Assembly (NCBI GenBank): GCA_046596135.1
Contig: JBKJMX010000001.1
Coordinates: 1,912 to 65,911 of the forward strand
Reading direction: 5' to 3'
Length of the DNA stretch: 64,000 bases
Origin: Gemmatimonadales bacterium
GTDB taxonomy: Bacteria; Gemmatimonadota; Gemmatimonadetes; Gemmatimonadales; GWC2-71-9
Below are positions 1-64,000 of the stretch, in pieces. The position numbers were made by a program, and so were the translations under genes. How positions within the stretch are numbered: the stretch's first letter is position 1; every line of letters starts with the position of its first letter. The notes beneath the pieces were generated by a model that was given only the letters and a program-made list of their open reading frames with translations, had not been told where the DNA came from and did not search any database.

Positions 1-857
1 CCGGCTACGGCGCGAACCTCGGCATGATCGCCGGGCTGCTTGGTCGGGGCGAGACGGTCTACCTCGACAAGCTCGATCACGCCTGCATCGTCGATGGCGC
101 CAAGCTGTCCTTCGGTGAGACCGTGCGCTTCAATCATGGCGACCTTTCGGGTCTGGCGCGACGTCTCGACCAGAACCAGACCGGCAAGGGAAAGCTGATT
201 GTGGTCGACGGGGTGTACTCGATGGAGGGTGACATCGCCGACATCCCAGAGCTGGTGCGGATCGCCAAGCAGCACGGCGCCGCGCTCGCGGTCGACGACG
301 CGCACGCACTCGGCGTCCTCGGACCTCGTGGCGACGGCACTGGCGCGCACTTCGGGATGCAGGATGACGTCGACATCATCGCGGGGACGTTCTCCAAGTC
401 TCTGGCATCGGTGGGCGGCTTCGTGGCCGGCGATGAAGAGGTGATCCACTATCTCAAGCACCATGCTCGGCCGTTCATCTTCACCGCATCGCTCCCGCCC
501 GCCAACACTGCCGGGGTGCTGGCTGCTCTCGAGGTCGTGCAGGACGAGCCCGAACGGCGCGACGCGCTCTGGGTCAACGCCCGTCACCTGCAAAAGGGAT
601 TCACCGAGCTCGGCTTCGATATTGGCCCGACCGAGACGCCGATCGTTCCCGTCCTGGTTGGTCCGCTCGACAAGACTTTCGTGTTCTGGCGGAAATTGTA
701 CGATGCCGGCGTGTTCACCAATCCGGTGGTCCCGCCTGCCGTGCCGCCATCGCAGTGCCGACTGCGCACCAGCGTCATGGCGACCCACACCGCTTCCCAG
801 ATCGACGAATGCCTCGATGCCTTCGGCCGGATCGGGAAGGAGCTGGGGGTCATCTGA
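1..857 (+). CDS. alpha-oxoamine synthase, serine palmitoyltransferase-like (5' end outside window)
   Basis: The reading frame is open from position 3 (GYGANLGMIAG...), so the listed ORF 24..857 starts at an internal Met. The PLP-Lys motif GTFSKSLASVGGF and RPFIFTASLPP are typical of the AOS family. They resemble Spt more than BioF or Kbl. Confidence 0.75.
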   Translation, partial: GYGANLGMIAGLLGRGETVYLDKLDHACIVDGAKLSFGETVRFNHGDLSGLARRLDQNQTGKGKLIVVDGVYSMEGDIADIPELVRIAKQHGAALAVDDAHALGVLGPRGDGTGAHFGMQDDVDIIAGTFSKSLASVGGFVAGDEEVIHYLKHHARPFIFTASLPPANTAGVLAALEVVQDEPERRDALWVNARHLQKGFTELGFDIGPTETPIVPVLVGPLDKTFVFWRKLYDAGVFTNPVVPPAVPPSQCRLRTSVMATHTASQIDECLDAFGRIGKELGVI

Positions 858-868
858 GCGAAGCGCCG

Positions 869-1990
869 GTGATCCGGCGCGTCGGGACCCGGAAGGATCT
901 CGACCGCTTCATCGACCTTCCCTACCGACTGCATCGGCACGACCTGAATTGGGTGCCGGCGCTCCGGGCCGAGGTGCGCAAGCATCTCGACCGCGAGAAA
1001 AATCCGTTCTTCCAGCATGGTGCCGCCGAGTATTTCCTCGCCGAACGCGGGGGGGAGGTCGTGGGGCGCATTGCGGCGATCGAAAACCGCCTGCACAACG
1101 AGGTGCACGCCGATCGAGTGGGCTTTTTCGGATTCTTCGAGTGCATCAACGATTTCACCGTGGCAACGGCGTTGCTCGATCAGGCGTCGGCGTGGACTCG
1201 AGAACGAAATCTCGACGTGCTCCGGGGACCAGTCTCGTTTTCCACCAACGACGAGTCCGGCGTGCTGATCAGCGGTTTCGATACACCGAACACGTTCATG
1301 ATGCCCCACAACCCGCCCTACTACCTCACCCTGCTCGAGACCGCCGGCTTTACCAAAGCGAAGGACCTGATCGCCCTGGAGGGCGGCAACGCCGACGGAC
1401 CGGTAGAAGCGCCGCCGCGCACCACCCGTGCAGTGAACCTCCTACTCGAACGGTACGGAATCACGATCCGCACGCTCGACATGAACGACTTCGCCGCCGA
1501 GGTCGAGCGGATCAAGCAGCTCTACAATGCGTGCTGGGAGAAGAACTGGGGCTTCGTGCCGATGACCGACGCCGAGATCGACAAGCTCGCCGCCGATTTT
1601 CGGCCAGTCATCGTGCCCGGCATGGTCAGCTTCGCCGAAAAGGACGGCGCGTTGATCGGATTCGGGATGAGCATTCCCGACCTGAATGAGTCCCTCCGTA
1701 CGAATCGCGACGGGAGAATCTTCCCCGGGGCGCTCAAGTTGCTCTGGATGCTCAAGCGGAAGAAGCTGACCCGATCGCGGATCCTCCTCCTCGGCGTCAT
1801 CCCATCCTGGCGCGGCAAGGGGCTCGACAATGCGCTCTGCCATCGCATCTGGATCGAGTCCGCCAAGATCGGCATCGGCTGGGGTGAGGGCGGCTGGGTG
1901 CTGGAGGACAATCCGGTGATGATCCAGGCGCTCAAGAAGAACGGCTTCGTCGAGTACAAGACCTACCGGCTGCTCGACCGCCCGACGTGA
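869..1990 (+). CDS. GNAT-like N-acyltransferase (candidate bacterial ceramide synthase type)
   Basis: In-frame GTG at 869, 12 nt after the upstream stop. The listed 755 start would overlap the previous gene by about 100 nt. About 373 aa with a C-terminal GNAT-like core (LLLGVIPSWRGKGLDNAL). Same strand as its neighbours and tightly packed with them. Confidence 0.65.
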   Translation: MIRRVGTRKDLDRFIDLPYRLHRHDLNWVPALRAEVRKHLDREKNPFFQHGAAEYFLAERGGEVVGRIAAIENRLHNEVHADRVGFFGFFECINDFTVATALLDQASAWTRERNLDVLRGPVSFSTNDESGVLISGFDTPNTFMMPHNPPYYLTLLETAGFTKAKDLIALEGGNADGPVEAPPRTTRAVNLLLERYGITIRTLDMNDFAAEVERIKQLYNACWEKNWGFVPMTDAEIDKLAADFRPVIVPGMVSFAEKDGALIGFGMSIPDLNESLRTNRDGRIFPGALKLLWMLKRKKLTRSRILLLGVIPSWRGKGLDNALCHRIWIESAKIGIGWGEGGWVLEDNPVMIQALKKNGFVEYKTYRLLDRPT

Positions 1991-2964
1991 ACGCGCTCGT
2001 AACGGGAAGCACCGGGTTCGTCGGCGGGCACCTGGTCGACCGATTGCTGGCGCGCGGCGACACGGTCACCGCGCTGGTGCGCACCCCGTCGCGGGCGGCC
2101 GCGCTCGCCGCACGCGGGGTCCGCCTCGTCACGGGCGACCTGGCCGATGTGCATGCCTTGACCGACGCCGCCGCGGGCTGCGACGTCGTGTACCATGTCG
2201 CCGCGCTGACCGGTGCGGTCGATGAGGCGGAATTCCTCGGAGCCAATCGCGACGGCACCGCGAGTGTGCGGCGCGCAGTCGAGACGGCCGGGACCGACGC
2301 CCGGATCGTGCTGGTGAGCTCGATGGCAGCCGGTGGTCCGGCCCGCCGTGACGCGCCGAGGAATGTGGCGGGCGACGACGCGCCAGTCACGATGTACGGC
2401 CGCAGCAAGCTCGCAGCGGAACGGGCGCTGCGGGACGGAAGCGGGCCGCCGTACGTGATCGTGCGACCGCCAACGGTTTATGGCCCCCGCGATCGCGACA
2501 ACCTCCTTGCCATCTTCAAGGCGGCACGACTTGGCGTTGCCCCGATCTTTGGCGACGGCACGATGCAGGTATCCCTGATTCACGTCGAGGATCTCGCGGA
2601 CGCACTGGTGCATGCCGGCACGACTGCCGGCATCGCGGGTGGCACGTACTACGTCAACCATCCGGAAGTCATCACGACGGCAGAACTGGTGCGCGAAATC
2701 GGCAGACAGATGGGCCGCAACCCAGCACTGATCCCGATCCCGCGCTGGCTGGCGCATACGGCGCTGAGCGCGACCGGCGGCCTCGCCGCGCTCCTCGGCC
2801 GCAAGACCATCCTCCGCGCCGACAAGACCCACGAGTTCTTCCAGGAGGCGTGGACCGCCGATCCCGGCGAGTTCATTGCGGCCACTGGGTGGTTGCCGCG
2901 GTACGACGCTGCCAATGGACTGGCGCACACCGCCGCCTGGTACCGGCGCGAGGGTTGGCTCTGA
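1987..2964 (+). CDS. NAD-dependent epimerase/dehydratase family SDR (NDUFA9/CerR-like reductase candidate)
   Basis: N-terminal Rossmann motif VTGSTGFVGGHLV and a YGRSK catalytic Y-x3-K. The GTG start overlaps the upstream stop by 4 nt (GTGA). Confidence 0.85.
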   Translation: MNALVTGSTGFVGGHLVDRLLARGDTVTALVRTPSRAAALAARGVRLVTGDLADVHALTDAAAGCDVVYHVAALTGAVDEAEFLGANRDGTASVRRAVETAGTDARIVLVSSMAAGGPARRDAPRNVAGDDAPVTMYGRSKLAAERALRDGSGPPYVIVRPPTVYGPRDRDNLLAIFKAARLGVAPIFGDGTMQVSLIHVEDLADALVHAGTTAGIAGGTYYVNHPEVITTAELVREIGRQMGRNPALIPIPRWLAHTALSATGGLAALLGRKTILRADKTHEFFQEAWTADPGEFIAATGWLPRYDAANGLAHTAAWYRREGWL

Positions 2965-2978
2965 GCAGCGTTGCCCGG

Positions 2979-3797
2979 ATGCGGCGGGTCGACTGGATGT
3001 TGTCGGCCTATGGGGTGGTAGTCGCTGCAGTGGGCCTCACCCGCCTCTCCTTCCCCGGCGCCGGTCTGGTGGTGATCGCGCACCTTGCGCTGCCCCTGCT
3101 CGCGTGGCTCAGCACGCACGCGACCGACACGCCGACCGGGCGGTTCCTGCGCGCGTACTACCCCGTGCTCCTTCTGCTGGGGCTCTACTCGGCGCTTGAC
3201 GTGCTCAACCGGTTCGGTGTCGTGCATGTGTGGGATGCTCCGATCATGCGTCTCGAGTCGGTGCTCTTCGGCGGACAGCCGGCGCGCGACTGGTGGCGCA
3301 GTGCGCCGAGCGCCTTCTGGTCGACGCTTTTCCATGCGGTGTACTTCTCGTACTACCTCATCGTGCCGCTGCCGATCGTGGTGTTCGCCGCGCGCCAGCG
3401 CAGCGAGGCGATCGAGCGCTACCTCGACGGCCTGATCGCCACGTTCCTCCTGTGCTACCTGACCTATCTCCTCTTTCCGGTGGCCGGCCCGTATTACGAG
3501 TTCGTGCGTCCCGCGGGCGAGTTTGTCGCGAATGGGCCGGCGCGACTGGTGTACGCGACGCTCGAACGCGGCAGCGCATACGGCGCGGCGTTCCCTTCGT
3601 CACATGTCGCGGCGACCGTCGCGGCCACGGTGGGCGCGTGGCGTGGATCCCGGCGCCTCGGGATGATCCTCGCCGTGCCGACGGCGCTGCTGGCCGTCGG
3701 CGTGGTGTACGTCCAGATGCATTACGCCATCGACAGCATCGTTGGTCTGGCGATGGGACTGACGGTGCCTTTCCTCGCCGCGCCGTCCCGTCGCTGA
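2979..3797 (+). CDS. PAP2-superfamily integral membrane protein (Aur1/sphingomyelin-synthase-like)
   Basis: Multiple hydrophobic helices. PAP2 C2/C3 motifs FPSSHVAA and MHYAIDSIVG. Met at 2979 chosen because the listed 2850 start overlaps the upstream gene. Confidence 0.75.
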   Translation: MRRVDWMLSAYGVVVAAVGLTRLSFPGAGLVVIAHLALPLLAWLSTHATDTPTGRFLRAYYPVLLLLGLYSALDVLNRFGVVHVWDAPIMRLESVLFGGQPARDWWRSAPSAFWSTLFHAVYFSYYLIVPLPIVVFAARQRSEAIERYLDGLIATFLLCYLTYLLFPVAGPYYEFVRPAGEFVANGPARLVYATLERGSAYGAAFPSSHVAATVAATVGAWRGSRRLGMILAVPTALLAVGVVYVQMHYAIDSIVGLAMGLTVPFLAAPSRR

Positions 3798-3823
3798 CTG
3801 TAGTCGCACCGCGACGCCAACTG

Positions 3824-3854
3824 AAAGGGCCGCCACGCGAACGTGGCGCCCCTT
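3824..3854. terminator. GC-rich hairpin between convergent genes
   Basis: AAAGGGCCGCCACG-CGAA-CGTGGCGCCCCTT, an imperfect stem with one bulge. It sits between the PAP2 stop (3797) and the cupredoxin stop (3878). The U-tract is weak. Confidence 0.45.
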
Positions 3855-3877
3855 CGTGCAGCATGAATCCGTCGGAA

Positions 3878-4351
3878 CTACTGGACGGTGATCATCCCAG
3901 TCATGTTCATGGTCTGGTGCGGCAGGCAGAAGAACTTGTAGTCGCCCGCCGGCGCCCCAGCGAACGAGATCGTGACGCTCTGGCCAACGTCGACCAGCTC
4001 GCTCGCGAGCGGGCCCTGACGATTCGGGATGTTGGCGTTGAGAATGTCCATCGCCCCGGCCGGGATGCCGGTTTCCTCGAACTGAACATTGTGCAGGCCG
4101 CCGGACACGCTCTTGAACACCACGACGTCACCCGACTTGATGGTCAGGTTGGCGGGCATGTACTTGAACGTCTCCCCTTCCTGCACCATCTGGATCTCGT
4201 GCGTGGTGCCGGTGCCAGGCGTCATCGCCGGCTGGTCCGTCGCCGCGGGGGGCATCATCGCCATCGAGTCAGCACTCGTATCGACCTTCTTGTCGCCGCC
4301 GCAAGCCGCCAGCACCAAAGCGACTGCAGCAAGCATCGCTGGAACGCGCAT
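3878..4351 (-). CDS. type-1 (blue) copper protein, plastocyanin/auracyanin-like lipoprotein
   Basis: Start MRVPAMLAAVALVLAACGG has a lipobox (LAAC). Cu ligands are GGLHNV plus C-terminal FFCLPHQTMNMTGMITVQ (Cys-x2-His-x2-Met). Confidence 0.85.
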   Translation of the reverse strand: MRVPAMLAAVALVLAACGGDKKVDTSADSMAMMPPAATDQPAMTPGTGTTHEIQMVQEGETFKYMPANLTIKSGDVVVFKSVSGGLHNVQFEETGIPAGAMDILNANIPNRQGPLASELVDVGQSVTISFAGAPAGDYKFFCLPHQTMNMTGMITVQ

Positions 4352-4548
4352 TCGTTGTCTTTGCCTCTCGCCTGATGTTGTTTTGCCGACGGCAGTCCGG
4401 TGACTGCGGCGACCCCCGTCCACCAGGAAGCCGGGAAGTAACAAACATAGCGACGCTTTACGCCGCCGTGTAGTACACGCCGCTGCAAAACGACCCGGTG
4501 GCGTGCTAGGTTACCCCCTTCCGCTCGCCACTCCCCAACTGGTCCCCC

Positions 4549-5316
4549 ATGGCATCTCCCCCGCCCTGCACGCGTCTCGGCCGACAGTGCCGAGCCCTCG
4601 ACGTCACGCTTCGCGTGGCCGCGCTCGAGGGTGGGGAGGATCATGACGGCACCTGGCTGTTCGGCCATGTTGAGAGGATCGATTTCGGGGCGACATTCGA
4701 GGAAGACGACGAGATCTGGGCAGAAGCGACGATTCATGTGCCCTGCCGGTACCTTCGAGAGCAGGGCGACGGTACCCAGCGTTGCGGCGCCTGGGGCTTC
4801 GAGGGGACGGTGCCCGCCCCCGCGCGGCTGCCCGCGCCCCGCCGCCTCGGTGGCGACCGGTTCGCGATCTTCGAGGGGGCGAAGTTTGTCACCCGACATC
4901 TGCCGCCGCCGACTCCCGCGCCGCAGGGCAGATCCCTCCCGATCGCGCCCCCCAGCGCCAATCCCTGTGCCGGGGCGCCCTGCCGGACAGCCGACAATCG
5001 CCGCGGCGCGGCGTGCTGCCGCGACCTGCAGGTCCAGATCCGCTGCACCGAGCGCCAGACCCGCCTCGAGGCGCTGGTTCGGAGCAGGAAGTCCCCGCTC
5101 CTCTGCAAGACCGAGCGGGAGGAGGGTGGCCTGCTCAACGTCGAGGTGATCTCCGCCTGTGGATTCCTGCAAGAGGATGGGCTCACCTGCGACCTCCATG
5201 GACGCACAAGGTCCGACGGCCGTCCGGCCAAGCCTCTGATGTGCTCGGCCTGGCCGGAGAAACGTTCCGGACTGCACCCTGGCTGCGCCTTTCGCAATCG
5301 GCGCCTTCGGCTATAG
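4549..5316 (+). CDS. Cys-rich hypothetical protein, YkgJ/UPF0153-like (CxxCxxCC type)
   Basis: Cys clusters PCAGAPC...GAACCRD and ACGFLQEDGLTCDLH...PLMCSAWP resemble the putative Zn/Fe-chelating YkgJ family. Amino-acid composition is more protein-like than the antisense ORF 4255..5277. Confidence 0.5.
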   Translation: MASPPPCTRLGRQCRALDVTLRVAALEGGEDHDGTWLFGHVERIDFGATFEEDDEIWAEATIHVPCRYLREQGDGTQRCGAWGFEGTVPAPARLPAPRRLGGDRFAIFEGAKFVTRHLPPPTPAPQGRSLPIAPPSANPCAGAPCRTADNRRGAACCRDLQVQIRCTERQTRLEALVRSRKSPLLCKTEREEGGLLNVEVISACGFLQEDGLTCDLHGRTRSDGRPAKPLMCSAWPEKRSGLHPGCAFRNRRLRL

Positions 5317-5433
5317 ATTGTTCGCTGGCAGGTAATGCACGCGGGTCTGCGACCTCTCCCCGAGGTGTGCACATCAGCGGTGCAGGGAACGTCTCAATGT
5401 TGTCCTTCCCCGCATCGTATGAGGACTCGCACC

Positions 5434-5958
5434 ATGGCATTCGACATCGAAGAACTCTATCGCACAACTTATTCTTCCGTCGTTCGTTTCCTGTACCGCA
5501 AGGTCTGGGACGCTGATCGCGCCGAGGATCTGGCGCAGGAAGTGTTCATGCGTGCGCTGAACCATCAGCCTGAGAAGCCACGGGCGTGGGTGTTCGCCGT
5601 TGCCGCCAACATCGCCCGTGACGAGGCGCGCGCAGCCATTCGCCGTCGCAAGCACCTCACCCTGCTGGTCCACGAGCCGATCGCATCGCCGTCGGACCCG
5701 GGTGACATCGAGGAGGATATGGTGCGCGAGGAGCGGGAGGCAGAGGTCAAGCGGGCCTTGGCCACCCTCACGCCCCGGGATCGTGAAGTGCTGCTGCTCT
5801 GGGATGCCGGCCTCTCGTACCCCGAGATCGCCGAACAGACCAAGCTTGCTGTTGGCGCGGTTGGCACCACCCTCGCCCGGGCGCGCAAGCGCCTCGTTCT
5901 CGCCCATGACACGATGGAGGACAAGCGTGATGATGTTCGCGCGTCCGCATGTTCCTGA
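5434..5958 (+). CDS. ECF-type RNA polymerase sigma-70 family factor
   Basis: Region 2 (DAEDLAQEVFMRAL ... WVFAVAANIARDE) and region 4 HTH (LSYPEIAEQTKLAVGAVGTTLARARKRL). Start taken at MAFDIEELY. Confidence 0.9.
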   Translation: MAFDIEELYRTTYSSVVRFLYRKVWDADRAEDLAQEVFMRALNHQPEKPRAWVFAVAANIARDEARAAIRRRKHLTLLVHEPIASPSDPGDIEEDMVREEREAEVKRALATLTPRDREVLLLWDAGLSYPEIAEQTKLAVGAVGTTLARARKRLVLAHDTMEDKRDDVRASACS

Positions 5959-6691
5959 AGAGGAACTGCACGCCTACGCCGACAACGAAGTCAGCGGCGG
6001 GCAGCGGGCGGAGATCGCGGAACACCTGATGGGATGTCTGATCTGCCGGGCACAATATGCGGAGGTTTGTGACCTCCGCATCCGGACGAGCGAGATACTT
6101 TCCATCGCGTTGCCGAAGATCCCAGCCGCGTTGCAAGCCAACGGACCAGCTGCCACCACCACGCGGCCGGTACGAATGACGACCCGCCGGAGCGCCCTCA
6201 TGGCCGCCGGCATTGCCCTCACCGTGATCGGCGCTGCCAGCGTCGGCAACGGCACCACGCTGTCCTCTGCTCGAGCGACGCTCGCGAGGATTTTCGTGGC
6301 CCCGACCCTTCTTGCCACCAATGCGCCCGTTGCGCCGCCATTCGCTTCCGATCCGCTGGCCGATTTCACGGCCGCGTCGGGGTGGAGCGTGCTCAGCTGG
6401 GAGGATGCATTGCGCCTCAACCATACGCGGGTCCGCCACATCGCCGGCTTGCCAATCACGGCGGTCAGGGTCAGTCCGTCAGCGAGCGGTATGCCGGCGA
6501 TCGCGATTCGGCAGACGCTGCCCGACGGCAGATCGGCCTGGCTCCTCACCGGGACATCGCCCGCTGCAGCGAAAGCGCGGAAGGCGCTTGCTGCGCGCGG
6601 CCTCACGGTGCGTGATTACCCCGGCGCGCCGACCGTTGTCGCCATGCTGCCCGACGAGGGTCTTGACGCACTGGCCCGACGCATCGAGTAG
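5930..6691 (+). CDS. anti-sigma factor, zf-HC2 type, single-pass membrane
   Basis: N-terminal H-x3-C-x2-C motif (HLMGCLICRAQY) and one TM helix (ALMAAGIALTVIGAASV). Overlaps the end of the sigma gene by 29 nt. Confidence 0.75.
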   Translation: MMFARPHVPEEELHAYADNEVSGGQRAEIAEHLMGCLICRAQYAEVCDLRIRTSEILSIALPKIPAALQANGPAATTTRPVRMTTRRSALMAAGIALTVIGAASVGNGTTLSSARATLARIFVAPTLLATNAPVAPPFASDPLADFTAASGWSVLSWEDALRLNHTRVRHIAGLPITAVRVSPSASGMPAIAIRQTLPDGRSAWLLTGTSPAAAKARKALAARGLTVRDYPGAPTVVAMLPDEGLDALARRIE

Positions 6692-6729
6692 GTACGCGGC
6701 GCGGCGCGCGAAGGCTCAGGCGAACGCAC

Positions 6730-6770
6730 AATGAAACGGCTGGCACCCGATTGGTGCTGGCCGTTTCATT
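6730..6770. terminator. bidirectional hairpin between anti-sigma and actF
   Basis: AATGAAACGGCTGGCAC-CCGATTG-GTGCTGGCCGTTTCATT. The arms are 17 nt with 2 mismatches and have A/T-rich flanks on both sides. Located in the convergent spacer 6692..6793. Confidence 0.6.
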
Positions 6771-6793
6771 GTCACCGCATTCGTGCCCACCAA

Positions 6794-8062
6794 CTAGTGC
6801 CCCTGTTCGCGCTCCAGCGTGATCATCGCCAGGCGCGGCGAGAGCATTGGAAACGCCTTGGTGAACAGGTAATAACACACCAGGAAGAGCCCGAGGAACC
6901 CGAGCGTAGGGCCGAGTTCTGGCAGGCCGAAAACCGGGCCGATCTCGGCGGTCACCGACGGCAGCACCATGAGATACCGCTCGAGCCAGAGGGCGGTAAG
7001 TGACACACTCGCGAAGAGGCCGAGGGTGAACGGCGTCTTCTTCGGCCCGACCGCGAGGAGGCCTGCAAATGGCATGACGAACATGCCGAGTCCTACAGCT
7101 GCGCCGATGGGGCGCCATGGGCCCCAGAGCCGCGAGAAGACGAAGCCGGTTTCCTCCGGCAGGTTGCCGTACCAGATCACCAGATACTGCGCCCACATCA
7201 GGTAGGTCCAGAACACCGTGAAGCCGAAGCACAATTTGCCGAGGTCATGCCGCTGCTTGGGCGATACGTACTCCGCAATTCCGAGCCGCCCGGTGCCGTA
7301 GATCATCAGCAGGGCAAGCAGCATGTGGGCGCCGAGGAAGGCACCCATGAAGAACCATCCGCCGAGCAGGTTTGAGAACCAGTGCGGCTGGAGAGCCATG
7401 ATGCCGTCGAACGCCACCATGGTGAACACCAGGGCGTAGGCCCATACGTACATCGGGGCGAGGCGGTAGGTCGCGGCGTGCTCGCGCACCGGGTCGAACC
7501 CGGCGAGCATGCGATCCCACCGTGACACGCGCGCGGGATCCGCGTGCTGGCGGGCCTCGTCGAGGTCATGGAGTACGTCGATCCGGACCAGGCGGTACCC
7601 GAGCCAGTAGAGCAGCGACAGCCCGCCGATCAGGCGAACGCTCATCCATGGCCGCGACAGCCAGAGCTGCTTCCCGGGGGACATTCCGTGCAACTCTTCC
7701 TGCATGTGCCCGAAGATGTCGTGGTAGCCCACCGTCATGATGAGGATGATCCCGAGCAGTGAGACCGGGATCATTGCGACGGCGGCCTGGGAGAACCGCA
7801 GGATGACGCCGGACCACTTCGCATTGGCGATCTTGTGCACGGCGGTGAGTGCCAGCGAACCGCCGGTGAGGCTGGTCCAGAAGAGCCAGTTGACGTGGAA
7901 CGCCTGCCACGCCCGGTGACTTCCCTCCCCCAGCAGCATCACGCCGAAGAGCAGCAGACCTGCGACGGCGAACACTCCCCCGGCGAGCAGGAATGTCCGG
8001 TAATCGCCGGACACGCTCTTCTCGGCGAGTCGGGCCCGCATGGCGGTGAAATCGGTTGCCAT
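6794..8062 (-). CDS. actF: Alternative Complex III subunit ActF (NrfD-like membrane subunit)
   Basis: Polytopic membrane protein of 422 aa, last gene of the act operon. Its start overlaps the actE stop by 1 nt. Confidence 0.8.
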   Translation of the reverse strand: MATDFTAMRARLAEKSVSGDYRTFLLAGGVFAVAGLLLFGVMLLGEGSHRAWQAFHVNWLFWTSLTGGSLALTAVHKIANAKWSGVILRFSQAAVAMIPVSLLGIILIMTVGYHDIFGHMQEELHGMSPGKQLWLSRPWMSVRLIGGLSLLYWLGYRLVRIDVLHDLDEARQHADPARVSRWDRMLAGFDPVREHAATYRLAPMYVWAYALVFTMVAFDGIMALQPHWFSNLLGGWFFMGAFLGAHMLLALLMIYGTGRLGIAEYVSPKQRHDLGKLCFGFTVFWTYLMWAQYLVIWYGNLPEETGFVFSRLWGPWRPIGAAVGLGMFVMPFAGLLAVGPKKTPFTLGLFASVSLTALWLERYLMVLPSVTAEIGPVFGLPELGPTLGFLGLFLVCYYLFTKAFPMLSPRLAMITLEREQGH

Positions 8063-8688
8063 CAGTTGGACCCTCCAGCAGCCGGCAGCGGGGCGGTCAC
8101 GACTGCACCCTGAAGCGATCGCACGTAATCAACCACGCGCCACCGCTCGTCACGTCGGACAATCTTGTCGCCATAGGGCGGCATCAGGTTCCGGCCGTAG
8201 CGGATCACGCTGTAGACGTAACCGTCGCTGCGGCCAGCGACCACGGCGGTATTGAGCGGCGGCGCACCCATGCGCACCGTACCCTGGCCATTGCCGGCGG
8301 GGCCGTGACACACCATGCAATAGGTGTTGAACAGTTCCTCGCCGCTTCGGACCACGGCCGGCACCGACGAGCCGGCAGCGCCGGTCGAGTCGGTGTTCGC
8401 GGGCCGGACGAGTGCGTTGGCGCGATCGACATCAAAGCCGTAGAGCGCCATGGCACCGGTCATGTTCGCGTTGTTCCAGTCGCCCTCGACATCGCCGAAC
8501 GGCACGGTGCCGGCCGGCGTCTCGCGCGGTACGCTATCGGTCATGTAGGGATGCACGGCCTTGGACGCGATCATGTGGTCGAACCACGGGATCGCGTGCA
8601 TCAGCGCATCGGGCGAGGGGACCTCGTTGTAGTACCAGTTGCAGCCGCCGGTCCCGGCGAGCAGTGCCGCGAGCAGGATCTTACGCAT
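8062..8688 (-). CDS. actE: Alternative Complex III subunit ActE (monohaem cytochrome c lipoprotein)
   Basis: MRKILLAALLAGTGGCN lipobox and a single CMVCH haem motif. Position between actD and actF. Confidence 0.85.
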   Translation of the reverse strand: MRKILLAALLAGTGGCNWYYNEVPSPDALMHAIPWFDHMIASKAVHPYMTDSVPRETPAGTVPFGDVEGDWNNANMTGAMALYGFDVDRANALVRPANTDSTGAAGSSVPAVVRSGEELFNTYCMVCHGPAGNGQGTVRMGAPPLNTAVVAGRSDGYVYSVIRYGRNLMPPYGDKIVRRDERWRVVDYVRSLQGAVVTAPLPAAGGSN

Positions 8689-9190
8689 CGCGCGACACCT
8701 CCACCGAACCGTGTTCCTGCAGCAGGCGCTCGACCTCGGGCGCATGATCGTACCCGCAGGGCACGAACACGCCGATCCGGTCATCGCTGAAGGTCGGGTG
8801 ATATGGGCGGCCTCGGAGCGACTTCATCATCGACAGCACGATGATGCCGGCCACCGTCGCGAGCGAGCCGAAGAGGATGGTGAGCTCGAAGCCGATCACC
8901 ACGAAGGGCGGTATCGCGGCGATCGGCTTGCCGCCCACGAGCAGGGGCCAGTCGCGGGACATCCAGATGGCCATCGCGAAGCCGGCGGTACAGCCCATGA
9001 GACCACCGATCAAGGTCCAGAGCCGCACCGGAGAGATCGGGTCGCCCAGCGCCTCCTCAATCTCGTGATTGGCGGCGGCGGTGTACACCGTCAGGTCGCG
9101 ATGGCCCTGCTTGCGCAGGTCGCGGATCGCCTCGCACGCACCATCGATATGGATGAACTGTCCGAGCACTCCGGGAACGTTGCGGGCCAT
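8681..9190 (-). CDS. actD: Alternative Complex III subunit ActD (DUF3341-like)
   Basis: Start MARNVPGVLGQF overlaps the actC stop by 1 nt (TGATG). Soluble N-terminal part plus two TM helices, as in ActD. Confidence 0.8.
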   Translation of the reverse strand: MARNVPGVLGQFIHIDGACEAIRDLRKQGHRDLTVYTAAANHEIEEALGDPISPVRLWTLIGGLMGCTAGFAMAIWMSRDWPLLVGGKPIAAIPPFVVIGFELTILFGSLATVAGIIVLSMMKSLRGRPYHPTFSDDRIGVFVPCGYDHAPEVERLLQEHGSVEVSRDA

Positions 9191-10548
9191 CAGTGCGCCC
9201 CCCCGCTCGCGTTGCGGCGCGGCATCGGGATCATTTCCTTGATCTCCTGGATCGCCACGATCGGGAAGTTCTTGTAGAAGAGCGAGAACCAGAGACCGAA
9301 CCACCCGAACGAACCGAGGAGGATCAGCCAGTCTGCCCAGGTCGGGTTGAGCTGGCCCCACGCGTACGGCAGGTAGTCATTCGCCAACGACCCCACGACG
9401 ATCACGTAGCGCTCGAACCACATGCCGAGATTGATGAAGATCGAGATCACGAAGAGCGCGATCACGTTCACCCGGATCTTGCGGAACCAGAGGAGCTGCG
9501 AGACAAAGGCGTTGCAGATGATCATCGTCCAGCCGGCCCACCAGTTCGGGCCGAAGGCGCGGCGCCAGAAGGTGGCCTGCTCGAACACGTTCCCGGAGTA
9601 CCACGCCGTGAAGTACTCCATGGCGTAGGCGTAGAAGAGGATCGAGCCGGTGAACAGCGTCAGCTTCGACAGGTTGTCGAAGTGGTAGTCGGTGATCATG
9701 TGCTCCAGCTTGAGCACCTTGCGCAACGGGATCATCAGCGTGAACACCATGCCGATGCCCGAGTAGATGGCGCCTGCGACGAAGTACGGGGCGAAGATCG
9801 TCCCGTGCCAGCCCGGCACGATCGACACGGCGAAGTCCCACGAGACGACCGAGTGCACCGAGAGCACCAGCGGGGTGGCGAGGGCCGCGAGGTACAGGTA
9901 GGCGCGGCTGTAGTGGCGCCACTGCGAATCGGCACCGGTCCAGCCGAGCGACAACCAGCCGTAGAGTTTCTTCTTCCAGCCGCTCACGTGGTCACGCACC
10001 GCGGCAATGTCCGGCACCAGGCCCACCATCAGGAACGTCGACGAGACCGTGAGGTAGGTCGAGATCGCGAAGACGTCCCAGATCAGCGGCGACTTGAAGT
10101 TCGGCCACAGGAAGCGCGAGTTCGGGTAGGGCAGCAGCCAGTAGAAGATCCACTGGCGACCAATGTGGATGATCGGGAAGAGCGCCGCTGTCATGACCGC
10201 GAACACCGTCATCGCCTCGGTGGCGCGGTACACCGCGGTTCGCCATGGCGAGCGGAAGAGGAACAGGATCGCCGAGATCAGCGTGCCGGCGTGGCCGATA
10301 CCGACCCAGAAGACGAACGTGGTGATGTAGACCGACCACATGATCGGCGGCGCGTAGCCGGCGAGCCCGAGGCCCTCCTTGAGGAGGGCGGTGAGGGTCG
10401 CGAAGAGGATCAGCGTGAAGAACGCCATCAGCCCCACGAGGATGTAGTAGCCGCGGCTCGGGGTATCCGTGATCGTCTTCAGGACGTCACGGGTGACCTC
10501 GGCGTGCGTCTGCGTCGGCCGACTCGGGTCGTGCGCGATGACCGCCAT
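9190..10548 (-). CDS. actC: Alternative Complex III subunit ActC (NrfD/PsrC-like quinol-binding membrane subunit)
   Basis: 452 aa polytopic NrfD-like protein immediately downstream of actB. Confidence 0.85.
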   Translation of the reverse strand: MAVIAHDPSRPTQTHAEVTRDVLKTITDTPSRGYYILVGLMAFFTLILFATLTALLKEGLGLAGYAPPIMWSVYITTFVFWVGIGHAGTLISAILFLFRSPWRTAVYRATEAMTVFAVMTAALFPIIHIGRQWIFYWLLPYPNSRFLWPNFKSPLIWDVFAISTYLTVSSTFLMVGLVPDIAAVRDHVSGWKKKLYGWLSLGWTGADSQWRHYSRAYLYLAALATPLVLSVHSVVSWDFAVSIVPGWHGTIFAPYFVAGAIYSGIGMVFTLMIPLRKVLKLEHMITDYHFDNLSKLTLFTGSILFYAYAMEYFTAWYSGNVFEQATFWRRAFGPNWWAGWTMIICNAFVSQLLWFRKIRVNVIALFVISIFINLGMWFERYVIVVGSLANDYLPYAWGQLNPTWADWLILLGSFGWFGLWFSLFYKNFPIVAIQEIKEMIPMPRRNASGGAH

Positions 10549-10549
10549 C

Positions 10550-13500
10550 CTAGTGCCCTCCCCCCTGGTCGGCCGCGGCAGCGGGCTGTTCGGCGTCGCG
10601 ATGGATCACCCGCGCGAGGTAGGTGACCGACGACCTGACGTTCGTGTCCTCGAGCACCCGATAGCCGCGCGGGTCACGCTTCCAGCCCACCACCGCCGCC
10701 GCCGGGTCGCGCACGTTGCCGAACGCGATGGCCTTCGACGGACACGCCTGCGCGCACGCCGGCATGATGTCGCCGTCCTTGAGTGGGCGATCCTCCAGCC
10801 GTGACCTGGCCTGCTCGCCGCGGATGCGCTGCACGCAGAAGGTGCACTTTTCCATCACGCCGCGGGCCCGGGTCGTGACCTCGGGGTTGAGCTGCAGGTT
10901 GAGCGGCGACGGCCAGGCCTTCTCGTTGTACTTGAGCCAGTTGAAGTACCGGACCTTGTACGGGCAGTTGTTGCTGCAGTAGCGCGTGCCGACGCACCGG
11001 TTGTAGACCTGGCCGTTCAGACCGTCGGGCGTGTGGTACGCAGCGTACACCGGGCAGACCGGTTCGCACGGGGCGTTGTCGCAGTGCTGGCAGAGCATCG
11101 GGATGAAACGCGCCTCGATCGGCTCGCCGTCGTCCCCGCCCTCCCAGTAGCGCTCGATCCGCATCCAGCTCATCTCGCGGCCCTTGAAGATCTGCTCTTC
11201 GCCGACCGTCGGAATGTTGTTTTCGGCGTAACACGCGGTGACGCACGCCGAACATCCGGTGCAACGCGACAGGTCGATCGCCATGCCCCACTTGGCGTGC
11301 TCGATGCCGTATTCGCCGATCTTCCAGCGCTCCACCTGGCCCTCGTACCAGCCGTCGATCGCCTCGACCTCACGCGGCGGGTTGATCTCATGAGTGGAGT
11401 GTCCGCCCGCTTTGTAGGCCTCCTCCGGCGTCATCCCTGCGGCGGCATGCGTGAACGCCATCGCCTCGATGATCCCCCGGCCGAGCTGGCGAGGGGTGCC
11501 CTCAGTCTTGGCCACCTTGTGGTAGTCGCCGGTCTTCGAAATCGACACCCTGGTGGCGACGTACGGCAGGAAGCCCTGACCGTTCGCGGCGCCAACAATG
11601 TCGAGTGCGTTCGTGCCGCGGTCCTTGGCGTAGCGGCCATACTCGGTGTGCCCCAGCCCGATCGGCATGGCCACGGTGTCGGGACGTATGCCAGGAAAGA
11701 CGTACACCTGTGCGCGGAGCGAACCATGTGGCGACGTCAGTTCAACGATCTCGCCCTCGCGCACGTCAAGGCGGTGCGCGGTGTCCGGGTGAAGCTCGAC
11801 CCATGATTGCCAGGTGATCTTGGTCATCGGGTCGGGGTTCTCGAGCAGCCACGGCTTGTTGGCGCCGCGACCGTCGTAGTACATCGACGAGGGATACGGG
11901 AGGAAGACGAACTCGCCGTCGCCATCGAATGTCGGAACGCCGACCACTACATCGACCGTCGCTGCGGGGGCGGGAACCGCCGCGGTCGCGGTCGAGGCAT
12001 CCGCGTCCGGTAGGGCCCCGCGGAACTTGCCGCCCACCGCCAGCGCCTCGCGCCACGCGTCGGGGTCGTTCCCCCACGCCGCCTTGAGGTGGTCCTCGAA
12101 GGTCGCGGCGGTAAAGGCGGCGCCGAGCGCGCCACCGACCTTGCGCGCCGTAGCGAGCAGCACATCACCGGTGTGCATCGCCGCGAACACCGGCTGCGTG
12201 GTGGGCTGCATCAGGCCAACGATGCCATCGCGCGGCTGCAAGTCATCCCACCGCTCCAGGGCATGAAGATTGGGCAGCAGGAGATCGCACGCCGCAGCAG
12301 TCTCGTCCATCACCTGCGCGGTCGACACCTTGAACGGCACCTTCGCGAAGGCCTCGGCGAACTTGCCGCTTTTCGGCATGGTGAAGAGCGGGTTCGACTC
12401 GTGGATGATCACCATCGCCACGTTGCCGCTCGCCATGTCGGCAAAGAGCGCCTGCGCCGCGGAATACCCGTCGGACAACGCCGGTGCGGCCGTGAACGTC
12501 ACCGTGCGCCCGATGTTGCCGGCCGCCTCGTTGAGCACGTTCACCGCGTGACAGAGCTGGATCGCGCCGCGGTGCTGCGCGGCCACGCCACCGGCCACCG
12601 CGAGCGACGGCGACATGCTGCGGAACTCCTCGGCCATGGTGCGGATCGTTGCGGAATCGATGCCGGTCGCGGCACCTACCGAATCGGGGGTGTGCGTGGT
12701 GGCGGTGCTGCCGAGGTGGCTCGCCATCGCGAGCGCCACGAGCGTCTCGCTGCCCGCCGGGACCGAAACCCAATGGTCGGCGTTCGCGGCGGTGAGCGAC
12801 ATCCGCGGTCCAACGAATACGTGCTTCGCCATCTGGCCGTCGGCAAAGCCATGGGACGACGCGAAGCCACGCTGGTGCTCGACCGTGGCGCCCCAGGTCT
12901 CGAGGAAGTCGGCGCCGAACGACACGATGTAGCGTGCGGCGGCGAAATCGTACGACGGCAGGTCGCTGCGGCCCCACGTGAGTTCGGCTGCAAGTCGCTC
13001 GGCCTCGCGCGCAAACGGCTCGTAGCGCACGGCGCGCCCACCGACGACGGTGGTCCACTGGTTGAGGAGCGTCGAGAACGTGCTTGCCCCATATCCATTG
13101 ATCACCGCGAGACGACCCTGCGCACCGGGAACCTTGGCGGCAAGCCGGGCGATCGCGTCGTCCCAGGTGATTGCATCAAACCCGCCCGCGGCATTGCGGG
13201 CCATGGGGGTTGCGATGCGATCGGGATTGTAGAGCCCCTGCAGTCCGGCCTGCCCGCGGCTGCACAGCGCACCGGCGTTGATCGGGTGCTCGGGATTGCC
13301 CTCAAGCTTGATCGGCCGCCCCTCGCGGGTCTTGACGACGAGGCCGCAACCTGTGGAGCACTCGGTGCAGGTGCTGGCGTAGTACGTCGGCACCCCAGGA
13401 ACCTGGTCCTCGCTCTGCACCATATACGGCACCAGCTTTGCCACCCGGTCGGTGGAACAACCACCGAGGGCCGCGGCGCCGGCACCGGTGACACCGAGAA

Positions 13501-13582
13501 CCTTGAGGAACTGTCGCCTGTCAACGCCCGATTGCGCGTCGTCGCCCATTACTGCTCCGGTCTCGGGAAGTCGCGTGGTCAT
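10550..13582 (-). CDS. actB: Alternative Complex III subunit ActB (molybdopterin-oxidoreductase-like domain fused to 4Fe-4S domain)
   Basis: 1010 aa. Twin-arginine signal (RRQFLKVLGVTGAGAAALGGC). C-terminal ferredoxin-type Cys clusters (CTGCSACVTACYAEN, CQHCDNAPCEPVCP, CSNNCPYKVR, CAQACPSKAI). Confidence 0.9.
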   Translation of the reverse strand: MTTRLPETGAVMGDDAQSGVDRRQFLKVLGVTGAGAAALGGCSTDRVAKLVPYMVQSEDQVPGVPTYYASTCTECSTGCGLVVKTREGRPIKLEGNPEHPINAGALCSRGQAGLQGLYNPDRIATPMARNAAGGFDAITWDDAIARLAAKVPGAQGRLAVINGYGASTFSTLLNQWTTVVGGRAVRYEPFAREAERLAAELTWGRSDLPSYDFAAARYIVSFGADFLETWGATVEHQRGFASSHGFADGQMAKHVFVGPRMSLTAANADHWVSVPAGSETLVALAMASHLGSTATTHTPDSVGAATGIDSATIRTMAEEFRSMSPSLAVAGGVAAQHRGAIQLCHAVNVLNEAAGNIGRTVTFTAAPALSDGYSAAQALFADMASGNVAMVIIHESNPLFTMPKSGKFAEAFAKVPFKVSTAQVMDETAAACDLLLPNLHALERWDDLQPRDGIVGLMQPTTQPVFAAMHTGDVLLATARKVGGALGAAFTAATFEDHLKAAWGNDPDAWREALAVGGKFRGALPDADASTATAAVPAPAATVDVVVGVPTFDGDGEFVFLPYPSSMYYDGRGANKPWLLENPDPMTKITWQSWVELHPDTAHRLDVREGEIVELTSPHGSLRAQVYVFPGIRPDTVAMPIGLGHTEYGRYAKDRGTNALDIVGAANGQGFLPYVATRVSISKTGDYHKVAKTEGTPRQLGRGIIEAMAFTHAAAGMTPEEAYKAGGHSTHEINPPREVEAIDGWYEGQVERWKIGEYGIEHAKWGMAIDLSRCTGCSACVTACYAENNIPTVGEEQIFKGREMSWMRIERYWEGGDDGEPIEARFIPMLCQHCDNAPCEPVCPVYAAYHTPDGLNGQVYNRCVGTRYCSNNCPYKVRYFNWLKYNEKAWPSPLNLQLNPEVTTRARGVMEKCTFCVQRIRGEQARSRLEDRPLKDGDIMPACAQACPSKAIAFGNVRDPAAAVVGWKRDPRGYRVLEDTNVRSSVTYLARVIHRDAEQPAAAADQGGGH

Positions 13583-13583
13583 G

Positions 13584-14156
13584 CTAGTAGTGACACGCGG
13601 TGCAATCCCGCGTGATTTTTCGCTCGATGTGACAGCTCACGCACCAACCCATGTTGTTCACGTTGTTCACCTTGAAGACCTGCGGCATCCGCGCGACGTT
13701 GCCATGGCAGGTGGCGCAGCCGTTTGATCCAAGCGCCTTGATGTGGAGGCTGTGCGGGAACCGGACGTGGCGCGCGACCGAATGAATGCGGACCCACTCG
13801 ACCGGCTTCTTCGCGGCCCAGGCATCACTCAACTTCTTGATCTCGACCCGATGCTCGTCGGTCGTGCCCTTCACTGCCGCGTGGCAGCCCATGCAGGTCT
13901 GCATGCTCGGGATGCCCGGCTCACTCGACACTTGGACCGAGTAGTGGCAATACTGGCATTGCATCTTGAGCTGCCCAGCGTGGATGTCGTGGCGGAAGAG
14001 GATCGGCTGCCGGGGCCCCTTCAGCGACGACGTGTCGAGCGTCGCCACGGGTGGCGGCGGCGCCGCCTGCTGGGCGTCGGTCGGTCGTGTCAGTGCAATG
14101 ACGGCGACCACCATGGCGCCGAGCGTTGCACCGCCGAAGTACAGCTTGTTACGCAT
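13584..14156 (-). CDS. actA: Alternative Complex III subunit ActA (pentahaem cytochrome c)
   Basis: Five CxxCH motifs (CQYCH, CMGCH, CATCH, CVSCH, CTACH). N-terminal anchor MRNKLYFGGATLGAMVVAVIAL. Start at 14156 preferred over the listed 14261. Confidence 0.85.
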   Translation of the reverse strand: MRNKLYFGGATLGAMVVAVIALTRPTDAQQAAPPPPVATLDTSSLKGPRQPILFRHDIHAGQLKMQCQYCHYSVQVSSEPGIPSMQTCMGCHAAVKGTTDEHRVEIKKLSDAWAAKKPVEWVRIHSVARHVRFPHSLHIKALGSNGCATCHGNVARMPQVFKVNNVNNMGWCVSCHIERKITRDCTACHY

Positions 14157-14186
14157 AATTGCAGACCGCCGAAGAGGATCCGGGCT

Positions 14187-14202
14187 TGTGAAACATTTCA
14201 CG
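14187..14202. promoter_or_regulatory. CRP/FNR-family-like palindrome upstream of actA
   Basis: TGTGA-AACATT-TCACG, with inner perfect palindrome GTGAAA-CA-TTTCAC. It lies 31-46 nt upstream of the preferred actA start, in the only non-coding gap before the operon. Confidence 0.3.
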
Positions 14203-14355
14203 AACTCGCTGGTCCCGCAAAAACGAGGAGCCTCCGCACGACTCCCCCGGGTCGGTCGCAAAACTAGTGCAGCATCGGGGTCCGTTCAACTACGGGGGGC
14301 GAATGGGCAGAGGGGGAGCCTGATTTCGTCCGGGTGGAAGACGGCCCTGAAGCGC

Positions 14356-15129
14356 TCAGTCGCCAATGATCCCTCTACGCCGGAGGAAATGGCCGACCTC
14401 GAGGCCCATCGCCCGCAGCAGCGTCGCCTCGCGCGCATCGGGGTTGGCCCGGAAGATCAGCTCCCGGAAGCCGCGCATCACAAGGTCAGGCTGGCGCTTC
14501 TTGAAGAACTCCACGTTGGACAGCGAGGCCTGCCAGTCGGTGAAGATCGCCTCCATCTGTTCATGGGTGGCTGGGGCCGCCGCGTGTCGGGGAAGCTTGA
14601 AGGGGGCGTCGTCACCACCCCGCGCCACCCAGGTCTCGTACGCCATGATCGCCCACGCCTGCGCCAGGTTTAGCGACGAATAAGCGGGATTCGCGCTGAT
14701 CGTCACGAGCGCGGCGCACCGGTCGATCTCGTCGTTGTGAAGCCCGCGATCCTCCCGGCCCGCCAGGATGCCGACCCGCCCGGCGGCGGCCCGCGCCACC
14801 AACTCGCCCGCTGCGGCCCTCGGGCGCATCATGGTGCGCTTGGCGGTGCGTTCGCGGCCGGTCAGCCCAACGACCCACGTGAGGTCGGCAAACGCCTCGT
14901 CGAGGGTGTCATGAATCGTCATTCGGTCGAGCAGGTCGGCTGTGTTGTGCGCCACGCCCTCGATCCGGTAGAAGTCGACGTCGCATTCCGGTTGCACCAG
15001 CCGCACCGTCATGATCCCGAAGTTTTTGGCGATCCGAATGCACGACGCGAGGTTGACGAGATCCTGGACTGCGACAAGCACCAGTACCGGGGCGTCAGGC
15101 ATCGCTGGCACGTCTTCAACCTCGCTCAA
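14356..15129 (-). CDS. SpoU/TrmH-family RNA 2'-O-methyltransferase (TrmJ-like)
   Basis: SPOUT-type motifs: LVNLASCIRIAKNFG, GILAGREDRGLHNDEI and ISANPAYSSLNLAQAWAIMAYE. Confidence 0.8.
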   Translation of the reverse strand: MSEVEDVPAMPDAPVLVLVAVQDLVNLASCIRIAKNFGIMTVRLVQPECDVDFYRIEGVAHNTADLLDRMTIHDTLDEAFADLTWVVGLTGRERTAKRTMMRPRAAAGELVARAAAGRVGILAGREDRGLHNDEIDRCAALVTISANPAYSSLNLAQAWAIMAYETWVARGGDDAPFKLPRHAAAPATHEQMEAIFTDWQASLSNVEFFKKRQPDLVMRGFRELIFRANPDAREATLLRAMGLEVGHFLRRRGIIGD

Positions 15130-16031
15130 CCCCGCAACTCCACCCCTGCAGCTCGCTCAGCGACCCGGATCGGGTCGAGATAATCGGCCGTTTCACCCAG
15201 GTCGGCGCGCAGGGTGCGGAACTGTTCCCGGGCATGGGCGAGCACCGGGTCGCTGACGCCAAGTTCCTCCGCGAGTTCGTGGGCGATCCCGATGTCCTTC
15301 TCCAGCAACGCCAGGCGGAAAAGCCGCGGCCAGAGCCCGGTCAGCACCCGTTCTGGCACCAGGGCCTCGCTGACGAACGACCGTCCGCTCGATGCATTGA
15401 GCACCTCGACCATGGCGCGGGGCTCCACGCCGGCCCGGGCCAGCGTGACCATCCCCTCAGCGACCGCCAGGATGTGCACCGCGAGAAGCCCATTATTGAC
15501 CGCCTTCATCGCGTGACCCGCCCCGACGGGGCCGAGATGCACGACCTTCGCGGCGAATGGCGCGACGATATCCCGGGCACGGCTGACATCCGCTTCCGTC
15601 CCGCCGCACATAACAGTGAGCTGACCCGTCGCGGCGAGCGGTGGTCCACCACTCACCGGGGCGTCAACAAACCCAACGTCGACGGCGGCAAGCATCCCGG
15701 CCAACCGCCGGGAGGTGGCCGGGTCGCCGCTGGTGCAGTCGACGACGATCGATCCCGGTCGCAACCCCTGCAACAGCCCCTCCGGCCCGGCGAGGATCGC
15801 CTCGACGTCGGCCGAGGTGGGAAGACAGGTGATCACGGCGTCGCAGGACTCGGCGAGGCTCCGGGGCGACAGCGCAACGGTCACGCCGGCATTGGCCTCG
15901 GCGAATGCGGTGGCCGTGGCGGCCGTGCGGTTCCATACCGTGAGCTGGTGCGCGGCGGCACAGCGGGCGGCCATCGGCGTCCCGATGGCGCCAAGGCCGG
16001 CAAAGCCGACGCGGAGCGAAGTGGAGGACAT
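15126..16031 (-). CDS. NAD(P)-dependent oxidoreductase, 3-hydroxyisobutyrate dehydrogenase family
   Basis: Start MSSTSLRVGFAGLGAIGTPMA (Rossmann G-x-G-x2-G). DAPVSGG and GAGHAMKAVNN motifs. The listed 16355 start adds an Arg/His-rich extension that overlaps dinB. Confidence 0.85.
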   Translation of the reverse strand: MSSTSLRVGFAGLGAIGTPMAARCAAAHQLTVWNRTAATATAFAEANAGVTVALSPRSLAESCDAVITCLPTSADVEAILAGPEGLLQGLRPGSIVVDCTSGDPATSRRLAGMLAAVDVGFVDAPVSGGPPLAATGQLTVMCGGTEADVSRARDIVAPFAAKVVHLGPVGAGHAMKAVNNGLLAVHILAVAEGMVTLARAGVEPRAMVEVLNASSGRSFVSEALVPERVLTGLWPRLFRLALLEKDIGIAHELAEELGVSDPVLAHAREQFRTLRADLGETADYLDPIRVAERAAGVELRG

Positions 16032-16070
16032 GGTGAATGATAAGGCGTGACCGCCCGTACATTTGAGTCC

Positions 16071-17297
16071 ATGTCGATCCGCCTCATGCACGTCGACCTG
16101 GATGCGTTCTTCGTGGAAGTGTGCCGCCGGCACGATCCCGCGCTGCGCGACGTCGACCTGCTGATCGTGGGCGGCCGGAAGGAATCCCGTGGTGTGGTGC
16201 AGTCGGCGAGCTACGGTGCCCGGAAGTTCGGGATCGGCGCCGGGATGCCGATTGCCCAGGCCGTCCGGCTCTGCCCCGACGCGACGTTCGTGCGCGGCGA
16301 GTTCCTCCGCTACCGCGAGGCGTCTCGTGCGGTGCACGACGTCCTGCTGCGGCATTCACCGAACGTGGCGATGACCGGCCTGGACGAGGGTTACCTCGAC
16401 TTCACCGGTACCGACCTGCTGTATCCGGTCTCGTTGCTCGATGCGGCGGAACGGGTGCGCAATGACATCAGCGCGACAACGAACCTGCACTGCTCGATCG
16501 GGATCGGGTCCAATCGGATGATCGCAAAGCTCGCGACCGACTTCGCGAAGCCGCGCGGGATCTGTGAAGTGCGCCAGGGATGGGAACGCGGTTTCCTGGC
16601 CGGACTACCGCTTGCCGCACTGCCGGGAGTGGGGCCTCGCGCCGCCGCCAGGCTGTCTGACCATGGATTGCTCGACGTCGCGCAGGTGCAGGCCCTGTCG
16701 CACGCCGAGCTGGCGCGGCTCGTGGGGGACGACGAGGCGACCCATCTGGCGCGACGGGCAGCCGGACACGGTGGGACGGTGCTCCGGGCGCAGGCGTTGC
16801 CGAAATCAATCAGTCGTGAGACGACCTTCTCCCGCGATGTGAGCGATCCCGCTGAACTCGACCGGGTGCTGCTGCTGCTGACGGCCCGCGTGGGCAACCA
16901 GCTCAGGGAGGAGGGGCTCGCTGCTGGCGGGGTGACGCTCAAGCTTCGCCACGCCGACTTCGTCACCGTCACCCGCAGCCGGACGTTCGCGACGCCGACG
17001 TCGATGGACGCCGAGCTGATCGGCGCTGCCCGCCCGCTCCTTCTGGACGCGTGGACCGGGGCCCGGGCCCGAGGCCAGACCGTGCGGCTCATCGGCATTG
17101 CCGCCGCGCGGCTCGGGCAATCGGAGGCCCCAGACCTCTTCGAGAGCGCGGCGAGCGGGAAACAGCGCGACGTTTCCGACGCGGTTGATGCGGTGCGCGC
17201 CAAGTACGGCTTCGACGCACTCGGCAGCGGCGGGCTGGTGCGCAAGCGGCCGCTCGATCATCGGGATCGCCGCCAGCAGCCCGACCCTGATCGGTGA
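16071..17297 (+). CDS. dinB: DNA polymerase IV (Y-family)
   Basis: MHVDLDAFFVEVC, SASYGARKFGIGAGMP and the overall Y-family layout. The start could also be 16047. Confidence 0.9.
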   Translation: MSIRLMHVDLDAFFVEVCRRHDPALRDVDLLIVGGRKESRGVVQSASYGARKFGIGAGMPIAQAVRLCPDATFVRGEFLRYREASRAVHDVLLRHSPNVAMTGLDEGYLDFTGTDLLYPVSLLDAAERVRNDISATTNLHCSIGIGSNRMIAKLATDFAKPRGICEVRQGWERGFLAGLPLAALPGVGPRAAARLSDHGLLDVAQVQALSHAELARLVGDDEATHLARRAAGHGGTVLRAQALPKSISRETTFSRDVSDPAELDRVLLLLTARVGNQLREEGLAAGGVTLKLRHADFVTVTRSRTFATPTSMDAELIGAARPLLLDAWTGARARGQTVRLIGIAAARLGQSEAPDLFESAASGKQRDVSDAVDAVRAKYGFDALGSGGLVRKRPLDHRDRRQQPDPDR

Positions 17298-17360
17298 GGC
17301 TGCCTGTCGGGCCGTGCTCCAACCGCATATTTTGCGGCTGACACTGAACCGGATCGGCAC

Positions 17361-17747
17361 ATGGCAACAGCAGAGGGGCGCACCATACCGTTCACCGGCG
17401 CCGAGGCAATCGACACGGCGGTGCTGGAGACCTTTCCGTACGACGGGCCGGAGCAGGAGATCTCGACGGTCACCAACGAGTTCTCAGCCGTCTGCCCCTT
17501 CAGCGGACTGCCCGATCAGGCGATGCTTACCCTGAAGTATGTGCCGAGCGATTGTTGCGTCGAACTCAAGAGCCTCAAGTACTACGTCATGAGTTATCGC
17601 AACGTCGGAATCTTCCAGGAACACGCCACGGCGCGACTCGCGGAAGACCTGCAACGAGTGCTGCGCGCGCGCATGCTCACGGTGACGACTCTGTACAACG
17701 TGCGTGGTGGTTTCGAGACGACGTGCAGCGTGACGATGAAGGGTTGA
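17361..17747 (+). CDS. queF: NADPH-dependent 7-cyano-7-deazaguanine (preQ0) reductase, type I
   Basis: FSAVCPFSGLPDQA catalytic Cys motif and ELKSLKYY...FQEH motif. 128 aa. Confidence 0.9.
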   Translation: MATAEGRTIPFTGAEAIDTAVLETFPYDGPEQEISTVTNEFSAVCPFSGLPDQAMLTLKYVPSDCCVELKSLKYYVMSYRNVGIFQEHATARLAEDLQRVLRARMLTVTTLYNVRGGFETTCSVTMKG

Positions 17748-17805
17748 AAGGTTGAAGGGTTGAAGGGTTGAAAGGTTGAAAGGTTGAAAGGTTGAAGGGT
17801 TGAAG
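17742..17805. repeat. tandem octamer array (GGTTGAAR) x8
   Basis: Eight head-to-tail units with last-base pattern A,G,G,A,A,A,G,G. A partial GAAG precedes them and a degenerate GGTGATGG follows. The queF stop TGA (17745-47) lies in unit 1, and the kinase GTG/ATG (17807/17810) lies in the degenerate last unit. Confidence 0.95.
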
Positions 17806-17806
17806 G

Positions 17807-19807
17807 GTGATGGTCCTCTGCTGCGGAGCCGCCGTGTCACTCTGGTCAGATCCGTCAGTTGTTGCTCTGCAGGAATCGCTCATCGGTCGCTATTCGCTGG
17901 AGCGCGAGCTCGGGCGAGGCGGGATGGCCGTGGTGTATCTCGCCCGTGATGTGAAGCTCGACCGGCCGGTGGCCATCAAGGTGCTCCACCAGCGTCTCTC
18001 CGCAGACCCGGGCGCACGCGAGCGCTTCGCGCGCGAGGCAAAGATCGCGGCGCGACTTTCGCATCCCCACATCGTCCCGATTTTCGCAGTCGAATCGACC
18101 CCGACACACGTCCTTATCGTCATGGCGGTGATCGATGGCGAGACGCTGGGCGCGCGTATCCGACGTCGCGGCGCGATGCCTGCGGATGAGGCCGAGCGAG
18201 TGCTGCGGGAGACGGCGTGGGCGCTGGGGTATGCGCACGCGCACGGCGTGATTCACCGAGATCTCACGCTCGAAAACATCTTGCTCGAGCGGGGGACCGG
18301 CCGGGCGCTGCTCGCTGATTTCGGGATTGCGGCGGAACGCGACGTCGCGGAGTCGGGACCGGTGTTCGGCACGCCGGGGTTTCTTGCGCCCGAAGTGATT
18401 CGGGGCGACCTCGTCGACCATCGTTCTGATGTCTACGCGCTTGGCGTGGTCGCCTGGACGGCGATCGCTGGCCGGGCGCCGTTCGTCGCCGAAACCAGCG
18501 CACAACTTCTTGCCAAGCACTTGTTGCAACCCGTGCCCTCGCTCGGCGAGCACGCCCGTGGGGTGTCGCGCCGACTCGCCACGACGATTGAGGCGTGCGT
18601 GGCGAAGGATGCCGATGCGCGCCCTCAGGACATTGCTGCGCTGCAGGCACTGCTCGAGCGCGCTCCGGAGCCCGTCGCGATTGCCCCGGCATTGCGCAAC
18701 TGGTTCACGCGGTGGGAGCGGATCCGACCGATGTACGCGCTGGCAACGCCGATCCTCGCGCTGCAAACGTGGCTGCTAGTCTGGGGATATCTCGAGTACC
18801 AGATCGGAAGCCTGCTCGTTGCGGCGGCGGTGTCGTCGGTCCTGACAATCACTGCGATCCCGCTCGTCGCACATCTCTGTTTCGAAGTGTCCGCACTGCG
18901 GTTGCTTCACAAGCTCGGATTCGGCGTGCACGACATCCGCGCCGCGTATCCATTGTGGCGGGAAGCGCTCGAACAGGAGCGCAGGCGCGATGGACTTCCC
19001 CCGTTGCCGGGCCGGGTCGTGTTCGACATGACGGTGTTTGGATTCGTCCTCATCGCGGTGGTGTTCGGGATCATCTTTCCCAACCTGCCCCGCTGGATCG
19101 ATCCGTCGCACCCGTCGATTTCCGTTCCGTACGTCCAGCGTGAGATCGTGAAGCTGATGAGCGCGGTCTACCTCGCGACACTGACCGGTGTCGGCATCGG
19201 CTTCGCATCCCCCGGCTTCCGGCTCCAACCGGGGGGGCGCTTCCGCCGCCTTGTCGAACGTTTCTGGAATTCGTCGCTAGCCGGCGGGATCACGCGGCTC
19301 GCCGGGGTGGGCCAGCGGGCCAGGCTCGCGGCATCATCGACCCTGCACCGGAACACGGAGCTCGTGCTTGGCCTCGCGGTCGACGACCTCTGGGGCGCGA
19401 TCCCGCCACACCTCCGCGAAGGCCTTGGCGACGTTCCTGCACTCGCGCACACCCTTCAGGCCGCAGCGACGGAGCTGAGGGCATTGACCGATCAACTCGC
19501 CACAGCGAGTGACGCGCTGCCGACTGGTCATGAGGAGATCGGGAAGCTGGCGATGACGCGAGACGTGGTCGACGCGCGGCACCGAGAGGCGGTGACGGCC
19601 CTCGAGCGGATCCGCCTGCAGTTATTGAGGCTCGTCGCAAGCCGACAGCAGACCTCCGACCTGACGAGCCAATTGGAGGCCGCCCGGTCGCTCGAAGGTG
19701 ACCTGCTTCGAGAACTCGCAGGCCACGGCGAGGTCCGGCGCATGCTGAGACGCCCGCGGTCGAACCGAGGCGGCCTCTCCGCAACCCCTGCCGAGACACC
19801 CGCATGA
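17807..19807 (+). CDS. membrane Ser/Thr protein kinase, paralogue 1 (kinase + 4 TM + helical C-terminal domain)
   Basis: GRGGMAVVY, VAIKVL, HRDLTLENILLE, ADFGIA and LAPEV kinase motifs, then four hydrophobic helices and a coiled-coil-like tail. The start may be the ATG at 17810. Confidence 0.9.
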   Translation: MMVLCCGAAVSLWSDPSVVALQESLIGRYSLERELGRGGMAVVYLARDVKLDRPVAIKVLHQRLSADPGARERFAREAKIAARLSHPHIVPIFAVESTPTHVLIVMAVIDGETLGARIRRRGAMPADEAERVLRETAWALGYAHAHGVIHRDLTLENILLERGTGRALLADFGIAAERDVAESGPVFGTPGFLAPEVIRGDLVDHRSDVYALGVVAWTAIAGRAPFVAETSAQLLAKHLLQPVPSLGEHARGVSRRLATTIEACVAKDADARPQDIAALQALLERAPEPVAIAPALRNWFTRWERIRPMYALATPILALQTWLLVWGYLEYQIGSLLVAAAVSSVLTITAIPLVAHLCFEVSALRLLHKLGFGVHDIRAAYPLWREALEQERRRDGLPPLPGRVVFDMTVFGFVLIAVVFGIIFPNLPRWIDPSHPSISVPYVQREIVKLMSAVYLATLTGVGIGFASPGFRLQPGGRFRRLVERFWNSSLAGGITRLAGVGQRARLAASSTLHRNTELVLGLAVDDLWGAIPPHLREGLGDVPALAHTLQAAATELRALTDQLATASDALPTGHEEIGKLAMTRDVVDARHREAVTALERIRLQLLRLVASRQQTSDLTSQLEAARSLEGDLLRELAGHGEVRRMLRRPRSNRGGLSATPAETPA

Positions 19808-21759
19808 CTCCCGACGATACTTCGGACCTCGAGCGCCTGCAGGACGCGCTTGCAGGGATCTGGTCGATCGAGCGCGAGATCGGCCGCGGCGGGATGGGCG
19901 TGGTCTACCAAGCGCGCGATGTCGCCCTCGACCGACCCGTGGCGATCAAGCTCCTTCATCCTTCCCTTGCGCGCGATTCAACGCAGCGGGAACGCTTCCT
20001 TGTTGAGGCCCGGACCGGCGCACGCCTCTCGCATCCGCACATCGTGCCGGTCTATGCCGTCGAGGAACGAACCGATTTCGTGTACTTCGTGATGGCGTTG
20101 ATCGATGGCGAGTCGGCGGGAGAGAAGCTTCGCCGCGAGGGGCCGATGGAAGCGCCGGAGGTCGAGCGGATCCTGCGCGACATCGGCTGGGGGCTGGCGT
20201 ATGCGCATGCGATGAACCTCGTGCACCGCGATGTCACGCTGGACAACATCCTCATCGAACGAAGCACAGGCAGGGCGGTGCTCGCCGATTTCGGCATTGC
20301 GTCCGAGATCGACCAGCTGGATCGTGGCCCGCTGATCGGTACGCCTGCGTACCTGGCGCCGGAAATCATCCAAGGTGAACCGCCGACACCCCTGAGCGAC
20401 CTGTACGCCCTGGGCATCGCCGGGTGGAGCATGCTCGCAGGCCGTCATCCCTTCATTGCTGACGACACTCCATCACTGCTGCTGATGCATGTCACCGAGG
20501 TCGCACCGCTCGTGAGCAAGGCGGCCCCGCGCACGCCCTCGAGGCTAACGCGCGCGATACAGAATGCCCTCGAAAAAGATCCCTCCGTGCGCGCGGGGTC
20601 GACGGAGGAGTGGGTCGAATCACTGGGGGGCGGCACGAGCATGGCGGCACTTGCGGACCCGCTCCGTCAATGGCTCGGACGGTGGGAGCGTGCGAAGCCG
20701 TTCTACGCACTTGGCATGAGCGTTCTTGCGATGCTCACGGCGAAGGCGGCGGCCGACTTGCTGAACGCAGTCACGTATTTTGGTCCCTACTTCCGCGGCA
20801 ACTGGAGCGCCTTTTTCACGATGATGATCGATTCGGGCATCAAGGTGCTCGGCGGCGTACTCCTGATTCACGCAGGCCTGGAAGTCATGGCGCTCCGCCG
20901 CCTTGCCGCCCGGGGATACGGCATCAAGGACATCCGACTCGTGCTGGCAAGGAACCGCGAGGAATTGCGCAGGTCACCGCCGGCGCCAGCGTCGCTGCTG
21001 GCGAGGGTGGTCCACGACCTCGGATGGCTGGCGGGCGGGCTGTACGTGCTGCTGGCGGTGTCGATCTTGAAGTATCTGTGGCTGTTCATGCCCACGGGAT
21101 ATGACTACCTCCCCCTCTTCTACTTTATCCACAGCATCGGACAATGGGCGTACGTCGCGTTCTGGTCGGCGCTCGGGTTCTCGTTCCTCATGCCCGTATT
21201 CCGGTTCACCGATGACAGCTTGTTCACTCGCGCGCGCGCAAGGCTCTGGAATTCGGCTTTTGGAGTCGCCGCGCTTCGCCTTGCGGCATTTCGCGTCGTC
21301 CGCGCCGACGACACATCCCACACGCTGCACCGTCCCACTGAACTGGTACTCGACCTTGCGATCGAAGATCTATGGCGTGAGTTGCCAGTCGAGACCCGCC
21401 GTGGGCTCGGAGACATACCAGCGCTGGTGGAGACACTTCGGCGCCGCATTTCGGCCGTGAGAGACACCGAGCGCCTCGTCGATGAGTCATCGATCGAGCG
21501 CACCGACGCGATACGGGACATGCGCCTGCGCCTAGCCGAGCGCCATCATGCCGGGGTCAGAGCCCTCGAGCGGATCCGGCTCCTCCTCGCTCAGCTGGGG
21601 TCTGCCGCTGCGCCCCTCGGCGAGTTCACCGCACAACTCGAAGATGCGCGCGCGGTCGAACGCTCGCTGCTGGAAGAACTCGGCGCGCACCCCGGTTTGT
21701 GGAAGCAGTTGAAATCCGGACTGCGAAATGCGTCGCCAACGCCAACGCCAGCTGGATGA
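19804..21759 (+). CDS. membrane Ser/Thr protein kinase, paralogue 2
   Basis: ATGA overlap with paralogue 1. GRGGMGVVY, VAIKLL, HRDVTLDNILIE, ADFGIA and LAPEI motifs. Same post-kinase architecture and shared motifs (RWER.KP.YAL, HR.TELVL, GLGD.PAL, ALERIRL). Confidence 0.9.
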   Translation: MTPDDTSDLERLQDALAGIWSIEREIGRGGMGVVYQARDVALDRPVAIKLLHPSLARDSTQRERFLVEARTGARLSHPHIVPVYAVEERTDFVYFVMALIDGESAGEKLRREGPMEAPEVERILRDIGWGLAYAHAMNLVHRDVTLDNILIERSTGRAVLADFGIASEIDQLDRGPLIGTPAYLAPEIIQGEPPTPLSDLYALGIAGWSMLAGRHPFIADDTPSLLLMHVTEVAPLVSKAAPRTPSRLTRAIQNALEKDPSVRAGSTEEWVESLGGGTSMAALADPLRQWLGRWERAKPFYALGMSVLAMLTAKAAADLLNAVTYFGPYFRGNWSAFFTMMIDSGIKVLGGVLLIHAGLEVMALRRLAARGYGIKDIRLVLARNREELRRSPPAPASLLARVVHDLGWLAGGLYVLLAVSILKYLWLFMPTGYDYLPLFYFIHSIGQWAYVAFWSALGFSFLMPVFRFTDDSLFTRARARLWNSAFGVAALRLAAFRVVRADDTSHTLHRPTELVLDLAIEDLWRELPVETRRGLGDIPALVETLRRRISAVRDTERLVDESSIERTDAIRDMRLRLAERHHAGVRALERIRLLLAQLGSAAAPLGEFTAQLEDARAVERSLLEELGAHPGLWKQLKSGLRNASPTPTPAG

Positions 21760-21764
21760 CGAAG

Positions 21765-21820
21765 GGTTGAAGGGTTGAAAGGTTGATGGGTTGAAGGGTT
21801 GAAAGGTTGAAAGGTTGAAA
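21765..21820. repeat. tandem octamer array (GGTTGAAR) x7
   Basis: Seven units, one of them variant (GGTTGATG). Starts 6 nt after the kinase-2 stop, in the convergent spacer before the glycosyltransferase stop (21864). Same unit and same lead-in (TGACGA..AGGGTTGAA) as the 17742 array. Confidence 0.95.
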
Positions 21821-21863
21821 TGGGATGGCTGAAAGCGAGACAGCCAACGACCAACGACCCGCT

Positions 21864-23129
21864 TCACCCGTTCCCACCGAGCACCATCTCGATCTCGTCG
21901 CATGCCCCGCCCACTCCATCTTCGCGCCGCACAATCTCACCGACCGCTTCGGCACGACTCCGGATGCTTTCATCGCCGAGCAACGCGGAAAGGTGCCGCG
22001 ACACGCGGGCGGCTCGGTACCGCGAAGGGTACGTCACGCGCGCCACGCCCAGCTCCCGCGCACGATACGCGTTGTCCGGCTGATCGTTGCCATGCGGCAC
22101 CACCAGCATCGGCACCCCAGCCGCCAACGCATGATGCAGTGTTCCCATGCCGCCGGGATGCACCACTGCCGCGGCGCGAGGCAGCAGCTCCGCGAACGGA
22201 GCGACGGGCATCACATGCACCGAGGTCGGCAGAGTCAGTGGAACGTTGCGCTCATGACCGCCAGTGACCAGCACCGCCCGAACCCCGAGACGCTCCGCCG
22301 CCGCAATGCTCTCGGTGTAGAACGCACCCGCGACCGACACCGCCGTCGACCCCAGGGTGAACACCACGGGCGCGGGCCCATCATCAAGAAACGCCATCGT
22401 GGCAGGGTCGAGTTCTACCCCGCCGTTCGCACTGTGGAAGATCGGCCCGGTCACCTGCGTGCGAGCGGGCCAGTCCGGCTGCGGTTTCGCAAGCACCCGT
22501 GAGAAGAGCGCCAACACTCCAGCCGGCGAGTGCTGCCCCTCGAAGAGCGGGTTGCGCCCCGGCGGAAGCCCGCGCTGTGCACGAAGCCGGGCCACTGGCG
22601 CTGACCAGCTCCGGCTCGCCGCTCGCGCTCCCGCCACGAGGGAACGCGAGAACCCCGGCACCCGGTGCAGCTTCCTGAGCCATGGAGCGGGCGGCACCAC
22701 CGGGAGGTCATGCGCGGAGAAGAACGAGATCGGGGAGAGGACGGTGGAGATCCACGGCAGCCCCAGCTCCTCCGCCACGACCGGACCTGCGAACGTGATC
22801 GGGTGCGTGATGAGGAGGTCGAACTCGGGAGCCGCGGCGCGGAGGTCATCAAACGACTCCTGTAACGCGCCCATCAACAGCGTGCGAATCAGATACCGCG
22901 TGCCCAACACTGGGCTGGTGATCCGCCGAACGGTGTCGATGTCTGACGGGTCGACGTCAGGCCGAATCGGGATGCACCGGATTCCGGCTGCCTCGATGTA
23001 CCCGCGATAGAACGCACTGGTCGCGATCGCAGGGACGTGACCCCGAGCCTTGAGGCCGAGCGCGAGTCCGACAAATGGATTGATGTCGCCGAAGGAACCC
23101 AGGGTGGTAAGGAGGATGCGGGAGGGCAT
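21864..23129 (-). CDS. GT1-family (UDP-glycosyltransferase/MGT-like) glycosyltransferase
   Basis: N-terminal ILLTTLGSFGDINPFVGLALGLKARGH and C-terminal donor-binding HPGGMGTLHHALAAGVPMLVVPHGNDQPDNA. Confidence 0.85.
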   Translation of the reverse strand: MPSRILLTTLGSFGDINPFVGLALGLKARGHVPAIATSAFYRGYIEAAGIRCIPIRPDVDPSDIDTVRRITSPVLGTRYLIRTLLMGALQESFDDLRAAAPEFDLLITHPITFAGPVVAEELGLPWISTVLSPISFFSAHDLPVVPPAPWLRKLHRVPGFSRSLVAGARAASRSWSAPVARLRAQRGLPPGRNPLFEGQHSPAGVLALFSRVLAKPQPDWPARTQVTGPIFHSANGGVELDPATMAFLDDGPAPVVFTLGSTAVSVAGAFYTESIAAAERLGVRAVLVTGGHERNVPLTLPTSVHVMPVAPFAELLPRAAAVVHPGGMGTLHHALAAGVPMLVVPHGNDQPDNAYRARELGVARVTYPSRYRAARVSRHLSALLGDESIRSRAEAVGEIVRREDGVGGACDEIEMVLGGNG

Positions 23130-23156
23130 TGGTGGAGAAGATAGAGACGAGAGACT

Positions 23157-23205
23157 GGAGAACGGAGAACGGAGAACGGAGAGCGGAGAACGGAGAACGG
23201 ATGAC
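23157..23205. repeat. tandem heptamer array (GGAGAAC) x7
   Basis: Units: GGAGAAC x3, GGAGAGC, GGAGAAC x2, GGATGAC. Followed at 23214-23234 by (CNTACGG) x3. Lies in the divergent spacer between the GT1 start (23129) and the acyl-CoA dehydrogenase gene. Confidence 0.95.
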
Positions 23206-23281
23206 CGATGCGGCTTACGGCGTACGGCCTACGGCTAGCGAAGGGCTGGACAGGGTCGGCAGGAGGCAGCAACTTGCCCCC

Positions 23282-25138
23282 ATGACCGAGACATCCGGCG
23301 CACCCCGAGCTGCCCCCACCGTTGACGAAGCGCGCGCTGTCGCTGAAGCCGCGCGAGAAACGGAATGGACTGCACCGAGCTTCGTGAGGGAGCTCTTCGA
23401 TGGCCGCCTCCGCCTCGCCCTCATTCATCCCTTCCCCGAGCCCGACCCCGCCGACCTCGCCCGCGCGCAACCGTTCCTCGATCGGCTCGAGGCGTTCATG
23501 GCGACCGAGGTCGACAGCGACGCCATCGATCGCGACAGCAAGGTGCCCCAGTCAGTAGTCGACGGGCTCCGCGACATCGGTGCATTCGGGATCAAGATCG
23601 CGCAGGCGTACGGCGGTCTCGGCCTTTCGCAATACTCGTACACTCATGCTATCGCACTTGTGACCTCGCAGGACGGATCGCTCACTGCGCTGCTTTCGGC
23701 GAGCCAGTCGATCGGGGTGGCCGTTCCGCTGACGCTGTTCGGCACCGATGAACAGAAGCAGCGCTATCTCCCCCGCCTCGCCGCCGGTGCGATCTCGGCG
23801 TTTGCCCTCACCGAAACGGAGGTCGGTTCCGACCCCGCTGGCCTCACCACCGTGGCCGAGCTTTCCGCCGATGGTACGCACTGGCTGCTCAATGGCGAGA
23901 AGCTGTGGTGCACCAATGGTCCGGTCGCCGAGGTGATGGTTGTGATGGCGCGCACGGGAAAACGCATCACTGCGTTCGTGGTCGAGGCGGAGTGGGAGGG
24001 GGTCGAGGTTGTGCACCGACTCGCCTTCATGGGGCTGCGCGGGATCGAGAACGGCGTGATGCGCTTCACCAACGTTCGGGTTCCGGTAGAGAACGTCATC
24101 TGGGGCGAGGGAAAGGGGTTGAAGCTGGCCCTGATAACCCTCAACACGGGGCGGCTCACCCTCCCCGCTTCGGGCGCCGCGGGCGCCAAGCGCGCACTGG
24201 AAATCACCCGCCGTTGGGCGGCGGAGCGGGTGCAGTGGGGGAAGCCGATCGGCCAGCATGACGCCGTCGCGCAGATGCTCGGCACCATGGCAGCCGACAC
24301 CTTCGCCATGCAGGCAGTGAGCGACCTCGCATCGTTGCTTGCCGACCGGCACGATGCCGACATCCGCCTCGAGGCGGCCATGGCGAAGCTGTGGAACTCG
24401 GAGGTGGGAAGCAGGATCATCGACGACTGCCTGCAGATTCGCGGCGGCCGGGGGTACGAAACCACCGATTCTCTTCGGCTACGCGGCGAGCGTCCGGACC
24501 CCGTCGAGCGGATGTACCGCGACTTCCGGATCAACCGGATCTTCGAGGGATCGAGCGAGATCATGCGCCTGTTCATCGCCCGCGAGGCGGTGGATACCCA
24601 TCTGCAGGTGGCCGGTGACCTGATCGACCCACGGAAGCCCACGGGCAGCCGGCTGCGGTCGCTCGCCCGCGCCGCGGCGTACTACGTGACGTGGTACCCG
24701 AGGCACTGGTTCGGCATGACCTTCCTGCGCCACGGTGAGTTCGGTACGCTCGCCACACACGTGCGGTTTGTCGAGCGTGCGTCGCGTCGACTCGCGCGCA
24801 CACTCTTTCATGCGATGGTGCGCTTCGGGCCGAAGCTCGAGCAGCGGCAGTCGGTGCTCTTCCGCCTCGTCGATGTCGGCGCAGAACTCTTTGCAATGAG
24901 TGCGGCCTCCAGCCGGGCACACCAACTCGCGAAGGCCGGGAACCCGAACGCCGTCGAACTCGCCGACATCTTCTGTCGCCATGCGCGGCAGCGGGTCAAT
25001 CGCCTACTGGCGGAGGTGTATGGTCCCGACGATGTCGCGACCTACCGGACCGCGCAGCGCGTACTGGCTGGTGATCACGCCTGGGTCGAATCGGGCATGG
25101 TGCGCGCCGTCCCGCCGGACGGCGGCCGGTCAGGGTAG
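23282..25138 (+). CDS. acyl-CoA dehydrogenase family protein (long form with C-terminal extension)
   Basis: ACAD motifs (FALTETEVGSDPAG, KLWCTNG, QIRGGRGYET, RINRIFEGSSEIM). An alternative start is the ATG at 23201, inside the last heptamer unit, which has a GGAG 5 nt upstream. Confidence 0.85.
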   Translation: MTETSGAPRAAPTVDEARAVAEAARETEWTAPSFVRELFDGRLRLALIHPFPEPDPADLARAQPFLDRLEAFMATEVDSDAIDRDSKVPQSVVDGLRDIGAFGIKIAQAYGGLGLSQYSYTHAIALVTSQDGSLTALLSASQSIGVAVPLTLFGTDEQKQRYLPRLAAGAISAFALTETEVGSDPAGLTTVAELSADGTHWLLNGEKLWCTNGPVAEVMVVMARTGKRITAFVVEAEWEGVEVVHRLAFMGLRGIENGVMRFTNVRVPVENVIWGEGKGLKLALITLNTGRLTLPASGAAGAKRALEITRRWAAERVQWGKPIGQHDAVAQMLGTMAADTFAMQAVSDLASLLADRHDADIRLEAAMAKLWNSEVGSRIIDDCLQIRGGRGYETTDSLRLRGERPDPVERMYRDFRINRIFEGSSEIMRLFIAREAVDTHLQVAGDLIDPRKPTGSRLRSLARAAAYYVTWYPRHWFGMTFLRHGEFGTLATHVRFVERASRRLARTLFHAMVRFGPKLEQRQSVLFRLVDVGAELFAMSAASSRAHQLAKAGNPNAVELADIFCRHARQRVNRLLAEVYGPDDVATYRTAQRVLAGDHAWVESGMVRAVPPDGGRSG

Positions 25139-25690
25139 CGCCGGACTCGCCAGCTCGCCGGTGGGATCGAGGGCGCGCTCGTAACGTACTCCTGCGCTGA
25201 AGTTTGCTGGTCCACGGTAGGCGACTTCGTAGACCGCAAGGCGATCGGGCAGGTGTTCCATCAGCACCATGCGACGCGGCGCCCCAGCGGGACCGGCCTC
25301 GATGCGCAGTGTCAGCGCACCGAGTTGCAGCCTCCTGGCATACACGACCGTGCGGGAGCTGTCGGCCTCCTCGACGTACACTTGCCACTGCTGCCCGTCA
25401 TCCCACGCCGGCCGACCGTGCACCATCTCCACCCGTGCGGCAATGACGACGCTTTCGTCCGCGCCATCGCCGTCAATGTCGCCCAACGCGGTGCGGTGAT
25501 AGTTCCAGCCATCCGTGCCAGCGACGGCGGGCGCTCGACCGGAATCGATGAGCACCACTGTCTCTACCGGTGCCGTGATGGCTCCTGAATCGACCGCTGC
25601 CGGTTCCGGAGCGTCGGCGCCTGCGCAGGCACCCACCAGCGCGACCGCCACGATAGCCGTGACAGCGAGTCGCGTAGTCATTCGGGACAT
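25130..25690 (-). CDS. hypothetical lipoprotein
   Basis: MSRMTTRLAVTAIVAVALVGACAG lipobox and a DIDGDGADE Ca-binding-like motif. An alternative ATG at 25681 gives an ATGA overlap with the upstream gene. The listed 26062 start is an Arg-rich extension. Confidence 0.6.
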   Translation of the reverse strand: MSRMTTRLAVTAIVAVALVGACAGADAPEPAAVDSGAITAPVETVVLIDSGRAPAVAGTDGWNYHRTALGDIDGDGADESVVIAARVEMVHGRPAWDDGQQWQVYVEEADSSRTVVYARRLQLGALTLRIEAGPAGAPRRMVLMEHLPDRLAVYEVAYRGPANFSAGVRYERALDPTGELASPALP

Positions 25691-26262
25691 CCGACCACGA
25701 GCACCTTGTCGACCAGCGTGTTGCGCTGCAGCACGGAGCGGACAAGTTCGTCGATCGACTCGACCGCCGCGCCGCGGTGGGCGTCGAGGCGGAAGGAGAG
25801 TCCGCATTGTGACGGGATGGTCACGAACAGCCGGCCTTCCCCCTCGATCGCGGTGGCGCCGGGCCGGGCAAGCAGTTCGTCGAGTTCGGTGCCGACGCCG
25901 AGTGAATCGGCAGTGCGCCACCTCGGATCGGTCACCATCACGCTTCGGACGGTGTCGCCCACGACCCATCCGACCAATCCTCCGCTGTCGGTGCTGGTGC
26001 GGAGCTCCCGCACCATCATGCCTTCCGGGCCCGGTACAACCGTGTCGACCAAGGCCGGGCAACCGGCGCGGGCGCTACCGGCCGACATCCCGATCTGGAA
26101 GCAACCGACCCCGCTGCCCGACATAGCCTGAATAGCCGGGGTCGAATCGATCGCAACGGGGGGCGGCGAAGCAGAATCCACCGGTTCGGGGGTTCTGTCC
26201 CCTGACCCACAGGCGGCCACGAACGCGGCAACGGCGACCAGTGTCGACACTCTCGGCATCAA
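25678..26262 (-). CDS. hypothetical lipoprotein
   Basis: MMPRVSTLVAVAAFVAACGSG lipobox. No recognisable catalytic motifs. Confidence 0.6.
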   Translation of the reverse strand: MMPRVSTLVAVAAFVAACGSGDRTPEPVDSASPPPVAIDSTPAIQAMSGSGVGCFQIGMSAGSARAGCPALVDTVVPGPEGMMVRELRTSTDSGGLVGWVVGDTVRSVMVTDPRWRTADSLGVGTELDELLARPGATAIEGEGRLFVTIPSQCGLSFRLDAHRGAAVESIDELVRSVLQRNTLVDKVLVVGCPE

Positions 26263-26370
26263 TCCTCCTGTGGTGGGGTCCTGCCAGAACAGACGTCCGA
26301 AGGGCCTCGATCCCCACGGATTGACGCCCCCCGTTGACTTCCCGGCACCTTCGCCACAACTTCGGTCACC

Positions 26371-26433
26371 ATGATTTCACGCACCTGCGGCCATCACGTC
26401 CATCACCACCACGGAGCTTCCGGGGCGGGTTGA
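26371..26433 (+). CDS. putative his operon leader peptide (MISRTCGHHVHHHHGASGAG)
   Basis: 20-codon mini-ORF with 6 His in 7 consecutive codons (26392-26412), about 90 nt upstream of hisG on the same strand. No clear Shine-Dalgarno sequence. Confidence 0.6.
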   Translation: MISRTCGHHVHHHHGASGAG

Positions 26434-26468
26434 TGTCGTGTGGCCGGTAAACGGACAGCGAATCCATC

Positions 26469-26500
26469 AACGCCGACCCTTGGTCGGCGTTCGTGTTTCT
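26469..26500 (+). terminator. putative his attenuator (intrinsic terminator)
   Basis: AACGCCGACC-TT-GGTCGGCGTT, a perfect 9-10 bp GC-rich stem, followed by CGTGTTTCTGT. Lies between the leader ORF and hisG. The upstream GTTGATG (26429-35) can pair with CATCAAC (26465-71), which overlaps the 5' arm. Confidence 0.55.
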
Positions 26501-26522
26501 GTCACTCGAAACACCGCCGAGC

Positions 26523-27419
26523 ATGGGTCGAGGAGAGTCGGTGAACCTCGAGACGAATGACGGCGGGCTCCGGCTGGGGCTGCCGAAGGGACGCATGCAG
26601 GCAGAGATATTCACGTTGCTCGATGCCGCGGGGCTGACCGTGCGCGCGGGGCAACGCGAGTACCGGCCGATGATCGCGGGCAGCGGGTTCAACGTGAAGA
26701 TCCTGAAACCGCAGAGCATCGTCGAGATGCTGGCGCTCGGGTCACGCGACGTCGGCTTCGCCGGCGCCGACTGGGTCGCCGAACTCGACGCAGAGCTGGT
26801 CGAGGTTCTCGACACCGGCTTCAACCCGGTTGACCTGGTCGCGGCGGCACCAGCTGCGCTGCTGGCCCGGGGTCCACTCGACAGCCAGCCTGGCCTCGTG
26901 GTCGCGACCGAGTACCCGCGTCTCACCACGGCCTGGCTTCAGGACGGCGGCATCGACGCCAGCATCGTGCATTCCTGGGGCGCGACAGAGGTCTTTCCCC
27001 CCGACGACGCCGACCTGATCGTCGACAATACATCGACCGGTGCCACGCTGATCGCCAATAGCCTCGTGATCGTGGATACCCTGATGCGCTCGTCGACTCG
27101 GCTCTATGCGCATCCCCGTGCGCTGGATGACGCGGCGCGGCGTGCCGACATCGAGCGACTGGTGATGATGCTCACGTCGGTGCTCGAGGCACGCGGTCGG
27201 GTCATGGTCGAGGTCAACGTGACGCCTGATCGCCTCGAGGCGGTGTGCGCAGCGCTGCCATGCATGCGCGAGCCCACCATTGCCGCACTCCACGCCTCTG
27301 CTGGCTTTGCGATCAAGGCCGCTGTGCCCCGCGCCGATCTGGCGCGACTGGTGCCGTGCATCAAGGCTGCGGGCGGATCGGACATCGTGATCACGGCGCT
27401 CACCCACATCGTGCCATGA
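26523..27419 (+). CDS. hisG: ATP phosphoribosyltransferase, long form with C-terminal regulatory domain
   Basis: LRLGLPKGRMQ, LKPQSIVEMLALGSRDVGFAGADWV and DNTSTGATL motifs, plus a HisG_C-like tail. An alternative GTG start at 26541 follows AGGAGAG. Confidence 0.9.
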   Translation: MGRGESVNLETNDGGLRLGLPKGRMQAEIFTLLDAAGLTVRAGQREYRPMIAGSGFNVKILKPQSIVEMLALGSRDVGFAGADWVAELDAELVEVLDTGFNPVDLVAAAPAALLARGPLDSQPGLVVATEYPRLTTAWLQDGGIDASIVHSWGATEVFPPDDADLIVDNTSTGATLIANSLVIVDTLMRSSTRLYAHPRALDDAARRADIERLVMMLTSVLEARGRVMVEVNVTPDRLEAVCAALPCMREPTIAALHASAGFAIKAAVPRADLARLVPCIKAAGGSDIVITALTHIVP

Positions 27420-29125
27420 CCACGTCACCGCTTCCCGCACCCGCAACGCGAATCGTCGCCACTGGCGCATACGCGCCGCGTCGCCCCGCTGGACCGATCG
27501 ACCTCGATCTTGCGGGCACAGAGGGCTCGCGCGCCAATGCGTCGCCCGCCGACACCGCGGTTCGTGCCGCGCTGTCCCGCTACCCCGACGCCACGCCACT
27601 GCGCAACGCACTCGCCGCCCGCCACGACGTCGACCCCTCGCAGGTGCTGATCACTGCAGGGGCGGATGAGGCGCTGGAACGGCTCTTCCGGGCTTACCTC
27701 GAGCCGACGCGCGAGGTGATCCTGACGGACCCGACATTCGAGATGCTCCCCCGATATGCGCAGGCAACTGGGGCGACCCTCGTACGGGTTCCGTGGACGA
27801 CATCACGATTTCCCCTCGACACGCTGCTCGCTGCGATCACGCCGAATACCGCGATGATAGCAGTGGTCACGCCCAACAATCCCACCGGTGCGGTGGCGAC
27901 AACGGCAGACATTATCACGATCCACGACGCCGCGCCGGCCGCCGTGGTGGTCGTTGACCTCGCCTACGTCGAGTACGCCGACAGCGATCCCACCGCCGAA
28001 CTTCTCGCGTTTCCCCGCGTGGTGATCGTGCGCACGTTCTCCAAGGCATGGGGGCTGGCGGGCGCGCGTGTCGGGTACGCGTTGGGATCAGCGGACGTGA
28101 TCGCGGCAGCAGTGACCGCCGGCAACCCGTACCCCGTGTCGTCACCGTCGCTCGACCTCGCGCGCGAAGCTCTTGAAACCGGCGAGACAGCAATGCGCGA
28201 CCGAACCCAGTGGGTACGCGAGCGGCGAGGCCAATTGCTGGCATCGCTCGAGACCGCCGAAGTTCTCGCGATCCCGACGCAGGCAAATTTCGCGTGTGTG
28301 TCGCCCGCCAACCCCAGGTGGCTCTGGGATGGGCTGGCGGGACTCGGGATCGGGACCCGGTTGATCGAAGCCGCCTCGCCATCCCATGTTCGCATCACCG
28401 TGCCCGATGATGACGCTGGTTGCGACCGGGTCGCGGACGCGCTGCGATGCATCACCGATCCCGAATGCATCGTGTTCGACATGGACGGCGTGCTTGCCGA
28501 CGTGTCGCGCTCCTATCGGACCGCCATCATCGGCGCCGCCGCCGAGTTCGGGGTCACCGTGGCGCCGGCGGACATCCGGGCCATGAAGGAAGCCGGGAAT
28601 GCCAACGATGACTGGGCCCTGACCGCCGCATTGGTCGCCGCGCAGCGCGATGACGTCCCGTTTGCCGAGATCAAGGCGGCATTCGAGCGATTGTATCAGG
28701 GCACCGCGTCCACGCCCGGGCTTCACCTCACGGAAACGCTGCTTGTCGATCCCGGATTGCTGCGCCGGCTCGCCGCGAGGCTCCCGCTCGCGATTGCCAC
28801 CGGACGGCCGCGTGCCGATGCGGAGCGCTTCCTCACCCGATTCAATGTGCGCGACTGCTTCACGGCATGCGTGACGTGCGACGACGGACCCGGCAAACCT
28901 GATCCGTTTGCCGCCGCAGAGGCACTCCGGTTGGTCGGAGCGCAGCGCGCATGGATGATCGGCGACACTCCCGACGATGTCCGTTGTGCGCGCCGCGCCG
29001 GCCTCCTCCCGATCGGCATCCTCGCCCCCGGCGACCCGGGATCGCGGATGACTGCAGCACTTCTCGGTGCGGGCGCGGCGCGCGTCCTTTCTTCACTCGA
29101 CGACCTGGAGATCCTGCTACCATGA
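27416..29125 (+). CDS. hisC: histidinol-phosphate aminotransferase fused to a HAD-superfamily phosphatase domain
   Basis: ATGA overlap with hisG. The N-terminal approx. 350 aa is a class-II aminotransferase ([20 protein letters not shown]). The C-terminal approx. 220 aa carries HAD motifs I-IV (FDMDGVL, IATG, GKPDP, GDTPDD). Confidence 0.85.
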
Positions 29126-29712
29126 ATTCGAGAACCGCCGAATACTCCCGCGCCACCCGCGAGACCGACGTCACCGTGAGCATCTCCCTCGACGGCGCTG
29201 GCGAATCGAGCATCGCGACCGGAATCGGGTTCCTCGATCACCTGCTCACGGCGCTTGCCATGCATAGCGGGATGACGATCGATGCCAAGGTCACCGGCGA
29301 CCTGCACGTCGACGATCACCACACCGTCGAGGATGTCGCATTGGCCCTGGGCACCGCCTTCGACCGTGCACTCGGCGACCGGCGGGGCATCACCCGCTTC
29401 GGAAGTGCGTACGCACCGCTCGATGAGGCACTGGCGCGCGCGGTGATCGACCTCTCCGGGAGACCGTTCGCCCGGGTCGAACTCGGCCTGCGCCGCGAAC
29501 AACTGGGCGGGCTGTCCTGCGAGAACATCCCACACGCGCTCGCATCCTTTGCCACGGCGGCGCGACTCACGTTGCATGTCGATGTGATCGCCGGGGAGAA
29601 CGATCATCACCGCGCCGAGGCCGCGTTCAAGGCCGTGGCGCTGGCGCTTCGTGATGCGGTGCGACAGACGGGCAATGCTGCCGTTCCCAGCACGAAGGGG
29701 TCACTCACGTGA
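29122..29712 (+). CDS. hisB: imidazoleglycerol-phosphate dehydratase (monofunctional)
   Basis: ATGA overlap. [34 protein letters not shown] and [12 protein letters not shown] motifs. 196 aa with no phosphatase domain. Confidence 0.92.
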
Positions 29713-30305
29713 CCAGGTCGATTGCGATCGTGTCAACCGGGACCGCCAACGTGGCGTCGATGGAGGCCGGCCTCCGCCGAGCCGGCGCCGAACCATTCCG
29801 CACCTCCGACCCCGATCAGGTGGCCGAGGCCTTGGGCGTCGTCATCCCCGGCGTCGGAACCTTTGCCGCCGCGATGACGCACCTTCGCGAAACTGGGATG
29901 GATGCCGCGCTGCGCGCCCGCTTCCGCTCGGGCCGTCCTGTCCTGGCCGTCTGCCTCGGTCTGCAGCTTCTGGCCCGGACGAGCGAGGAATCACCCGGCG
30001 AGACCGGGCTCGGCATTGTCGACGTCGACGTCGTCGGGCTGCCTGCAGGTGCCACGCGGCCGCAGCTCGGATGGAACGAGGTCGTCCCGTCGATGCCCGG
30101 ATTGGTCGAGGGCGGTCACGCCTACTTCGCCAACTCATACTGCCTGCGCTCGGAAACCGATGATTGGCAAGCGTCACATGCACATCACGGCGACCGGTTC
30201 GTCGCGGCCATGCAGCGGGACCGTCAGCTCGCCTGTCAATTCCACCCCGAGTTGTCCGGGGCGTGGGGTGTGGCGTTGCTCACCCGGTGGGTCGCCGCAT
30301 GCTGA
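29709..30305 (+). CDS. hisH: imidazole glycerol phosphate synthase, glutamine amidotransferase subunit
   Basis: GTGA overlap. VIPGVG, catalytic Cys in AVCLGLQLL, and CQFHPE. Confidence 0.9.
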
Positions 30306-31051
30306 CTCGACGGATCATTCCCTGTCTCGACACCAGCGATGGCCGGGTGCTCAAGGGCCGACAGTTCCGCGAGATGCGCGACGTCGGCGATCCCGCCGAG
30401 CTTGCCGCCCGCTACGACGCCACCGGCGCCGACGAACTGGTGCTGCTCGATGTGACCGCGACAACAGGAGACCGGCCGCATGCTGCCGAAACCGTGCGGG
30501 CGGTGCGCCGCGAACTCACCATCCCGCTCACCGTGGGTGGCGGCGTGCGCAGTGTGGGTGATGCCGAGCGCCTGCTTGACAGCGGCGCCGACAAGGTGGC
30601 GCTCAACAGCGCGGCGCTGGTCCGCCCCGGTTTGGTCACGGCGCTCGCAGACCGGTTCGGCACCCAGTGCATCGTGGTCGCAATCGATGCGCTGCGGGTG
30701 GGGGAGACGTGGATGGTGCGTGCGAGGGCCGGATCGGAGGACGTGGCGCGCGATGCGATCTCCTGGGCCGCGGAGGCGGAACAACTCGGCGCTGGTGAGA
30801 TCCTGCTCACCAGCATCGACCGCGACGGCACACGCAGCGGATTCGATGTCGCGCTGCTTGCGGCGGTGACGAGCCGCGTGTTCATCCCGGTGATCGCGTC
30901 GGGCGGTGCCCATGATGCATCGGATTTTGTTGCCGCGTTCGGTGCGGGCGCCGACGCCGTGCTCGCGGCGTCGATCTTTCACGATCAGGACACCACGGTC
31001 GTTGAACTCAAGCGAACGCTCGCCGCATGTGGCGTGGAGGTCCGGCCATGA
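30299..31051 (+). CDS. hisF: imidazole glycerol phosphate synthase, cyclase subunit
   Basis: Start [11 protein letters not shown] overlaps the hisH stop by 7 nt. Motifs DELVLLD, PLTVGGGVRS, ADKVALNSAA and GAGEILLTSIDRDGT. Confidence 0.92.
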   Translation: MLTRRIIPCLDTSDGRVLKGRQFREMRDVGDPAELAARYDATGADELVLLDVTATTGDRPHAAETVRAVRRELTIPLTVGGGVRSVGDAERLLDSGADKVALNSAALVRPGLVTALADRFGTQCIVVAIDALRVGETWMVRARAGSEDVARDAISWAAEAEQLGAGEILLTSIDRDGTRSGFDVALLAAVTSRVFIPVIASGGAHDASDFVAAFGAGADAVLAASIFHDQDTTVVELKRTLAACGVEVRP

Positions 31052-33588
31052 TCATCCCGTCCATCGATATCCGTGGCGGCGAGACCGTGCAACTGGTGGG
31101 CGGGCGCGATCTGGCAATCGCGGCGGGCTCGCCCGACCCATGGCTGGAGCGGTTTGCCTTGGCAGGCGAGATCGCCATTGTGGACCTTGATGGTGCGTTT
31201 TCCACCGGCGACCAGCAGGAGGTGATCGCAGGTCTTTGTGAGCGGGCGTCGTGCCGGGTTGGCGGCGGCATTCGCGACTACGACCGTGCGCGCCGCTGGC
31301 TCGACGCCGGCGCTGCGCGGATCGTACTGGGGACAGCCGCCGAGCCCGCCCTGTTGTCCAAGCTGCCGCGGGACCGCACGATCGCGGCACTCGACGCCAT
31401 CGATGGCGAGATCGTGGTCGACGGATGGAGGCGCCGCACTGGCAGAGGTGTCGTCGAGCGTCTCCGCGAATTGCGCCCACATGTCGGCGGGTTCCTCGTC
31501 ACGTTCGTCGAGCGCGAGGGCCGGCTGGGTGGCATCGATGCCGATGCCATCCGCCCGCTGGTTGAGGCCGCGGGCGACGCCCGCCTGACGATTGCGGGTG
31601 GGGTCACGACGGCTGGCGACGTGGCGTTGCTCGATCAGATGGGGGCCGACGCCCAGGTCGGCATGGCGTTGTACACCGGCGCGCTCACCCTTGGTGACGC
31701 CATCGGCGCTCCGCTCCGCTCCGATCGCGCCGACGGCCTCTTCCCCACCGTGGTGACCGACGAGCGCGGTGTCGCGCTGGGACTGGCCTATTCAAGCCAC
31801 GCGAGCTTGCGGCGCGCCGTGGACGAACGCCGCGGCGTCTATCACTCACGACGCCGAGGACTCTGGGTCAAGGGCGAGTCCTCCGGTGCCACGCAGGAGT
31901 TGCTCCGTGTTGACCTTGACTGCGACCGCGACACCCTGCGATTCGTGGTGCGCCAGCACGGCACGGGGTTCTGCCATCGGGACACGGCCACCTGCTGGGG
32001 CAACGGTAGGGGCGTAGCTGCGCTCGAATCCACGCTTCGACAGCGGCGCGGGGCCCCCGAGCCGGGATCGTACACGCAGCGCCTCTGGGATGATCCCGAC
32101 CTGCTCGCAAGCAAGCTGGTGGAGGAAGCCCGCGAACTCGCCGAAGCCGTGGACCCCGAGCATGTGGTGCGAGAGGCCGCCGACGTGACCTACTTCACGG
32201 GCGTGGCACTCCGGCGCGCCGGCGCGTCGTTCGCTGATGTCGATCGCGAACTCGACCGTCGCGCGCTCCGGGTTGCCCGCCGGCCAGGTAACGCGAAGCC
32301 TGAAACAGCCACGGAACCATCAGGTGGTTTGTCGTTCACCGGACTTCGACGGGTCGGACCCGGGAACCTCCCCACGAGGATCGCCAGTGCCGTCGATCCC
32401 GCCACATCGGCACGCGCGACCGCGATCGTGGACGCCGTGCGGCTCGGCGGCGATGCTGCGCTTGCTGGGTTCGCACGGGAACTCGACGGCTGGACCGGCG
32501 GCAATTCACTGGTCATCGGTGCGGATGCACTGGCGGCCGCCCTCACCGACCTTGACCCCGCGGTGCGCGAGCTGCTTGACAGGGTCGCGGGTCGGATCCG
32601 CGAATTCGCCGTGGCGCAGCGCGGCACGATCGCCGAGCTGGACACTGCCGTCACTGGCGGGCGCGCCGGGCACCAGATCATCCCCGTGTCACGCGCTGGC
32701 TGTTACGCGCCGGCGGGACGCTTTCCGCTTCCGTCATCGTTGCTCATGGGGGTGGTCACCGCGCGGGCGGCGGGCGTCTCGGAGGTTTGGGTGGCGACAC
32801 CGGCACCATCGCCGCTCATGCTCGCCACTGCCGCGATTGCTGGCGCGACCGGCGTGATCGCTGCGGGGGGAGCGCACGCGATCGCAGCACTCGCTTACGG
32901 CACCGAGACGATCGCGGCGTGCGACGTGATCGTGGGGCCCGGCAGCAAGTGGGTCACGGCCGCGAAACGTTGCGTGGCTGGCGACGTGGCGATCGACTTC
33001 CTCGCCGGCCCCTCGGAGCTCCTGGTGGTGGCAGATGCATCCGCAGCTGTGGATGCAGTGGCTGCAGACTTGCTTGCGCAGGCGGAGCACGATGCCGACG
33101 CGTTGCCAATTCTCATCGGCACCACGAGTGACGTGCTCGATGCGGTGGACGCAGCGCTGGTCCGGCAACTCGCGGAACTTCCGGCGCTATCGCCGGCGCA
33201 CCAATCATTGCATGGCGGCTTCGCGGTGCTGTGTGCCACCGAACAGGAAATCATCGCGACCATCGATGCGATCGCGCCCGAGCACCTTCAGTTGTCGGTC
33301 GAGATGCCCGGTGCCCTCGCCGCGCGCTGCACCAATGCGGGCGCGATGTTCCTCGGCAACCAGTCGGCGGAGGTGTTCGGGGACTATGGGGCGGGCCCGA
33401 ACCACATCCTTCCCACCGGTCGCGCGGCACGACACACCGGAGGGCTTTCGGTGATGCACTTCCTCCGGATGCGTACCTGGTTGGCGTTGGATCAGCCGGA
33501 ACGTCTGGCGCTTGACACGGCGATGCTGGCGAGACTCGAGGGCCTGGAGGCTCACGCTCGGGCGGCCGAGATGCGCCGGCCAGGATAA
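31048..33588 (+). CDS. four-domain fusion HisA - HisI - HisE - HisD (ProFAR isomerase / PR-AMP cyclohydrolase / PR-ATP pyrophosphatase / histidinol dehydrogenase)
   Basis: ATGA overlap with hisF and a single uninterrupted 846-aa frame. HisA: IIPSIDIRGG...VGGGIR...GGV. HisI: GLWVKGESSG...DCDRDTL...CH. HisE: YTQRLWDD...KLVEEARE. HisD: GCYAPAGRFPLPSS, GPGSKWVTAAK, AGPSE, AQAEHD, GDYGAGPNHILPT. Confidence 0.88.
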   Translation: MIIPSIDIRGGETVQLVGGRDLAIAAGSPDPWLERFALAGEIAIVDLDGAFSTGDQQEVIAGLCERASCRVGGGIRDYDRARRWLDAGAARIVLGTAAEPALLSKLPRDRTIAALDAIDGEIVVDGWRRRTGRGVVERLRELRPHVGGFLVTFVEREGRLGGIDADAIRPLVEAAGDARLTIAGGVTTAGDVALLDQMGADAQVGMALYTGALTLGDAIGAPLRSDRADGLFPTVVTDERGVALGLAYSSHASLRRAVDERRGVYHSRRRGLWVKGESSGATQELLRVDLDCDRDTLRFVVRQHGTGFCHRDTATCWGNGRGVAALESTLRQRRGAPEPGSYTQRLWDDPDLLASKLVEEARELAEAVDPEHVVREAADVTYFTGVALRRAGASFADVDRELDRRALRVARRPGNAKPETATEPSGGLSFTGLRRVGPGNLPTRIASAVDPATSARATAIVDAVRLGGDAALAGFARELDGWTGGNSLVIGADALAAALTDLDPAVRELLDRVAGRIREFAVAQRGTIAELDTAVTGGRAGHQIIPVSRAGCYAPAGRFPLPSSLLMGVVTARAAGVSEVWVATPAPSPLMLATAAIAGATGVIAAGGAHAIAALAYGTETIAACDVIVGPGSKWVTAAKRCVAGDVAIDFLAGPSELLVVADASAAVDAVAADLLAQAEHDADALPILIGTTSDVLDAVDAALVRQLAELPALSPAHQSLHGGFAVLCATEQEIIATIDAIAPEHLQLSVEMPGALAARCTNAGAMFLGNQSAEVFGDYGAGPNHILPTGRAARHTGGLSVMHFLRMRTWLALDQPERLALDTAMLARLEGLEAHARAAEMRRPG

Positions 33589-33591
33589 CGG

Positions 33592-34875
33592 CTAGCGACC
33601 CTGCCGGAATGCGCGGGCAGCGGGCGGGACCGGGGTTCCGATCGGAGTCGCGCCCGACGGGGGGAGCCCCGAATCATCCGCGTCGTCGCCCACGATGACG
33701 GCGGCTGCCATCGTCCCGGTGACATTGGCGGTGGTGCGGAACATGTCCGGGACAGTGTCGACGGCCAGGAGGATCCCGAGACCTTCGATTGGCAACCCGA
33801 CGCTCAAGAGCACCGGCGCCATGATCAAAATTGAGCCGCCCGGGATGCCGGGCACCGAGAACGAGACGGCGACCGACGTCACGGCAATCGTGACGAGCTC
33901 GGCAGGCCCCAACGCAACCCCGTATAGCCGACCGACGAAGAGCACGCCAACCGGGAGCGCAACGCCGGCTCCCAGTCGGAAGAGTGACGTGCTGAACGGC
34001 ATGAAGAAGGCGGCGATGCGCGGCGACAGCCCCAGCAGCGCCGCGCCGTCGATCAGCGCGGGAAGCGCAGCGAGCGACGAGCGGGCCGAAATGGCGATGC
34101 CCTGTGCCGGGGCGACCGCGCGCGCGAACATTCGCACACCGGACCCGCGAGCCATCACCAGCAGGTAGAGCGCGCCGATCACGGCCGTCATGAGCACCGC
34201 CGTCACCACGACGTACGCCACCACGGCGCCCAGCGCGGTCACCCCGAGCCGCACGGCGAGCGGCAGGGCGAGCGCGAACACGCCGATCGGCGCAACCGAC
34301 AGGATCCACCGCACCAGCACGAGCGTCATCGCACAGATTGCGTTGGCGGCGCCAAGCAACTGTTCGCGATACTCGGCAGGCACCCGGGCGGCGGCAGCCC
34401 CGAAGAGCAGGGTCGCCACGATTACCGGAAGCATCAACCCGCTTGCGCCCGTGGCAAGAATGTTGGTCGGAACCAGATTGACGATCCATTCGCGGACGGC
34501 GGGAACGTCGTGCGAACCGGTGGCAGCGGTTGCCGCCGGCACCACGGCTTCGCCGCCCTGGATGGCAAACAGGTCGAAGAGGGCGGGCGCCACCATCACG
34601 GTCAAACCGGCCGTCACCAGGAGCAGGATGGTAAAAACCACGATCGCCCGCAGGCCCAGTGTTCCGATCCCGCTGCCGCCACCCATCACCGCCACGAACA
34701 GCAGCGACACGACCAGGGGCAGTACCGTCATTTGCAGCCCGCGGGTCCACAGCGTGCCGATGGGTTCGATCCACATCGCCAAGTCGCGCCATGCCGGGGG
34801 TGCGAGGAGCACCAACAGGATGCCACCAACGAGGCCGGCGACGAGGCCCGTGAGGACACGACTGGTCAGCGACAT
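33592..34875 (-). CDS. dicarboxylate/amino acid:cation symporter (DAACS family)
   Basis: Start MSLTSRVLTGLVAGL. SSLAALPA, VPGIPGGS and AVDTVPDMFRTTANVTG signature motifs. Confidence 0.9.
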   Translation of the reverse strand: MSLTSRVLTGLVAGLVGGILLVLLAPPAWRDLAMWIEPIGTLWTRGLQMTVLPLVVSLLFVAVMGGGSGIGTLGLRAIVVFTILLLVTAGLTVMVAPALFDLFAIQGGEAVVPAATAATGSHDVPAVREWIVNLVPTNILATGASGLMLPVIVATLLFGAAAARVPAEYREQLLGAANAICAMTLVLVRWILSVAPIGVFALALPLAVRLGVTALGAVVAYVVVTAVLMTAVIGALYLLVMARGSGVRMFARAVAPAQGIAISARSSLAALPALIDGAALLGLSPRIAAFFMPFSTSLFRLGAGVALPVGVLFVGRLYGVALGPAELVTIAVTSVAVSFSVPGIPGGSILIMAPVLLSVGLPIEGLGILLAVDTVPDMFRTTANVTGTMAAAVIVGDDADDSGLPPSGATPIGTPVPPAARAFRQGR

Positions 34876-35096
34876 GTCGGGAATGTAGCGGACGGCGGAT
34901 GGGGGGGCGAAAGCACTGGCCCAGGGCCGGTCCGACGCGGCGATGTCGGGGACAGCGCCGCCCAAGCGTCTACATTGTGACGAAGGTTCAGCGCACTCAT
35001 TCGTGCCGTGAGATGTCACCACCGGCCCCGCACCCCGCCGGCGTTGGGCGGAGCACGTTCTTTCCCGTGAATGCTGTGCCCATGCCTGGAGAGTTA

Positions 35097-38000
35097 ATGG
35101 TTTCACGCGCGCCCGGCTGGACGACTGACGACAGCACGCTGCAGGACCCGATCCGCGCGGAGCTGTTCGGCCCCGAGCGGCTGGAGCAACACGCGGCGTC
35201 GCTGGCGCACGCGCAGCAGGTCACCCGGATCGCGATCAAGGGGGGCCCGCTCCTCGAGCGGGTGCGCGACAACCGGCGGGTCCTCCGCGCCATGCAGGCG
35301 CAGATCGCCGAGGCGGTCACCGACGAGCGATGGATCACGCCGTCCGCGGAATGGCTGCTCGACAACTTCTACATCGTCGACGAACAGCTCCGGGAAATCC
35401 GGGACGACCTTCCGCAGGGTTTCTACCGCGAGCTGCCCAAGCTGATCGATGGCCCGCTTGCCACCCTGCCCCGCGTCTACGGGATCACCTGGGCATTCAT
35501 CGCACATACCGACAGCCGGTTCGATCCCGACCTGCTCATCCGGTTCATTGATTCATACCAGCGCGTCGATCCGCTGACGATCGGCGAGCTCTGGGCGATC
35601 GCGATCACGCTTCGCGTCGTCCTCGTGGAGAACCTCCGGCGGTGTGCCGAGGCAATCGCGCGGAGCATGCACGAACGCGAGCGGGCCGATCGCCTCGCCG
35701 ATGAGCTGCTCGGGGCCGAGGGTGACCAGGCGTCGACCTCTGCCGCACTGCTCCAGCGCTACGAAGACATCCCGATCTCGCGGGCGTTCGCGGTCGAACT
35801 GGTGATGCGGCTGCGGGACCGCGATCCCGCCGCCACCCCGGCGCTGAAGTGGCTCAACGAGCGGCTGACCCGGGAGGGATCGTCGGCGGACGATCTCGTC
35901 AACGAGGACCACCACCGTCAGGCAGCGATGACCGTGACGGTGCGCAACATCATCACGAGCATGCGCCTGGCGTCGGCGTTCGACTGGGCCGTGTTCGTCG
36001 AGCGGGTGAGTCTCGTTGACGAGCTCCTCCGTACCCACCCGACCTATCCGGCCATGGATTTTGCGAGCCGTGATGCCTACCGGCATGCGATCGAGGACCT
36101 CTCCCGCCGATCCAGCCGATCCGAACTGGAGGTGGCGCGCGAGGCATTGCGGCGGGCCGACCCCGCCGGGGAAGCGCCGGGCGGGATCGCACGCGATGCC
36201 CGGCAGGACGACCCGGGCTATTACCTCTTCGGCCGCGGGCGACGCGAGTTCGAGCACGAGGTTGGATACCACCCGTCGGCCATGCGTCGCATCTTCCGCG
36301 CGTACCTCGACGTGGCGGTGCCGGGCTACCTCGGGTCGATCGTTGTGCTCACGGCGGTGGTCCTTGCCATCCCCATCGTGCTGGCCCGCTCTGCGGGGGT
36401 GGCGCCATTCGATCTGGTGGTGCTGGCGCTCCTCGCGCTGATCCCCGCGTCTGATCTCGCTATTGCGCTGCTCAACCGGAGCGTGACGGCGATCGTGCCG
36501 CCCTCGCTGCTACCCCGTCTCGAGCTCAAGAACGGCATCCCGCTGGAACTGCGCACCCTCGTCGTCATCCCGACCCTCCTCACGTCTCCTGAGGAGATCG
36601 AGGAGACGGTCGAGCGCCTCGAGGTGCACTACCTCGCCAACCCTGACGGCGATGTGCACTTCGCAATCCTCTCCGACTGGACCGACGCGGCCACCGCACG
36701 GATGCCTGGCGACGAGGCCATGCTCAGTGCCGCGCAGCGCGGTATTGCCCGACTCAACGCGCGCCATGGCGAGGTCCGATTTCACCTGTTGCACCGGCGT
36801 CGGACGTGGAACGGGAGTGAAGGCACGTGGATGGGGTGGGAGCGGAAGCGGGGAAAGCTGCACGAACTCAACCGGCTGCTCCGCGGCGCCACCGACACCA
36901 CGTTCGTATCGGTTGACGGCAGCCCGGTCGCTGCGCCGCAAGGCGTGCAGTACATCATCACGCTGGATAGCGACACCCGGATCCCGATCGATGCCGTGGC
37001 GGGCCTTGTGGGCACGATGGCTCATCCGCTCAATCGTCCGCTCTTCGATGATGCCAGCCGTCGCGTGGTCGATGGATACGCCATCCTGCAGCCGCGTGTG
37101 ACGCCCCCGCTGCCTGGCCGCGCCGGCTCGCTCTACCAGCAACTGGTGTCGGGCTCGCCCGGGATCGACCCATACGCGTCGGCGATCTCCGATGTCTACC
37201 AGGACATCTTCGGCGAAGGATCGTTCACCGGAAAGGGGATCTACGACCTCGACGCGTTCGAGGCGGCGCTGGCAGGGCGGGTGCCGGAGAATCGCCTGCT
37301 CAGCCACGATCTCTACGAGGGGATCTTCGCCCGCGCCGGGCTCGTCACCGACATCGAGGTGTTCGAGTACGCACCCGCGAGCTACACCGTTGCCGCCGCG
37401 CGCCAGCATCGGTGGGTCCGTGGCGACTGGCAGCTCCTGCCGTGGTTGTTCGCACGCGGCCTGCCGCTTGTGGCCAGATGGAAGATCCTCGACAACATGC
37501 GGCGCTCACTCTCCGCCCCTTCCGCCTTCCTGACGATCGTGCTGGCGTGGAGCCTCGCCGACGTCGCACCAATGCGATGGATGCTGTTCATCCTGGCGAC
37601 CATTGTCATTCCCGCACTTATCCCGGTGGCTGCTGGCGTGGTTCCCCGCGGCCGCGGGATCTCGAAGCGAAGCCATGTCCGCGCCGTGCGGCGCGACCTC
37701 GAGGCCGCCGGTTGGCACACCGCCGTCACCGTGACCATGCTGGCGCACCAGTCATGGGTCATGGGGGATGCGATACTGCGGACGCTGGGTCGCGTGATCA
37801 TCACGCGTCGCCACCTGCTGCAGTGGACCACGGCGGCGCAATCGGCGAATAGCCATCGCAACCGCATCCGGGACTTCATGGGTCGGATGGCCGGCGCGCT
37901 CGTCCTCACCGCCGCCGCAACCGTCGCGGTGGCATGGAACCAGGCTCCCCGCTGGCAGACGGCCGTTCCACTCCTCCTGCTGTGGGCGTTCTCGCCGGTG

Positions 38001-41000
38001 ATCGCACATGCACTCAGCATCTCGCAGCTCAGCGCCCGTACCACCGCCGTCTCCGATGCTGACGCCCGCACGCTTCGCCTGATCGCGCGGCGGACCTGGC
38101 GATTTTTCAGCACGTTCGTCACGGCCGGCGACAGATGGCTCGCGCCCGACAACTTCCAGGAGACCCCGCAGCCGGTCGTCGCGCACCGCACGTCACCGAC
38201 GAACATCGGCCTGTCGCTGCTGGCGAACGTCTCGGCCCGCGACTTTGGCTGGATCGGATCGGTGACCATGCTCGACCGTCTCGAGGCCACCCTCTCCTCG
38301 GTCAGGCGTCTGGAGTTCTGCCGCGGCCACCTCTACAACTGGTACGAGACCACCGAAGGGCGGGCGCTGGAGCCACGGTACATCTCATCGGTCGACAGCG
38401 GCAACTTCGTCGGCTGCCTGATCGCCACCGGCAACGCCTGTCGCGAACTGCTCGATCGACCCGCCATGCCGACGTCCTCGATGACCGGTATCCTCGACAC
38501 GGTGGACCTGCTGCGCCGGGCGGTGCGCAACGTGGGCGATCACGCCGACGTCGAGCGAAACGTGCGGCGCCGGATCGACGAGCAGATGGCCCGGATCATG
38601 GAACGCGCGGCCGTCGCCGCCGTGACGCCGCATGATCAGGTAGCGCGGCTCGAAGCGCTCTCCGTCGATGCCCGCGCCCTGCTCGACATGGCGGAGGCAG
38701 CCGGCCTGCAGTCGGTGGGGGAGCACGACGTGGCGGCGTGGGCCGGCGCCCTCATCGACGATGTGGCGAGCCAGCTCATGGATTTCGACCGCCTCGCGCC
38801 GTGGGTGCGGCTTCGACTGGGCGGCGCCGCCAACGCCTTTGCCCCGCTGCTCGCCGGTCCCACGCTCGCGGAGCTGCCGGCGCGCTGCACGCTGGTCGCG
38901 CGCTCGCTGGCGGCCCTCCGGGCCTCGGGCGATGCCGCGCCCCTGGACGTCGACCTCGAAAGTCTCGGGATCGCCGTCGAGCAATGTGAGCGCTCGGCGC
39001 GATCCCTGGTGATTCGGATCGCGGCGCTCGCCTCGGACACGACGCGGATGGTCGATGCGACGGAGTTCGGCTTTCTCTTCGATCCGCTGCGCAAGCTCTT
39101 CTCGATCGGATACCGTGTCGCCGAGGATTCGCTCGACCCCGGTCATTACGACCTCCTCGCCTCCGAGGCACGCCTGCTCAGCTACATCGCCATCGCGAAG
39201 GGCGACGTACCCGTCGAGCACTGGTTCCGGCTGGGCCGATCGCTGACGCCCGTGGGCCGTGACTCGGTGCTCATGTCGTGGTCGGGATCGATGTTCGAGT
39301 ACCTCATGCCGGCGCTGCTGATGCGAACCCCCGTGGGCAGCCTGATCGAGCAGACCTGCCGCTTGGTGGTGAATCGCCAGATCGCGTACGGCGAGGAGCG
39401 CGACATCCCATGGGGCGTGTCGGAATCCGGGTACAGCGCGCGCGATCTCGAGATGACGTACAAATATTCCGCCTTCGGCGTCCCCGGACTCGGCCTGAAG
39501 CGGGGACTCGGCGACGCGATCGTGATCACCCCGCACGCCACCGGTTTGGCATCGATGATCGACCCTGGCGAGGCGGCACGGAACTTTGCCGAGCTGCGAC
39601 GGGTGGGTGCATCCGGTCCCTATGGCTTTTACGAAGCCGTGGATTTTACCGCCTCCCGTCGCCCGCCAGGCGAGCGGGGTGCCGTCGTGCACAGCTACAT
39701 GGCGCACCACCAGGGCATGATGCTGGTGGCGATCACCAACGCGCTCCATGATGGCGCGATGCGCTCACGCTTTCATGCGGAGCCGATGGTGCAGGCGTCC
39801 GAGATGCTCCTGCAGGAACGGACACCACGCGATGTCGCGGTGGCGCGCCCACGCGTCGAGGAGTTCACGGCGGTCGGCGATGTCCGCGAGTCGGTGCCAG
39901 CAGTGTCGAGAACGTTCTCGTCGCCACACGGCACCACGCCCCGAACCCATTTGCTCTCCAACGGCCGGTACGCCGTGATGCTCACCTCGGCCGGGGGGGG
40001 ATACAGCCGGTGCAATGGACTCGCCGTAACCCGCTGGCGAGAGGACGTCACGTGCGACGACACGGGCTCGTTCGTGTTCCTGCGCGACACGGAGAGCGGC
40101 GAATCCTGGTCTGCCGCGTTCCAGCCCTCAGCTCGCGAGGCATCGGCGTGGGAACTCGCCTTCCAGGAGGATCGAGCGGAGCTCAGCCGACGTGATGGTA
40201 GCATGACCACCCGCCTCGAGGTCATCGTATCGGCTGAGGACGATGCCGAACTGCGGCTCGTCTCACTCACCAACCATGGACGCACCACCCGCGACATCGA
40301 CGTGACGTCGTATGCAGAGGTCGTCCTGGCCCCCCATGCCGCCGACGTGGCCCACCCCGCGTTCTCGAACCTGTTCGTCAGCACCGAGGTGGTGAGCGAG
40401 GCGAATGCGCTCCTGGCGACACGCCGGCAACGATCACCCGACGATCCCGAGGTGTGGCTGGCGCACGTGGTGGCGACATCCGACGGAAGCGACACGATGC
40501 AGTGGGAGACTGATCGGTACCGCTTCGTGGGCCGGGGCAACACTCTCCGCACGGCCGACGGGGCGGTGAGCGGGCGCCCACTGTCCAACACGACGGGGCC
40601 CGTGCTCGATCCGATTGTGAGCCTGCGCCGACACGTGACCATCCGTCCCGGGCGCACCGTCCGCCTCTGCTTCTCGACCATGGTGGCGGAATCGCGGGAC
40701 GCGGTCCTCGACCTGGCCGACAAGTACCAGGACCTCACGATCTTCGAACGGGCCGGCACACTCGCGTGGACACGCGCCCAGGTCCAGATGCACCACGTCG
40801 GCATCGGTCCCAACGAGGCACACCTCTTCCAGGAGCTCGCCGCCCCGCTGCTCTATGCGGATCGAGCGATGCGGGCACCTGCCGCGATCATCGCGCGACA
40901 GCACGGCGGCGCGTCGATGCTCTGGCCGCACGGCATTTCAGGCGACCTCCCGCTGGTGCTGGTGACGATCGAAGACGCGGAGGATGTCGGGCTGATCCGT

Positions 41001-43784
41001 CAATTGCTGCGCGCCCACGAATACTGGAAGATGAAGCGCCTCGCGGTCGACCTCGTCATCCTGAATGAACGGGCACCGTCATACGTGCAGGACCTGCAGC
41101 TCACCCTCCAGACGATGTTGCGGGCAAGTCCGGCGGTGGCGCCCGGTGGCGGGGCGGAGGTTCCCAGCGGGACCTACCTGCTGCGGGCCGAGCAACTCAC
41201 GGAGGTGCAGCGCGACGTCCTGTTCGCATCCGCCAGAGTCATCCTCTCCGCGCGACGTGGCACACTGGCCGACCAGGTCGGACGGGTCCGGTCGACGACG
41301 GTTGCCGCCCCCATCTCGACCGTTTCCCCGCGGGCTCCGTTGCGCGCGCCCGACCCGGTACCTTCCGGACTGGATGGCCTCGCGTTCGCGAACGGACATG
41401 GCGGATTCACTGCTGATGGACGCGAGTATCTCATCACGACCTCGGTGGCTCGCCCGACCCCGCTGCCCTGGATCAACGTGCTGGCCAACGAATCGTTCGG
41501 GGCGCTGGTATCCGAGGCCGGCGCCGGCTCGACCTGGGCACGGAACAGCCAGAGCAATCGCCTCACGTCGTGGTCGAACGATCCCGTCACTGACCCGCCG
41601 CCGGAAGTGATCTATCTGCGCGACGCCGACAGCGGCAATGTGTGGACGCCCACTGGCGCGCCGATGGCGGGATGGAGCGGGTCGTGCGAGGTGGGGCATG
41701 GCGCCGGATACACCCGCCACCGCCGCCGCGTCGACGGCCTCGACCACGAACTGGTGCAGTTCGTGGCGGTGGACGACCCAGTCAAGGTTTCGCGTCTCAC
41801 CGTGCACAACCCCGGTGGGCGCTCGCGGGGACTGTCGGTCACTGCCTACGTGGAATGGGTTCTTGGCACGACACGCGACGCGACGTCGCAGCACCTTGTC
41901 ACCGAGCTCGACGCTGCAACGGGCGCGCTGTTCGCCCGGAATCCGTGGCACCCCGACTACGCCGCGCATGTCGCCTTCGCCGACCTCGCCGGCGCCCAGG
42001 AGTCCGTCACCGGCGACCGCACCGAATTCCTGGGCCGCAATGGCTCGGTGACCCAGCCGGCCGCCCTCCGGCGCGATGCTGCACTGTCGAACAAGGTGGG
42101 CGCCGGTCGGGATCCGTGCGGTGCGCTGCGGTGTAACCTGGTCATCCCGGCCGGCGAGTCGCGGTCCGTGACCTTCCTGCTCGGCCAGGCCCCGGACGCG
42201 GCCGCTGCGTCAGCGCTGGTTGCCCGGGTGCGCGCCAAAAATGTCGACGCGATGCTGCACGCGGTCATTGCGCAGTGGGACGCGGTACTCGGTGCGCTGC
42301 AGGTGCAGACGCCCGAGCCGTCATTCGACGTGATGATCAACCGATGGCTCCAGTATCAGGTGCTCGCGTGTCGCCTGTGGGCCCGCGCGGCGTTCTACCA
42401 ATCGAGCGGTGCATACGGATTTCGGGACCAGTTGCAGGACGTCATGGCTCTGCTGGCGAGTCGGCCTGATCTGGCCCGTGACCAGGTGCTCCGGGCGGCG
42501 TCGAGGCAGTTTGTGGAGGGCGACGTACAGCACTGGTGGCATCCGCCCTCGGGACGCGGGGTGCGCACACGCTTCTCGGATGACCTGCTGTGGCTGCCGT
42601 TTGTCACGATGCAATACCTCCGCGTCACGGCCGACGCGCCGGTGCTCAATGCAATCGTGCCGTTCATCGAGGGCCCGGCGCTCGCTCCTGGGCACATGGA
42701 GGCGTATTTCGAGCCACGCCTCTCCGGTGAGAGCGCCAGCATCTATGAACATTGCGCACGCACTATTGACCGCAGTCTCGCCGTCGGTGCCCATGGCCTT
42801 CCGCTGATCGGTGCGGGCGACTGGAACGACGGCATGAGCCGGGTCGGCGTGGAAGGCCGCGGTGAAAGCGTCTGGATGGGATGGTTCCTTCACACCATCC
42901 TGGCAGATTGGGTGGCGGTTGCCGCGGAACGGGGTGAGGCCGAGCGCGCCCGGGCGTGGAGCGATCACCGCGATTCGCTCGCGTCGGCACTCGAGACAGC
43001 GGGTTGGGACGGGGCCTGGTACCGCCGTGCCTACTTCGACGACGGCACGCCGCTCGGTTCCGCCACCAACGACGAATGCCAGATCGACGCCATCGCGCAA
43101 TCGTGGAGTGTGATCTCGGGGGCCGGCCTTCCGGATCATCAGGCGCAGGCCATGGCGTCGCTCGATGAACGACTCGTGCGACGTGATGACAGCCTCATCC
43201 TGTTGCTGGCGCCCCCCTTCGACGAGACGCAACTCGAACCGGGGTACATCAAGGGATACCTGCCGGGGATCCGGGAGAATGGCGCGCAGTACACCCACGC
43301 CGCCGCCTGGGCAGTGATCGCCCGCGCAATGCTCGGCGACGGCGACATGGCGATGGAGTACTTCAACTTGATCAATCCCGTGCGGTTGACCGGAACGCCG
43401 GCGGATGCGGCGCGTTACATGGGCGAACCGTATGCGCTGGCGGGCGACGTGTACTCGACCACGCCCCACATCGGCCGGGTCGGCTGGAGCTGGTACACGG
43501 GGTCGGCATCCTGGCTCTATCGCGCCGGCACGGAATTCATCCTCGGGTTCACCCTTCGCGGCGACCGGCTGATCGTTGATCCGTGCATTCCGCGCGACTG
43601 GCCGGAGTTCACGATGACCTACCGGCATGCAACCAGCACGTACCAGATCCGCGTCGTGAATCCTGGCGGCGTCAATCGCGGGGTCCGGTCGATGACAGTC
43701 GAAGGCGAGATTGGTGATCACGTTGCAGGTCTGCAACTGATCGATGACGGAACCACCCGTCATGTCGAGATCGAGCTCGGTTGA
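35097..43784 (+). CDS. cyclic beta-1,2-glucan synthase (NdvB/ChvB/Cgs-like; GT84 + GH94-type domains)
   Basis: 2895 aa. GGAGAG lies 4 nt upstream of the ATG at 35097. N-terminal [21 protein letters not shown] helices flank a GT domain (ITLDSDT...SHDLYEG...[10 protein letters not shown]). The C-terminal part is like glycosyl phosphorylase (GH94). Confidence 0.88.
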
Positions 43785-43871
43785 TCAGGAACCGGTAAGG
43801 CGGAGCGAGCGGCGCAACCATCTGCGGATGATCGGCGTCTAACGCCGTGAACCCTTCCGCGGACCGGTCCC

Positions 43872-46409
43872 ATGCTTTTCATTGTTGCCACTGTCCTGGC
43901 TTTCCAGGGAGACGCAAATCCTGGCCGTGTCCCGATCACGGATCATTCGCTCCGAACCGTGACGGCCACCCGCGCCGCCGAAGCGCCCGCGATCGACGGC
44001 CGGGACGATGATGCGGTGTGGCAGCAGGCACCACACACCGACCAGTTTCGTGAGGCACGGCCGATCGAGGACGGCCCGCCCCGCCAACGAACATCGTTTC
44101 AGGTGGCGTACGACGTACACTATCTCTACGTGTTCGTTCGTGCATTCGACACCCATCCCGACAGCATCGTCAGCCTCCTCTCACGCCGCGACGCGCCCAC
44201 CGCGTCCGATCAGGTCAGCGTGTTCGTCGACTCCTATCACGACCGTCGCACGGGCTATGAGTTCCGCGTCAACCCGGCGGGTGTGAAAGCCGACTACGCC
44301 ATCTACAACGACGGCAATGGCGACGATGCATGGGACGCCATCTGGGACGTGGCAACGCGCGTCGACTCCTCAGGATGGACGGCGGAGTATCGCATTCCGC
44401 TCTCGCAGCTGCGCTTTGCCGCCGCGCCCGAGGTGACTTTTGGCTTTGCGGTTTGGCGAAACCTGCAGCGTCACACCGCACTGATCACCTGGCCACTCGG
44501 TCGGATGTCGCAGAGCGGTATGGTGTCACAGTTCGGCGAGCTGAACGGCTTGCGCGACCTCGCAACGCCGCGTCGCGCCGAGTTGGCGCCCTACCTGCTC
44601 TCCCGCAATGCGAGCCGACCCGCGGCCGACGGATTCACCCGGCACCAGGCGATGCAGGTGGGGGGCGACCTGAAATACGGCGTGGCCTCGAACCTCACGC
44701 TCAACGCCACCGTGAACCCCGACTTCGGCCAAGTCGAGGCAGATCCCGCGGTGCTGAACCTGTCCGCCTTCGAGACCTTCTTCAGCGAGCGCCGGCCCTT
44801 CTTTGTCGAGGGTGCCGGGCTCTTCGATTTCCGCGTCAACTGTTTTGCGGTGGTCGATTGCGAAACTGGTGAGGGCCTCTTCTACACCAGACGCATCGGC
44901 CGAGCGCCCGAACTCGCGGGCCGTTACGGCGACGCCCTCTCGCCCACATCGACCCGCATCCTGGGCGCCGCGAAACTGACTGGCCGTCTCCCCGGCGGGT
45001 TGTCGATCGGCGTGCTCGACGCCGTGACCGACCGGGTGGGCGGCGGGGGCAGCGCGACCATCGAGCCGCGCACCAACTACGCGGTGCTGAGGATGAACCA
45101 GGACTTTGCGGCGGGAAATGGCAGCGTTGGCGTCATGGTGACTGGCGTGAACCGGGCGCTCGACACGTGGACCGAGCCGTTCATGCACCAGGGCGCGTAT
45201 ACCGGTGGCATCGATGCTCGCCGTCGGCTCGGACGCTACGAATTTTCCGGCTCGCTCATGGCGAGTCAGGTGTCTGGTACCGCCGAGGCGATCGCCCTCA
45301 CCCAGCGGCGCCCCACGCACTACTTCCAGCGACCCGACGACGACATCGCCTACGACTCGACCCAGACCTCGCTCTCGGGATACTCCACGGAAGTCCGATT
45401 CGCCAAGGTGGGTGGGCAGCACACCGCTTTCGAGACCGGGTACGGCCGCCGATCGGCCGGGTTCGAGCTCAATGACATCGGATTCCTGCAGCGGGCCGAT
45501 CAGCAGACATGGACGAACTGGTTCGCGTTACGCTTCAACGATCCGAACCGGGTCTTCCAGCGCCTCAACTGGAACTTCAACTGGTGGCAATACTGGACCC
45601 TCGAGGGGCTCCCCACCGAGCGCGCGTTCAACACCAATGTCCACACCCAGCTCAACAACCGCTGGTGGCTGCACGCTGGCGGCACCAAGAGCATTGGTCA
45701 GGTCTACTGCGATCGCAACTGCACGCGCGGTGGCCCCGCGCTCAAAACCGAACCTTACTTTTCGCCATGGGCTGGCGTCGAGGGCGACGGTCGCCGGGTG
45801 ATCGTGCCGGCGATGTGGGTCAACTACTGGCGCGGCGACGGGGGGCGAAGCAGGTCGATCAACATCCAGCCGTCGGTGCTTGTGAATCTCTCCACCCGGC
45901 TGTCGTCATCCACCGGGCTCAGTTATACCGACAACGAGGATGACTCGCAGTGGTACGGCAACGTCGTCGACGCAGCCGGTGCGCCTCACTACACCTTTGC
46001 GGCGCTCGACCAGGAGACACTCGGGCTCACCTGGCGCGTCAACTATACCTTCTCGCCCGAGGCATCGCTCCAGCTCTACGCCAATCCGTTTGTGTCCAAG
46101 GGGTCCTACACCAGGGTCCGCGAACTGGCCGATCCGAGGGCCGATTATTACGAGGACCGATTCCAGCCGTGGGAACCTGCGACTGCCACGGGACCGGCGG
46201 GATTCAACGTCATGCGATTCCGGTCGAACGCTGTGTTCCGCTGGGAATATCGACCGGGGTCAACCGTCTTCCTCGTCTGGAGCCAAGGGCGCCAGCAATT
46301 CGCTTCGGAGCGTGGCAACTCCGGCTTCAGGGGCGATTACGACTCACTATTCGGCCAGCGCGCAGACGACACCTTCCTCGTCAAGGTGTCCTACTGGCTC
46401 GGCCGCTGA
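43872..46409 (+). CDS. CBM9/DOMON-like domain plus DUF5916-like putative outer-membrane protein
   Basis: N-terminal IDGRDDDAVWQQA...FQVAYD..YLYVFVRAF...WTAEYRIPLSQLRF resembles the carbohydrate-binding family 9 fold. Long beta-rich C-terminal region. Short signal-like N-terminus. Confidence 0.65.
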   Translation: MLFIVATVLAFQGDANPGRVPITDHSLRTVTATRAAEAPAIDGRDDDAVWQQAPHTDQFREARPIEDGPPRQRTSFQVAYDVHYLYVFVRAFDTHPDSIVSLLSRRDAPTASDQVSVFVDSYHDRRTGYEFRVNPAGVKADYAIYNDGNGDDAWDAIWDVATRVDSSGWTAEYRIPLSQLRFAAAPEVTFGFAVWRNLQRHTALITWPLGRMSQSGMVSQFGELNGLRDLATPRRAELAPYLLSRNASRPAADGFTRHQAMQVGGDLKYGVASNLTLNATVNPDFGQVEADPAVLNLSAFETFFSERRPFFVEGAGLFDFRVNCFAVVDCETGEGLFYTRRIGRAPELAGRYGDALSPTSTRILGAAKLTGRLPGGLSIGVLDAVTDRVGGGGSATIEPRTNYAVLRMNQDFAAGNGSVGVMVTGVNRALDTWTEPFMHQGAYTGGIDARRRLGRYEFSGSLMASQVSGTAEAIALTQRRPTHYFQRPDDDIAYDSTQTSLSGYSTEVRFAKVGGQHTAFETGYGRRSAGFELNDIGFLQRADQQTWTNWFALRFNDPNRVFQRLNWNFNWWQYWTLEGLPTERAFNTNVHTQLNNRWWLHAGGTKSIGQVYCDRNCTRGGPALKTEPYFSPWAGVEGDGRRVIVPAMWVNYWRGDGGRSRSINIQPSVLVNLSTRLSSSTGLSYTDNEDDSQWYGNVVDAAGAPHYTFAALDQETLGLTWRVNYTFSPEASLQLYANPFVSKGSYTRVRELADPRADYYEDRFQPWEPATATGPAGFNVMRFRSNAVFRWEYRPGSTVFLVWSQGRQQFASERGNSGFRGDYDSLFGQRADDTFLVKVSYWLGR

Positions 46410-46415
46410 ACGGAC

Positions 46416-47660
46416 TCACGGGGTGATGCGCCACAACTCGCCCCGTGCCTCGTCAGTGACGACGTACAGCGCGCCGTCAGTTCCCTCGCGAACGTCACGC
46501 ACTCGCTGCTGGCGATCGGTCAGGAGGTGCTCCTCGCCGGTCACCCGATCGTTGGTGATCACGAGGCGAACCAGTGCCGCGGCACCGAGCCCACCGATGA
46601 ACAGGTTGTCCTTCCACTCGGGGAACCCCCTGCCGCTGTGGAACTGCGCACCCGACGGCGCGATCACTGGGTCCCAATAGTACACCGGCTGGACATACCC
46701 GTCGCGGGCCGTCACCGCACCGCTGATCGCCATTCCGCTGTACTCCTCGCCGTAGCTCACCAGGGGCCAGCCATAGTTGGATCCGGCGACGATGAGATTC
46801 ACTTCGTCGCCGCCGCGCGGGCCATGCTCGATGGTCCAGAGTCGGCCGGACGCGTCGATGGCGGCGCCCTGGATATTGCGATGTCCGAGCGTCCAGATCT
46901 CGGGCCGCGCGCCGGACGTTGTCGCAAAGGGATTGCCCGGAGGCACCGAGCCATCGGGCGCGATTCGCACGACCTTCCCCATGTGACTGCCGAGTTGCTG
47001 GGCCTGGGGTCGCATCTCGCGATCCGACCGCTCGCCCAGCGTTACGAAGAGCATTCCGTCTGCTCCGAAGGCGAGGCGGGAGCCGAAGTGCAGGTTGCCA
47101 TCGTAGGTGGGCTGGGCGCGGAAGATCACGCTCACGTTTTCGACGCGGCGTTGGTCGATCGAGAGTACGCCCCGCGCCACCGATGTCGCGTTGCCGCCGG
47201 TCCGTGGCTCGGCGTAGCTCCAGTAGATCATCCGGTCGGCCGCGAAGTCGGGGCTCAATGCTACGTCGAGCAATCCGCCCTGCCCTTTCGCACTCACCGC
47301 AGGCAGGCCCTCGAGCGGTGAGCCCAGCGCGCCCGTCGCCGACACGATCCGCATCCACCCCGGCCGTTCAGTCACGAGCAGCGACCCGTCAGGCATCGGT
47401 TCAACGGCCCACGGATGGTCGAGCCCGGTCGCGACGACCGTGACGGTGAACCTGGTGGAGGACGTCGCCGCACAGGCCCGAGTCTGGCCGACAAATGCTG
47501 GCTGCTGACCAGCGGCATGGGGAGCCCGGGTGTCAACCGGCGTGCATCCGCCCGGAACCTTCGACACCGGGCCGCCGTTGTCAGCGGCTGGGGGAGAACA
47601 CGCCGCAAGGACGACGCCGGCGGCAACGGCGCAGAAGGTGACGGGAATCCTGGCTGTCAT
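46416..47660 (-). CDS. PQQ-dependent soluble sugar (aldose/sorbosone) dehydrogenase lipoprotein
   Basis: Lipobox VLAAC. LDHPWAVEPMPDGSLLVTERPG, GHRNIQG, EHGPRGGDEVN and GSNYGWP motifs. Confidence 0.85.
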   Translation of the reverse strand: MTARIPVTFCAVAAGVVLAACSPPAADNGGPVSKVPGGCTPVDTRAPHAAGQQPAFVGQTRACAATSSTRFTVTVVATGLDHPWAVEPMPDGSLLVTERPGWMRIVSATGALGSPLEGLPAVSAKGQGGLLDVALSPDFAADRMIYWSYAEPRTGGNATSVARGVLSIDQRRVENVSVIFRAQPTYDGNLHFGSRLAFGADGMLFVTLGERSDREMRPQAQQLGSHMGKVVRIAPDGSVPPGNPFATTSGARPEIWTLGHRNIQGAAIDASGRLWTIEHGPRGGDEVNLIVAGSNYGWPLVSYGEEYSGMAISGAVTARDGYVQPVYYWDPVIAPSGAQFHSGRGFPEWKDNLFIGGLGAAALVRLVITNDRVTGEEHLLTDRQQRVRDVREGTDGALYVVTDEARGELWRITP

Positions 47661-47811
47661 GTGGTCCTCGTTCGGCTGGGGTACCCATGCAACTTACAAG
47701 GGAAAGCCTTTCCGATCGCCGTAGCGTCCCATTCCCCGCCAGTCATTCGTCCTTATCATTGTGGCGCGCCCGACCCCGGGGCGGATTGCAGATGGTCGCC
47801 ATTTCACGAGC

Positions 47812-49641
47812 ATGACCGGAGCCCCAGTGATCTCCCACGCGCAGCGCCTTCTTGCGACCGTCCTCCTCGGCGCTGCAGTGGGTTGCGGCACCAGCAGCAT
47901 CGACCCGGTCATTCCGCCCCCGGCCCCGCCACCGCCACCGCCATCGGGCGGCGTGGTGACACTCGATGCATCACCGGGCGCGCTCATTTTCGTGTCGCTC
48001 GGCACGGCGCAGCAATTGGCAGTGACGCCGCGGGACGCGGCTGGCGGGTCGGTGGCGGCCACGGTGACGTACACCACCCGCCGGACGGGAATCATCCAGG
48101 TCGGCGCGAATGGACTCGTCACCTCAATCGGCAACGGTGTCGACACGGTGGTGGCCTCGGCGGGCGGGAAGACGGCGCTCATTCCGGTGAACGTCACCCA
48201 GGTCGCCACCGCCGTGCAGCTGACCGCCCCGGCGACCCCGCTCGACATGGCAGGCAAAGCTGTGACGCTGGTGGCACAAGCCCGTGACGCGAACAATCGT
48301 GTCATCGACGGTGCACCGATCACTTTCGCGTCCTCCAACGCCGGAGCGCTCCCCGTCGATGCGACGGGAGTGGTCACCGTGGCCCGGGCCGGAACGGCGC
48401 GGATCACGGCGACGCTCGGTTCCCTAAGCAGTGTCGTTGATCTCACCGCGGCCTTCGCCGGTCCCCTGGGTCCACCGATCACTGGCGCGCTCACGGTGTG
48501 CAACGGCGGGATCGCCGGCCCCTTCCCGTGTCAGAACGTCGACCTTGTGGCGTACCTGCCGCGCTCGGCGATCGGCACGCCGTCGACCGCCACGCTGAAC
48601 GACATCTGGGGATGGACCGATCCGCAGGACGGGAAGGAGTACGCGATCGTGCTACGCCGGGACGGCACGTCGTTCATCGATCTATCGGTGCCGTCGGATC
48701 CACGGTTCGTCGGCTACCTGCCGATCACCGGCGGTGCGACGCCCAATGTCTGGCATGATGTGAAGGTGTACCAGAACCACGCCTATATCGTGGCCGACGG
48801 CGCCGGTGCCCATGGCATGCAGGTGTTTGACCTGACGCAGCTCCGGGGTGTGACGAGTCCGCGCGTGTTCGCGCCCAACTCGGTGTATCGCAACATCAAC
48901 AGCGCGCACAACATCGCGATCAACACCGCCTCGGGATTCGGCTACATCGTGGGCGCGAGCGGTGGCGGGACGACCTGCGGCGGTGGGTTGCACATGGTCG
49001 ACCTGCGGAACGCGACGACTCCGGTCTTCGCTGGCTGCTTCGCCGACACCCAGACCGGCCGCACCGGAACTGGATACACCCACGACGTGCAGTGCGTGAA
49101 TTACATCGGACCCGATGCGCAACACGCCGGACGGGAGATCTGCTTCGGCGCCAATGAAACCGCGATCAGCATTGCCGATGTCACGATCAAGACGGCACCG
49201 ATCGCCCTCGCGAGGGCGGGATACCCCGGCGTCGCCTACACCCACCAGGGCTGGCTGACCGAGGACCAACGCTACTTCCTCGTCAACGACGAACTTGATG
49301 AAGGACAGGGAACGGCCAACACCCGGACGCTGGTGTGGGACGTCACCGACCTCGACGATCCCATCCTGGTCATGCAGTACTTCGGACCCACGCGGGCGAC
49401 CGATCACAACCATTACATCCGGGGGACCCGGATGTTCATGTCGAACTATCAGTTTGGCCTGCGCGTGGTGGATGTCAGCTCCCCGGCCGCACCGGTCCAG
49501 CTTGGGTTCTTCGACACGGCGCCTGGCCTGTCGAACACCCCCGGGTACGGTGGATCGTGGAGCAACTATCCGTTCTTCGCGAGCGGGATCATCGTGATGA
49601 GCAGCAGCACAGAGGGATTCTTCGTACTTCGGGCGCGGTGA
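47812..49641 (+). CDS. secreted protein with Big_2-like Ig domains and choice-of-anchor B / LVIVD-repeat beta-propeller
   Basis: Lipoprotein-like start (LLGAAVGCGTSS). Two repeats of the type VTPRDAAGG...TSIGNG. C-terminal IWGWTDP..GKEYAIV, HDVKVYQNHAYIV, MQVFDL and GLRVVDVS motifs. Confidence 0.7.
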   Translation: MTGAPVISHAQRLLATVLLGAAVGCGTSSIDPVIPPPAPPPPPPSGGVVTLDASPGALIFVSLGTAQQLAVTPRDAAGGSVAATVTYTTRRTGIIQVGANGLVTSIGNGVDTVVASAGGKTALIPVNVTQVATAVQLTAPATPLDMAGKAVTLVAQARDANNRVIDGAPITFASSNAGALPVDATGVVTVARAGTARITATLGSLSSVVDLTAAFAGPLGPPITGALTVCNGGIAGPFPCQNVDLVAYLPRSAIGTPSTATLNDIWGWTDPQDGKEYAIVLRRDGTSFIDLSVPSDPRFVGYLPITGGATPNVWHDVKVYQNHAYIVADGAGAHGMQVFDLTQLRGVTSPRVFAPNSVYRNINSAHNIAINTASGFGYIVGASGGGTTCGGGLHMVDLRNATTPVFAGCFADTQTGRTGTGYTHDVQCVNYIGPDAQHAGREICFGANETAISIADVTIKTAPIALARAGYPGVAYTHQGWLTEDQRYFLVNDELDEGQGTANTRTLVWDVTDLDDPILVMQYFGPTRATDHNHYIRGTRMFMSNYQFGLRVVDVSSPAAPVQLGFFDTAPGLSNTPGYGGSWSNYPFFASGIIVMSSSTEGFFVLRAR

Positions 49642-49671
49642 CCTGAACGAACCGGCGCCAGCGGGAACTGC

Positions 49672-50583
49672 CTAGCGTTGCCGATTTGCGGAGCCCGCCA
49701 GGCGCAACGCGAGGCCGCGGCGCAACACGACGTCATCCCCCGCGCCGTCGAACCACGCACCGGGCCAGCTGCCCGTGCCGTCGCGCGCCCCGATGAGCGC
49801 GCCGAGCACCGACCCGATCGACACCGGCACACCGCCCGCGAGGACCATTTCCTCCAGCGCACGGGCACCGCGCGGTCGGTGATGGACAGTCCAGAGCATC
49901 CACGAGACGGCCGCGATCGGCGTCGCGTCACGGCCCGGTCGAGGCGGCGGATTGCGCGGATCGCGGGGGATTCGCGCAATCGCTTCAACCACCCCGACCG
50001 GCGCGTCGTTGGCGCGCAGGACGGCGAGCGCGTCGGGGATGAAATCCCGGTGCCCCGCCAGCAGTCGCGACGCGCCCACCACCGCCACCACCGCCGCCAG
50101 CGCCGTCGATTCGTCTGGATCGAGGAGGCGCGCCACATGGAAGGCCCCGCCGATCATCGCTTGTGGGGCGGTGGCCGTGAGCGCAGCAGGCAGCGCGGCG
50201 GCCATCGCGGCATTGCAGGGCGCACCGCCGGTCGGCCGGGGCGCGTCGAATGCTCCGAGGTGATGCAGCGCCTCGACGAGGGCCGGCTCGGCGTCGAGCC
50301 CGTCAGCCACGTGCCACGCGATCCATCGCTTCGCGAGGCGGCGAAGGTCGACCCCACCGGAGACGAGTTCCTCGATGAGCGCGTCGCCGAGCGCCACGGG
50401 TGCCCGGCGCCGCCCTGCGGGTGGCTGCGGGGGGAGTGGCCCGTCCGGGCCGACCAGCGCCCGCACGTCCTCAGCGGTGGTTGCATCCACCGTGACAGCG
50501 GCGAGCGACGCGCCGATCACTGCCCCAACGAGGAAGCCCTCGAGCCGATCCGGCACAGAGACCCGGGAAAGTGACGATTCCAT
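49672..50583 (-). CDS. ADP-ribosylglycohydrolase-like protein with degenerate metal-binding motifs
   Basis: N-terminal DRLEGFLVGAVIGASLA and C-terminal GGVPVSIGSVLGALIGARDG align with the ARH family signatures (GxxxGDAxG / GGDTDT). The acidic residues are replaced. Confidence 0.55.
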   Translation of the reverse strand: MESSLSRVSVPDRLEGFLVGAVIGASLAAVTVDATTAEDVRALVGPDGPLPPQPPAGRRRAPVALGDALIEELVSGGVDLRRLAKRWIAWHVADGLDAEPALVEALHHLGAFDAPRPTGGAPCNAAMAAALPAALTATAPQAMIGGAFHVARLLDPDESTALAAVVAVVGASRLLAGHRDFIPDALAVLRANDAPVGVVEAIARIPRDPRNPPPRPGRDATPIAAVSWMLWTVHHRPRGARALEEMVLAGGVPVSIGSVLGALIGARDGTGSWPGAWFDGAGDDVVLRRGLALRLAGSANRQR

Positions 50584-50693
50584 CGCCCCAAGAAACCGCG
50601 ATCGCGGCGCGGCGCAAGGCATCGGGGGCGGCGTTATCTTCCGGGAACGCAAGTTCGCGTCTTCCGCACACTTCGATCCCGAGGGGAACCACG

Positions 50694-51977
50694 GTGGCGA
50701 GCGATACCCTGACGATCACAGACAATCGCACCGGCACCTCCTACGAGGCTCCGGTCACCGATGGCACCATTCGCGCGATGGACCTGCGCGCGGTCAAGAC
50801 ATCGGCCGAGGATTTCGGCCTGATGACCTACGACCCGGCCTTCCTCAACACGGCCGCGTGTCGCAGCGCCATCACGTACATCGACGGTGACAAGGGGATC
50901 CTCCGATACCGCGGCTACCCCATCGAACAGGTGGCCGAGCACTCGTCGTTCCTCGAGGTCGCGTGGCTCCTCAATGAGGGGGAGCTGCCCAACGCGGCGC
51001 AGCTCGAGTCGTGGACCGAGGACATCCGCTATCACACCTACGTCCACACGAACGTGCTCAAGTTCCTCGACGCCTTCCGCTACGACGCGCACCCGATGGG
51101 AATGCTCCTCGGCGTGGTCGGCGCACTGTCGACCTTCTACCCCGACGCCAAGGACATCACCGACCCGCAGAACCGCTACATCCAGCGGGTCCGCCTGATG
51201 GCCAAGCTGCCGACCATCGCGGCGTTCTGCTTCCGGCATTCCCGCGGCCTGCCGTACGAGTTCCCGCGCAACGACCTCGACTACATCGGCAACTTCGTGA
51301 ACATGACGTTCAGCATCGGCGGAAAGCACGAGCCGAATCCGGTACTTCAACGTGCGCTCGAGATTCTCTTCATCCTGCATGCCGACCACGAGCAGAACTG
51401 CTCGACCAGCGCGGTTCGCGCGGTCGGTTCGTCGGGGGTCGACCCGTTCTCGGCGGTGTCGGCCGGGATCGCCGCGCTCTACGGCCCGCTTCACGGCGGC
51501 GCCAACGAGGCGGTGCTGCGGATGCTCGACGAGATCGGGACGAAGGACCGCATCCCGAAGTTCATCGAGGATGTGAAGAGCGGCGGGGACCGCCTTATGG
51601 GCTTCGGGCACCGCGTCTACAAGTCGTACGACCCGCGCGCCAAGCTGATCAAGAAGGTCGCGAACGACGTGTTCGCGCAGACGGGTCTCAACCCGAAGCT
51701 GGAGATCGCGCTCGAGCTGGAGCGGATCGCCCTGCAGGACGAGTACTTCATCAAGCGGACGGTGTACCCGAACGTCGACTTCTACTCGGGGCTCATCTAC
51801 CAGGCGATGGGGTATCCCACCGACTTCTTCACCGTGCTGTTCGCGCTCGGGCGCCTGCCGGGTTGGCTGGCGCAGTGGGAAGAGATGAACGGCGACAAGG
51901 AGCAGAAAATCGCCCGGCCGCGACAGATCTACACCGGCCCCGATGAGCGGGATTTCGTGCATATGGTCAAGCGCTGA
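50694..51977 (+). CDS. gltA: citrate synthase
   Basis: GTG at 50694, 6 nt after GAGGGGA. ILRYRGYPIEQ, LHADHEQNCSTS, GPLHGGANE and MGFGHRVYK motifs. Confidence 0.92.
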   Translation: MASDTLTITDNRTGTSYEAPVTDGTIRAMDLRAVKTSAEDFGLMTYDPAFLNTAACRSAITYIDGDKGILRYRGYPIEQVAEHSSFLEVAWLLNEGELPNAAQLESWTEDIRYHTYVHTNVLKFLDAFRYDAHPMGMLLGVVGALSTFYPDAKDITDPQNRYIQRVRLMAKLPTIAAFCFRHSRGLPYEFPRNDLDYIGNFVNMTFSIGGKHEPNPVLQRALEILFILHADHEQNCSTSAVRAVGSSGVDPFSAVSAGIAALYGPLHGGANEAVLRMLDEIGTKDRIPKFIEDVKSGGDRLMGFGHRVYKSYDPRAKLIKKVANDVFAQTGLNPKLEIALELERIALQDEYFIKRTVYPNVDFYSGLIYQAMGYPTDFFTVLFALGRLPGWLAQWEEMNGDKEQKIARPRQIYTGPDERDFVHMVKR

Positions 51978-51985
51978 ACGAGGCC

Positions 51986-52088
51986 TCAGTCGTCAGTCGT
52001 CAGCTACCCTCGTCGCGAAGGCCGGCATCCCTGAGGAGCGCCGGCCTTCATGCTGCGCAGACGCAGCAAACGACTGACGACTGACGAC
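51986..52088. repeat. inverted heptamer arrays enclosing two hairpins (convergent gltA/speA spacer)
   Basis: The (TCAGTCG)x2.5 array at 51986-52003 is the reverse complement of (CGACTGA)x2.5 at 52071-52088, giving 15-nt perfect arms (51989-52003 / 52074-52088). Inside are hairpins GAAGGCCGGC..GCCGGCCTTC (52017-52049) and TGCTGCG-CAGA-CGCAGCA (52051-52068). Confidence 0.9.
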
Positions 52089-52092
52089 CTTC

Positions 52093-54048
52093 CTACTCCG
52101 GCAGATCTCCCTCGAGATATGTATACCCTTCCAGCCCTGCCACATAATCCGCAATGAAGCCGTTCGCATCCTGGCGCGAGATGGTCCCCGCTCGCGCAGC
52201 CACCTTGCGCCGAAACGTGGCGAGCAGGTCGGAGGCGTGGAACTGCACGTAGGTCAACACCTCCGTCACCGTGTCACCATGGACGAGGTCCGTGATCTCG
52301 TACCCGCCCTCCTTCAGCCGCACGTGCACCGCGTTGGTGTCGCCGAAGAGGTTGTGCAGGTCGCCAAGGATCTCCTGATACGCACCGGTGAGGAAGATCC
52401 CGAGGATGTACGGCTCGTCCTCCTTCCACCGATGCAGTTCGAGCGACGGCTTTCCCCTCCGGCTCCCCGCAAAACGATCGATCTTCCCATCCGAATCGCA
52501 GGTCACGTCCTGAATGGTGCCACGTCGGCTCGGCATCTCGTCGAGGCGGTGGATCGGCATGATCGGGAAGATCTGGTCGATCGCCCAATTGTCCGGCAGC
52601 GACTGGAAGAGCGAGAAATTGCAGAAGTAGCGGTCGACCAGCGTCGTCTCAAGGTGGGCGACCAACTCGGGATGCGCGGCCCGCTCGTCGCCGATCTGTT
52701 GCGCGAGCGCATTGAGCGTGGTCAGGTAGAGCTGCTCGGCGTTCGCCTTGTCACGCAGGGTGTACACTCCGCTCGCGAAGTACTCCTGCGCTCGCTCCTT
52801 GGCAAAGACCGCGTCGTGGAACGCCTCCTCGACCCGGTCGAGGGACAGGGTCTCGAGATTCTCCTGCATCTCGAGCAGCGCCGGGTGGGCATCGGTGTCG
52901 AGCGTGACCCGCTGCGGTTCGTACTGTGACTCGCAGTCGATGACGTTGACCAGCAACAATGCATGATGCGCCGTGATCGCCCGGCCGGATTCGGAGATCA
53001 AGTGCGGCATCGGGACCGACTCATTGCGGCAGATGCCGCCGACGGTATAGACGACGTCGTTGGCGTACTCCCGCATGGTGTAGTTCACCGACGCCGGCCG
53101 CGTGGAACGCGACCCGTCGTAGTCGACCCCGAGGCCACCTCCCACATCGACGTAGGTGATGTCGAATCCCATCTTGCGCAGCTCGACGTAGTACCGACCG
53201 ACCTCCTCGAGGCCCTTCTTCAGGTGACGAATGTCGGTAATCTGCGAGCCCAGGTGGAAATGAACGAGCTCGAGGATGTGCTGCTTCCCCTCCCGCTCGA
53301 GGGTGTCGAGCAGGCGCACCAGCTCGACGGCCGACAGGCCGAACTTGGAACGCTCCCCGCCGCTCTTCGCCCACCGCCCCGACCCTTCGGTCGCCAGCTT
53401 GATCCGCACCCCAACCGTGGGCTCGACTCCCATCTCGGCGGCCACCTTGAGCAACACGTCAAGTTCGCTGACCTGCTCGAGCACGATCATCACCTTGTGG
53501 CCCAGCTGCTGGCCGATCAGCGCGAGTCGCATGAACTCCTCGTCCTTGTAGCCATTGCAGACGATGATGTGCCGGGTGGCCTCATTGAGGCCAAGCACGG
53601 CCATGAGCTCGGGCTTCGAGCCGCATTCGAGCCCCACGCCGTGGGGCGTGCCGAACTCGACGATCTCCTGGACGACGTGACGCTGCTGGTTGACCTTGAT
53701 CGGGTACACCGTGGTGTACTCGCCCTCGTAGCCGAAATCTCGAATCGCGTCGGCGAACCGGCCCGCGAGCTCACTGATCCGGGAATGGAGGACGTCCGAG
53801 AAGCGGAGCAGCAGCGGCATCCCGACGCCCTGCGCGCTCAGGTCCATCGCGATGTTATAGAGGTCGACGCCGGGCCCCGAGCCATCTGCCTCGCCACGTG
53901 GATGAACCTCCACGTGCCCCTCGTCGTTGACCCGGAAGTAACCGAGGCCCCATCCCTTCACGTTGTAGAGCTTCTCGGCGTCGCGCACGGTCCATCGCGC
54001 CGCGTCGGCGGCGGGTGGCAGGACGGACGGGGCGGTAGTGGTTGGCAT
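52093..54048 (-). CDS. speA: biosynthetic arginine decarboxylase
   Basis: Start MPTTTAPS. WTVRDAEKLYNVKGWG, YPIKVNQQ and DVGGGLGVDYDGS motifs. About 651 aa. Confidence 0.92.
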   Translation of the reverse strand: MPTTTAPSVLPPAADAARWTVRDAEKLYNVKGWGLGYFRVNDEGHVEVHPRGEADGSGPGVDLYNIAMDLSAQGVGMPLLLRFSDVLHSRISELAGRFADAIRDFGYEGEYTTVYPIKVNQQRHVVQEIVEFGTPHGVGLECGSKPELMAVLGLNEATRHIIVCNGYKDEEFMRLALIGQQLGHKVMIVLEQVSELDVLLKVAAEMGVEPTVGVRIKLATEGSGRWAKSGGERSKFGLSAVELVRLLDTLEREGKQHILELVHFHLGSQITDIRHLKKGLEEVGRYYVELRKMGFDITYVDVGGGLGVDYDGSRSTRPASVNYTMREYANDVVYTVGGICRNESVPMPHLISESGRAITAHHALLLVNVIDCESQYEPQRVTLDTDAHPALLEMQENLETLSLDRVEEAFHDAVFAKERAQEYFASGVYTLRDKANAEQLYLTTLNALAQQIGDERAAHPELVAHLETTLVDRYFCNFSLFQSLPDNWAIDQIFPIMPIHRLDEMPSRRGTIQDVTCDSDGKIDRFAGSRRGKPSLELHRWKEDEPYILGIFLTGAYQEILGDLHNLFGDTNAVHVRLKEGGYEITDLVHGDTVTEVLTYVQFHASDLLATFRRKVAARAGTISRQDANGFIADYVAGLEGYTYLEGDLPE

Positions 54049-54216
54049 CGGCCTCGGCTCCTCGGGGACATTGCCCGGTCGGGAAGGGATCAACAATAAC
54101 GGTCGCTCCCGGCAGGGGACAGCCGGACTCGACCAGCAGCCGATTATCCTCATTGCATCAACGTGACACTGCGTCAGGGGACGTGGAAGCGTTCAGCGGG
54201 AGCACCGGAGCGACAA

Positions 54217-55326
54217 ATGGCGAATCAGCGGGGATGGGCGGTCCGCGTCGGATCTGTCGGCGAGACCCAGGTTCGCGTGCATGTCACGATGTTGCTCCTG
54301 ATCGGCTGGTATGCGTGGATGGGCTGGCAACACGCGGGATCCTCGGGCGCACTCGACGAAGTCGTCTTCATTGTCCTGCTGTTCGCATCGGTTCTCCTCC
54401 ACGAGTTCGGGCACATCTTCGCGGCCCGTCACTATGGCATCGGCACCCCCGACGTCCTACTCACGCCCATCGGCGGCATCGCGCGCATTGCGTCATTGCC
54501 CCGGCGTCCCGCGCATGAACTGGTGATCGCGCTTGCAGGACCCCTCGTCACGCTGGCGATCGTGATCGCGCTCACCGGCACCTTCGTCGTGGGAGGCGCG
54601 CGGAGCTTCAGCCTGGGCGCCGGATTCCTCGACCTGCCCCTGTGGAGCGCCCTGCTCTACACCAACGTGGTGTTGCTCCTCTTCAACCTCATCCCGGCGT
54701 TTCCAATGGATGGCGGACGGGTGCTCCGCGCGCTGCTCGCGATGCGGCTCGGACTCGTTCGCGGCACCCGCATCGCCGCCCGAGTGGGACAGGCCATCGC
54801 CGCTGGATTCGCCCTGTTCGGGATCACGCACAGCCCCATCCTCCTCCTCATCGCAGGATTTGTGTTCCTCGGCGCGCAGGCCGAGCTCGAAGCGGTACAG
54901 GCCAGCGAACTCGCGGGCGGTCTCGATGCCGGCCGTTTGATGATGCCCAGCCTCGTCCTGCTCCCCCACGACACCACGCTCGACGCCGCGATGCGCATCG
55001 CCGTGCAGTCGGAGCAGACGGCGTTCCCCGTCACCGACCCGGAACACCATCTGCGTGGAGTGCTCACCCGTGACGACCTCTTGCGGGGTATTGCTGATGC
55101 CGGCCTCGACGCGCCGCTGTCCACAGTGCTGCGACCAACCAACGATCTCGACGCCATTGCCATCGACACCCCGTTCGACCAGGTGATCCAGCGCCTCCAC
55201 GCGTCTGGTCGCGACCTGGTGCCGGTCGTCGACGAAGCGGGTCGATTTGTCGGCCTGATCACCAGTCACCACGTCTCGGCGCTGCTCTCCGCCGAGCGGG
55301 CGCAGCGCGGGATACCGGGACGATGA
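54217..55326 (+). CDS. site-2 protease (peptidase M50) with C-terminal CBS pair
   Basis: GGAG lies 6 nt upstream of the ATG. HEFGH zinc motif, NLIPAFPMDGG, then two CBS-like repeats. Confidence 0.85.
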   Translation: MANQRGWAVRVGSVGETQVRVHVTMLLLIGWYAWMGWQHAGSSGALDEVVFIVLLFASVLLHEFGHIFAARHYGIGTPDVLLTPIGGIARIASLPRRPAHELVIALAGPLVTLAIVIALTGTFVVGGARSFSLGAGFLDLPLWSALLYTNVVLLLFNLIPAFPMDGGRVLRALLAMRLGLVRGTRIAARVGQAIAAGFALFGITHSPILLLIAGFVFLGAQAELEAVQASELAGGLDAGRLMMPSLVLLPHDTTLDAAMRIAVQSEQTAFPVTDPEHHLRGVLTRDDLLRGIADAGLDAPLSTVLRPTNDLDAIAIDTPFDQVIQRLHASGRDLVPVVDEAGRFVGLITSHHVSALLSAERAQRGIPGR

Positions 55327-56210
55327 TGCGTGTCGCGATCACCGGAGCAACCGGGCTGGTGGGCACCGCGCTCGGCACGTTCCTGCGGAAGGCGGGCCAC
55401 GTCGTGATCCCGATCTCCCGACGTCCAATGCCGGACGGGGTGCAGTGGGATCCGGCCTCTGGATCACTCGACGCCGCGGCACTCACCGAAATCGATGCGG
55501 TGGTGCATCTCGCTGGCGAGAACATCGCGGCGAAACGGTGGACGGAAACCCGCAAGCAGGAACTGATCGACAGTCGTGTCGGGCCGACGGACCTGCTGAC
55601 GCGCACGCTGGGGGGGATGGAGAACAAGCCAGCGGTGCTGGTGAGCGCGTCCGCGGTCGGGATCTACGGAGACTGCGGTGACGCGGTGATCGACGAGACG
55701 ACGCCCCCGGCCGACGACTTTCTAGGCCGGCTCGCCGTGGCGTGGGAAGCAGCCGCCAATCCGGCTCGCGACGCGGGGATCCGCGTGGCGCATCCCCGCT
55801 TTGCCCCGATCCTCTCCACGGAGGGCGGCGCACTCGCCAAGATGCTCACGCCGTTCCGACTCGGACTGGGAGGGCCGCTGGCCGGCGGCGAACATTGGAT
55901 GCCGTGGGTGTCAATCCAGGACGCGGTCCGCGCCATCGTGTTCCTGATCGACCAATCATCACTCGACGGACCGTTCAATGTTGCGGCGCCCGGCGTGGTG
56001 CGGAATGCAGAATTCACGAGCGCACTGGCGGCGGCAATACACCGTCCAGCCATCATACCGGTACCGGGCCTTGCGCTCCGCCTGCTCTTCGGCGAGCTCG
56101 CCGACGCAGCACTGCTGACCAGCGCGAGGGTTGTGCCCGCCAGGCTTGACGCGGCGGGATTTCGCTTCGAGCTGCCGCGCATCGAGGCCGCTCTCGCGGC
56201 ATTGACCTGA
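55323..56210 (+). CDS. TIGR01777/YfcH-like epimerase-family SDR (with DUF1731-like C-terminus)
   Basis: ATGA overlap. ITGATGLVGTAL and HLAGENIAAKRWTETRKQELIDSR. Confidence 0.85.
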   Translation: MMRVAITGATGLVGTALGTFLRKAGHVVIPISRRPMPDGVQWDPASGSLDAAALTEIDAVVHLAGENIAAKRWTETRKQELIDSRVGPTDLLTRTLGGMENKPAVLVSASAVGIYGDCGDAVIDETTPPADDFLGRLAVAWEAAANPARDAGIRVAHPRFAPILSTEGGALAKMLTPFRLGLGGPLAGGEHWMPWVSIQDAVRAIVFLIDQSSLDGPFNVAAPGVVRNAEFTSALAAAIHRPAIIPVPGLALRLLFGELADAALLTSARVVPARLDAAGFRFELPRIEAALAALT

Positions 56211-56279
56211 TCGCGTCGGGTCTGCGCTTCATGGCCGTCACTCTCGTGGGGAGCACATATGCCCGCTGCCGGTGAGCCG

Positions 56280-56738
56280 ATGACCATCTGGATCGACGCT
56301 GATGCCACGCCGCGGGAGGTAAAGGAGGTGGTGTACCGGGCCGCCAAGCGCCTCCAACTCCGCACCATCCTGGTCGCGAACCAGCGCCTCGAGACTCCAC
56401 CCGGGAACGACCTCGTGTCGGCAGTGCGTGTCGACGGCGGCCCCGACGTGGCCGATCAGCACATTGTTGATCACGCCGTCGCTGGCGACCTCGTCGTCAC
56501 GCAGGATATCCCGCTCGCGGCACTTCTCGTCCCCCGGGGAATCGTGGTGCTCGACCCTCGGGGCGATGAACACACCGAGGAAACGATCGGAGAGCGCCTC
56601 TCGATCCGCAACCTCATGGAGTCGTTCCGCGCCTCGGGCGTCAACACTGGGGGGCCGGCGCCCTGGGACGGCCGCCACAAACACGCCTTTGCGGCAGCGC
56701 TCGACCGCGCATTGACCAGGATGCTGAGGACGTCATGA
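56280..56738 (+). CDS. YaiI/YqxD family protein (UPF0178)
   Basis: MTIWIDADATPREVKEVVYRAA start is typical of the family. The listed 56259 start is possible. Confidence 0.75.
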   Translation: MTIWIDADATPREVKEVVYRAAKRLQLRTILVANQRLETPPGNDLVSAVRVDGGPDVADQHIVDHAVAGDLVVTQDIPLAALLVPRGIVVLDPRGDEHTEETIGERLSIRNLMESFRASGVNTGGPAPWDGRHKHAFAAALDRALTRMLRTS

Positions 56739-57245
56739 CTGCCCGGCAGCGCGATCTACGCCTTCGATCCGCGCCGCAGCGACCCTGGGATCGATAACCG
56801 GCGCGATGCCGCGGTCGTCAAGTTGCAGCGCAGCCAGGGCGCGCGCCACGATGACGTCACCCCCTTCGACCACCCGGCCAAAATCGATCTCGGCCTGCCT
56901 GCAGAACCGTTCCTGGCGCGGCGCGTCATTGATCGCGATGCCGCGGGCGTGAAGTCGCGCGTGCATGGCCTCATGAAGGATGGTTGCGGCCACTTGGGCG
57001 GTCGTGAAGGCCCGATTGACCACAAACGTCAGTTCGACGAGGCAAGTGCGCGTCTGCGGTAGGTACGCGCCGCGATACGCGCGCCGCTCGACCAGGAAGC
57101 CGGAGAAGTCACGGTGCATTCGCCGAAGGTGATGTGGGACATGCCGGTCGAGCAGATCGAGAGCGGCGGCCAGCCGCTCCAGCACGTCGCTCGTCCGGAT
57201 GTCCGGCCGAGTGTTGATGACGGTGACACCGAAGCCCCTCACCAT
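56733..57245 (-). CDS. hypothetical protein with HExxH motif
   Basis: ATILHEAMHARLH is a zincin-like motif. The 3' end overlaps the yaiI-like 3' end by 6 nt (convergent). Confidence 0.5.
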   Translation of the reverse strand: MVRGFGVTVINTRPDIRTSDVLERLAAALDLLDRHVPHHLRRMHRDFSGFLVERRAYRGAYLPQTRTCLVELTFVVNRAFTTAQVAATILHEAMHARLHARGIAINDAPRQERFCRQAEIDFGRVVEGGDVIVARALAALQLDDRGIAPVIDPRVAAARIEGVDRAAGQS

Positions 57246-57277
57246 CGATCGCTCTACCAGTGCGCGCCTCTCATATG

Positions 57278-57952
57278 CTATCGATCGCGATAGAGCGCCG
57301 GGAACTGCTTCTTCAGCGCCTCCACCTTGGGCTTGTCGTTGTAGACGATGTATGGCTGCGAGGGGTGGAGGTCGTAGTACCCCTGATGGTACGACTCGGC
57401 CTCGAAAAACTGTCCCCAGGGTGCCACTTCGGTGACGATCGGCGCGGTGAACGTCTTCGCCTTCGTCAGTTGAGCGATATACTGATCGGTCATGGCACGC
57501 TGCGCCGGCGAGGCGTAATAGACGGCCGAACGGTACTGCGTGCCGCGATCGGGGCCCTGACGATTGAGCTGCGTCGGGTCGTGCACGACCGAGAAGAACA
57601 CCTTCATCAGGTCGGCATAGGTCACCACCGATGGATCAAAGACGACCTTGACGACTTCCGCATGGCCGGTGCTCCCCGAACTGACTCGCTCGTAAGATGG
57701 GTTCCGGGCGGTGCCTCCTGCGTACCCAGACACCACATTGATCACACCATTGACCCGCTCGAACACCGCCTCTACGCCCCAGAAGCATCCACCCGCCAGC
57801 AGGACGGAATCACGGCCGGCCATCGCAGCGAGGGGTGGTGCGTTGGCGACATCAGGCAACGGGATGGCGTCATCCGCCCTCGCGCCCTGGCATCCCGCCA
57901 CGAACACGACGGCACCAAGGGCAAGGGTGATACGGGCAGATCGGGAAAACAT
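57278..57952 (-). CDS. msrA: peptide-methionine (S)-S-oxide reductase, exported/lipoprotein form
   Basis: GGCFWGVEAVF active-site motif. N-terminal MFSRSARITLALGAVVFVAGC lipobox. The start could also be 57979. Confidence 0.9.
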   Translation of the reverse strand: MFSRSARITLALGAVVFVAGCQGARADDAIPLPDVANAPPLAAMAGRDSVLLAGGCFWGVEAVFERVNGVINVVSGYAGGTARNPSYERVSSGSTGHAEVVKVVFDPSVVTYADLMKVFFSVVHDPTQLNRQGPDRGTQYRSAVYYASPAQRAMTDQYIAQLTKAKTFTAPIVTEVAPWGQFFEAESYHQGYYDLHPSQPYIVYNDKPKVEALKKQFPALYRDR

Positions 57953-57991
57953 GCAGCCTCCATAGGAATCGGTTGCCATGCGCTTGCTCCC

Positions 57992-59248
57992 TTACAACGA
58001 TGGAGGTGCTCGATCGGTTCTCTGGTCTGCGCCGTCGGCGTTTGGCGGCGCAAAGGCGAGTTCCTCAGCCACGGCGCTTCGCGGCAATGCCTCGACGGGA
58101 ATGAGTGATTCGATGCCACCGCCATTTCCGGCGCCGAGATCCCGCAGTCGCCTCGCGGTGGGCAGCACTCGGGACTCAATGGATCCGACCGCGCTGTTGT
58201 AGGCGGTGACCGCGTGCTCCAGTCCGCGACGCACGCGCTCCAGGTGCTCGCCGACCGTGCGCATCCGGTCGTGCAGCGCAATGGCCTCGTCCCGAATCAA
58301 CGCCGAGTTGCGAGCGACCCGTTCCTGCTGCCATCCGTGCGAGACCGCCTTGAGCACGGTGATGAGAGTGGTCGGCGAGGCCGGTATCACGCCACGTGAA
58401 ATCGCGTAGTCGATGAGTCCCGCGTCACGAAGGCACGCAGCGCTGAAGAACGCCTCGCCGGGTAGGAAGAGCACCACGAAGTCCGGCGCGTCGGCAAATT
58501 GGCTCGAGTAGTCCTTTCGGGACAGGGCCGTGACGTGATCACGAACTTGCCTGGCGTGCTGGTCGAGCAACGCACCGCGCGCAGCGTCATCGCTGGCATC
58601 GAGGGCGTCGAGGTACGCGGAGAGCGGCGCCTTGGCGTCGACGATCACGCTCTTGCCACCGGGAAGGTGGACCACGAGGTCGGGACGCAGGCGGGCGCCC
58701 TCTGTCCCCACCGTCACCTGCTCGGAAAAGTCACAGTGCTCCTGCATCCCGGCCAGTTCGACCACGCGCCGAAGCTGCAGCTCACCCCACTGGCCCCGGC
58801 CCTGCGGCGCCCGCAATGCGCGGACGAGCTGCTGGGTCTCGCCGGTCAGTTGCTGCTGCGCCATCGCCATCGATCGCAGGTGCTCCTGCAGCGACGCCGC
58901 GCTGGCGACCCGATCGCGATCGAAGGCCTGCAGCCGGGCATCCACCCGGGCGAGTCCCTCGTGCATTGGTCGAAGGAGATGATCGATCGCTTGTGCCCGT
59001 GCATCCAAGTCGGAGCGCGCACCCTGCTGAAACTCGCCCATCGACGCGCGTGCCACGGCCAGAAACTGGTCATTGTTGGCCCGCAAGGCATCGGCGGCGA
59101 TCGCCGTGAACGACTCGCGCAGCCCCGTGCCCGCACGGCCGGCGTGACGCGAACCAAGAATCCAGCCGACCAGCACGCCACCTATGACCGCGACGGCGAT
59201 GGCCAGCAGCCAGCTCGGAGTGGTCAATCCCTGACCCGCCCTGACCAC
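57992..59248 (-). CDS. rmuC: DNA recombination protein RmuC
   Basis: N-terminal TM helix, long coiled-coil region and C-terminal RmuC core (VIVDAKAP..., DFVVLFLPGEAFFSAA). Confidence 0.85.
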   Translation of the reverse strand: MVRAGQGLTTPSWLLAIAVAVIGGVLVGWILGSRHAGRAGTGLRESFTAIAADALRANNDQFLAVARASMGEFQQGARSDLDARAQAIDHLLRPMHEGLARVDARLQAFDRDRVASAASLQEHLRSMAMAQQQLTGETQQLVRALRAPQGRGQWGELQLRRVVELAGMQEHCDFSEQVTVGTEGARLRPDLVVHLPGGKSVIVDAKAPLSAYLDALDASDDAARGALLDQHARQVRDHVTALSRKDYSSQFADAPDFVVLFLPGEAFFSAACLRDAGLIDYAISRGVIPASPTTLITVLKAVSHGWQQERVARNSALIRDEAIALHDRMRTVGEHLERVRRGLEHAVTAYNSAVGSIESRVLPTARRLRDLGAGNGGGIESLIPVEALPRSAVAEELAFAPPNADGADQRTDRAPPSL

Positions 59249-59258
59249 CGCCGTGCCG

Positions 59259-59528
59259 TCACGGATCTGTCGCGGCCGCTGCTTCGCGTGCCCGGCGTGC
59301 AGCCGCCGAGTCGGTGAGCCGATTGGCGGCGTTGACGCCCGACGCTCCGGGCAGCCGCGACGCGCCGATCACGCTGTCGCGCTGCCGCGTCGTCAGGGTA
59401 TCCGAGCGCGCGTCGGGGCGATTGCCAGACGAGCACGCGAGGAGACCGATTGCGCATCCCGCAGCCATCAACACCAAGGGCCGGACCGTCGGGAAGACGC
59501 GCCATGGCGCCTTTCGCGCGGCGGCCAC
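59259..59528 (-). CDS. small hypothetical lipoprotein
   Basis: LLACSSG lipobox. Contiguous with the upstream gene, but short with no recognisable domain. Confidence 0.4.
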   Translation of the reverse strand: MAAARKAPWRVFPTVRPLVLMAAGCAIGLLACSSGNRPDARSDTLTTRQRDSVIGASRLPGASGVNAANRLTDSAAARRAREAAAATDP

Positions 59529-59986
59529 TACCGGAACGCGTCAAGCAGCAGGTCAACGACAATTCCTGCCGGATTGAGCACCACGACATCGTGCCCGACG
59601 CGAGCGTAACTGTACCCCCGTTCGAGGCGCGGCGCGATCGCGATAAGCCCCGGTGCGAGTTGTTTCTTAGCGATGCCGGGAGGCAACGGCTTGCCGCGCG
59701 CAATCCGCTTGCGAATGCCCGGTGGAAGCGCGGTCACCGCAACCGGATGGTCGCGGTGGTAGCGACGGATCGCAGTGCGGTCGGTGTCATGGAAAATCAC
59801 CACCGACGCCTGCGGTGCGCGAGGCGTTGCGTGGGGCGACACCACGACAACCGGGCGCGAAGGCGTCGCGGGCTGTGCCGGCTTACCCTTTTCCTTTTCC
59901 TTTTCCTTGCCGCGCGCCTGACCGATCAGGGGTGAGGCGAACACTGCCACCATCATCGCAAGTGCCACTACGGATTTCCGGGACAT
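59528..59986 (-). CDS. hypothetical exported protein, CigR/RcnB-like (LPPGxxKK repeats)
   Basis: Signal peptide MSRKSVVALAMMVAVFASPLIG, a KEKEKEKGK low-complexity stretch, and LPPGIRKRIARGKPLPPGIAKK. Confidence 0.5.
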   Translation of the reverse strand: MSRKSVVALAMMVAVFASPLIGQARGKEKEKEKGKPAQPATPSRPVVVVSPHATPRAPQASVVIFHDTDRTAIRRYHRDHPVAVTALPPGIRKRIARGKPLPPGIAKKQLAPGLIAIAPRLERGYSYARVGHDVVVLNPAGIVVDLLLDAFR

Positions 59987-60035
59987 GGCAAACCTCATTG
60001 TGTGGAACGAAACCTGTTCACGACGAAGCAATTCC

Positions 60036-60314
60036 CTAGCCAACGGTCACGTCCTCGTCATCACTGGAATCCTCGTCGGGGCCATTCGGGATCTCGACGT
60101 CCTCGTCCCGGTTGCTGCCACCCTTGAAGCCGTCCTCGATGTGGTCCGCACCATCGTTGGCGAACAGCGCCGTCAGGTCCTCGTCGGTCTTGCTTGCCCT
60201 GCCGGTGAGCTCCTCGGGCATGGGCGGTCCGCCTTCCAACTCGGGAGTGGAAGGTCTGCTGGTCAACTCTGCACGTCGGGGGGTGGGCGTGTCCCCCTCA
60301 TCTCGCTTGGTCAT
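60036..60314 (-). CDS. small acidic hypothetical protein
   Basis: Start MTKRDEGD. Asp/Glu-rich, with no recognisable domain. Confidence 0.4.
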   Translation of the reverse strand: MTKRDEGDTPTPRRAELTSRPSTPELEGGPPMPEELTGRASKTDEDLTALFANDGADHIEDGFKGGSNRDEDVEIPNGPDEDSSDDEDVTVG

Positions 60315-60451
60315 CGTGGGCCTTCCCGTGAAGTGAACCCCGCCGGCAGCGCCAGCAGGTAACAGGGGAGACGGTCCACCCCCGGTCGGCAACACCCCAG
60401 CGGCCGCGTGGCCAACATGGCCGTTCCCCGGCTATCCCTTACTTTGCGACG

Positions 60452-61138
60452 ATGTCCGACCCCCGTCCTGCCATCGTCCTCCTGTCGGGGGGGATGGATT
60501 CCGCCACCTGCCTGGCCATCGCCCGCGAGGCGGGGTTTGTCTGTCATGCGCTTTCATTCCGCTATGGCCAGCGGCATGCCTCAGAACTGGACGCCGCCGC
60601 GGCCATCGCTCGGGACCTGGGCGCCGCGACTCATCGCATCATCGACATCGATCTTGGCAGCGTCGGCGGCTCCGCCCTCACTGACATGATTGCCGTGCCG
60701 AAGCGTCGCGCCGAGGAGGCCATCGGCGACAACGTCCCGGTCACGTACGTGCCCGCGCGGAACACCATCTTCCTTTCGTACGCCCTCGCCTGGGCCGAGG
60801 TGCTTGGTGCCCGAGACATCTACATCGGTGTCAACGCGATCGACTACTCGGGATATCCCGATTGCCGTCCCGAATTCATCGCCGCGTTCCAGGCGACCGC
60901 GCGCCTGGGAACCCGGCTCGATGGGCTGACGATCCGCGCTCCGCTGCAGCACCTCGACAAGGCCGAGATCATCACTCGGGGGATGGGATTGGGCATCAAC
61001 TTCGCGATGACGCACTCATGCTACGACCCCGACGCCACGGGCGCGGCATGCGGACTCTGCGATGCATGCGTCCTGCGACTTCGCGGGTTTGCCCAACTGG
61101 GACTGGTCGATCCGGCGCTGTCGGCGAGCAGGCCATGA
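60452..61138 (+). CDS. queC: 7-cyano-7-deazaguanine synthase
   Basis: [13 protein letters not shown]-loop motif. C-terminal Zn-Cys cluster (HSCYDP...CGLCDAC). Confidence 0.92.
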
Positions 61139-61776
61139 CCTACGCCGTCAAGGAAATCTTTTACACCCTGCAGGGCGAGGGCCGGCATGCTGGCCGCCCC
61201 GCCGTGTTCTGCCGGTTCGCGGGGTGCAACCTCTGGACCGGCCGGGAAGCCGACCGCCACCGGGCGACGTGCCAGTTCTGTGACACCGACTTTGTGGGCA
61301 CCGATGGGCCCGGCGGCGGTCGGTACGCCTCTGCCGCCGCGTTGGCCGAGGCGGTGGCCGACACGTGGCCGTCGGGCGATGACCCCCTCGCCCGACGCTA
61401 CGTCGTGTGCACGGGCGGTGAGCCCACGCTGCAGATGGACGTCTCCCTCATTGAGTCGCTGCATCAGCACGGCTTCGAGATCGCGATCGAGACCAACGGC
61501 ACGCTGACTGTGCCGCCCGGGATCGACTGGATCTGCGTGTCACCGAAGGCGGGCGCTCCGCTTGTCCAGCGTCACGGCGACGAACTGAAGCTCGTGTTCC
61601 CGCAGCCGGCCGCGATGCCGGAATGCTTCCACGATCTGGAATTCGCACACTACCTGCTGCAACCGATGGATGGCCCGGACCGCGACGCGAACACCCAGAC
61701 CGCACTGGCCTACTGCCTGGCGCATCCCCGGTGGCAGCTCTCGCTGCAGACCCACAAGTTTCTCGGGATTCCCTGA
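61135..61776 (+). CDS. queE: 7-carboxy-7-deazaguanine synthase (radical SAM)
   Basis: ATGA overlap with que[10 protein letters not shown] and CRFAGCNLW...CQFCDTDF cluster-binding region. Confidence 0.9.
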
Positions 61777-61786
61777 TGGACCTGGC

Positions 61787-62395
61787 ATGAACGGCTACAG
61801 TGATCGCGTCAACCACGCCCTCGCGTTTGCGGCGAAGCATCATAGCGTGCACGCCCCCATGCTTGGCCGATTGACGTTCATCGCCCGACCAGCCAATGTG
61901 GCGATCATCCTCGCGCGTCACGGTGCCGACGAGATCACGCTGGTCGCCGGCGTTGTGCACCACGCGCTGGAGGTCATCCCCGAGGGTGACCGTCATCCGG
62001 TCGAGCGGAAGATCAACGACAAGTTCGGTCCGGCGGTCCTGGCGGTGGCGCGCGATGCCGCAGAATGCTGCGTCGACCACGACGGTACGCCGGTCCCATG
62101 GGTGCATCGCAAGCGCGCAATGCTCGCGCGCCTGCGCGCGATGGACCCGCGCGCGCTCGACATCTGCTGCGCCGACGAGATTCACGAATGCGGCTCTGCC
62201 ATCGCGCTCGCCCAGCGACTCGGCCCCGAGTATCTGGACGCCCATGACCTCGGCTCAGGAACGCACGCCCTCGGCTGGTATCGTGACCTCATCGAGTCGC
62301 TCGTGCGCCGCGTGGACTGGCCATCCCGAGGTATGTGCCATGAACTGCGCTTCCTGCTGGATCGCCTGGCCCCGACGCTCGGTGACGGACGCTGA
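61787..62395 (+). CDS. HD-domain-like protein with degenerate HD (HH) motif
   Basis: ALAFAAKHH ... VAGVVHHALE resembles the RelA/SpoT-type HD_4 hydrolase fold. His-His replaces His-Asp. Starts 11 nt after queE. Confidence 0.5.
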   Translation: MNGYSDRVNHALAFAAKHHSVHAPMLGRLTFIARPANVAIILARHGADEITLVAGVVHHALEVIPEGDRHPVERKINDKFGPAVLAVARDAAECCVDHDGTPVPWVHRKRAMLARLRAMDPRALDICCADEIHECGSAIALAQRLGPEYLDAHDLGSGTHALGWYRDLIESLVRRVDWPSRGMCHELRFLLDRLAPTLGDGR

Positions 62396-62430
62396 TGCGC
62401 CCGGGGCTGACCGGCTGATATCTTTGGAGA

Positions 62431-64000
62431 ATGGCCATTCCTGAGGACGTGCTTGCACGCGTCGACGCCGCGCTCGGATCACGATTTCGCATCGATCGAA
62501 CCGTTGCCGAGTCCGCCGAGCGCATCCTCTTCCGGGCGCAGGACCTCGTCCTCCAGCGCGACGTGTCATTGCGCGTCAATCTCTTTTCCAGCGACGCCCT
62601 GCGACGGTGGTTCATCAAGGAGGCTGAGGCGCTCGCGCGTCTTGACCACCCAGCGATCCGTCACATTTATGAGGCGGGCGTCGCCGACGACATCGCCTAC
62701 CGGGTCGGCAACTGGATCGAGGGTGAAAGTCTCGCCGAGGCAGTCGACCGCGGGGCGCGGCCAGTCCCGACCGTGCACGTCCTCGCGCGCGACCTGCTCA
62801 GCGCGCTCGAACATGCGCACGCGCATGGAATCATCGTCCGTCGCATCGTCCCGGCGTCGCTGCTGCTTGGCCTGAGCGGCCGCGGCACCGTCACCGACCT
62901 CCGGTTCTGCAATCTCACGCTCCCCGAGATCCCGCCGGATGAGGTGCCAACGGGACTGCCGTTCCTCGCGCCCGAGGTACGTGACGGCTCCATTGGCAAT
63001 CCCACCAGCGACATCTACACCGCTGGCGCAATCCTGTACTACGCGGTCACCGGCGCAACGCCCCCACGGGATCCATCCGAGATCGTGCCGGCACGGCGGG
63101 TGCGCTCGGTGATCCCGGTCGCGCTGGAGCGGGTGATCCATCGTGCGCTGCACCCCGATCCCGACCGACGCTACCTCACGGCGTCGGAGATGCTGGAGGA
63201 TTTCGCGAGCGACGCCGGCGAGTTCGAGATGCCCGCCGTGGCGCTTCCGAGCCTGACGGGCGACCTCGCCGACGGTCCACATTGGGAAGCCCGGCTGCGG
63301 CGGGCGCTGGGTGACGACTACGAACTGCTCGATTCGCTCGGGCGTGGCGGCTTCGGACGGGTGTACCGCGTCCGCGACCTGCACCTCGAGCGCGAGGTGG
63401 CGCTGAAGGTCTTGCATCCGCACTTCACGCAGGACGCAGCGGTGGTCGAGCGCTTCCGTCGGGAGGCACAGCTCGCTGCGCGCCTGAACCACGCCAACAT
63501 CGTCGACATCTACGACATCGCCGGCCGCTCGGGCCTCCTCTGGTACACGATGGAGCTGGTGCACGGGCCGAACCTCGCCCAGTTCGTTGAGCGCGACGGC
63601 CCGATGCCCGTCGACCGCGTGCTCCGCCTGCTCCGCGAGGCGCTGTCCGCGCTGGGCCACGCGCATGCAATGGGCCTGGTCCACCGCGACATCAAGCCCG
63701 AGAACATGCTGGTGGAGCGTGGTGGCTCGATCCGGATCACCGACTTCGGCCTCGCACTGGCACTCCGCGGCCATGGACGCTTCGGAGGCGCCACGTCGCA
63801 GAGCGGCACGCCCCAATTCGCTTCGCCCGAACAGTTGCTCGGTGAACGCGTCGACCAGCGCACCGACCTCTACTCCCTCGCCGCGGTCGCGACGTACGCG
63901 CTCACCGGGCGCGCTCCGTTCCCTGGGACCTCGGTGGAACAGATCCTTGCGAAGCAGACCAACGACGTCCTGCCAGACATCGCGACCGAGCGTCCGGATG
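62431..64000 (+). CDS. tandem pseudokinase - Ser/Thr kinase protein (3' end outside window)
   Basis: Not in the supplied ORF track because it has no stop in the window. I translated it by hand from ATG 62431 and found no stop through 64000. The first approx. 260 aa is kinase-like but lacks the G-loop, VAIK Lys, HRD and DFG. The second domain has GRGGFGRVY, VALKVL, HRDIKPENML, TDFG and SPE. Confidence 0.85.
   Translation, partial: MAIPEDVLARVDAALGSRFRIDRTVAESAERILFRAQDLVLQRDVSLRVNLFSSDALRRWFIKEAEALARLDHPAIRHIYEAGVADDIAYRVGNWIEGESLAEAVDRGARPVPTVHVLARDLLSALEHAHAHGIIVRRIVPASLLLGLSGRGTVTDLRFCNLTLPEIPPDEVPTGLPFLAPEVRDGSIGNPTSDIYTAGAILYYAVTGATPPRDPSEIVPARRVRSVIPVALERVIHRALHPDPDRRYLTASEMLEDFASDAGEFEMPAVALPSLTGDLADGPHWEARLRRALGDDYELLDSLGRGGFGRVYRVRDLHLEREVALKVLHPHFTQDAAVVERFRREAQLAARLNHANIVDIYDIAGRSGLLWYTMELVHGPNLAQFVERDGPMPVDRVLRLLREALSALGHAHAMGLVHRDIKPENMLVERGGSIRITDFGLALALRGHGRFGGATSQSGTPQFASPEQLLGERVDQRTDLYSLAAVATYALTGRAPFPGTSVEQILAKQTNDVLPDIATERPD

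Follow-up and report, generated by a model that had tools for sequence, protein, structure and literature searches.

Arrays of the octamer GGTTGAAR beside queF and two kinase genes of a Gemmatimonadales bacterium: probable slippage-prone intergenic repeats

Heptamer simple sequence repeats (SSRs) have been described with the units GGGAATC in Xanthomonas and GGGGA(C/T)T in Nostoc PCC 7120 (Rehm et al. 2015, PMC4692102), and direct repeats of the heptamer TAACTGA are found in Beggiatoaceae, cyanobacteria and some Bacteroidetes (MacGregor 2015, PMC4679880). Cyanobacteria also have short tandemly repeated repetitive (STRR) heptamers, and large, GC-rich genomes of non-pathogens show a general excess of 5-11-nt repeats (Mrazek and co-workers, cited in PMC4692102; Huang and Mrazek 2014, PMC4060949). 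Units of 4-11 nt escape suppression, and mismatch repair acts weakly once a loop exceeds 3 nt (PMC4060949). Here we analyse a window, that is, a whole stretch of 64,000 nucleotides, from a GC-rich (67%) soil Gemmatimonadales bacterium, in which arrays of the octamer GGTTGAAR stand at either end of a pair of Ser/Thr kinase genes. We put at about 60% the probability that these arrays are slippage-prone intergenic SSRs of the known 7-8-nt class and not a functional pair.

Two octamer arrays and the genes they adjoin

The features of the locus, and two further repeat sites of the window, are as follows.

17361-17747, + strand: queF (preQ0 reductase; Pfam QueF, E=2.6e-23)
17734-17741, + strand: degenerate lead-in unit CGATGAAG, from the in-register unit listing
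17742-17805, + strand: array 1, (GGTTGAAR)8, which provides the queF stop
17806-17813, + strand: degenerate unit GGTGATGG, containing GTG 17807 and ATG 17810, probably not the true start of kinase 1
17825-17828, + strand: Shine-Dalgarno GGAG of kinase 1, conserved in an alignment of relatives
17834-19807, + strand: Ser/Thr kinase 1, 657 aa from GTG 17834 (Pkinase, E=1e-45)
19804-21759, + strand: Ser/Thr kinase 2, paralogous to kinase 1 over its full length (40% identity)
21757-21764, + strand: lead-in unit TGACGAAG, containing the kinase-2 stop (unit listing)
21765-21820, + strand: array 2, (GGTTGAAR)7, in the spacer where the kinase-2 and glycosyltransferase genes converge
21821-21828, + strand: degenerate unit TGGGATGG (unit listing)
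21864-23129, - strand: EryCIII/UDPGT-like glycosyltransferase (Pfam), convergent with kinase 2; the related locus L208 has a glycosyltransferase too
23157-23236, + strand: further arrays of the same class, (GGAGAAC)6.4 and (CGGCTTA)3.7, in the spacer between glycosyltransferase and acyl-CoA dehydrogenase
51986-52088, strand not assigned: inverted heptamer arrays (TCAGTCG)n and (ACGACTG)n round a GC hairpin, between convergent genes

An earlier, sequence-only reading had described the two arrays as direct repeats of eight and seven units, and both the unit listing and Tandem Repeats Finder bear this out. The program places array 1 at 17737-17808 (period 8, 9.0 copies, 93% matches, score 116) and array 2 at 21761-21819 (period 8, 7.4 copies, 90% matches, score 90). 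Array 1 opens with GGTTGAAA, followed by units ending in AAG, AAG, AAA, AAA, AAA, AAG and AAG; in array 2 the endings run AAG, AAA, then the unit GGTTGATG, then AAG, AAA, AAA, AAA. The longest stretch identical between the arrays, which lie in direct orientation, is 33 nt. A double-unit pattern allowing at most 2 mismatches matches the window 14 times, against 0.04 expected from shuffles, and leaves no remnant outside the two arrays anywhere in the 64 kb. Independent Logan contigs from other soil runs terminate within the arrays and have identical outer units, which rules out an assembly artefact; short-read assemblies break at both arrays. The lead-in sequence claimed to be common to both arrays is so for TGACGA, the remainder being degenerate units that match in part: in register, CGATGAAG and TGACGAAG are identical at 6 of 8 positions, as are GGTGATGG and TGGGATGG. 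This likeness of the terminal units hints at copying and not at independent birth of the arrays. A CRISPR array, dismissed in the earlier reading as well, would need repeats of ~23-50 nt that alternate with unique spacers of about the same size; here 8-nt units abut directly.

Array 1 holds the queF stop in its first unit (TGA 17745-17747), as had been stated, and writes the last queF codons (…V T M K G stop). The QueF C-terminus is rewritten by the array: close relatives end in …TLTTNADG, …TLTTRVEGLKG or …TLKG, among others, and these ends vary even inside a 90% identity cluster.

The same reading had put the kinase start in a degenerate ninth unit, where the longest open reading frame does open (GTG 17807 or ATG 17810), and had taken array 1 to be the whole queF-kinase spacer. 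In relatives, the start is the codon homologous to GTG 17834 (ATG in L208, L126 and L127; GTG in L206), and L206 has GGTTGAGG, with no ATG, at the position of the ninth unit. Homology and the conserved GGAG thus place the predicted start of kinase 1 at GTG 17834, which gives 657 aa, as in the Logan gene calls, against 665 aa in the public record. Because the start lies there, array 1 does not fill the spacer but occupies ~70% of its 86 nt. The spacer measures 10-18 nt in more distant relatives, and its greater length here probably loosens translational coupling between queF and kinase 1. The number of units alters only the distance between the queF stop and the ribosome site of kinase 1: with the conserved GGAG-N5-GTG lying beyond the array, spacing within the ribosome site is unaffected, and the suggestion that copy number tunes coupling or expression of the kinases is not borne out. 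The start of kinase 2 overlaps the kinase-1 stop (ATGA), and array 2 begins 6 nt past the kinase-2 stop (stop 21757-21759, array from 21765), in agreement with the earlier reading.

As RNA, the arrays are unstructured (z = +1.29 and -0.54); over both arrays and both strands, folding is no better than in shuffled sequences (z from +1.29 to -0.63). They match no Rfam family at the gathering score and carry no promoter-like site, terminator-like sites occur at chance level only, and the spacer into which kinase 2 and the glycosyltransferase converge has no predicted hairpin terminator. We therefore rejected a terminator hairpin or REP-like element (no fold above shuffles), a riboswitch or small RNA (no such fold, no Rfam match) and a promoter built from the TTGAAA hexamers (no sigma-70-like site found). 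A phase-variable contingency locus was rejected likewise, since array 1 lies outside the open reading frame, between the queF stop and GGAG-N5-GTG, and has no promoter-like site. The inverted pair at 51986-52088 does fold as RNA (-71.9 kcal/mol, z = -5.4) and is a hairpin-forming variant of the intergenic repeat class.

Orthologous sites and the two-kinase unit

The gene order SpoU/HIBADH/DinB/QueF/STK1/STK2/…/ACAD is found without octamer arrays in L121, L125, L127, L129, L137, L126 and L130. The presence of queF-kinase 1-kinase 2 in these array-free relatives shows that the kinases are ancestral and form no cassette; the arrays are recent gains, limited to close relatives, on an older gene order. 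Among genus-level relatives (L206, L207, L208, L212), the arrays resize and swap boundaries, variants and unit type. At the queF/kinase-1 junction, L206 has 10 octamer units in another variant pattern, L207 an octamer array with a different left junction, and L208 a heptamer array, (GATGGAT)8. L212 has a unique, L208-like spacer at this site and an octamer array with another junction at the kinase-2 end, where L208 is without the octamer. The kinase-2 stop of relatives carries GGATGAGAGG, and their queF stop carries a GGATGAT heptamer array. The instability in copy number that had been proposed from the repeats is thus seen between genomes, as 8(+1) versus 10 units, a heptamer, other junctions and empty sites.

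Loci anchored on QueF hold 1.4 arrays per 10 kb, and the unit is shared in 7 of 24 array pairs within a locus, compared with 6.4% between loci. L208 has ~2.5 GGAGAAC units at the site orthologous to the GGAGAAC array of the window, and in L130 the QueF reading frame reads through a GAGAGAC array. The queF 3' end bears an array in ~12% of relatives, which fits a rough estimate of ~10% of intergenic regions in the clade, and we rejected this gene end as a special hot spot.

The direct orientation of the arrays and their 33-nt identical stretch raise the possibility, put forward in the sequence-only reading, that recombination between them deletes or duplicates the 4-kb two-kinase unit; with deletion or tandem duplication, kinase copy number would vary. 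The number of kinases between queF and the acyl-CoA dehydrogenase gene does vary, from none in L120 and L136 through two in most relatives to four in L127, and kinases 1 and 2 are old tandem paralogs. However, octamer arrays are absent from the junctions of L127, L120 and L136, the kinases are present in array-free relatives, and arrays occur singly in L212 and in L206/L207. Stretches of 33 nt are near the lower limit for RecA-type exchange. Moreover, the depth of the cassette equals that of its flanks in three metagenomes (14.4 versus 14.7, 75.2 versus 75 and 8.75-9.8 versus 7.4). The locus occurs in 18 runs, none of them RNA, as k=31 contigs, which collapse the arrays; recombinant junctions are invisible in such contigs, because with a shared stretch of 33 nt a recombinant yields no new 31-mer. 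Cassette recombination is not supported, and we consider it very unlikely. An excisable or mobile cassette was rejected on the same depths, on kinases standing at the site without arrays and on the lack of any recombinase gene from dinB to the acyl-CoA dehydrogenase gene; insertion of the kinases into one split array was rejected because queF-kinase adjacency is widely conserved without arrays. For the kinases, the arrays are no sign of special regulation or mobility.

Distribution and placement of GGTTGAAR arrays

Scanning a genome collection with the real unit, using a pattern that demanded at least 4 units, we found more than 117 GGTTGAAR array loci in many phyla. More than 100 genomes carry them, beside genes that are unrelated to one another, and the PVC and FCB phyla supply 76% of these genomes. 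Flavisolibacter ginsengisoli DSM 18119 is one carrier, and the GST locus of Pectobacterium/Brenneria has the array too. The assembled genome JBDSMU01 (86% identical) has three octamer loci (L206, L111, L113), and several further assembled genomes have 3-6 each. Repeat periods at these loci are 8 (146), 7 (50), 9 (7) and 6 (1). The ubiquitous intergenic filler that the sequence-only reading had set against its own proposals is what we find: the neighbouring genes share no common function, and there is no bias to kinases or queF. In viral contigs the real unit had 2 matches and two permuted units had 4 and 0, too few to judge specificity. The array string, in any register, had no match in a literature search.

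Placement follows a rule: the G-rich, TGA-bearing strand begins at the stop of its 5' neighbour gene or within a few bases of that stop. With this strand up, 67 of 97 arrays abut an ORF on the left and 25 of 97 on the right; in the low-GC subset the figures are 26 and 8 of 46, and low-GC arrays that abut a gene end do so on the sense strand in 18 cases and on the antisense strand in 4. Only 5-7 of ~120 arrays lie between divergent genes. Both arrays of the window start at a sense-strand stop or 6 nt after it.

Such strand-specific and constant position at gene ends, for an octamer found in many phyla, is what would be expected if the transcribed repeat were a 3' UTR or leader element that sets mRNA stability, translation or coupling, with (GGUUGAAR)n or its complement either a multivalent platform for an RNA- or DNA-binding protein (S1-, Csp- or CsrA-like) or, where R = G, a G-quadruplex. 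The quadruplex idea concerns (GGGTTGAA)4, with (AGGTTGAA)4 as the comparison form. Each array contains four GGG tracts, and the loops between them measure 5, 29 and 5 nt in array 1 and 5, 13 and 5 nt in array 2; related heptamers are transcribed and form G-quadruplexes in vitro (PMC4692102), and a translational regulator has been suggested to act at the TAACTGA repeats (PMC4679880). However, the A form of the unit (AGG), which has no GGG tract, accounts for about half of the arrays (51 versus 62), so that a G-quadruplex is not a general property of GGTTGAAR arrays. Close relatives do not keep the same type of unit at orthologous sites, where L208 has a heptamer or nothing, the neighbours of the arrays share no function, and no function was found for the published relatives of the repeat either (PMC4692102). 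We regard a cis-acting RNA element as possible but doubtful.

The arrays might instead have been selected as insulators. As the sequence-only reading pointed out, every + frame contains TGA and the three - frames stay open, so that ribosomes on the + strand would be halted directly behind queF and kinase 2 whatever their frame; (YUUCAACC)n on the - strand, which is free of G, rich in C and unstructured, would load Rho and end glycosyltransferase or antisense transcripts. The preference for sense-strand gene ends among low-GC arrays agrees with such a role, as do the unfolded state of both strands and the convergent spacer with no predicted hairpin terminator. Yet the stop-codon bias could be a survival filter on arrays and not a function, and many arrays of the class have no stop codons, among them GGAGAAC in the window and GAGAGAC in L130. 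This role is improbable in our judgement.

Slippage-prone intergenic repeats account for the near-perfect spacerless units, the several loci per genome, the placement rule and the variation at the same gene pair. Arrays would form and change length through slippage at replication or through unequal exchange, with poor mismatch repair of their long loops, and would have been seeded on unit-like sequence round stop codons such as the GGATGAGAGG and GGATGAT sites of relatives. Their orientation would be tolerated because it is harmless to translation: the upstream ORF is ended in every frame, no secondary structure is formed and GGAG-N5-GTG is left intact. Slippage alone leaves the recurrence of one unit at many genome sites and in many phyla unexplained, and the strand-asymmetric placement could reflect a selected function and not mere tolerance.

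It is conceivable, though unlikely, that (GGTTGAAR)n is a true cross-phylum family, mainly of PVC/FCB bacteria, that is installed sequence-specifically or kept by a conserved partner, and not a set of slippage products born independently. Candidates would be template switching, with existing arrays as donors and unit-like seeds as targets, a polymerase that works from a template, or a binding protein that is mobile and picks out "good-enough" sites. If so, the array would be a strand-specific RNA element that follows stop codons or precedes start codons, and at this locus would uncouple kinase translation from queF.

For the slippage-prone repeats that we favour, the consequences are practical. 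Arrays rewrite protein ends (QueF …TMKG here, …TLTTNADG in a close relative), lure gene callers to overlong starts and break short-read assemblies at gene boundaries. They offer ready length markers for telling apart strains of uncultured soil Gemmatimonadales and of PVC/FCB bacteria, and a single orthologous site that is octamer, heptamer, shifted-junction or empty in different relatives gives a small natural series for array birth and turnover.

Comparison with known repeat systems

With the contingency loci of Haemophilus and Neisseria the arrays have in common slippage-prone units that are not multiples of three and lie near gene ends. Unlike those loci, they lie outside the ORF and not between -35 and -10; a change in unit number does not turn kinase 1 on or off, as the array ends before both its ribosome site and its start codon.

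The STRR and other long-unit repeats are likewise genome-wide and intergenic, and are ascribed to polymerase slippage combined with weak repair of long loops. The arrays differ from STRR in unit sequence and in their Gemmatimonadales and PVC hosts, which are not described in the literature searched.

The TAACTGA repeats (PMC4679880) also present one short unit in distant phyla with no visible transfer mechanism, carry stop codons that fall in all frames through a period that is not a multiple of three, and abut gene starts. They are mostly of 2-6 copies, forward and directly upstream of start codons, whereas GGTTGAAR arrays mostly run from the stop of the upstream gene.

The most extensive likeness is to the repeats of PMC4692102: spacerless head-to-tail units of 7-8 nt at many loci per genome with a strong non-coding bias, a G-rich strand with an ORF directly at its 5' side, whether the stop of a sense-strand gene or the start of an antisense one, scarcity between divergent ORFs, inverted pairs able to form hairpins, length and sequence that vary at the same gene pair, and no tie to gene function or mobile elements. 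GGTTGAAR differs in being a purine-rich octamer with a GGG tract only when R = G, in showing no preference for four units (copy numbers range over 4-8 in a scan that needed at least 4), and in its hosts, mainly PVC/FCB bacteria as opposed to Xanthomonas and cyanobacteria. The octamer is a new addition to this known class of slippage-prone intergenic repeats, and such long-unit SSRs litter the intergenic spacers of this Gemmatimonadales lineage and of many PVC/FCB bacteria.

The octamer arrays and the kinase-1 start

Arrays and genes considered in the window:
16047-17297, dinB-like gene
17361-17747, queF
17742-17805, + strand, array 1, eight exact GGTTGAAR units by direct reading
After queF, Ser/Thr kinases 1 and 2, full-length paralogs with overlapping stop/start
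21765-21820, + strand, array 2, seven units by direct reading, one of them GGTTGATG
21864-23129, - strand, EryCIII-like glycosyltransferase
23157-23236, (GGAGAAC)6.4 and (CGGCTTA)3.7, in the 154-nt divergent glycosyltransferase/acyl-CoA dehydrogenase spacer
From 23284, acyl-CoA dehydrogenase
34899-43784, + strand, one 2961-aa ORF
51986-52088, inverted heptamer arrays (TCAGTCG)n … (ACGACTG)n flanking a GGCCGGC hairpin, between convergent genes

Both arrays are present as the sequence-only reading described them. Tandem Repeats Finder places array 1 at 17737-17808 (period 8, 9.0 copies, 93% matches, score 116) and array 2 at 21761-21819 (7.4 copies, 90% matches, score 90), and all 14 matches to a double-unit pattern with ≤2 mismatches (0.04 expected) fall within them, with no double-unit remnant elsewhere across the 64 kb. 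The queF stop (TGA 17745-17747) does lie inside unit 1 of array 1, the kinase-2 stop being at 21757-21759, and frame reading bears out that the arrays place TGA in all three + frames and leave the - strand open in all three. Independent soil-run contigs terminate inside the arrays with identical outer units, and the arrays are therefore not assembly artefacts. RNA folding of both arrays on either strand is no better than that of shuffled sequence (z +1.29 to -0.63), neither an Rfam family nor a promoter-like site is found at the arrays, and terminator-like sites there are at chance level only. The RNA fold of 51986-52088 (-71.9 kcal/mol, z = -5.4) looks like a bidirectional terminator made of tandem units.

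Kinases 1 and 2 are 40% identical over ~660 aa. Several soil metagenomes contain the locus at 99-100% identity, whereas it occurs in no RNA run, and NCBI names in the QueF 90% identity cluster are those of Gemmatimonadales assembled genomes. The longest kinase-1 ORF begins at GTG 17807/ATG 17810, within the degenerate “ninth unit” where the start had been placed. Orthologs and a conserved GGAG five bases upstream point instead to GTG 17834: among compared loci from other genomes or metagenomes, the homologous codon is ATG in L208, L126 and L127 and GTG in L206, and the ninth-unit ATG is not conserved because L206 has GGTTGAGG in place of the window’s GGTGATGG. On this homology and the GGAG, the public annotation (665 aa, NCBI record) probably starts too early, GTG 17834 giving the 657 aa of the Logan gene calls. 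Counted to GTG 17834, the spacer from the queF stop is 86 nt, and array 1 occupies most of it rather than the whole, as had been claimed; the predicted ribosome site is ordinary unique sequence past the array. At the homologous start, the kinase-1 orthologs at L125 3392-3420 and L129 612-640 carry ATC behind a GAGG motif instead of ATG, GTG or TTG.

Gene order and turnover in relatives

A QueF-anchored scan of metagenome contigs yielded 80 loci. The nearer ones (L121, L125, L126, L127, L129, L130 and L137) keep the order SpoU/HIBADH/DinB/QueF/kinase1/kinase2/…/acyl-CoA dehydrogenase without any octamer array, and on this ground we rejected the view of the kinases as a cassette. Only 10-18 nt separate the queF stop from the kinase-1 start in L123, L125, L129 and L137, and a kinase directly follows QueF even in more distant relatives with other gene order. 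Kinase number varies, L120 and L136 having none and L127 four in a row, with no octamer at these junctions. Depth over the two kinase genes agrees with flank depth in three metagenomes, represented by k=31 contigs in which a deletion or duplication recombinant yields no new 31-mer. The proposal that the arrays are recombination substrates for a kinase cassette is thus unsupported: gene order is kept without arrays, depths are equal, the longest identical stretch common to arrays 1 and 2 is 33 nt and relatives carry the octamer at the two sites in varying combinations.

The adjacency of queF to one or two Ser/Thr kinases (window 17361-21759, L121, L125, L127, L129, L137, L143, L145, L183 and L188) is conserved in many Gemmatimonadales-like soil contigs, and the queF-linked kinases carry a long C-terminal part (~390 aa) without a Pfam match.

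QueF C-termini differ within the 90% cluster (…TMKG, …TLKG, …TLTTRVEGLKG, …TLTTNADG, …TLTTHADG, …TLRADDR), so the array region rewrites the protein end. L206 (JBDSMU010000100.1), which matches the window at 86.5% identity across 9.8 kb, has ten octamer units of another variant pattern (GATG, GAGG) to the window’s eight, and the anticipated variation in unit number is accordingly seen between genomes. The L207 array begins after TTGACGACGCG, a different junction. L208 (JACDBX010000046.1) carries the full set of five genes, glycosyltransferase included, with (GATGGAT)8 and a 70-nt unique spacer at the queF junction and, in place of the octamer, an inverted GGCCGTA-type hairpin at the kinase-2 end, while L212, with the kinase pair at 92.6% identity, has an L208-like unique spacer before kinase 1 and an octamer array one base past the kinase-2 stop. 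The four lineages are about equidistant (81-86% identity in kinase 1), and the octamer’s occurrence in different combinations at the two sites argues against a coupled pair. Each window array has GATGG at its right edge, and the motif recurs inside array 2 and L206; together with the GATGGAT of L208, this suggests that a heptamer array was replaced by the octamer or gave rise to it. Array 2 could have been seeded by the unit-like GGATGAGAGG that L208 has around its kinase-2 stop.

Over the 455 kb of QueF-anchored loci, chosen without regard to repeats, there are 63 arrays with units of 7-8 nt (1.4 per 10 kb). Array pairs within a locus have a common unit (≤1 mismatch) in 7/24 cases, versus 6.4% between loci, so a genome-preferred unit recurring a few kb apart is normal here. 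L208 has ~2.5 GGAGAAC units at the site orthologous to 23157-23236. At L130 1370-1416, (GAGAGAC)6.7 lacks stop codons, and the QueF ORF reads through it and acquires a repetitive tail up to the next stop.

Spread of the unit and known repeat classes

A search for four units in succession, with each species represented by a single genome, returned at least 117 stretches. By record titles, 52 of the matches listed are from Verrucomicrobiota, Lentisphaerota, Kiritimatiellia or Planctomycetota and 37 from Bacteroidota, Rhodothermales or Gemmatimonadales, the remainder being from Chloroflexota, Acidobacteriota, various Proteobacteria and others; several assembled genomes among them have three to six octamer loci each. 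The L206 genome has two further ones (L111 and L113) at unrelated genes. In 794 kb of listed loci, repeat periods cluster at 8 (146 rows) and 7 (50) and are hardly ever 6 or 9; numerous other units occur there too, as do numerous inverted pairs of arrays. Array bins in soil metagenomes stand at 18-20x flank depth, indicating many other such arrays in those soils.

With the G-rich strand on top and ORFs of ≥100 aa counted, 67/97 arrays among the matches listed adjoin an ORF on the left (51 ending, 16 starting on the other strand) and only 25/97 on the right; for listed loci of <55% GC, which yield few spurious ORFs, the same tally gives 26/46 and 8/46. Divergent gene pairs around the listed arrays are rare. 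The genes ending at them are functionally unrelated (SufBD, GST, NrdD, LpxK, ROK, MFS, DEAD helicase, GGDEF and others) and include no kinase or queF, as fits the possibility, also raised from the sequence, of a widespread filler without bias to these genes.

An Acidobacteria assembled genome (L040 6450-6528, L047 21-140, L084 8-190) has octamer arrays within a repeated element whose ends are inverted, CCCACCCAG-(GGTTGAAG)n … CTTCAACC-CTGGGTGGG, with 9 and 16 units in paralogous copies. The Lentisphaera assembled genome CAMCSH01 (L003, L011, L071, L086) has arrays of 3-5 units per copy embedded in a multi-copy leader upstream of paralogous genes beginning MKKSF.

The array string had no match in the literature searched, and a regulatory role is a possibility. 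The class of such repeats is already known, and the GGTTGAAR octamer is a new member of it. TAACTGA repeats are common to distant phyla (MacGregor, PMC4679880), and repeats with units of 4-11 nt show no suppression, which has been tied to weak mismatch repair of loops >3 nt (Huang and Mrazek, PMC4060949). The GGGAATC/GGGGAYT heptamers of Xanthomonas and Nostoc (Rehm et al., PMC4692102), like the GGTTGAAR arrays, have no functional theme or known role, and resemble them in placement rule, in rarity between divergent ORFs and in variability between relatives.

Follow-up and report, generated by a model that had tools for sequence, protein, structure and literature searches.

A predicted histidine attenuator with an apparently leaderless leader ORF in front of long-form hisG in a Gemmatimonadales bacterium and its relatives

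The hisG upstream region and its predicted promoter

The stretch of DNA analyzed here, referred to as the window, comes from an uncultured, soil-type bacterium, is 64 kb long with a G+C content of 66.6%, and carries a complete his operon of about 7 kb, the genes of which were identified by Pfam and NCBIfam matches (Table 1). The hisG gene encodes the long form of the protein, with matches to both Pfam HisG and HisG_C and with TIGR00070 and TIGR03455 exceeding their cut-offs. It most likely starts at GTG 26541 and not at ATG 26523, since the latter is AAG in two relatives (L001 and L003) and the GTG position is ATG in a third (L004), and the leader element described below, which marks the beginning of the his operon, supports this start. 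A preliminary description of this DNA had placed a histidine-rich leader ORF about 90 nt upstream of hisG; the leader does lie upstream, but the distance from its stop codon to GTG 26541 is 107 nt, and that from the hairpin following it is 50 nt.

Table 1. Features at the hisG locus in coordinates of the window.
Feature	Position	Strand	Details
-35-like hexamer	26334-26339	+	TTGACT, read from the sequence; kept in L001-L004
Weak -10-like hexamer	26357-26362	+	CAACTT, A2 and T6 kept; 17 nt past the -35 hexamer, 8 nt before the leader ATG
Leader ORF	26371-26433	+	ATG 26371, 20 codons, stop TGA 26431-26433; peptide MISRTCGHHVHHHHGASGAG
Region 1	26388-26415	+	His codons 26392-26412 and flanks; putative sensor and 5' strand of helix 1:2
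Region 2	26419-26446	+	Last leader codons, stop and 13 nt beyond; putative partner of region 1 or (26422-26435) of region 3
Spacer hairpin	26436-26461	+	Nested within the 2:3 antiterminator; seen in the MFE structure of 26413-26481
Region 3	26464-26480	+	Putative antiterminator 3' strand; overlaps the whole terminator 5' arm (26469-26478)
Predicted terminator hairpin (3:4)	26469-26491	+	AACGCCGACC-CTT-GGTCGGCGTT; 10 perfect pairs (7 G-C), 3-nt loop
U-rich tail, interrupted	26492-26502	+	CGUGUUUCUGU
Post-terminator hairpin	26494-26515	+	GUGUUUC-N8-GAAACAC; the tail is its 5' arm
hisG Shine-Dalgarno and start	26530-26543	+	GAGGAG (26530-26535) and GTG (26541-26543)
his operon	26541-33588	+	hisG, hisC::HAD, hisB, hisH, hisF, hisA::hisIE::hisD; stop and start codons overlap

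As had been described, the leader is a short ORF of 20 codons with six His codons out of seven, and it is followed by a GC-rich stem, given as 9-10 bp, and a U-rich run. The His run is the single site in the six frames of the window with at least six His per seven codons, compared to an expectation of 0.0016 derived from the CAY triplet frequency. The stem begins 35 nt past the leader stop, is followed by CGTGTTTCTG, and represents the sole terminator-like site between 25900 and 26900, where shuffled sequences yielded 0.4. Given that the upstream gene (25678-26262) lies on the opposite strand, the hairpin is not the terminator of that gene, and we regard it as a predicted intrinsic terminator between the leader ORF and hisG. 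Since the U tract is interrupted (CGUGUUUCUGU), termination at this site may be inefficient or factor-dependent. Palindromes of the type GCCGRC..GYCGGC are common in this DNA (nine in the window compared to 3.4 expected), as would suit a chance ORF lying beside a chance GC-rich palindrome, but the low expectation for the His run and the conservation of the arrangement at more than 100 loci (see below) speak against coincidence; the conservation refutes it, and we give it practically no credence. Behind the terminator lies a second hairpin, at the position of which relatives carry a hairpin of other sequence. The segment was no more stable than shuffled sequences, and general support for a regulatory role of this hairpin was not obtained.

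Directly in front of the leader ORF are a -35-like and a weak -10-like hexamer. At the -10 position close relatives carry CACCTT, CACTTT, or CAGCTT (CAnnTT), and distant relatives carry TACAAT, TATAAT, or TAGAAT at the same distance; a consensus promoter scan did not call the window's own -10 box. A promoter was scored when a -35 box (TTGNNN; at least four of six matches) lay 16-19 nt before a -10 box keeping A2 and T6, and such a pair, with the end of the -10 box 6-10 nt from the leader ATG, was present in 60 of 86 representative leaders compared to 2.1 in shuffled sequences. In examples called by the consensus scanner, the distance from the end of the -10 box to the ATG was 7 nt (L026) and 6 nt (L011). 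Shine-Dalgarno-like motifs precede the leader ORF in 5 of the 86 representative leaders, and none was found upstream of the leader ORF in the window. Since the leader lacks a Shine-Dalgarno sequence and its ATG follows the -10 box by 6-10 nt, the leader ORF is probably translated from a leaderless mRNA. The likely transcription start is A26371 or a position a few nucleotides away from it.

Conservation and distribution of the leader element

The closest HisG relatives are 95, 91, 89, and 79% identical and come from metagenome-assembled genomes labelled Gemmatimonadales. Eighty loci were chosen by HisG similarity alone (hereafter the protein-fetched set) and the 500 nt before hisG were scanned. 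Mini-ORFs with at least four His per eight codons were found at about 40 of these 80 loci under many phylum labels. The relatives share one plan, in which a -35 and a -10 box immediately precede the ATG of an ORF that has a variable N-terminus, a stretch with 4-9 His codons, a further 5-6 codons, and usually a TGA followed by TGG, and in which a variable spacer leads to a hairpin with a conserved core. A covariance model, R1, built from 35 diverse leaders gave one match on the window (26374-26502, 90.8 bits, E 1.8e-25), the only other window match below E 0.01 being the reverse strand of the same palindrome. Within the protein-fetched set R1 reached at least 38 bits at 41 of 80 loci, always just upstream of hisG, and three further loci had a match that was weaker or cut off; at loci without the leader, hisG often lies at most about 35 nt after another same-strand ORF of at least 120 aa. 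In addition, R1 has matches at about 100 further loci, in every case immediately before a long-form hisG.

Leaders were also collected with a specific DNA pattern consisting of four His codons, 35-65 nt, and ACGCCGRCC-loop-GGYCGGCGT. Among the matches listed, which number at least 119, there are 106 that are followed by hisG at a distance of 42-388 nt (mostly 42-160 nt) and 2 that are located at contig ends; about 11 are fortuitous occurrences inside long ORFs. Matches in Halomonas were dismissed as chance, being inside long ORFs without hisG downstream, and thus there is no cultured carrier among those found. A looser pattern (three His codons and a GC hairpin) was rejected, as it hit mostly chance sites in long ORFs of GC-rich genomes, with eight real sites, all eight before hisG. 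One hundred of the mostly chance loci from this loose pattern served as a control for R1; seven reached at least 50 bits, and all seven have hisG downstream.

Going by their labels, the genomes with this element upstream of hisG number more than 100 and represent about ten bacterial phyla; every carrier found is a metagenome-assembled genome. The labels include Gemmatimonadota, Acidobacteriota (Vicinamibacterales, Thermoanaerobaculia), Planctomycetota (Phycisphaerae, Planctomycetales), Acidimicrobiia, Fimbriimonadia/Armatimonadetes, Methylomirabilota, Krumholzibacteriia, Bdellovibrionota, and Ectothiorhodospiraceae, among others. These labels are those of the submitters and some are doubtful; for example, the leader of L006 (Coriobacteriia) is identical to that of L007 (Gemmatimonadetes). 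The variant of the window's own lineage, GGGGCGGGTTGA..CAACGCCGRCCC, occurs in 14 species representatives, all of them metagenome-assembled genomes and 12 labelled Gemmatimonadota. The preliminary description had proposed that the hisG upstream regions of related genomes be compared for the His run and for covarying stems, and had pointed to a non-proteobacterial setting. The comparison shows the His-run mini-ORF and the hairpin to be conserved far beyond close relatives, and covariation was found in the terminator stem (see below); the setting is indeed mostly in other phyla, but some genomes labelled Gammaproteobacteria (Ectothiorhodospiraceae) carry the element as well.

For an analysis of the leader ORFs, 139 leaders (124 unique), selected for a His run inside a short ORF, were retained. 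Among the 124 unique relatives the ORFs have 11-27 codons and 4-9 His. Their lengths differ by whole codons, the His run is in frame with the ATG, the stop codon has a constant offset from the antiterminator core (beginning 1 nt past the GGYCGG motif in 70 of the 124), and CAT and CAC are used interchangeably (356 vs. 384 in the retained leaders). In 87 representative leaders, each with 4-9 His codons, the last His codon is 5-6 codons from the stop in 52 and UGA is the stop codon in 70, with UGG commonly next. The conserved frame, start, and stop and the free swapping of CAT and CAC speak indirectly for translation of the mini-ORF. These same properties bear on the alternative that the mini-ORF is untranslated, the CAY repeats being pairing partners in a structured RNA that senses tRNA-His (in the manner of a T-box), histidine, or a protein. 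The His codons do have a structural side, as CAUCA pairs with UGAUG (see below), and the stem of the terminator varies less than would be usual in a plain terminator, as might be the case if a factor were bound to it. But the in-frame ATG 6-10 nt past the -10 box, the fixed stop offset (in leaders chosen for their His run), the whole-codon length differences, and the CAT/CAC interchange all count against it, as does the result that neither a T-box nor any other Rfam family matched at E up to 10, with nothing at gathering score in 20 relatives; we consider an untranslated sensor very unlikely.

A further possibility is that the function resides in the His-rich peptide, e.g., as a small metal binder, with the hairpin as its own terminator and hisG transcribed separately. 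His-rich peptides can bind metals, and the C-termini of the leader peptides look conserved, ending in GAG, RVG, or VAG. The N-termini are in contrast divergent even among close relatives (MISRTCG, MITRTRR, MSTRNRG, MNRLAFR). At the C-terminus the last Gly codon is free to vary in its wobble base, whereas the codon before it has a wobble base that is fixed and that shows covariation with the terminator arm, and this wobble pattern indicates that the C-terminal conservation tracks RNA pairing and not codon structure. Against a peptide product are, moreover, the finding of the element solely before hisG and the promoter scan, in which the interval from the hairpin to hisG showed no promoter of its own. 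This alternative is, in our judgment, extremely unlikely.

Alternative helices and the position of the ribosome

The terminator helix (3:4) is the most uniform part of the element. In alignment A1 (35 sequences) it is 98.3% paired, with three pairs altered on both sides, compared to at most 56% in slid controls, and 39 of the 42 leaders in the protein-fetched set contain the core GCCGRC..GYCGGC. Across the family the stem, GCCGRCC / GGYCGGC, is almost invariant; in alignment A3, which was gathered by a DNA pattern that fixes the terminator, this invariance is by construction. A tail pattern of UU, 4-5 nt, and UUU is repeated across the aligned leaders, with T26498 unchanged throughout A1.

Two other helices can be formed by the leader. 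Helix 1:2 pairs 26388-26415 with 26419-26446 in the window (MFE of 26385-26450, -32.8 kcal/mol), and its conserved heart consists of the His codons CAUCA and the segment UGAUG containing the leader stop. RNAalifold, unprompted, predicts 1:2 as well as 3:4, and in its UCAUCA:UGAUGG pairing each of the five inner pairs is formed by 33-35 of the 35 sequences, whereas 29 form the outermost pair. The pairing of CAUCA with the stop region would explain both the preference for a UGA stop and the frequent UGG after it. The 1:2 duplex energy has a median of -16.0 kcal/mol vs. -11.7 kcal/mol in shuffled sequences.

When region 1 is masked, helix 2:3 pairs 26422-26435 with 26465-26480 in 14 bp with bulged G26472 and A26476, and the segment 26413-26481, which holds 2:3 and the nested spacer hairpin, folds at -30.4 kcal/mol; the sequence of the spacer hairpin is conserved in close relatives only. 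The universal core of this antiterminator is GGYCGG:CCGRCC, in which the last two sense codons pair with the terminator arm. This core is paired in 88% (A1) and 93.7% (A3) of cases compared to at most 61% in slid controls, and the median 2:3 duplex energy is -20.1 kcal/mol vs. -14.6 kcal/mol in shuffled sequences (median z -2.0). One pair of the core covaries (U-A 39, C-G 29, U-G 20), a clean example being the comparison of L050 with L076. Covariation in 2:3 is thus confined to a single pair, and the remainder is conserved complementarity in a register that varies with the lineage. The exact 2:3 register of the window was rejected for all lineages, as it gave 75% pairing without covariation and a register shifted by one fits other lineages better; conversely, since the lineage of the window is shifted by one (GGGGCGGG), a single fixed register under-counts its pairing. 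The stop codon belongs to both alternative helices, 1:2 and 2:3.

The preliminary description had proposed as antiterminator the segment GTTGATG (26429-26435) together with CATCAAC (26465-26471), based on a complementarity of the stop region to the terminator 5' arm. The coordinates and the complementarity are correct, and the complementarity of the two regions is conserved in the family in the form of the GGYCGG:CCGRCC core. The proposed segments form the central 7 bp of helix 2:3 in the window; by themselves (-5.8 kcal/mol) they trim only the three terminator base pairs next to the U tract. They are a real but lineage-specific part of 2:3 outside the universal core, with 45% of cells paired over 99 leaders. 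Helix 1:2 and the probable leaderless start had no place in that earlier model.

The effect of a ribosome on these helices was modeled by masking the nucleotides from -14 to +13 relative to the first base of the codon in the P site, a size assumed from established footprint and toeprint data. In the window, folding without a ribosome gave P(terminator) 0.96 and P(antiterminator) 0.00, and a ribosome at the stop (mask 26414-26441) gave 0.97 and 0.00, respectively. With the ribosome on a His codon and the mask varied accordingly, P(terminator) was 0.25-0.90 and P(antiterminator) 0.32-0.61. Over 87 leaders the probability of three terminator base pairs was 0.95 with the ribosome at the stop and had a mean of about 0.75-0.81 when it was stalled; stalling lowered it by more than 0.2 in 32 of 87 leaders, and in none was there a shift beyond 0.2 in the opposite direction (Wilcoxon p = 3e-15). 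These values agree with the logic put forward earlier, in which a ribosome reaching the stop permits termination and one stalled on the His codons relieves it. Equilibrium folding was not accepted as proof of a switch, as the shift is partial; since the terminator is still dominant at equilibrium with a stalled ribosome, we infer that relief must rest on co-transcriptional kinetics. The conserved complementarity, the covarying pair, and the shift in masked folding point to an antiterminator that is mutually exclusive with the terminator and would depend on the position of the ribosome.

The ribosome on the leader might, alone or in addition, control access to the hisG Shine-Dalgarno and start through helices 4:5 and 5:6, i.e., by translational attenuation. 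The sequence 26509-26521 of the window can pair with the terminator 3' arm and tail (-23.1 kcal/mol), CGCCGA (26515-26520) can pair with UCGGUG including the GUG start, and boxes resembling GCCGGC or CCGACC recur between terminator and Shine-Dalgarno in many relatives. There is also a precedent in the poly-Cys leaderless sORFs of mycobacteria, where Ms5788A acts on translation by sequestration of the Shine-Dalgarno sequence (10.1101/834739). Over 81 leaders, however, Shine-Dalgarno and start were unpaired with a probability of 0.44 when region 4 was free and of 0.42 when it was sequestered (p = 0.28), the 4:5 duplex is weakly better than shuffled sequences (median z -0.9), and in most leaders the hairpin lies 40-100 nt before the Shine-Dalgarno and is followed by a U-rich tail. 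With accessibility constant and 4:5 near shuffled values, a second, translational layer was rejected as a general feature, although it may exist in the window's lineage; as the explanation of the element we think translational attenuation unlikely.

Predicted mechanism and relation to known leaders

The analysis established the sequence elements together with their conservation, complementarity, and geometry. On this basis the element is probably a ribosome-mediated attenuator of his operon transcription with a four-region logic (1:2, 2:3, and 3:4), a reading of which we are fairly confident and in which translation, transcription start, termination, and the response to histidine are predictions. 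Transcription would begin at the leader AUG or a few nucleotides from it, and a ribosome would thus load on the 5' end without a Shine-Dalgarno sequence. When charged tRNA-His is plentiful, the ribosome would reach the UGA at 26431 and cover about 26414-26441, including the antiterminator strand 26422-26435; region 3 would then be free for region 4, the terminator would form, and the polymerase would stop near 26496-26502. If the leader is not translated, the His codons would form helix 1:2 with the stop-codon region, and the outcome would again be the terminator. When tRNA-His is scarce, the ribosome would stall on the His codons, covering region 1 and leaving region 2 free, and region 2 would pair with region 3 (26465-26480) once the latter is transcribed and before region 4 exists. 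With 2:3 formed, the base of the terminator would be blocked and the polymerase would read into hisG and the remaining 7-kb operon.

A search of Rfam 15 gave no match at gathering score in the window and none at E up to 10 in 26200-26650, and at gathering scores nothing was found in 20 diverse relatives including the Gammaproteobacteria-labelled L037. The element is accordingly not matched by the covariance models of His_leader (RF00514) or the T-box (RF00230) in the window region or in these relatives. The His_leader of Escherichia coli, Salmonella, and other Gammaproteobacteria (hisL) has the same operon, a leader ORF with His codons, and a terminator competing with an antiterminator before hisG, and yet it shows no detectable relationship to the window element in sequence or structure. 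The hisL leader has a Shine-Dalgarno sequence, a 5' UTR, two codons past the His run, and six pairing segments (A to F). In contrast, the window element is apparently leaderless and has 5-6 codons past the His run, four segments, and a stop codon shared by both alternative helices. The closest architecture is that of the trp attenuator (E. coli trpL), with the same four regions, the regulatory codons in region 1, and the stop near region 2. As we propose here, its terminator is also more stable than its antiterminator and the outcome is kinetic; it differs in responding to another amino acid, in being non-homologous, and in having a leader dependent on a Shine-Dalgarno sequence.

Leaders without a ribosome-binding site have a counterpart in ilvBNC of Corynebacterium glutamicum, for which a leader peptide of this kind is attributed to Morbach 2000 in PMC4046766. 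Both this leader and the poly-Cys leaders of mycobacteria differ from the window element in the amino acid concerned, and Ms5788A has no terminator route. Branched-chain amino acid genes are preceded by ilvB-OMG and related uORF motifs, multi-phylum structured RNAs with an amino-acid-sensing uORF attenuator (PMC10272879); ilvB-OMG is contained in Rfam, whereas the his element is not. For histidine, attenuators have been predicted in Firmicutes, i.e., the Bacillus cereus group, Peptostreptococcaceae, and Erysipelotrichales (PMC9413887), and before hisS/hisZ of bacilli (PMC2965389). These resemble the window element in having a leader peptide and a terminator/antiterminator pair and in resting on comparative genomics alone, and they differ from it in being low-GC, lineage-restricted, unrelated in sequence, and not reported as leaderless. 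A survey of 2005 found no RNA structure before the his operons of the Actinobacteria then available (PMC1262725). The literature searched contains no description of a leaderless hisG leader family and nothing on attenuators in Gemmatimonadota; older surveys of His leaders outside this search could list related predictions. Neither the ilvBNC nor the poly-Cys leaders are, to our knowledge, conserved across phyla.

The predicted mechanism is a known one, classical attenuation, while the family is new, widespread, apparently leaderless, and outside Rfam. On balance we lean toward the view that the element is one member of a single RNA family that has so far escaped cataloguing, namely a histidine attenuator that is leaderless, is linked to long-form hisG, and is common to Gemmatimonadota, Acidobacteriota, Planctomycetota, Acidimicrobiia, Armatimonadota, Methylomirabilota, Krumholzibacteriia, and some genomes labelled Gammaproteobacteria. 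Its absence from Rfam is an annotation gap, which the covariance model R1 can fill.

Classical attenuation has been documented mainly in Proteobacteria, with some cases in Actinobacteria and Firmicutes, and the element would extend it, as one coherent family, to about ten phylum-level groups, mostly uncultured, in which gene regulation and the coupling of transcription to translation have hardly been studied. The probable leaderless start bears on the spread and function of leaderless translation beyond Actinobacteria and Deinococcus. The design is compact, with the stop, the last sense codons, and the His codons doubling as pairing strands, and is useful for the study of coding vs. structural constraints. 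The near-invariance of the stem might point to a recognizing factor or to horizontal spread of a cassette of hisG and its leader. Provided that the element functions as proposed, it would rank with the most widely distributed attenuators for amino acids, and it would imply tight coupling of transcription and translation, begun by the loading of a 70S ribosome on a 5' AUG, in these little-studied phyla.

Conservation of the terminator stem and codon choice in the leaders

The terminator stem of the predicted His-codon attenuator upstream of hisG (GCCGRCC/GGYCGGC) was nearly invariant over about 10 phylum labels when all related loci were compared (e.g., L012, L050, L218 and L308), unlike the loop, the spacer and the N-terminus of the leader peptide, all of which drift between loci. 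We propose that this near-invariance arises from a three-way pairing constraint acting together with the near-palindrome GCCGGC; it is also possible that a bound factor, or cassette transfer, has kept the stem constant. Over the whole window, GCCGRC-N3-14-GYCGGC palindromes were found nine times against 3.4 expected, and small GC-rich hairpins similar to the terminator are listed in the table.

With regard to codon choice, histidine was encoded by CAT in 48% of cases in the leaders of 124 relatives, as compared to 35% in eight genes of the window, whose G+C content is 67%. The higher share fits a requirement for CAUCA to pair with UGAUG, the core of the helix joining the His codons to the leader stop-codon region, and the sensor may in addition favour the rarer of the two codons.

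Taxon labels were at odds with some of the leaders (L006 vs L007; L226, L250, L254, L264, L267 and L277 were grouped as such mismatches). Identical leaders were carried by L006, labelled Coriobacteriia, and L007, labelled Gemmatimonadetes, from one sample series, and the leader peptide typical of Acidimicrobiia, MNRLFAH.HHHHHPSWVG, was also present in several genomes labelled Acidobacteriota. Both the Coriobacteriia case and the Acidobacteriota set are likely due to binning or labelling errors, or to transfer.

The hairpin following the terminator

The 5′ arm of a further hairpin is the U-rich tail of the terminator itself, and in relatives the same place is also occupied by a hairpin, of other sequence. 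In the window, 26509-21 is also able to form a duplex (-23.1 kcal/mol) with the terminator's 3′ arm. Comparison of the leaders gave no general support for a part of this hairpin or of the 26509-21 pairing in access to the hisG Shine-Dalgarno sequence.

Fused his genes and neighbouring ORFs

Features of the his operon and of other parts of the window
Feature	Position	Strand	Basis or location
194-aa ORF, divergent	25678-26262	-	
Hairpin GUGUUUC-N8-GAAACAC	26494-26515	+	directly 3′ of terminator
HisC (histidinol-phosphate transaminase) with C-terminal HAD-type hydrolase, TIGR01548-like	27416-29125	+	domain matches
HisA-HisIE-HisD fusion, 853 aa, one ORF	31027-33588	+	domain matches
ORF, very long, 2961 aa	34899-43784	+	downstream of his operon
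Terminator-like GC-rich hairpin	15424-15447		
Terminator-like GC-rich hairpin	25105-25124		
Terminator-like GC-rich hairpin	47195-47214		

A Pfam search with the divergent ORF returned no match; its N-terminal sequence, ..VAAFVAACGS, resembles a lipoprotein signal. The last ORF of the his operon combines four activities in one fused protein, with HisA at residues 8-227, HisIE at 230-413 and HisD at 466-850. The hisG stop codon overlaps the start of hisC::HAD (ATGA), and the hydrolase fused to HisC may be the histidinol-phosphate phosphatase.

Follow-up and report, generated by a model that had tools for sequence, protein, structure and literature searches.

A predicted four-domain HisA-HisI-HisE-HisD enzyme at the end of a Gemmatimonadales histidine operon, and its likeness to fungal HIS4

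Histidine biosynthesis is a textbook model for the shaping of pathways by gene fusion, by elongation and by the building of operons. Surveys of his gene fusions include hisD, N, B, H, F, I and E, with hisA absent (PMC10138114), and an earlier survey reported no HIS4-like protein in prokaryotes (PMC1963479). In a 64-kb stretch of DNA from a Gemmatimonadales bacterium (the window; positions are counted from its first letter) a single frame appears to join hisA, hisI, hisE and hisD, which raises the questions of whether such a protein is genuine and how it came about. Judged from its sequence, the gene very probably encodes a genuine four-domain enzyme with five histidine-biosynthesis activities, to which HisD was joined by the loss of a stop codon at a gene overlap.

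The fused gene, its operon and its four domains

The frame is open without interruption from 31027 to 33588 on the plus strand. Its likely start is ATG 31048, which gives a protein of 846 amino acids and overlaps the hisF stop codon as ATGA (Table 1). The original prediction was of a single polypeptide combining HisA, HisI, HisE and HisD, and the reading frame, Pfam and NCBIfam agree with it; 4/4 Pfam domains (His_biosynth, PRA-CH, PRA-PH and Histidinol_dh) exceed their gathering scores. The limits first proposed (HisA approx. 1-235, HisD approx. 430-846) lie near those found here (1-~220 and ~433-846, with a linker at ~411-432), and domain profiles and conserved residues both bear out the assignment to pathway steps 2, 3, 4, 9 and 10.

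The operon has the order hisG, hisC-HAD, hisB, hisH, hisF, hisA-IE-D, the fused gene being last, and each start codon overlaps the end of the gene before; hisB, for instance, which is without a phosphatase domain, starts with an ATG at 29122 that shares bases with the stop codon of hisC-HAD. The hisC-HAD gene is also matched by TIGR01141 (hisC) and TIGR01548, and its HAD part is a candidate histidinol-phosphate phosphatase. One copy each of hisA, hisI, hisE and hisD is present in the window, all inside this operon, and the gene order is common to ~45 related loci. A scan of the whole window against Rfam at gathering thresholds gave no his leader, T-box or other regulatory RNA.

Table 1. Features of the his operon and of the fused gene, in window coordinates
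Feature	Position	Strand	Basis
hisG, long form with HisG_C regulatory domain	26493..27419	+	PF01634 + PF08029; true start uncertain
hisC fused to HAD hydrolase	27416..29125	+	Aminotran_1_2 58-343, HAD 351-530
hisB, imidazoleglycerol-phosphate dehydratase only	29122..29712	+	PF00475, 198.8 bits
hisH (glutaminase subunit)	29709..30305	+	GATase domain; 39% identity to E. coli HisH
hisF (cyclase subunit, imidazole glycerol phosphate synthase)	30299..31051	+	PF00977, 244 bits; 46% identity to E. coli HisF
Shine-Dalgarno GGAGG	31037..31041	+	6 nt before ATG 31048; direct sequence reading
hisA-hisI-hisE-hisD fused gene	31048..33588	+	single ORF, 846 aa plus stop
HisA (ProFAR isomerase) domain, residues 1-~220	31048..31707	+	PF00977, conserved residues, AF2 fold
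HisI (PR-AMP cyclohydrolase) domain, residues ~223-320	31714..32007	+	PF01502, invariant metal-binding motif
HisE (PR-ATP pyrophosphatase) domain, residues ~321-410	32008..32277	+	PF01503, TIGR03188, invariant acidic residues
Fusion joint/flexible linker, residues 413-426	32284..32325	+	AF2 pLDDT below 50; relatives' stop/start site
HisD (histidinol dehydrogenase) domain, residues ~433-846	32344..33585	+	PF00815, TIGR00069, residues, Foldseek

Comparison with E. coli HisA, HisIE and HisD shows that the window protein retains each catalytic and metal-binding residue that was checked, and the same residues are retained in 116-117 of 117 homologues of the same architecture; each of the four domains is predicted to be enzymatically active. 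HisE would hydrolyse PR-ATP to PR-AMP (step 2), HisI would produce ProFAR by opening the purine ring (step 3), and HisA would convert ProFAR to PRFAR (step 4), to be handed to HisH/HisF, which are encoded directly upstream; the C-terminal HisD would take histidinol to histidine by two NAD-dependent oxidations (steps 9 and 10). An AF2 model of the 846-residue protein has a mean pLDDT of 90.8 and a pTM of 0.53, the latter meaning that the relative arrangement of the domains is left unpredicted.

The N-terminal domain matches PF00977, a family which also covers HisF, over residues 1-213 with 119.8 bits (gathering 23.6). Its best NCBIfam matches are HisA models, at scores under the curated equivalog cut-offs (140.8 vs 243 for NF010112, 128.4 vs 228.95 for TIGR00007). 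The match to the HisF model, at 18 bits, is low enough to rule out HisF, and the domain represents a divergent HisA subfamily. E. coli HisA is closer to the window HisF than to the window HisA domain. The AF2 model alternates strands and helices over residues 1-210, as a (beta-alpha)8 barrel, and Foldseek aligns the domain to HisA/PriA structures with TM 0.80-0.85 and an rmsd of ~2 Å. D7, D116, W127 and R76 are each conserved in 116-117 of the 117 homologues, D116 being the equivalent of E. coli D129; we take D7 and D129 to be the catalytic Asp pair of E. coli/Salmonella HisA, and Trp145, the counterpart of W127, to be the substrate clamp, as in the HisA enzymes of Salmonella and T. maritima.

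Scores that fall short of the equivalog cut-offs could alternatively mean that the barrel is catalytically dead and structural, like that inferred for fungal HIS4, the homologous part of which has decayed, and that another gene, at a different place in the genome, encodes the true ProFAR isomerase. We consider this very unlikely, since the four residues are retained, the glycine-rich phosphate-binding motifs are invariant in the 117 homologues and no second hisA was found in the operon or the 64-kb window; the fungi, which have lost the corresponding residues, provide a picture of true decay.

After the HisA domain come HisI and HisE. For HisI, PF01502 (PRA-CH) is matched over residues 246-317 with 78.3 bits (threshold 27), and the motif DCDxD...CH...C is present; D291, C292, D293, D295, C309, H310 and C316 are invariant and align, in order, with E. 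coli D80, C81, D82, D84, C97, H98 and C104. For HisE, PF01503 (PRA-PH) covers residues 323-405 with 50.3 bits (threshold 21.3) and TIGR03188 scores 58.9 against a cut-off of 42.7; the acidic motifs that mark this MazG-like fold, EExxE...ExxD, are present, with E359, E360, E363, E376 and D379 invariant.

PF00815 (Histidinol_dh) matches residues 453-843 with 404.1 bits. Q678, H681, E745, H746, D779, H786, E831 and H836 correspond to E. coli Q259, H262, E326, H327, D360, H367, E414 and H419; they are invariant or nearly so, the equivalents of the Zn ligands and catalytic residues being present in 116-117 of 117 homologues. In E. coli HisD (1K75) we take the Zn ligands to be Q259, H262, D360 and H419, and E326/H327 to be catalytic. 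Foldseek aligns the domain to HisD structures with TM 0.86-0.88, but structures of HpsN, a sulfopropanediol dehydrogenase of the HisD family, are matched almost as well (255 vs 262 bits for HisD, with similar Foldseek ranks), and the C-terminal domain might be a paralogue of this sort instead. This is highly improbable: the TIGR00069 hisD model scores 390.4 bits, far over its cut-off of 243.8, every Zn and substrate residue of HisD is retained, H367 and E414 included, and this is the sole hisD of a complete his operon in the window.

Fused and split relatives

Many relatives have separate genes with a 4-nt overlap, where one indel suffices to fuse them, and an assembly or sequencing error of 1 nt at the hisA-IE/hisD stop/start overlap could in the same way have merged two genes here. 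Two independent contigs from the runs of other studies (X1, 7.7 kb; X4, 8.8 kb), which are assembler contigs of soil metagenomes in which rare variants are therefore invisible, span 30900-33700, where they differ from the window by 9 substitutions and have 0 gaps. Their variant sequence stays in frame, and at neither domain junction, where the original prediction had allowed for an artefact, do they carry an indel. Furthermore, five independent homologues at 81-89% identity are each exactly 846 residues long with all four domains, and the fusion, with a conserved joint, extends through the entire clade to members at 61% identity. Given the gap-free independent contigs and the conserved fused orthologues, an artefact is barely conceivable and was rejected.

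The original prediction knew of no bacterial HisA-I-E-D fusion, and a literature search for a bacterial hisA-hisIE-hisD fusion likewise found no description. The architecture is real, but it is no one-off: it occurs in at least 117 protein clusters (90% identity) and in metagenome-assembled genomes of Gemmatimonadota, Phycisphaerales and Myxococcota, and amoebozoans have it as a module of longer fusions. The A-I-E-D fusion is common among uncultured bacteria and little described. Its genes are annotated just as 'histidinol dehydrogenase' or 'phosphoribosyl-ATP diphosphatase', so that pathway reconstruction tools could wrongly call hisA, hisI and hisE missing. Apparent HisIE-HisD fusions in Acidobacteria/Bryobacterales (residues 223-846) were rejected, tblastn having strung together what the ORFs show to be separate genes for hisE-or-hisI, hisG and hisD.

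A search of orthologues for the same architecture gave a divided answer. The closest relatives are fused: the clade of the window (P0002-P0024, L001 and L002; 61-89% identity) is uniformly so, and shares a short joint of the form '..PGxAKP..(8-12 aa)..FxGLRRV', whereas the linkers of other clades are unrelated and longer. A Ca. Palauibacter clade, in which locus L006 comes from the chromosome of a complete genome, also keeps the fused state throughout. Against this, hisA-IE and hisD are separate in 28/35 informative species-level loci, sister Gemmatimonadales included; in these split loci the hisA-IE stop and the hisD start either overlap as ATGA/GTGA or are separated by a few bases. On NJ trees the fused and the split state are intermingled, and parsimony requires at least 15 changes, a count taken from unbootstrapped trees with sampling biased towards fused proteins; on so rough a tree, the fused state may have arisen or disappeared about 15 times or more.

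How HisD may have been joined to HisA-HisIE

HisA-HisIE, widespread in bacteria as a trifunctional protein of ~420-430 residues that bears the annotation 'phosphoribosyl-ATP diphosphatase', belongs to the same family as the N-terminal 410 residues of the window protein and occupies the same operon slot, after hisF and before hisD. Its stop codon overlaps the hisD start, whereas in the window the stop has been lost and HisD is read through; we read HisA-HisIE as the form from which the window gene directly arose. The sole related mention in the literature comes from Witek et al. 2021 (PMC8102479), who give a single sentence to trifunctional PRA-PH/PRA-CH/ProFAR-isomerase proteins in their sequence-similarity network. 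HisA-HisIE would thus be the older part, a tightly packed fusion of the consecutive steps 2-4, and HisD would have been added later, in the Gemmatimonadales lineage of the window, when the stop was lost at the 4-nt ATGA/GTGA overlap; this loss would have left a short disordered linker between HisE and HisD.

Residues 413-426 are the sole segment of the AF2 model with a pLDDT <50, and the A-I joint is well ordered. The E-D joint coincides with the hisA-IE stop/hisD start overlap of the relatives, and 8/9 strain-level substitutions in the independent contigs fall at 32286-32406. Since distant relatives have separate, overlapping hisA-IE and hisD genes, the E-D joint is best read as stop-loss read-through. 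The original prediction had found it unusual that non-consecutive steps are joined. This stands for HisD, with its steps 9 and 10, but not for A-I-E; the puzzle would dissolve if hisD, following hisA-IE, was joined to it by stop loss. Most likely HisD was joined because it was the next gene, in which case the E-D joint may reflect gene adjacency and tolerance rather than substrate channelling, and the fusion may be near-neutral.

HisD and HisIE are both homodimers, so a symmetric dimer of the fused protein is geometrically possible, and the protein may form one. Alternatively, the joint could have been selected, the HisD dimer serving as a scaffold that imposes 1:1 stoichiometry and pairs two HisA-IE units, or that aids the assembly of a histidine metabolon with HisHF. 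The fused state does persist across two sizeable clades, that of the window and Ca. Palauibacter, and persistence through a clade 61% identity deep could mean selection, not neutrality; even longer fusions, A-I-E-D-C-HAD and H-F-A-I-E-D, are also found, and I-E-D has been kept in fungi for hundreds of millions of years (PMC1963479). However, steps 4 and 9 are non-consecutive, which leaves HisA and HisD no intermediate to channel, the disordered linker evolves faster than any other part, and relatives switch often between the fused and split states. An adaptive origin is accordingly possible, though we think it rather doubtful, and joining by adjacency and stop loss is preferred.

Relationship to fungal HIS4 and other histidine fusions

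E. coli/Salmonella HisIE (bifunctional HisI) has the same I-E order and metal-binding motifs as the window protein; it differs in having two domains only, about 30% identity, and a place at the operon end, away from hisD and hisA. A PDB search for a solved multi-domain His fusion returned none, only single domains and HisIE.

Fungal HIS4 (S. cerevisiae HIS4; S. pombe His7 is a split form) shares with the window protein the order HisI-HisE-HisD, all I, E and D catalytic residues and a variable E-D linker (PMC1963479). Full-length fungal proteins are collinear with it, the alignments extending into the HisA region. The HisA catalytic residues are gone from the fungal N-terminal barrel but intact in the window HisA domain; in HIS4-type proteins this N-terminal domain, of 160-220 residues, is non-catalytic and HisA comes from a gene of its own. 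HIS4 is also eukaryotic and monocistronic where the window gene is the last of a bacterial operon. Since its N-terminal domain keeps the HisA catalytic residues, the window protein is HIS4-like and extended, yet outside the fungal family.

In 2007 the fungal HIS4 N-terminal domain was reported to be of unknown function with no detectable homology (PMC1963479), and no description of a HisA-like HIS4 N-terminus turned up in a literature search. The fungal set used here was found with an inexact yeast HIS4 query (best match 52% identity), and only the database proteins returned by it were used. In profile comparison the N-terminal 190-230 residues of these proteins match the HisA domain of the family with a probability of 89-90% and E about 2e-6; profile-profile matches are best with window-family HisA, fall off with stand-alone HisA and are poorest with HisF. 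The region is confidently predicted to form a (beta-alpha)8 barrel, with HisF as its top non-HisIE structural match, and early-diverging fungi have HisA-like N-termini, those of Allomyces and Absidia retaining the first Asp. In the fungi the HisA catalytic sites alone are lost, those of I, E and D being kept. An hmmsearch of the HisA-domain HMM against the fungal N-termini gave <=23-26 bits, which is too weak alone, and the claim therefore rests on the profile-profile and structural evidence. From this evidence the fungal HIS4 N-terminal domain looks like a decayed HisA barrel.

The A-I-E-D module occurs in the same order in amoebozoan fusions, as H-F-A-I-E-D in Paramoeba and A-I-E-D-C-HAD in Protostelium; both proteins retain all catalytic residues checked, those of HisA included. 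The Protostelium protein is the top match to the window protein among 1.84 billion representatives (53% identity, 870 bits, residues 2-843). The heptafunctional histidine protein of Acanthamoeba castellanii is HisH-F-A-I-E-D-G, of 1,682 residues (Rice et al. 2018, PMC6029752). Amoebozoan domain order mirrors the window gene order H, F, A-IE, D; the amoebozoan proteins add H-F at the N terminus and G or C-HAD at the C terminus, which in the window are separate ORFs. On an NJ tree amoebozoan sequences lie among bacterial A-IE proteins, a tree without support values, from which no conclusion is drawn on the direction of transfer between bacteria and eukaryotes.

Taken with the fungal evidence, it is on balance probable that bacterial HisA-HisIE(-HisD) is the intact counterpart, and possibly the source or a horizontal-transfer sibling, of HIS4-type enzymes, and that a decayed HisA barrel makes up the N-terminal domain in fungal HIS4, in S. 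pombe His7 and in oomycete HisIE. HIS4 would then be A*-I-E-D, of which the Amoebozoa would keep the active form, and fungi, and apparently a choanoflagellate too, would keep a pseudo-enzyme remnant.

The locus presents a bacterial HIS4-like protein that has an intact HisA as well. Together with its fused and unfused relatives it captures a mechanism of fusion, in which two genes overlapping by 4 nt merge once the stop codon between them is lost. That the fused state has apparently come and gone repeatedly favours operon adjacency, rather than metabolic channelling, as what decides which enzymes fuse. The family also suggests where the unexplained N-terminal domain of fungal HIS4 may have come from, in a form open to test.

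The fused gene, its operon and the artefact question

The single frame of the original prediction was recovered: it is open on the forward strand from 31027 to 33588 and gives an 846-aa product (P0001), the same as that of the gene callers. Translation probably starts at the ATG at 31048, with GGAGG upstream of it (31037-31041) and an ATGA overlap with the stop codon of hisF. Four enzymes, HisA, HisI, HisE and HisD (A-I-E-D), had been proposed to lie on this one chain, and all four Pfam matches are above their gathering scores, with concordant NCBIfam matches (see table). The protein is real, lies at the predicted coordinates and was correctly interpreted.

The fused gene is the final gene of a compact his operon in which each gene starts within the last bases of the one before it. 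No second hisA, hisI, hisE or hisD was found within the 64-kb window, and no leader or riboswitch was found by Rfam. The six genes encode all ten steps of the pathway if the HAD domain of hisC-HAD is histidinol-phosphate phosphatase, which is likely since the hisB of the window has no phosphatase domain; hisC-HAD would then unite two successive steps, 7 and 8. With 138.7 bits against TIGR01548, the HAD part lies just below the cut-off of 140.2. In many related loci, too, hisC and HAD are fused or lie side by side, and they are joined to A-I-E-D in proteins of about 1,500 aa (P0064, P0122 and P0121 from Protostelium). Beyond the operon, the product of the giant ORF resembles cyclic beta-1,2-glucan synthases of the NdvB/Cgs type.

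Features of the window and residues aligned with E. coli MG1655
Feature	Position	Strand	Window residues	E. coli residues
Tandem Ser/Thr protein kinase genes (666 and 651 aa, ends overlapping)	17807-21759	+		
hisG, long form	26493-27419	+		
hisC fused to HAD hydrolase	27416-29125	+		
hisB, dehydratase only	29122-29712	+		
hisH	29709-30305	+		
hisF	30299-31051	+		
hisA-I-E-D	31048-33588	+		
hisA part	31048-31707			
His_biosynth (HisA)	residues 1-213		D7, D116, W127, R76	D7, D129, W145, R83
PRA-CH (HisI)	residues 246-317		D291, C292, D293, D295, C309, H310, C316	D80, C81, D82, D84, C97, H98, C104
PRA-PH (HisE)	residues 323-405		E359, E360, E363, E376, D379	E152, E153, E156, E172, D175
Histidinol_dh (HisD)	residues 453-843		Q678, H681, E745, H746, D779, H786, E831, H836	Q259, H262, E326, H327, D360, H367, E414, H419
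Giant ORF, ~2,900 aa (two GH94 supersandwich, one GH94 catalytic, one glucoamylase-like domain)	34899-43784	+		
CBM9 + DUF5916 protein, 845 aa, after giant ORF	43872-46409			

An indel artefact merging two genes is excluded, for practical purposes, by gapless contigs and by homologues of the same length from other assemblies. The sequence occurs in 14 metagenome runs, from soil or freshwater and belonging to several studies, as assembler contigs rather than raw reads. Across 30900-33700, the contigs of run X1 (7.7 kb) and of run X4 from another study (8.8 kb) differ from the window by 9 substitutions and are free of gaps, and those of X5 and X9, which cover parts of it, are gapless within the gene ahead of its stop codon; in these assembled contigs no indel is present at either of the suspected positions, around 31750 and 32300. 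The frame stays open with all 9 X1/X4 substitutions applied, three residues being altered, all in the linker region. Other assemblies encode homologues (89, 88, 86 and 81% identity) of exactly 846 aa that carry all four domains.

Eight of the nine substitutions fall within 32286-32406 (120 bases, residues 413-453), the coding sequence for the E-D linker and the start of HisD; the remainder of the 2.5-kb gene has one. In a contig of run X9 one base of the stop codon (33587) is missing, and this loss would change the C-terminal end in that strain.

Catalytic residues and predicted structure

The 117 A-I-E-D homologues were aligned with E. coli HisA, HisIE and HisD. Every residue checked, each of them catalytic or metal-binding according to the structural literature, is kept in the window protein; across the family, 116-117 of the 117 members have it. 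The AlphaFold2 model (65-sequence alignment) has a mean pLDDT of 90.8, and its HisD and HisA parts match solved HisD and HisA/PriA structures with TM scores of 0.82-0.88. The A-I joint is ordered; the sole disordered segment, 413-426, is exactly the E-D joint. HisD and HisIE are both homodimers in solved structures, so by analogy a symmetric dimer of the fused protein is plausible.

The fusion family has a divergent HisA subfamily: in the window protein this domain misses the NCBIfam HisA equivalog cut-offs, and E. coli HisA scores higher against the organism's HisF (87 bits) than against the domain itself (60 bits). The closest solved structures to this domain are actinobacterial PriA/HisA.

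Fused and split relatives

The fusion is neither unique nor mechanistically exotic. Leaving aside P0001 itself and an outlier at 44%, identity to the window protein is 52-89% among the best 120 database matches, of which 117 are A-I-E-D by our own domain HMMs; named fused homologues come from metagenome-assembled Gemmatimonadales, Ca. Palauibacter, Phycisphaerales and Myxococcota/Deltaproteobacteria. The 1,296-aa homologue P0041 has I-E and then two HisD domains, and the ~240 residues at its N-terminus give no detectable His_biosynth match; this may be a further architecture or an assembly chimera.

On one-genome-per-species contigs the order G-C(-HAD)-B-H-F-A-IE-D is common to about 45 loci. 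ORF analysis of the 35 informative ones found A-IE-D as a single ORF in only 7, from Palauibacter (four), Gemmatimonadales (two) and Gemmatimonadota (one). The remaining 28 have hisD as a separate gene, in a different frame from the single ORF of hisA-IE; there, the hisA-IE stop and the hisD start share an ATGA or GTGA, or a short spacer and an ATG come after the stop. The Acidobacteriota/Bryobacterales loci (L049-L080) have a different, conserved his order (short hisE-or-hisI, hisG, hisD, hisC, separate HAD, hisB, hisH, hisF, hisA) and their his genes appear all separate. IE-D fusions in these loci were rejected, because what look like matches to residues 223-846 are HSPs stitched across separate genes.

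The window joint, RRPGNAKPETATEPSGG followed by LSFTGLRRV, corresponds to the HisA-IE tail plus the HisD head of split relatives; A-IE and HisD were therefore fused by stop-loss read-through at a 4-nt overlap. This reading fits the window clade (P0002-P0024, L001, L002), which is all fused with a short joint in common, beside sister Gemmatimonadales that are split (L012, L015, L016, L018). It fits the linkers of other fused clades, which are unrelated and 30-60 residues long, and the NJ trees, in which fused and split states interleave with at least 15 parsimony changes, a rough count as the trees have no support values and sampling favours fused proteins. The concentration of disorder and strain substitutions at the E-D joint also agrees with it.

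HisE, HisI and HisA carry out three steps in a row, 2, 3 and 4. The fusion of these three enzymes is old, widespread (34 of the 150 best-matching representatives at 50% identity) and structurally tight; it could aid handover of labile ProFAR/PRFAR to HisHF. HisD catalyses steps 9-10 and therefore has no intermediate in common with HisA-I-E. Adjacency and tolerance best account for its attachment, hisD being the next gene and joined via a floppy linker. Less probably, the HisD fusion is itself selectively beneficial, for example through fixed stoichiometry or scaffolding; in favour of this, the fused state has been kept in two clades across considerable divergence.

Relation to HIS4 and other eukaryotic fusions

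A HIS4-like (HisI-HisE-HisD) protein was not found in prokaryotes by Fani et al. 2007, who also reported the N-terminal 160-220 residues of fungal HIS4 to be without detectable homology (PMC1963479), and hisA is absent from the fusion genes named in a 2023 review, which are hisD, N, B, H, F, I and E (PMC10138114). Trifunctional PRA-PH/PRA-CH/ProFAR-isomerase proteins are mentioned for some bacteria by Witek et al. 2021, in whose similarity network fungal HIS4 lies near Myxococcales (PMC8102479), and Acanthamoeba has a 1,682-aa H-F-A-I-E-D-G protein (Rice et al. 2018, PMC6029752). Searched against 1.84 billion representatives, the window protein has its best match in the amoebozoan Protostelium, whose protein is A-I-E-D-C-HAD (53% identity), and a Paramoeba H-F-A-I-E-D protein contains the same A-I-E-D module. 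The module is thus already known within eukaryotic fusions and abundant but unremarked in bacterial databases, where the proteins are annotated 'histidinol dehydrogenase'; no description of a bacterial A-IE-D protein was found in the literature.

Fungal database sequences begin like HisA strand beta-1 (Absidia MFIPSLDLSD, Allomyces MLVPILDLPAP, Actinomortierella MIIPSISLTS; window MIIPSIDIRGG). In profile-profile comparison (hhalign), fungal N-terminal regions match the window family's HisA domain with 89-90% probability (E about 2e-6), stand-alone HisA with 80% and HisF with 54%; for oomycetes the values are 94% (E about 1e-7), 23% and 6%. The matches cover just 42-72 columns, and the alignment of the decayed region is uncertain. 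Residues 1-200 of the AF2 model of S. pombe His7, the split form of HIS4, form eight alternating strands and helices at high confidence, a TIM barrel; HisIE apart, its structural matches are led by HisF, with further ribulose-phosphate-binding barrels and a plant ProFAR isomerase next. The I, E and D catalytic sites are all kept in the fungal proteins and those of HisA are lost; Protostelium and Paramoeba keep all sites, HisA's included. From the profile matches, the barrel model, the HisA-like N-termini and the loss of HisA sites only, it seems somewhat probable that the N-terminal ~190-260 aa of fungal HIS4/His7 (P0275, P0288, P0129, P0131, P0191 and others) and oomycete HisIE (P0276 etc.) are a decayed HisA barrel.

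The window gene is a bacterial, fully intact form of the HIS4 architecture, in which the mechanism of fusion can be seen side by side with unfused relatives, and it offers a possible origin for the unexplained fungal HIS4 domain.
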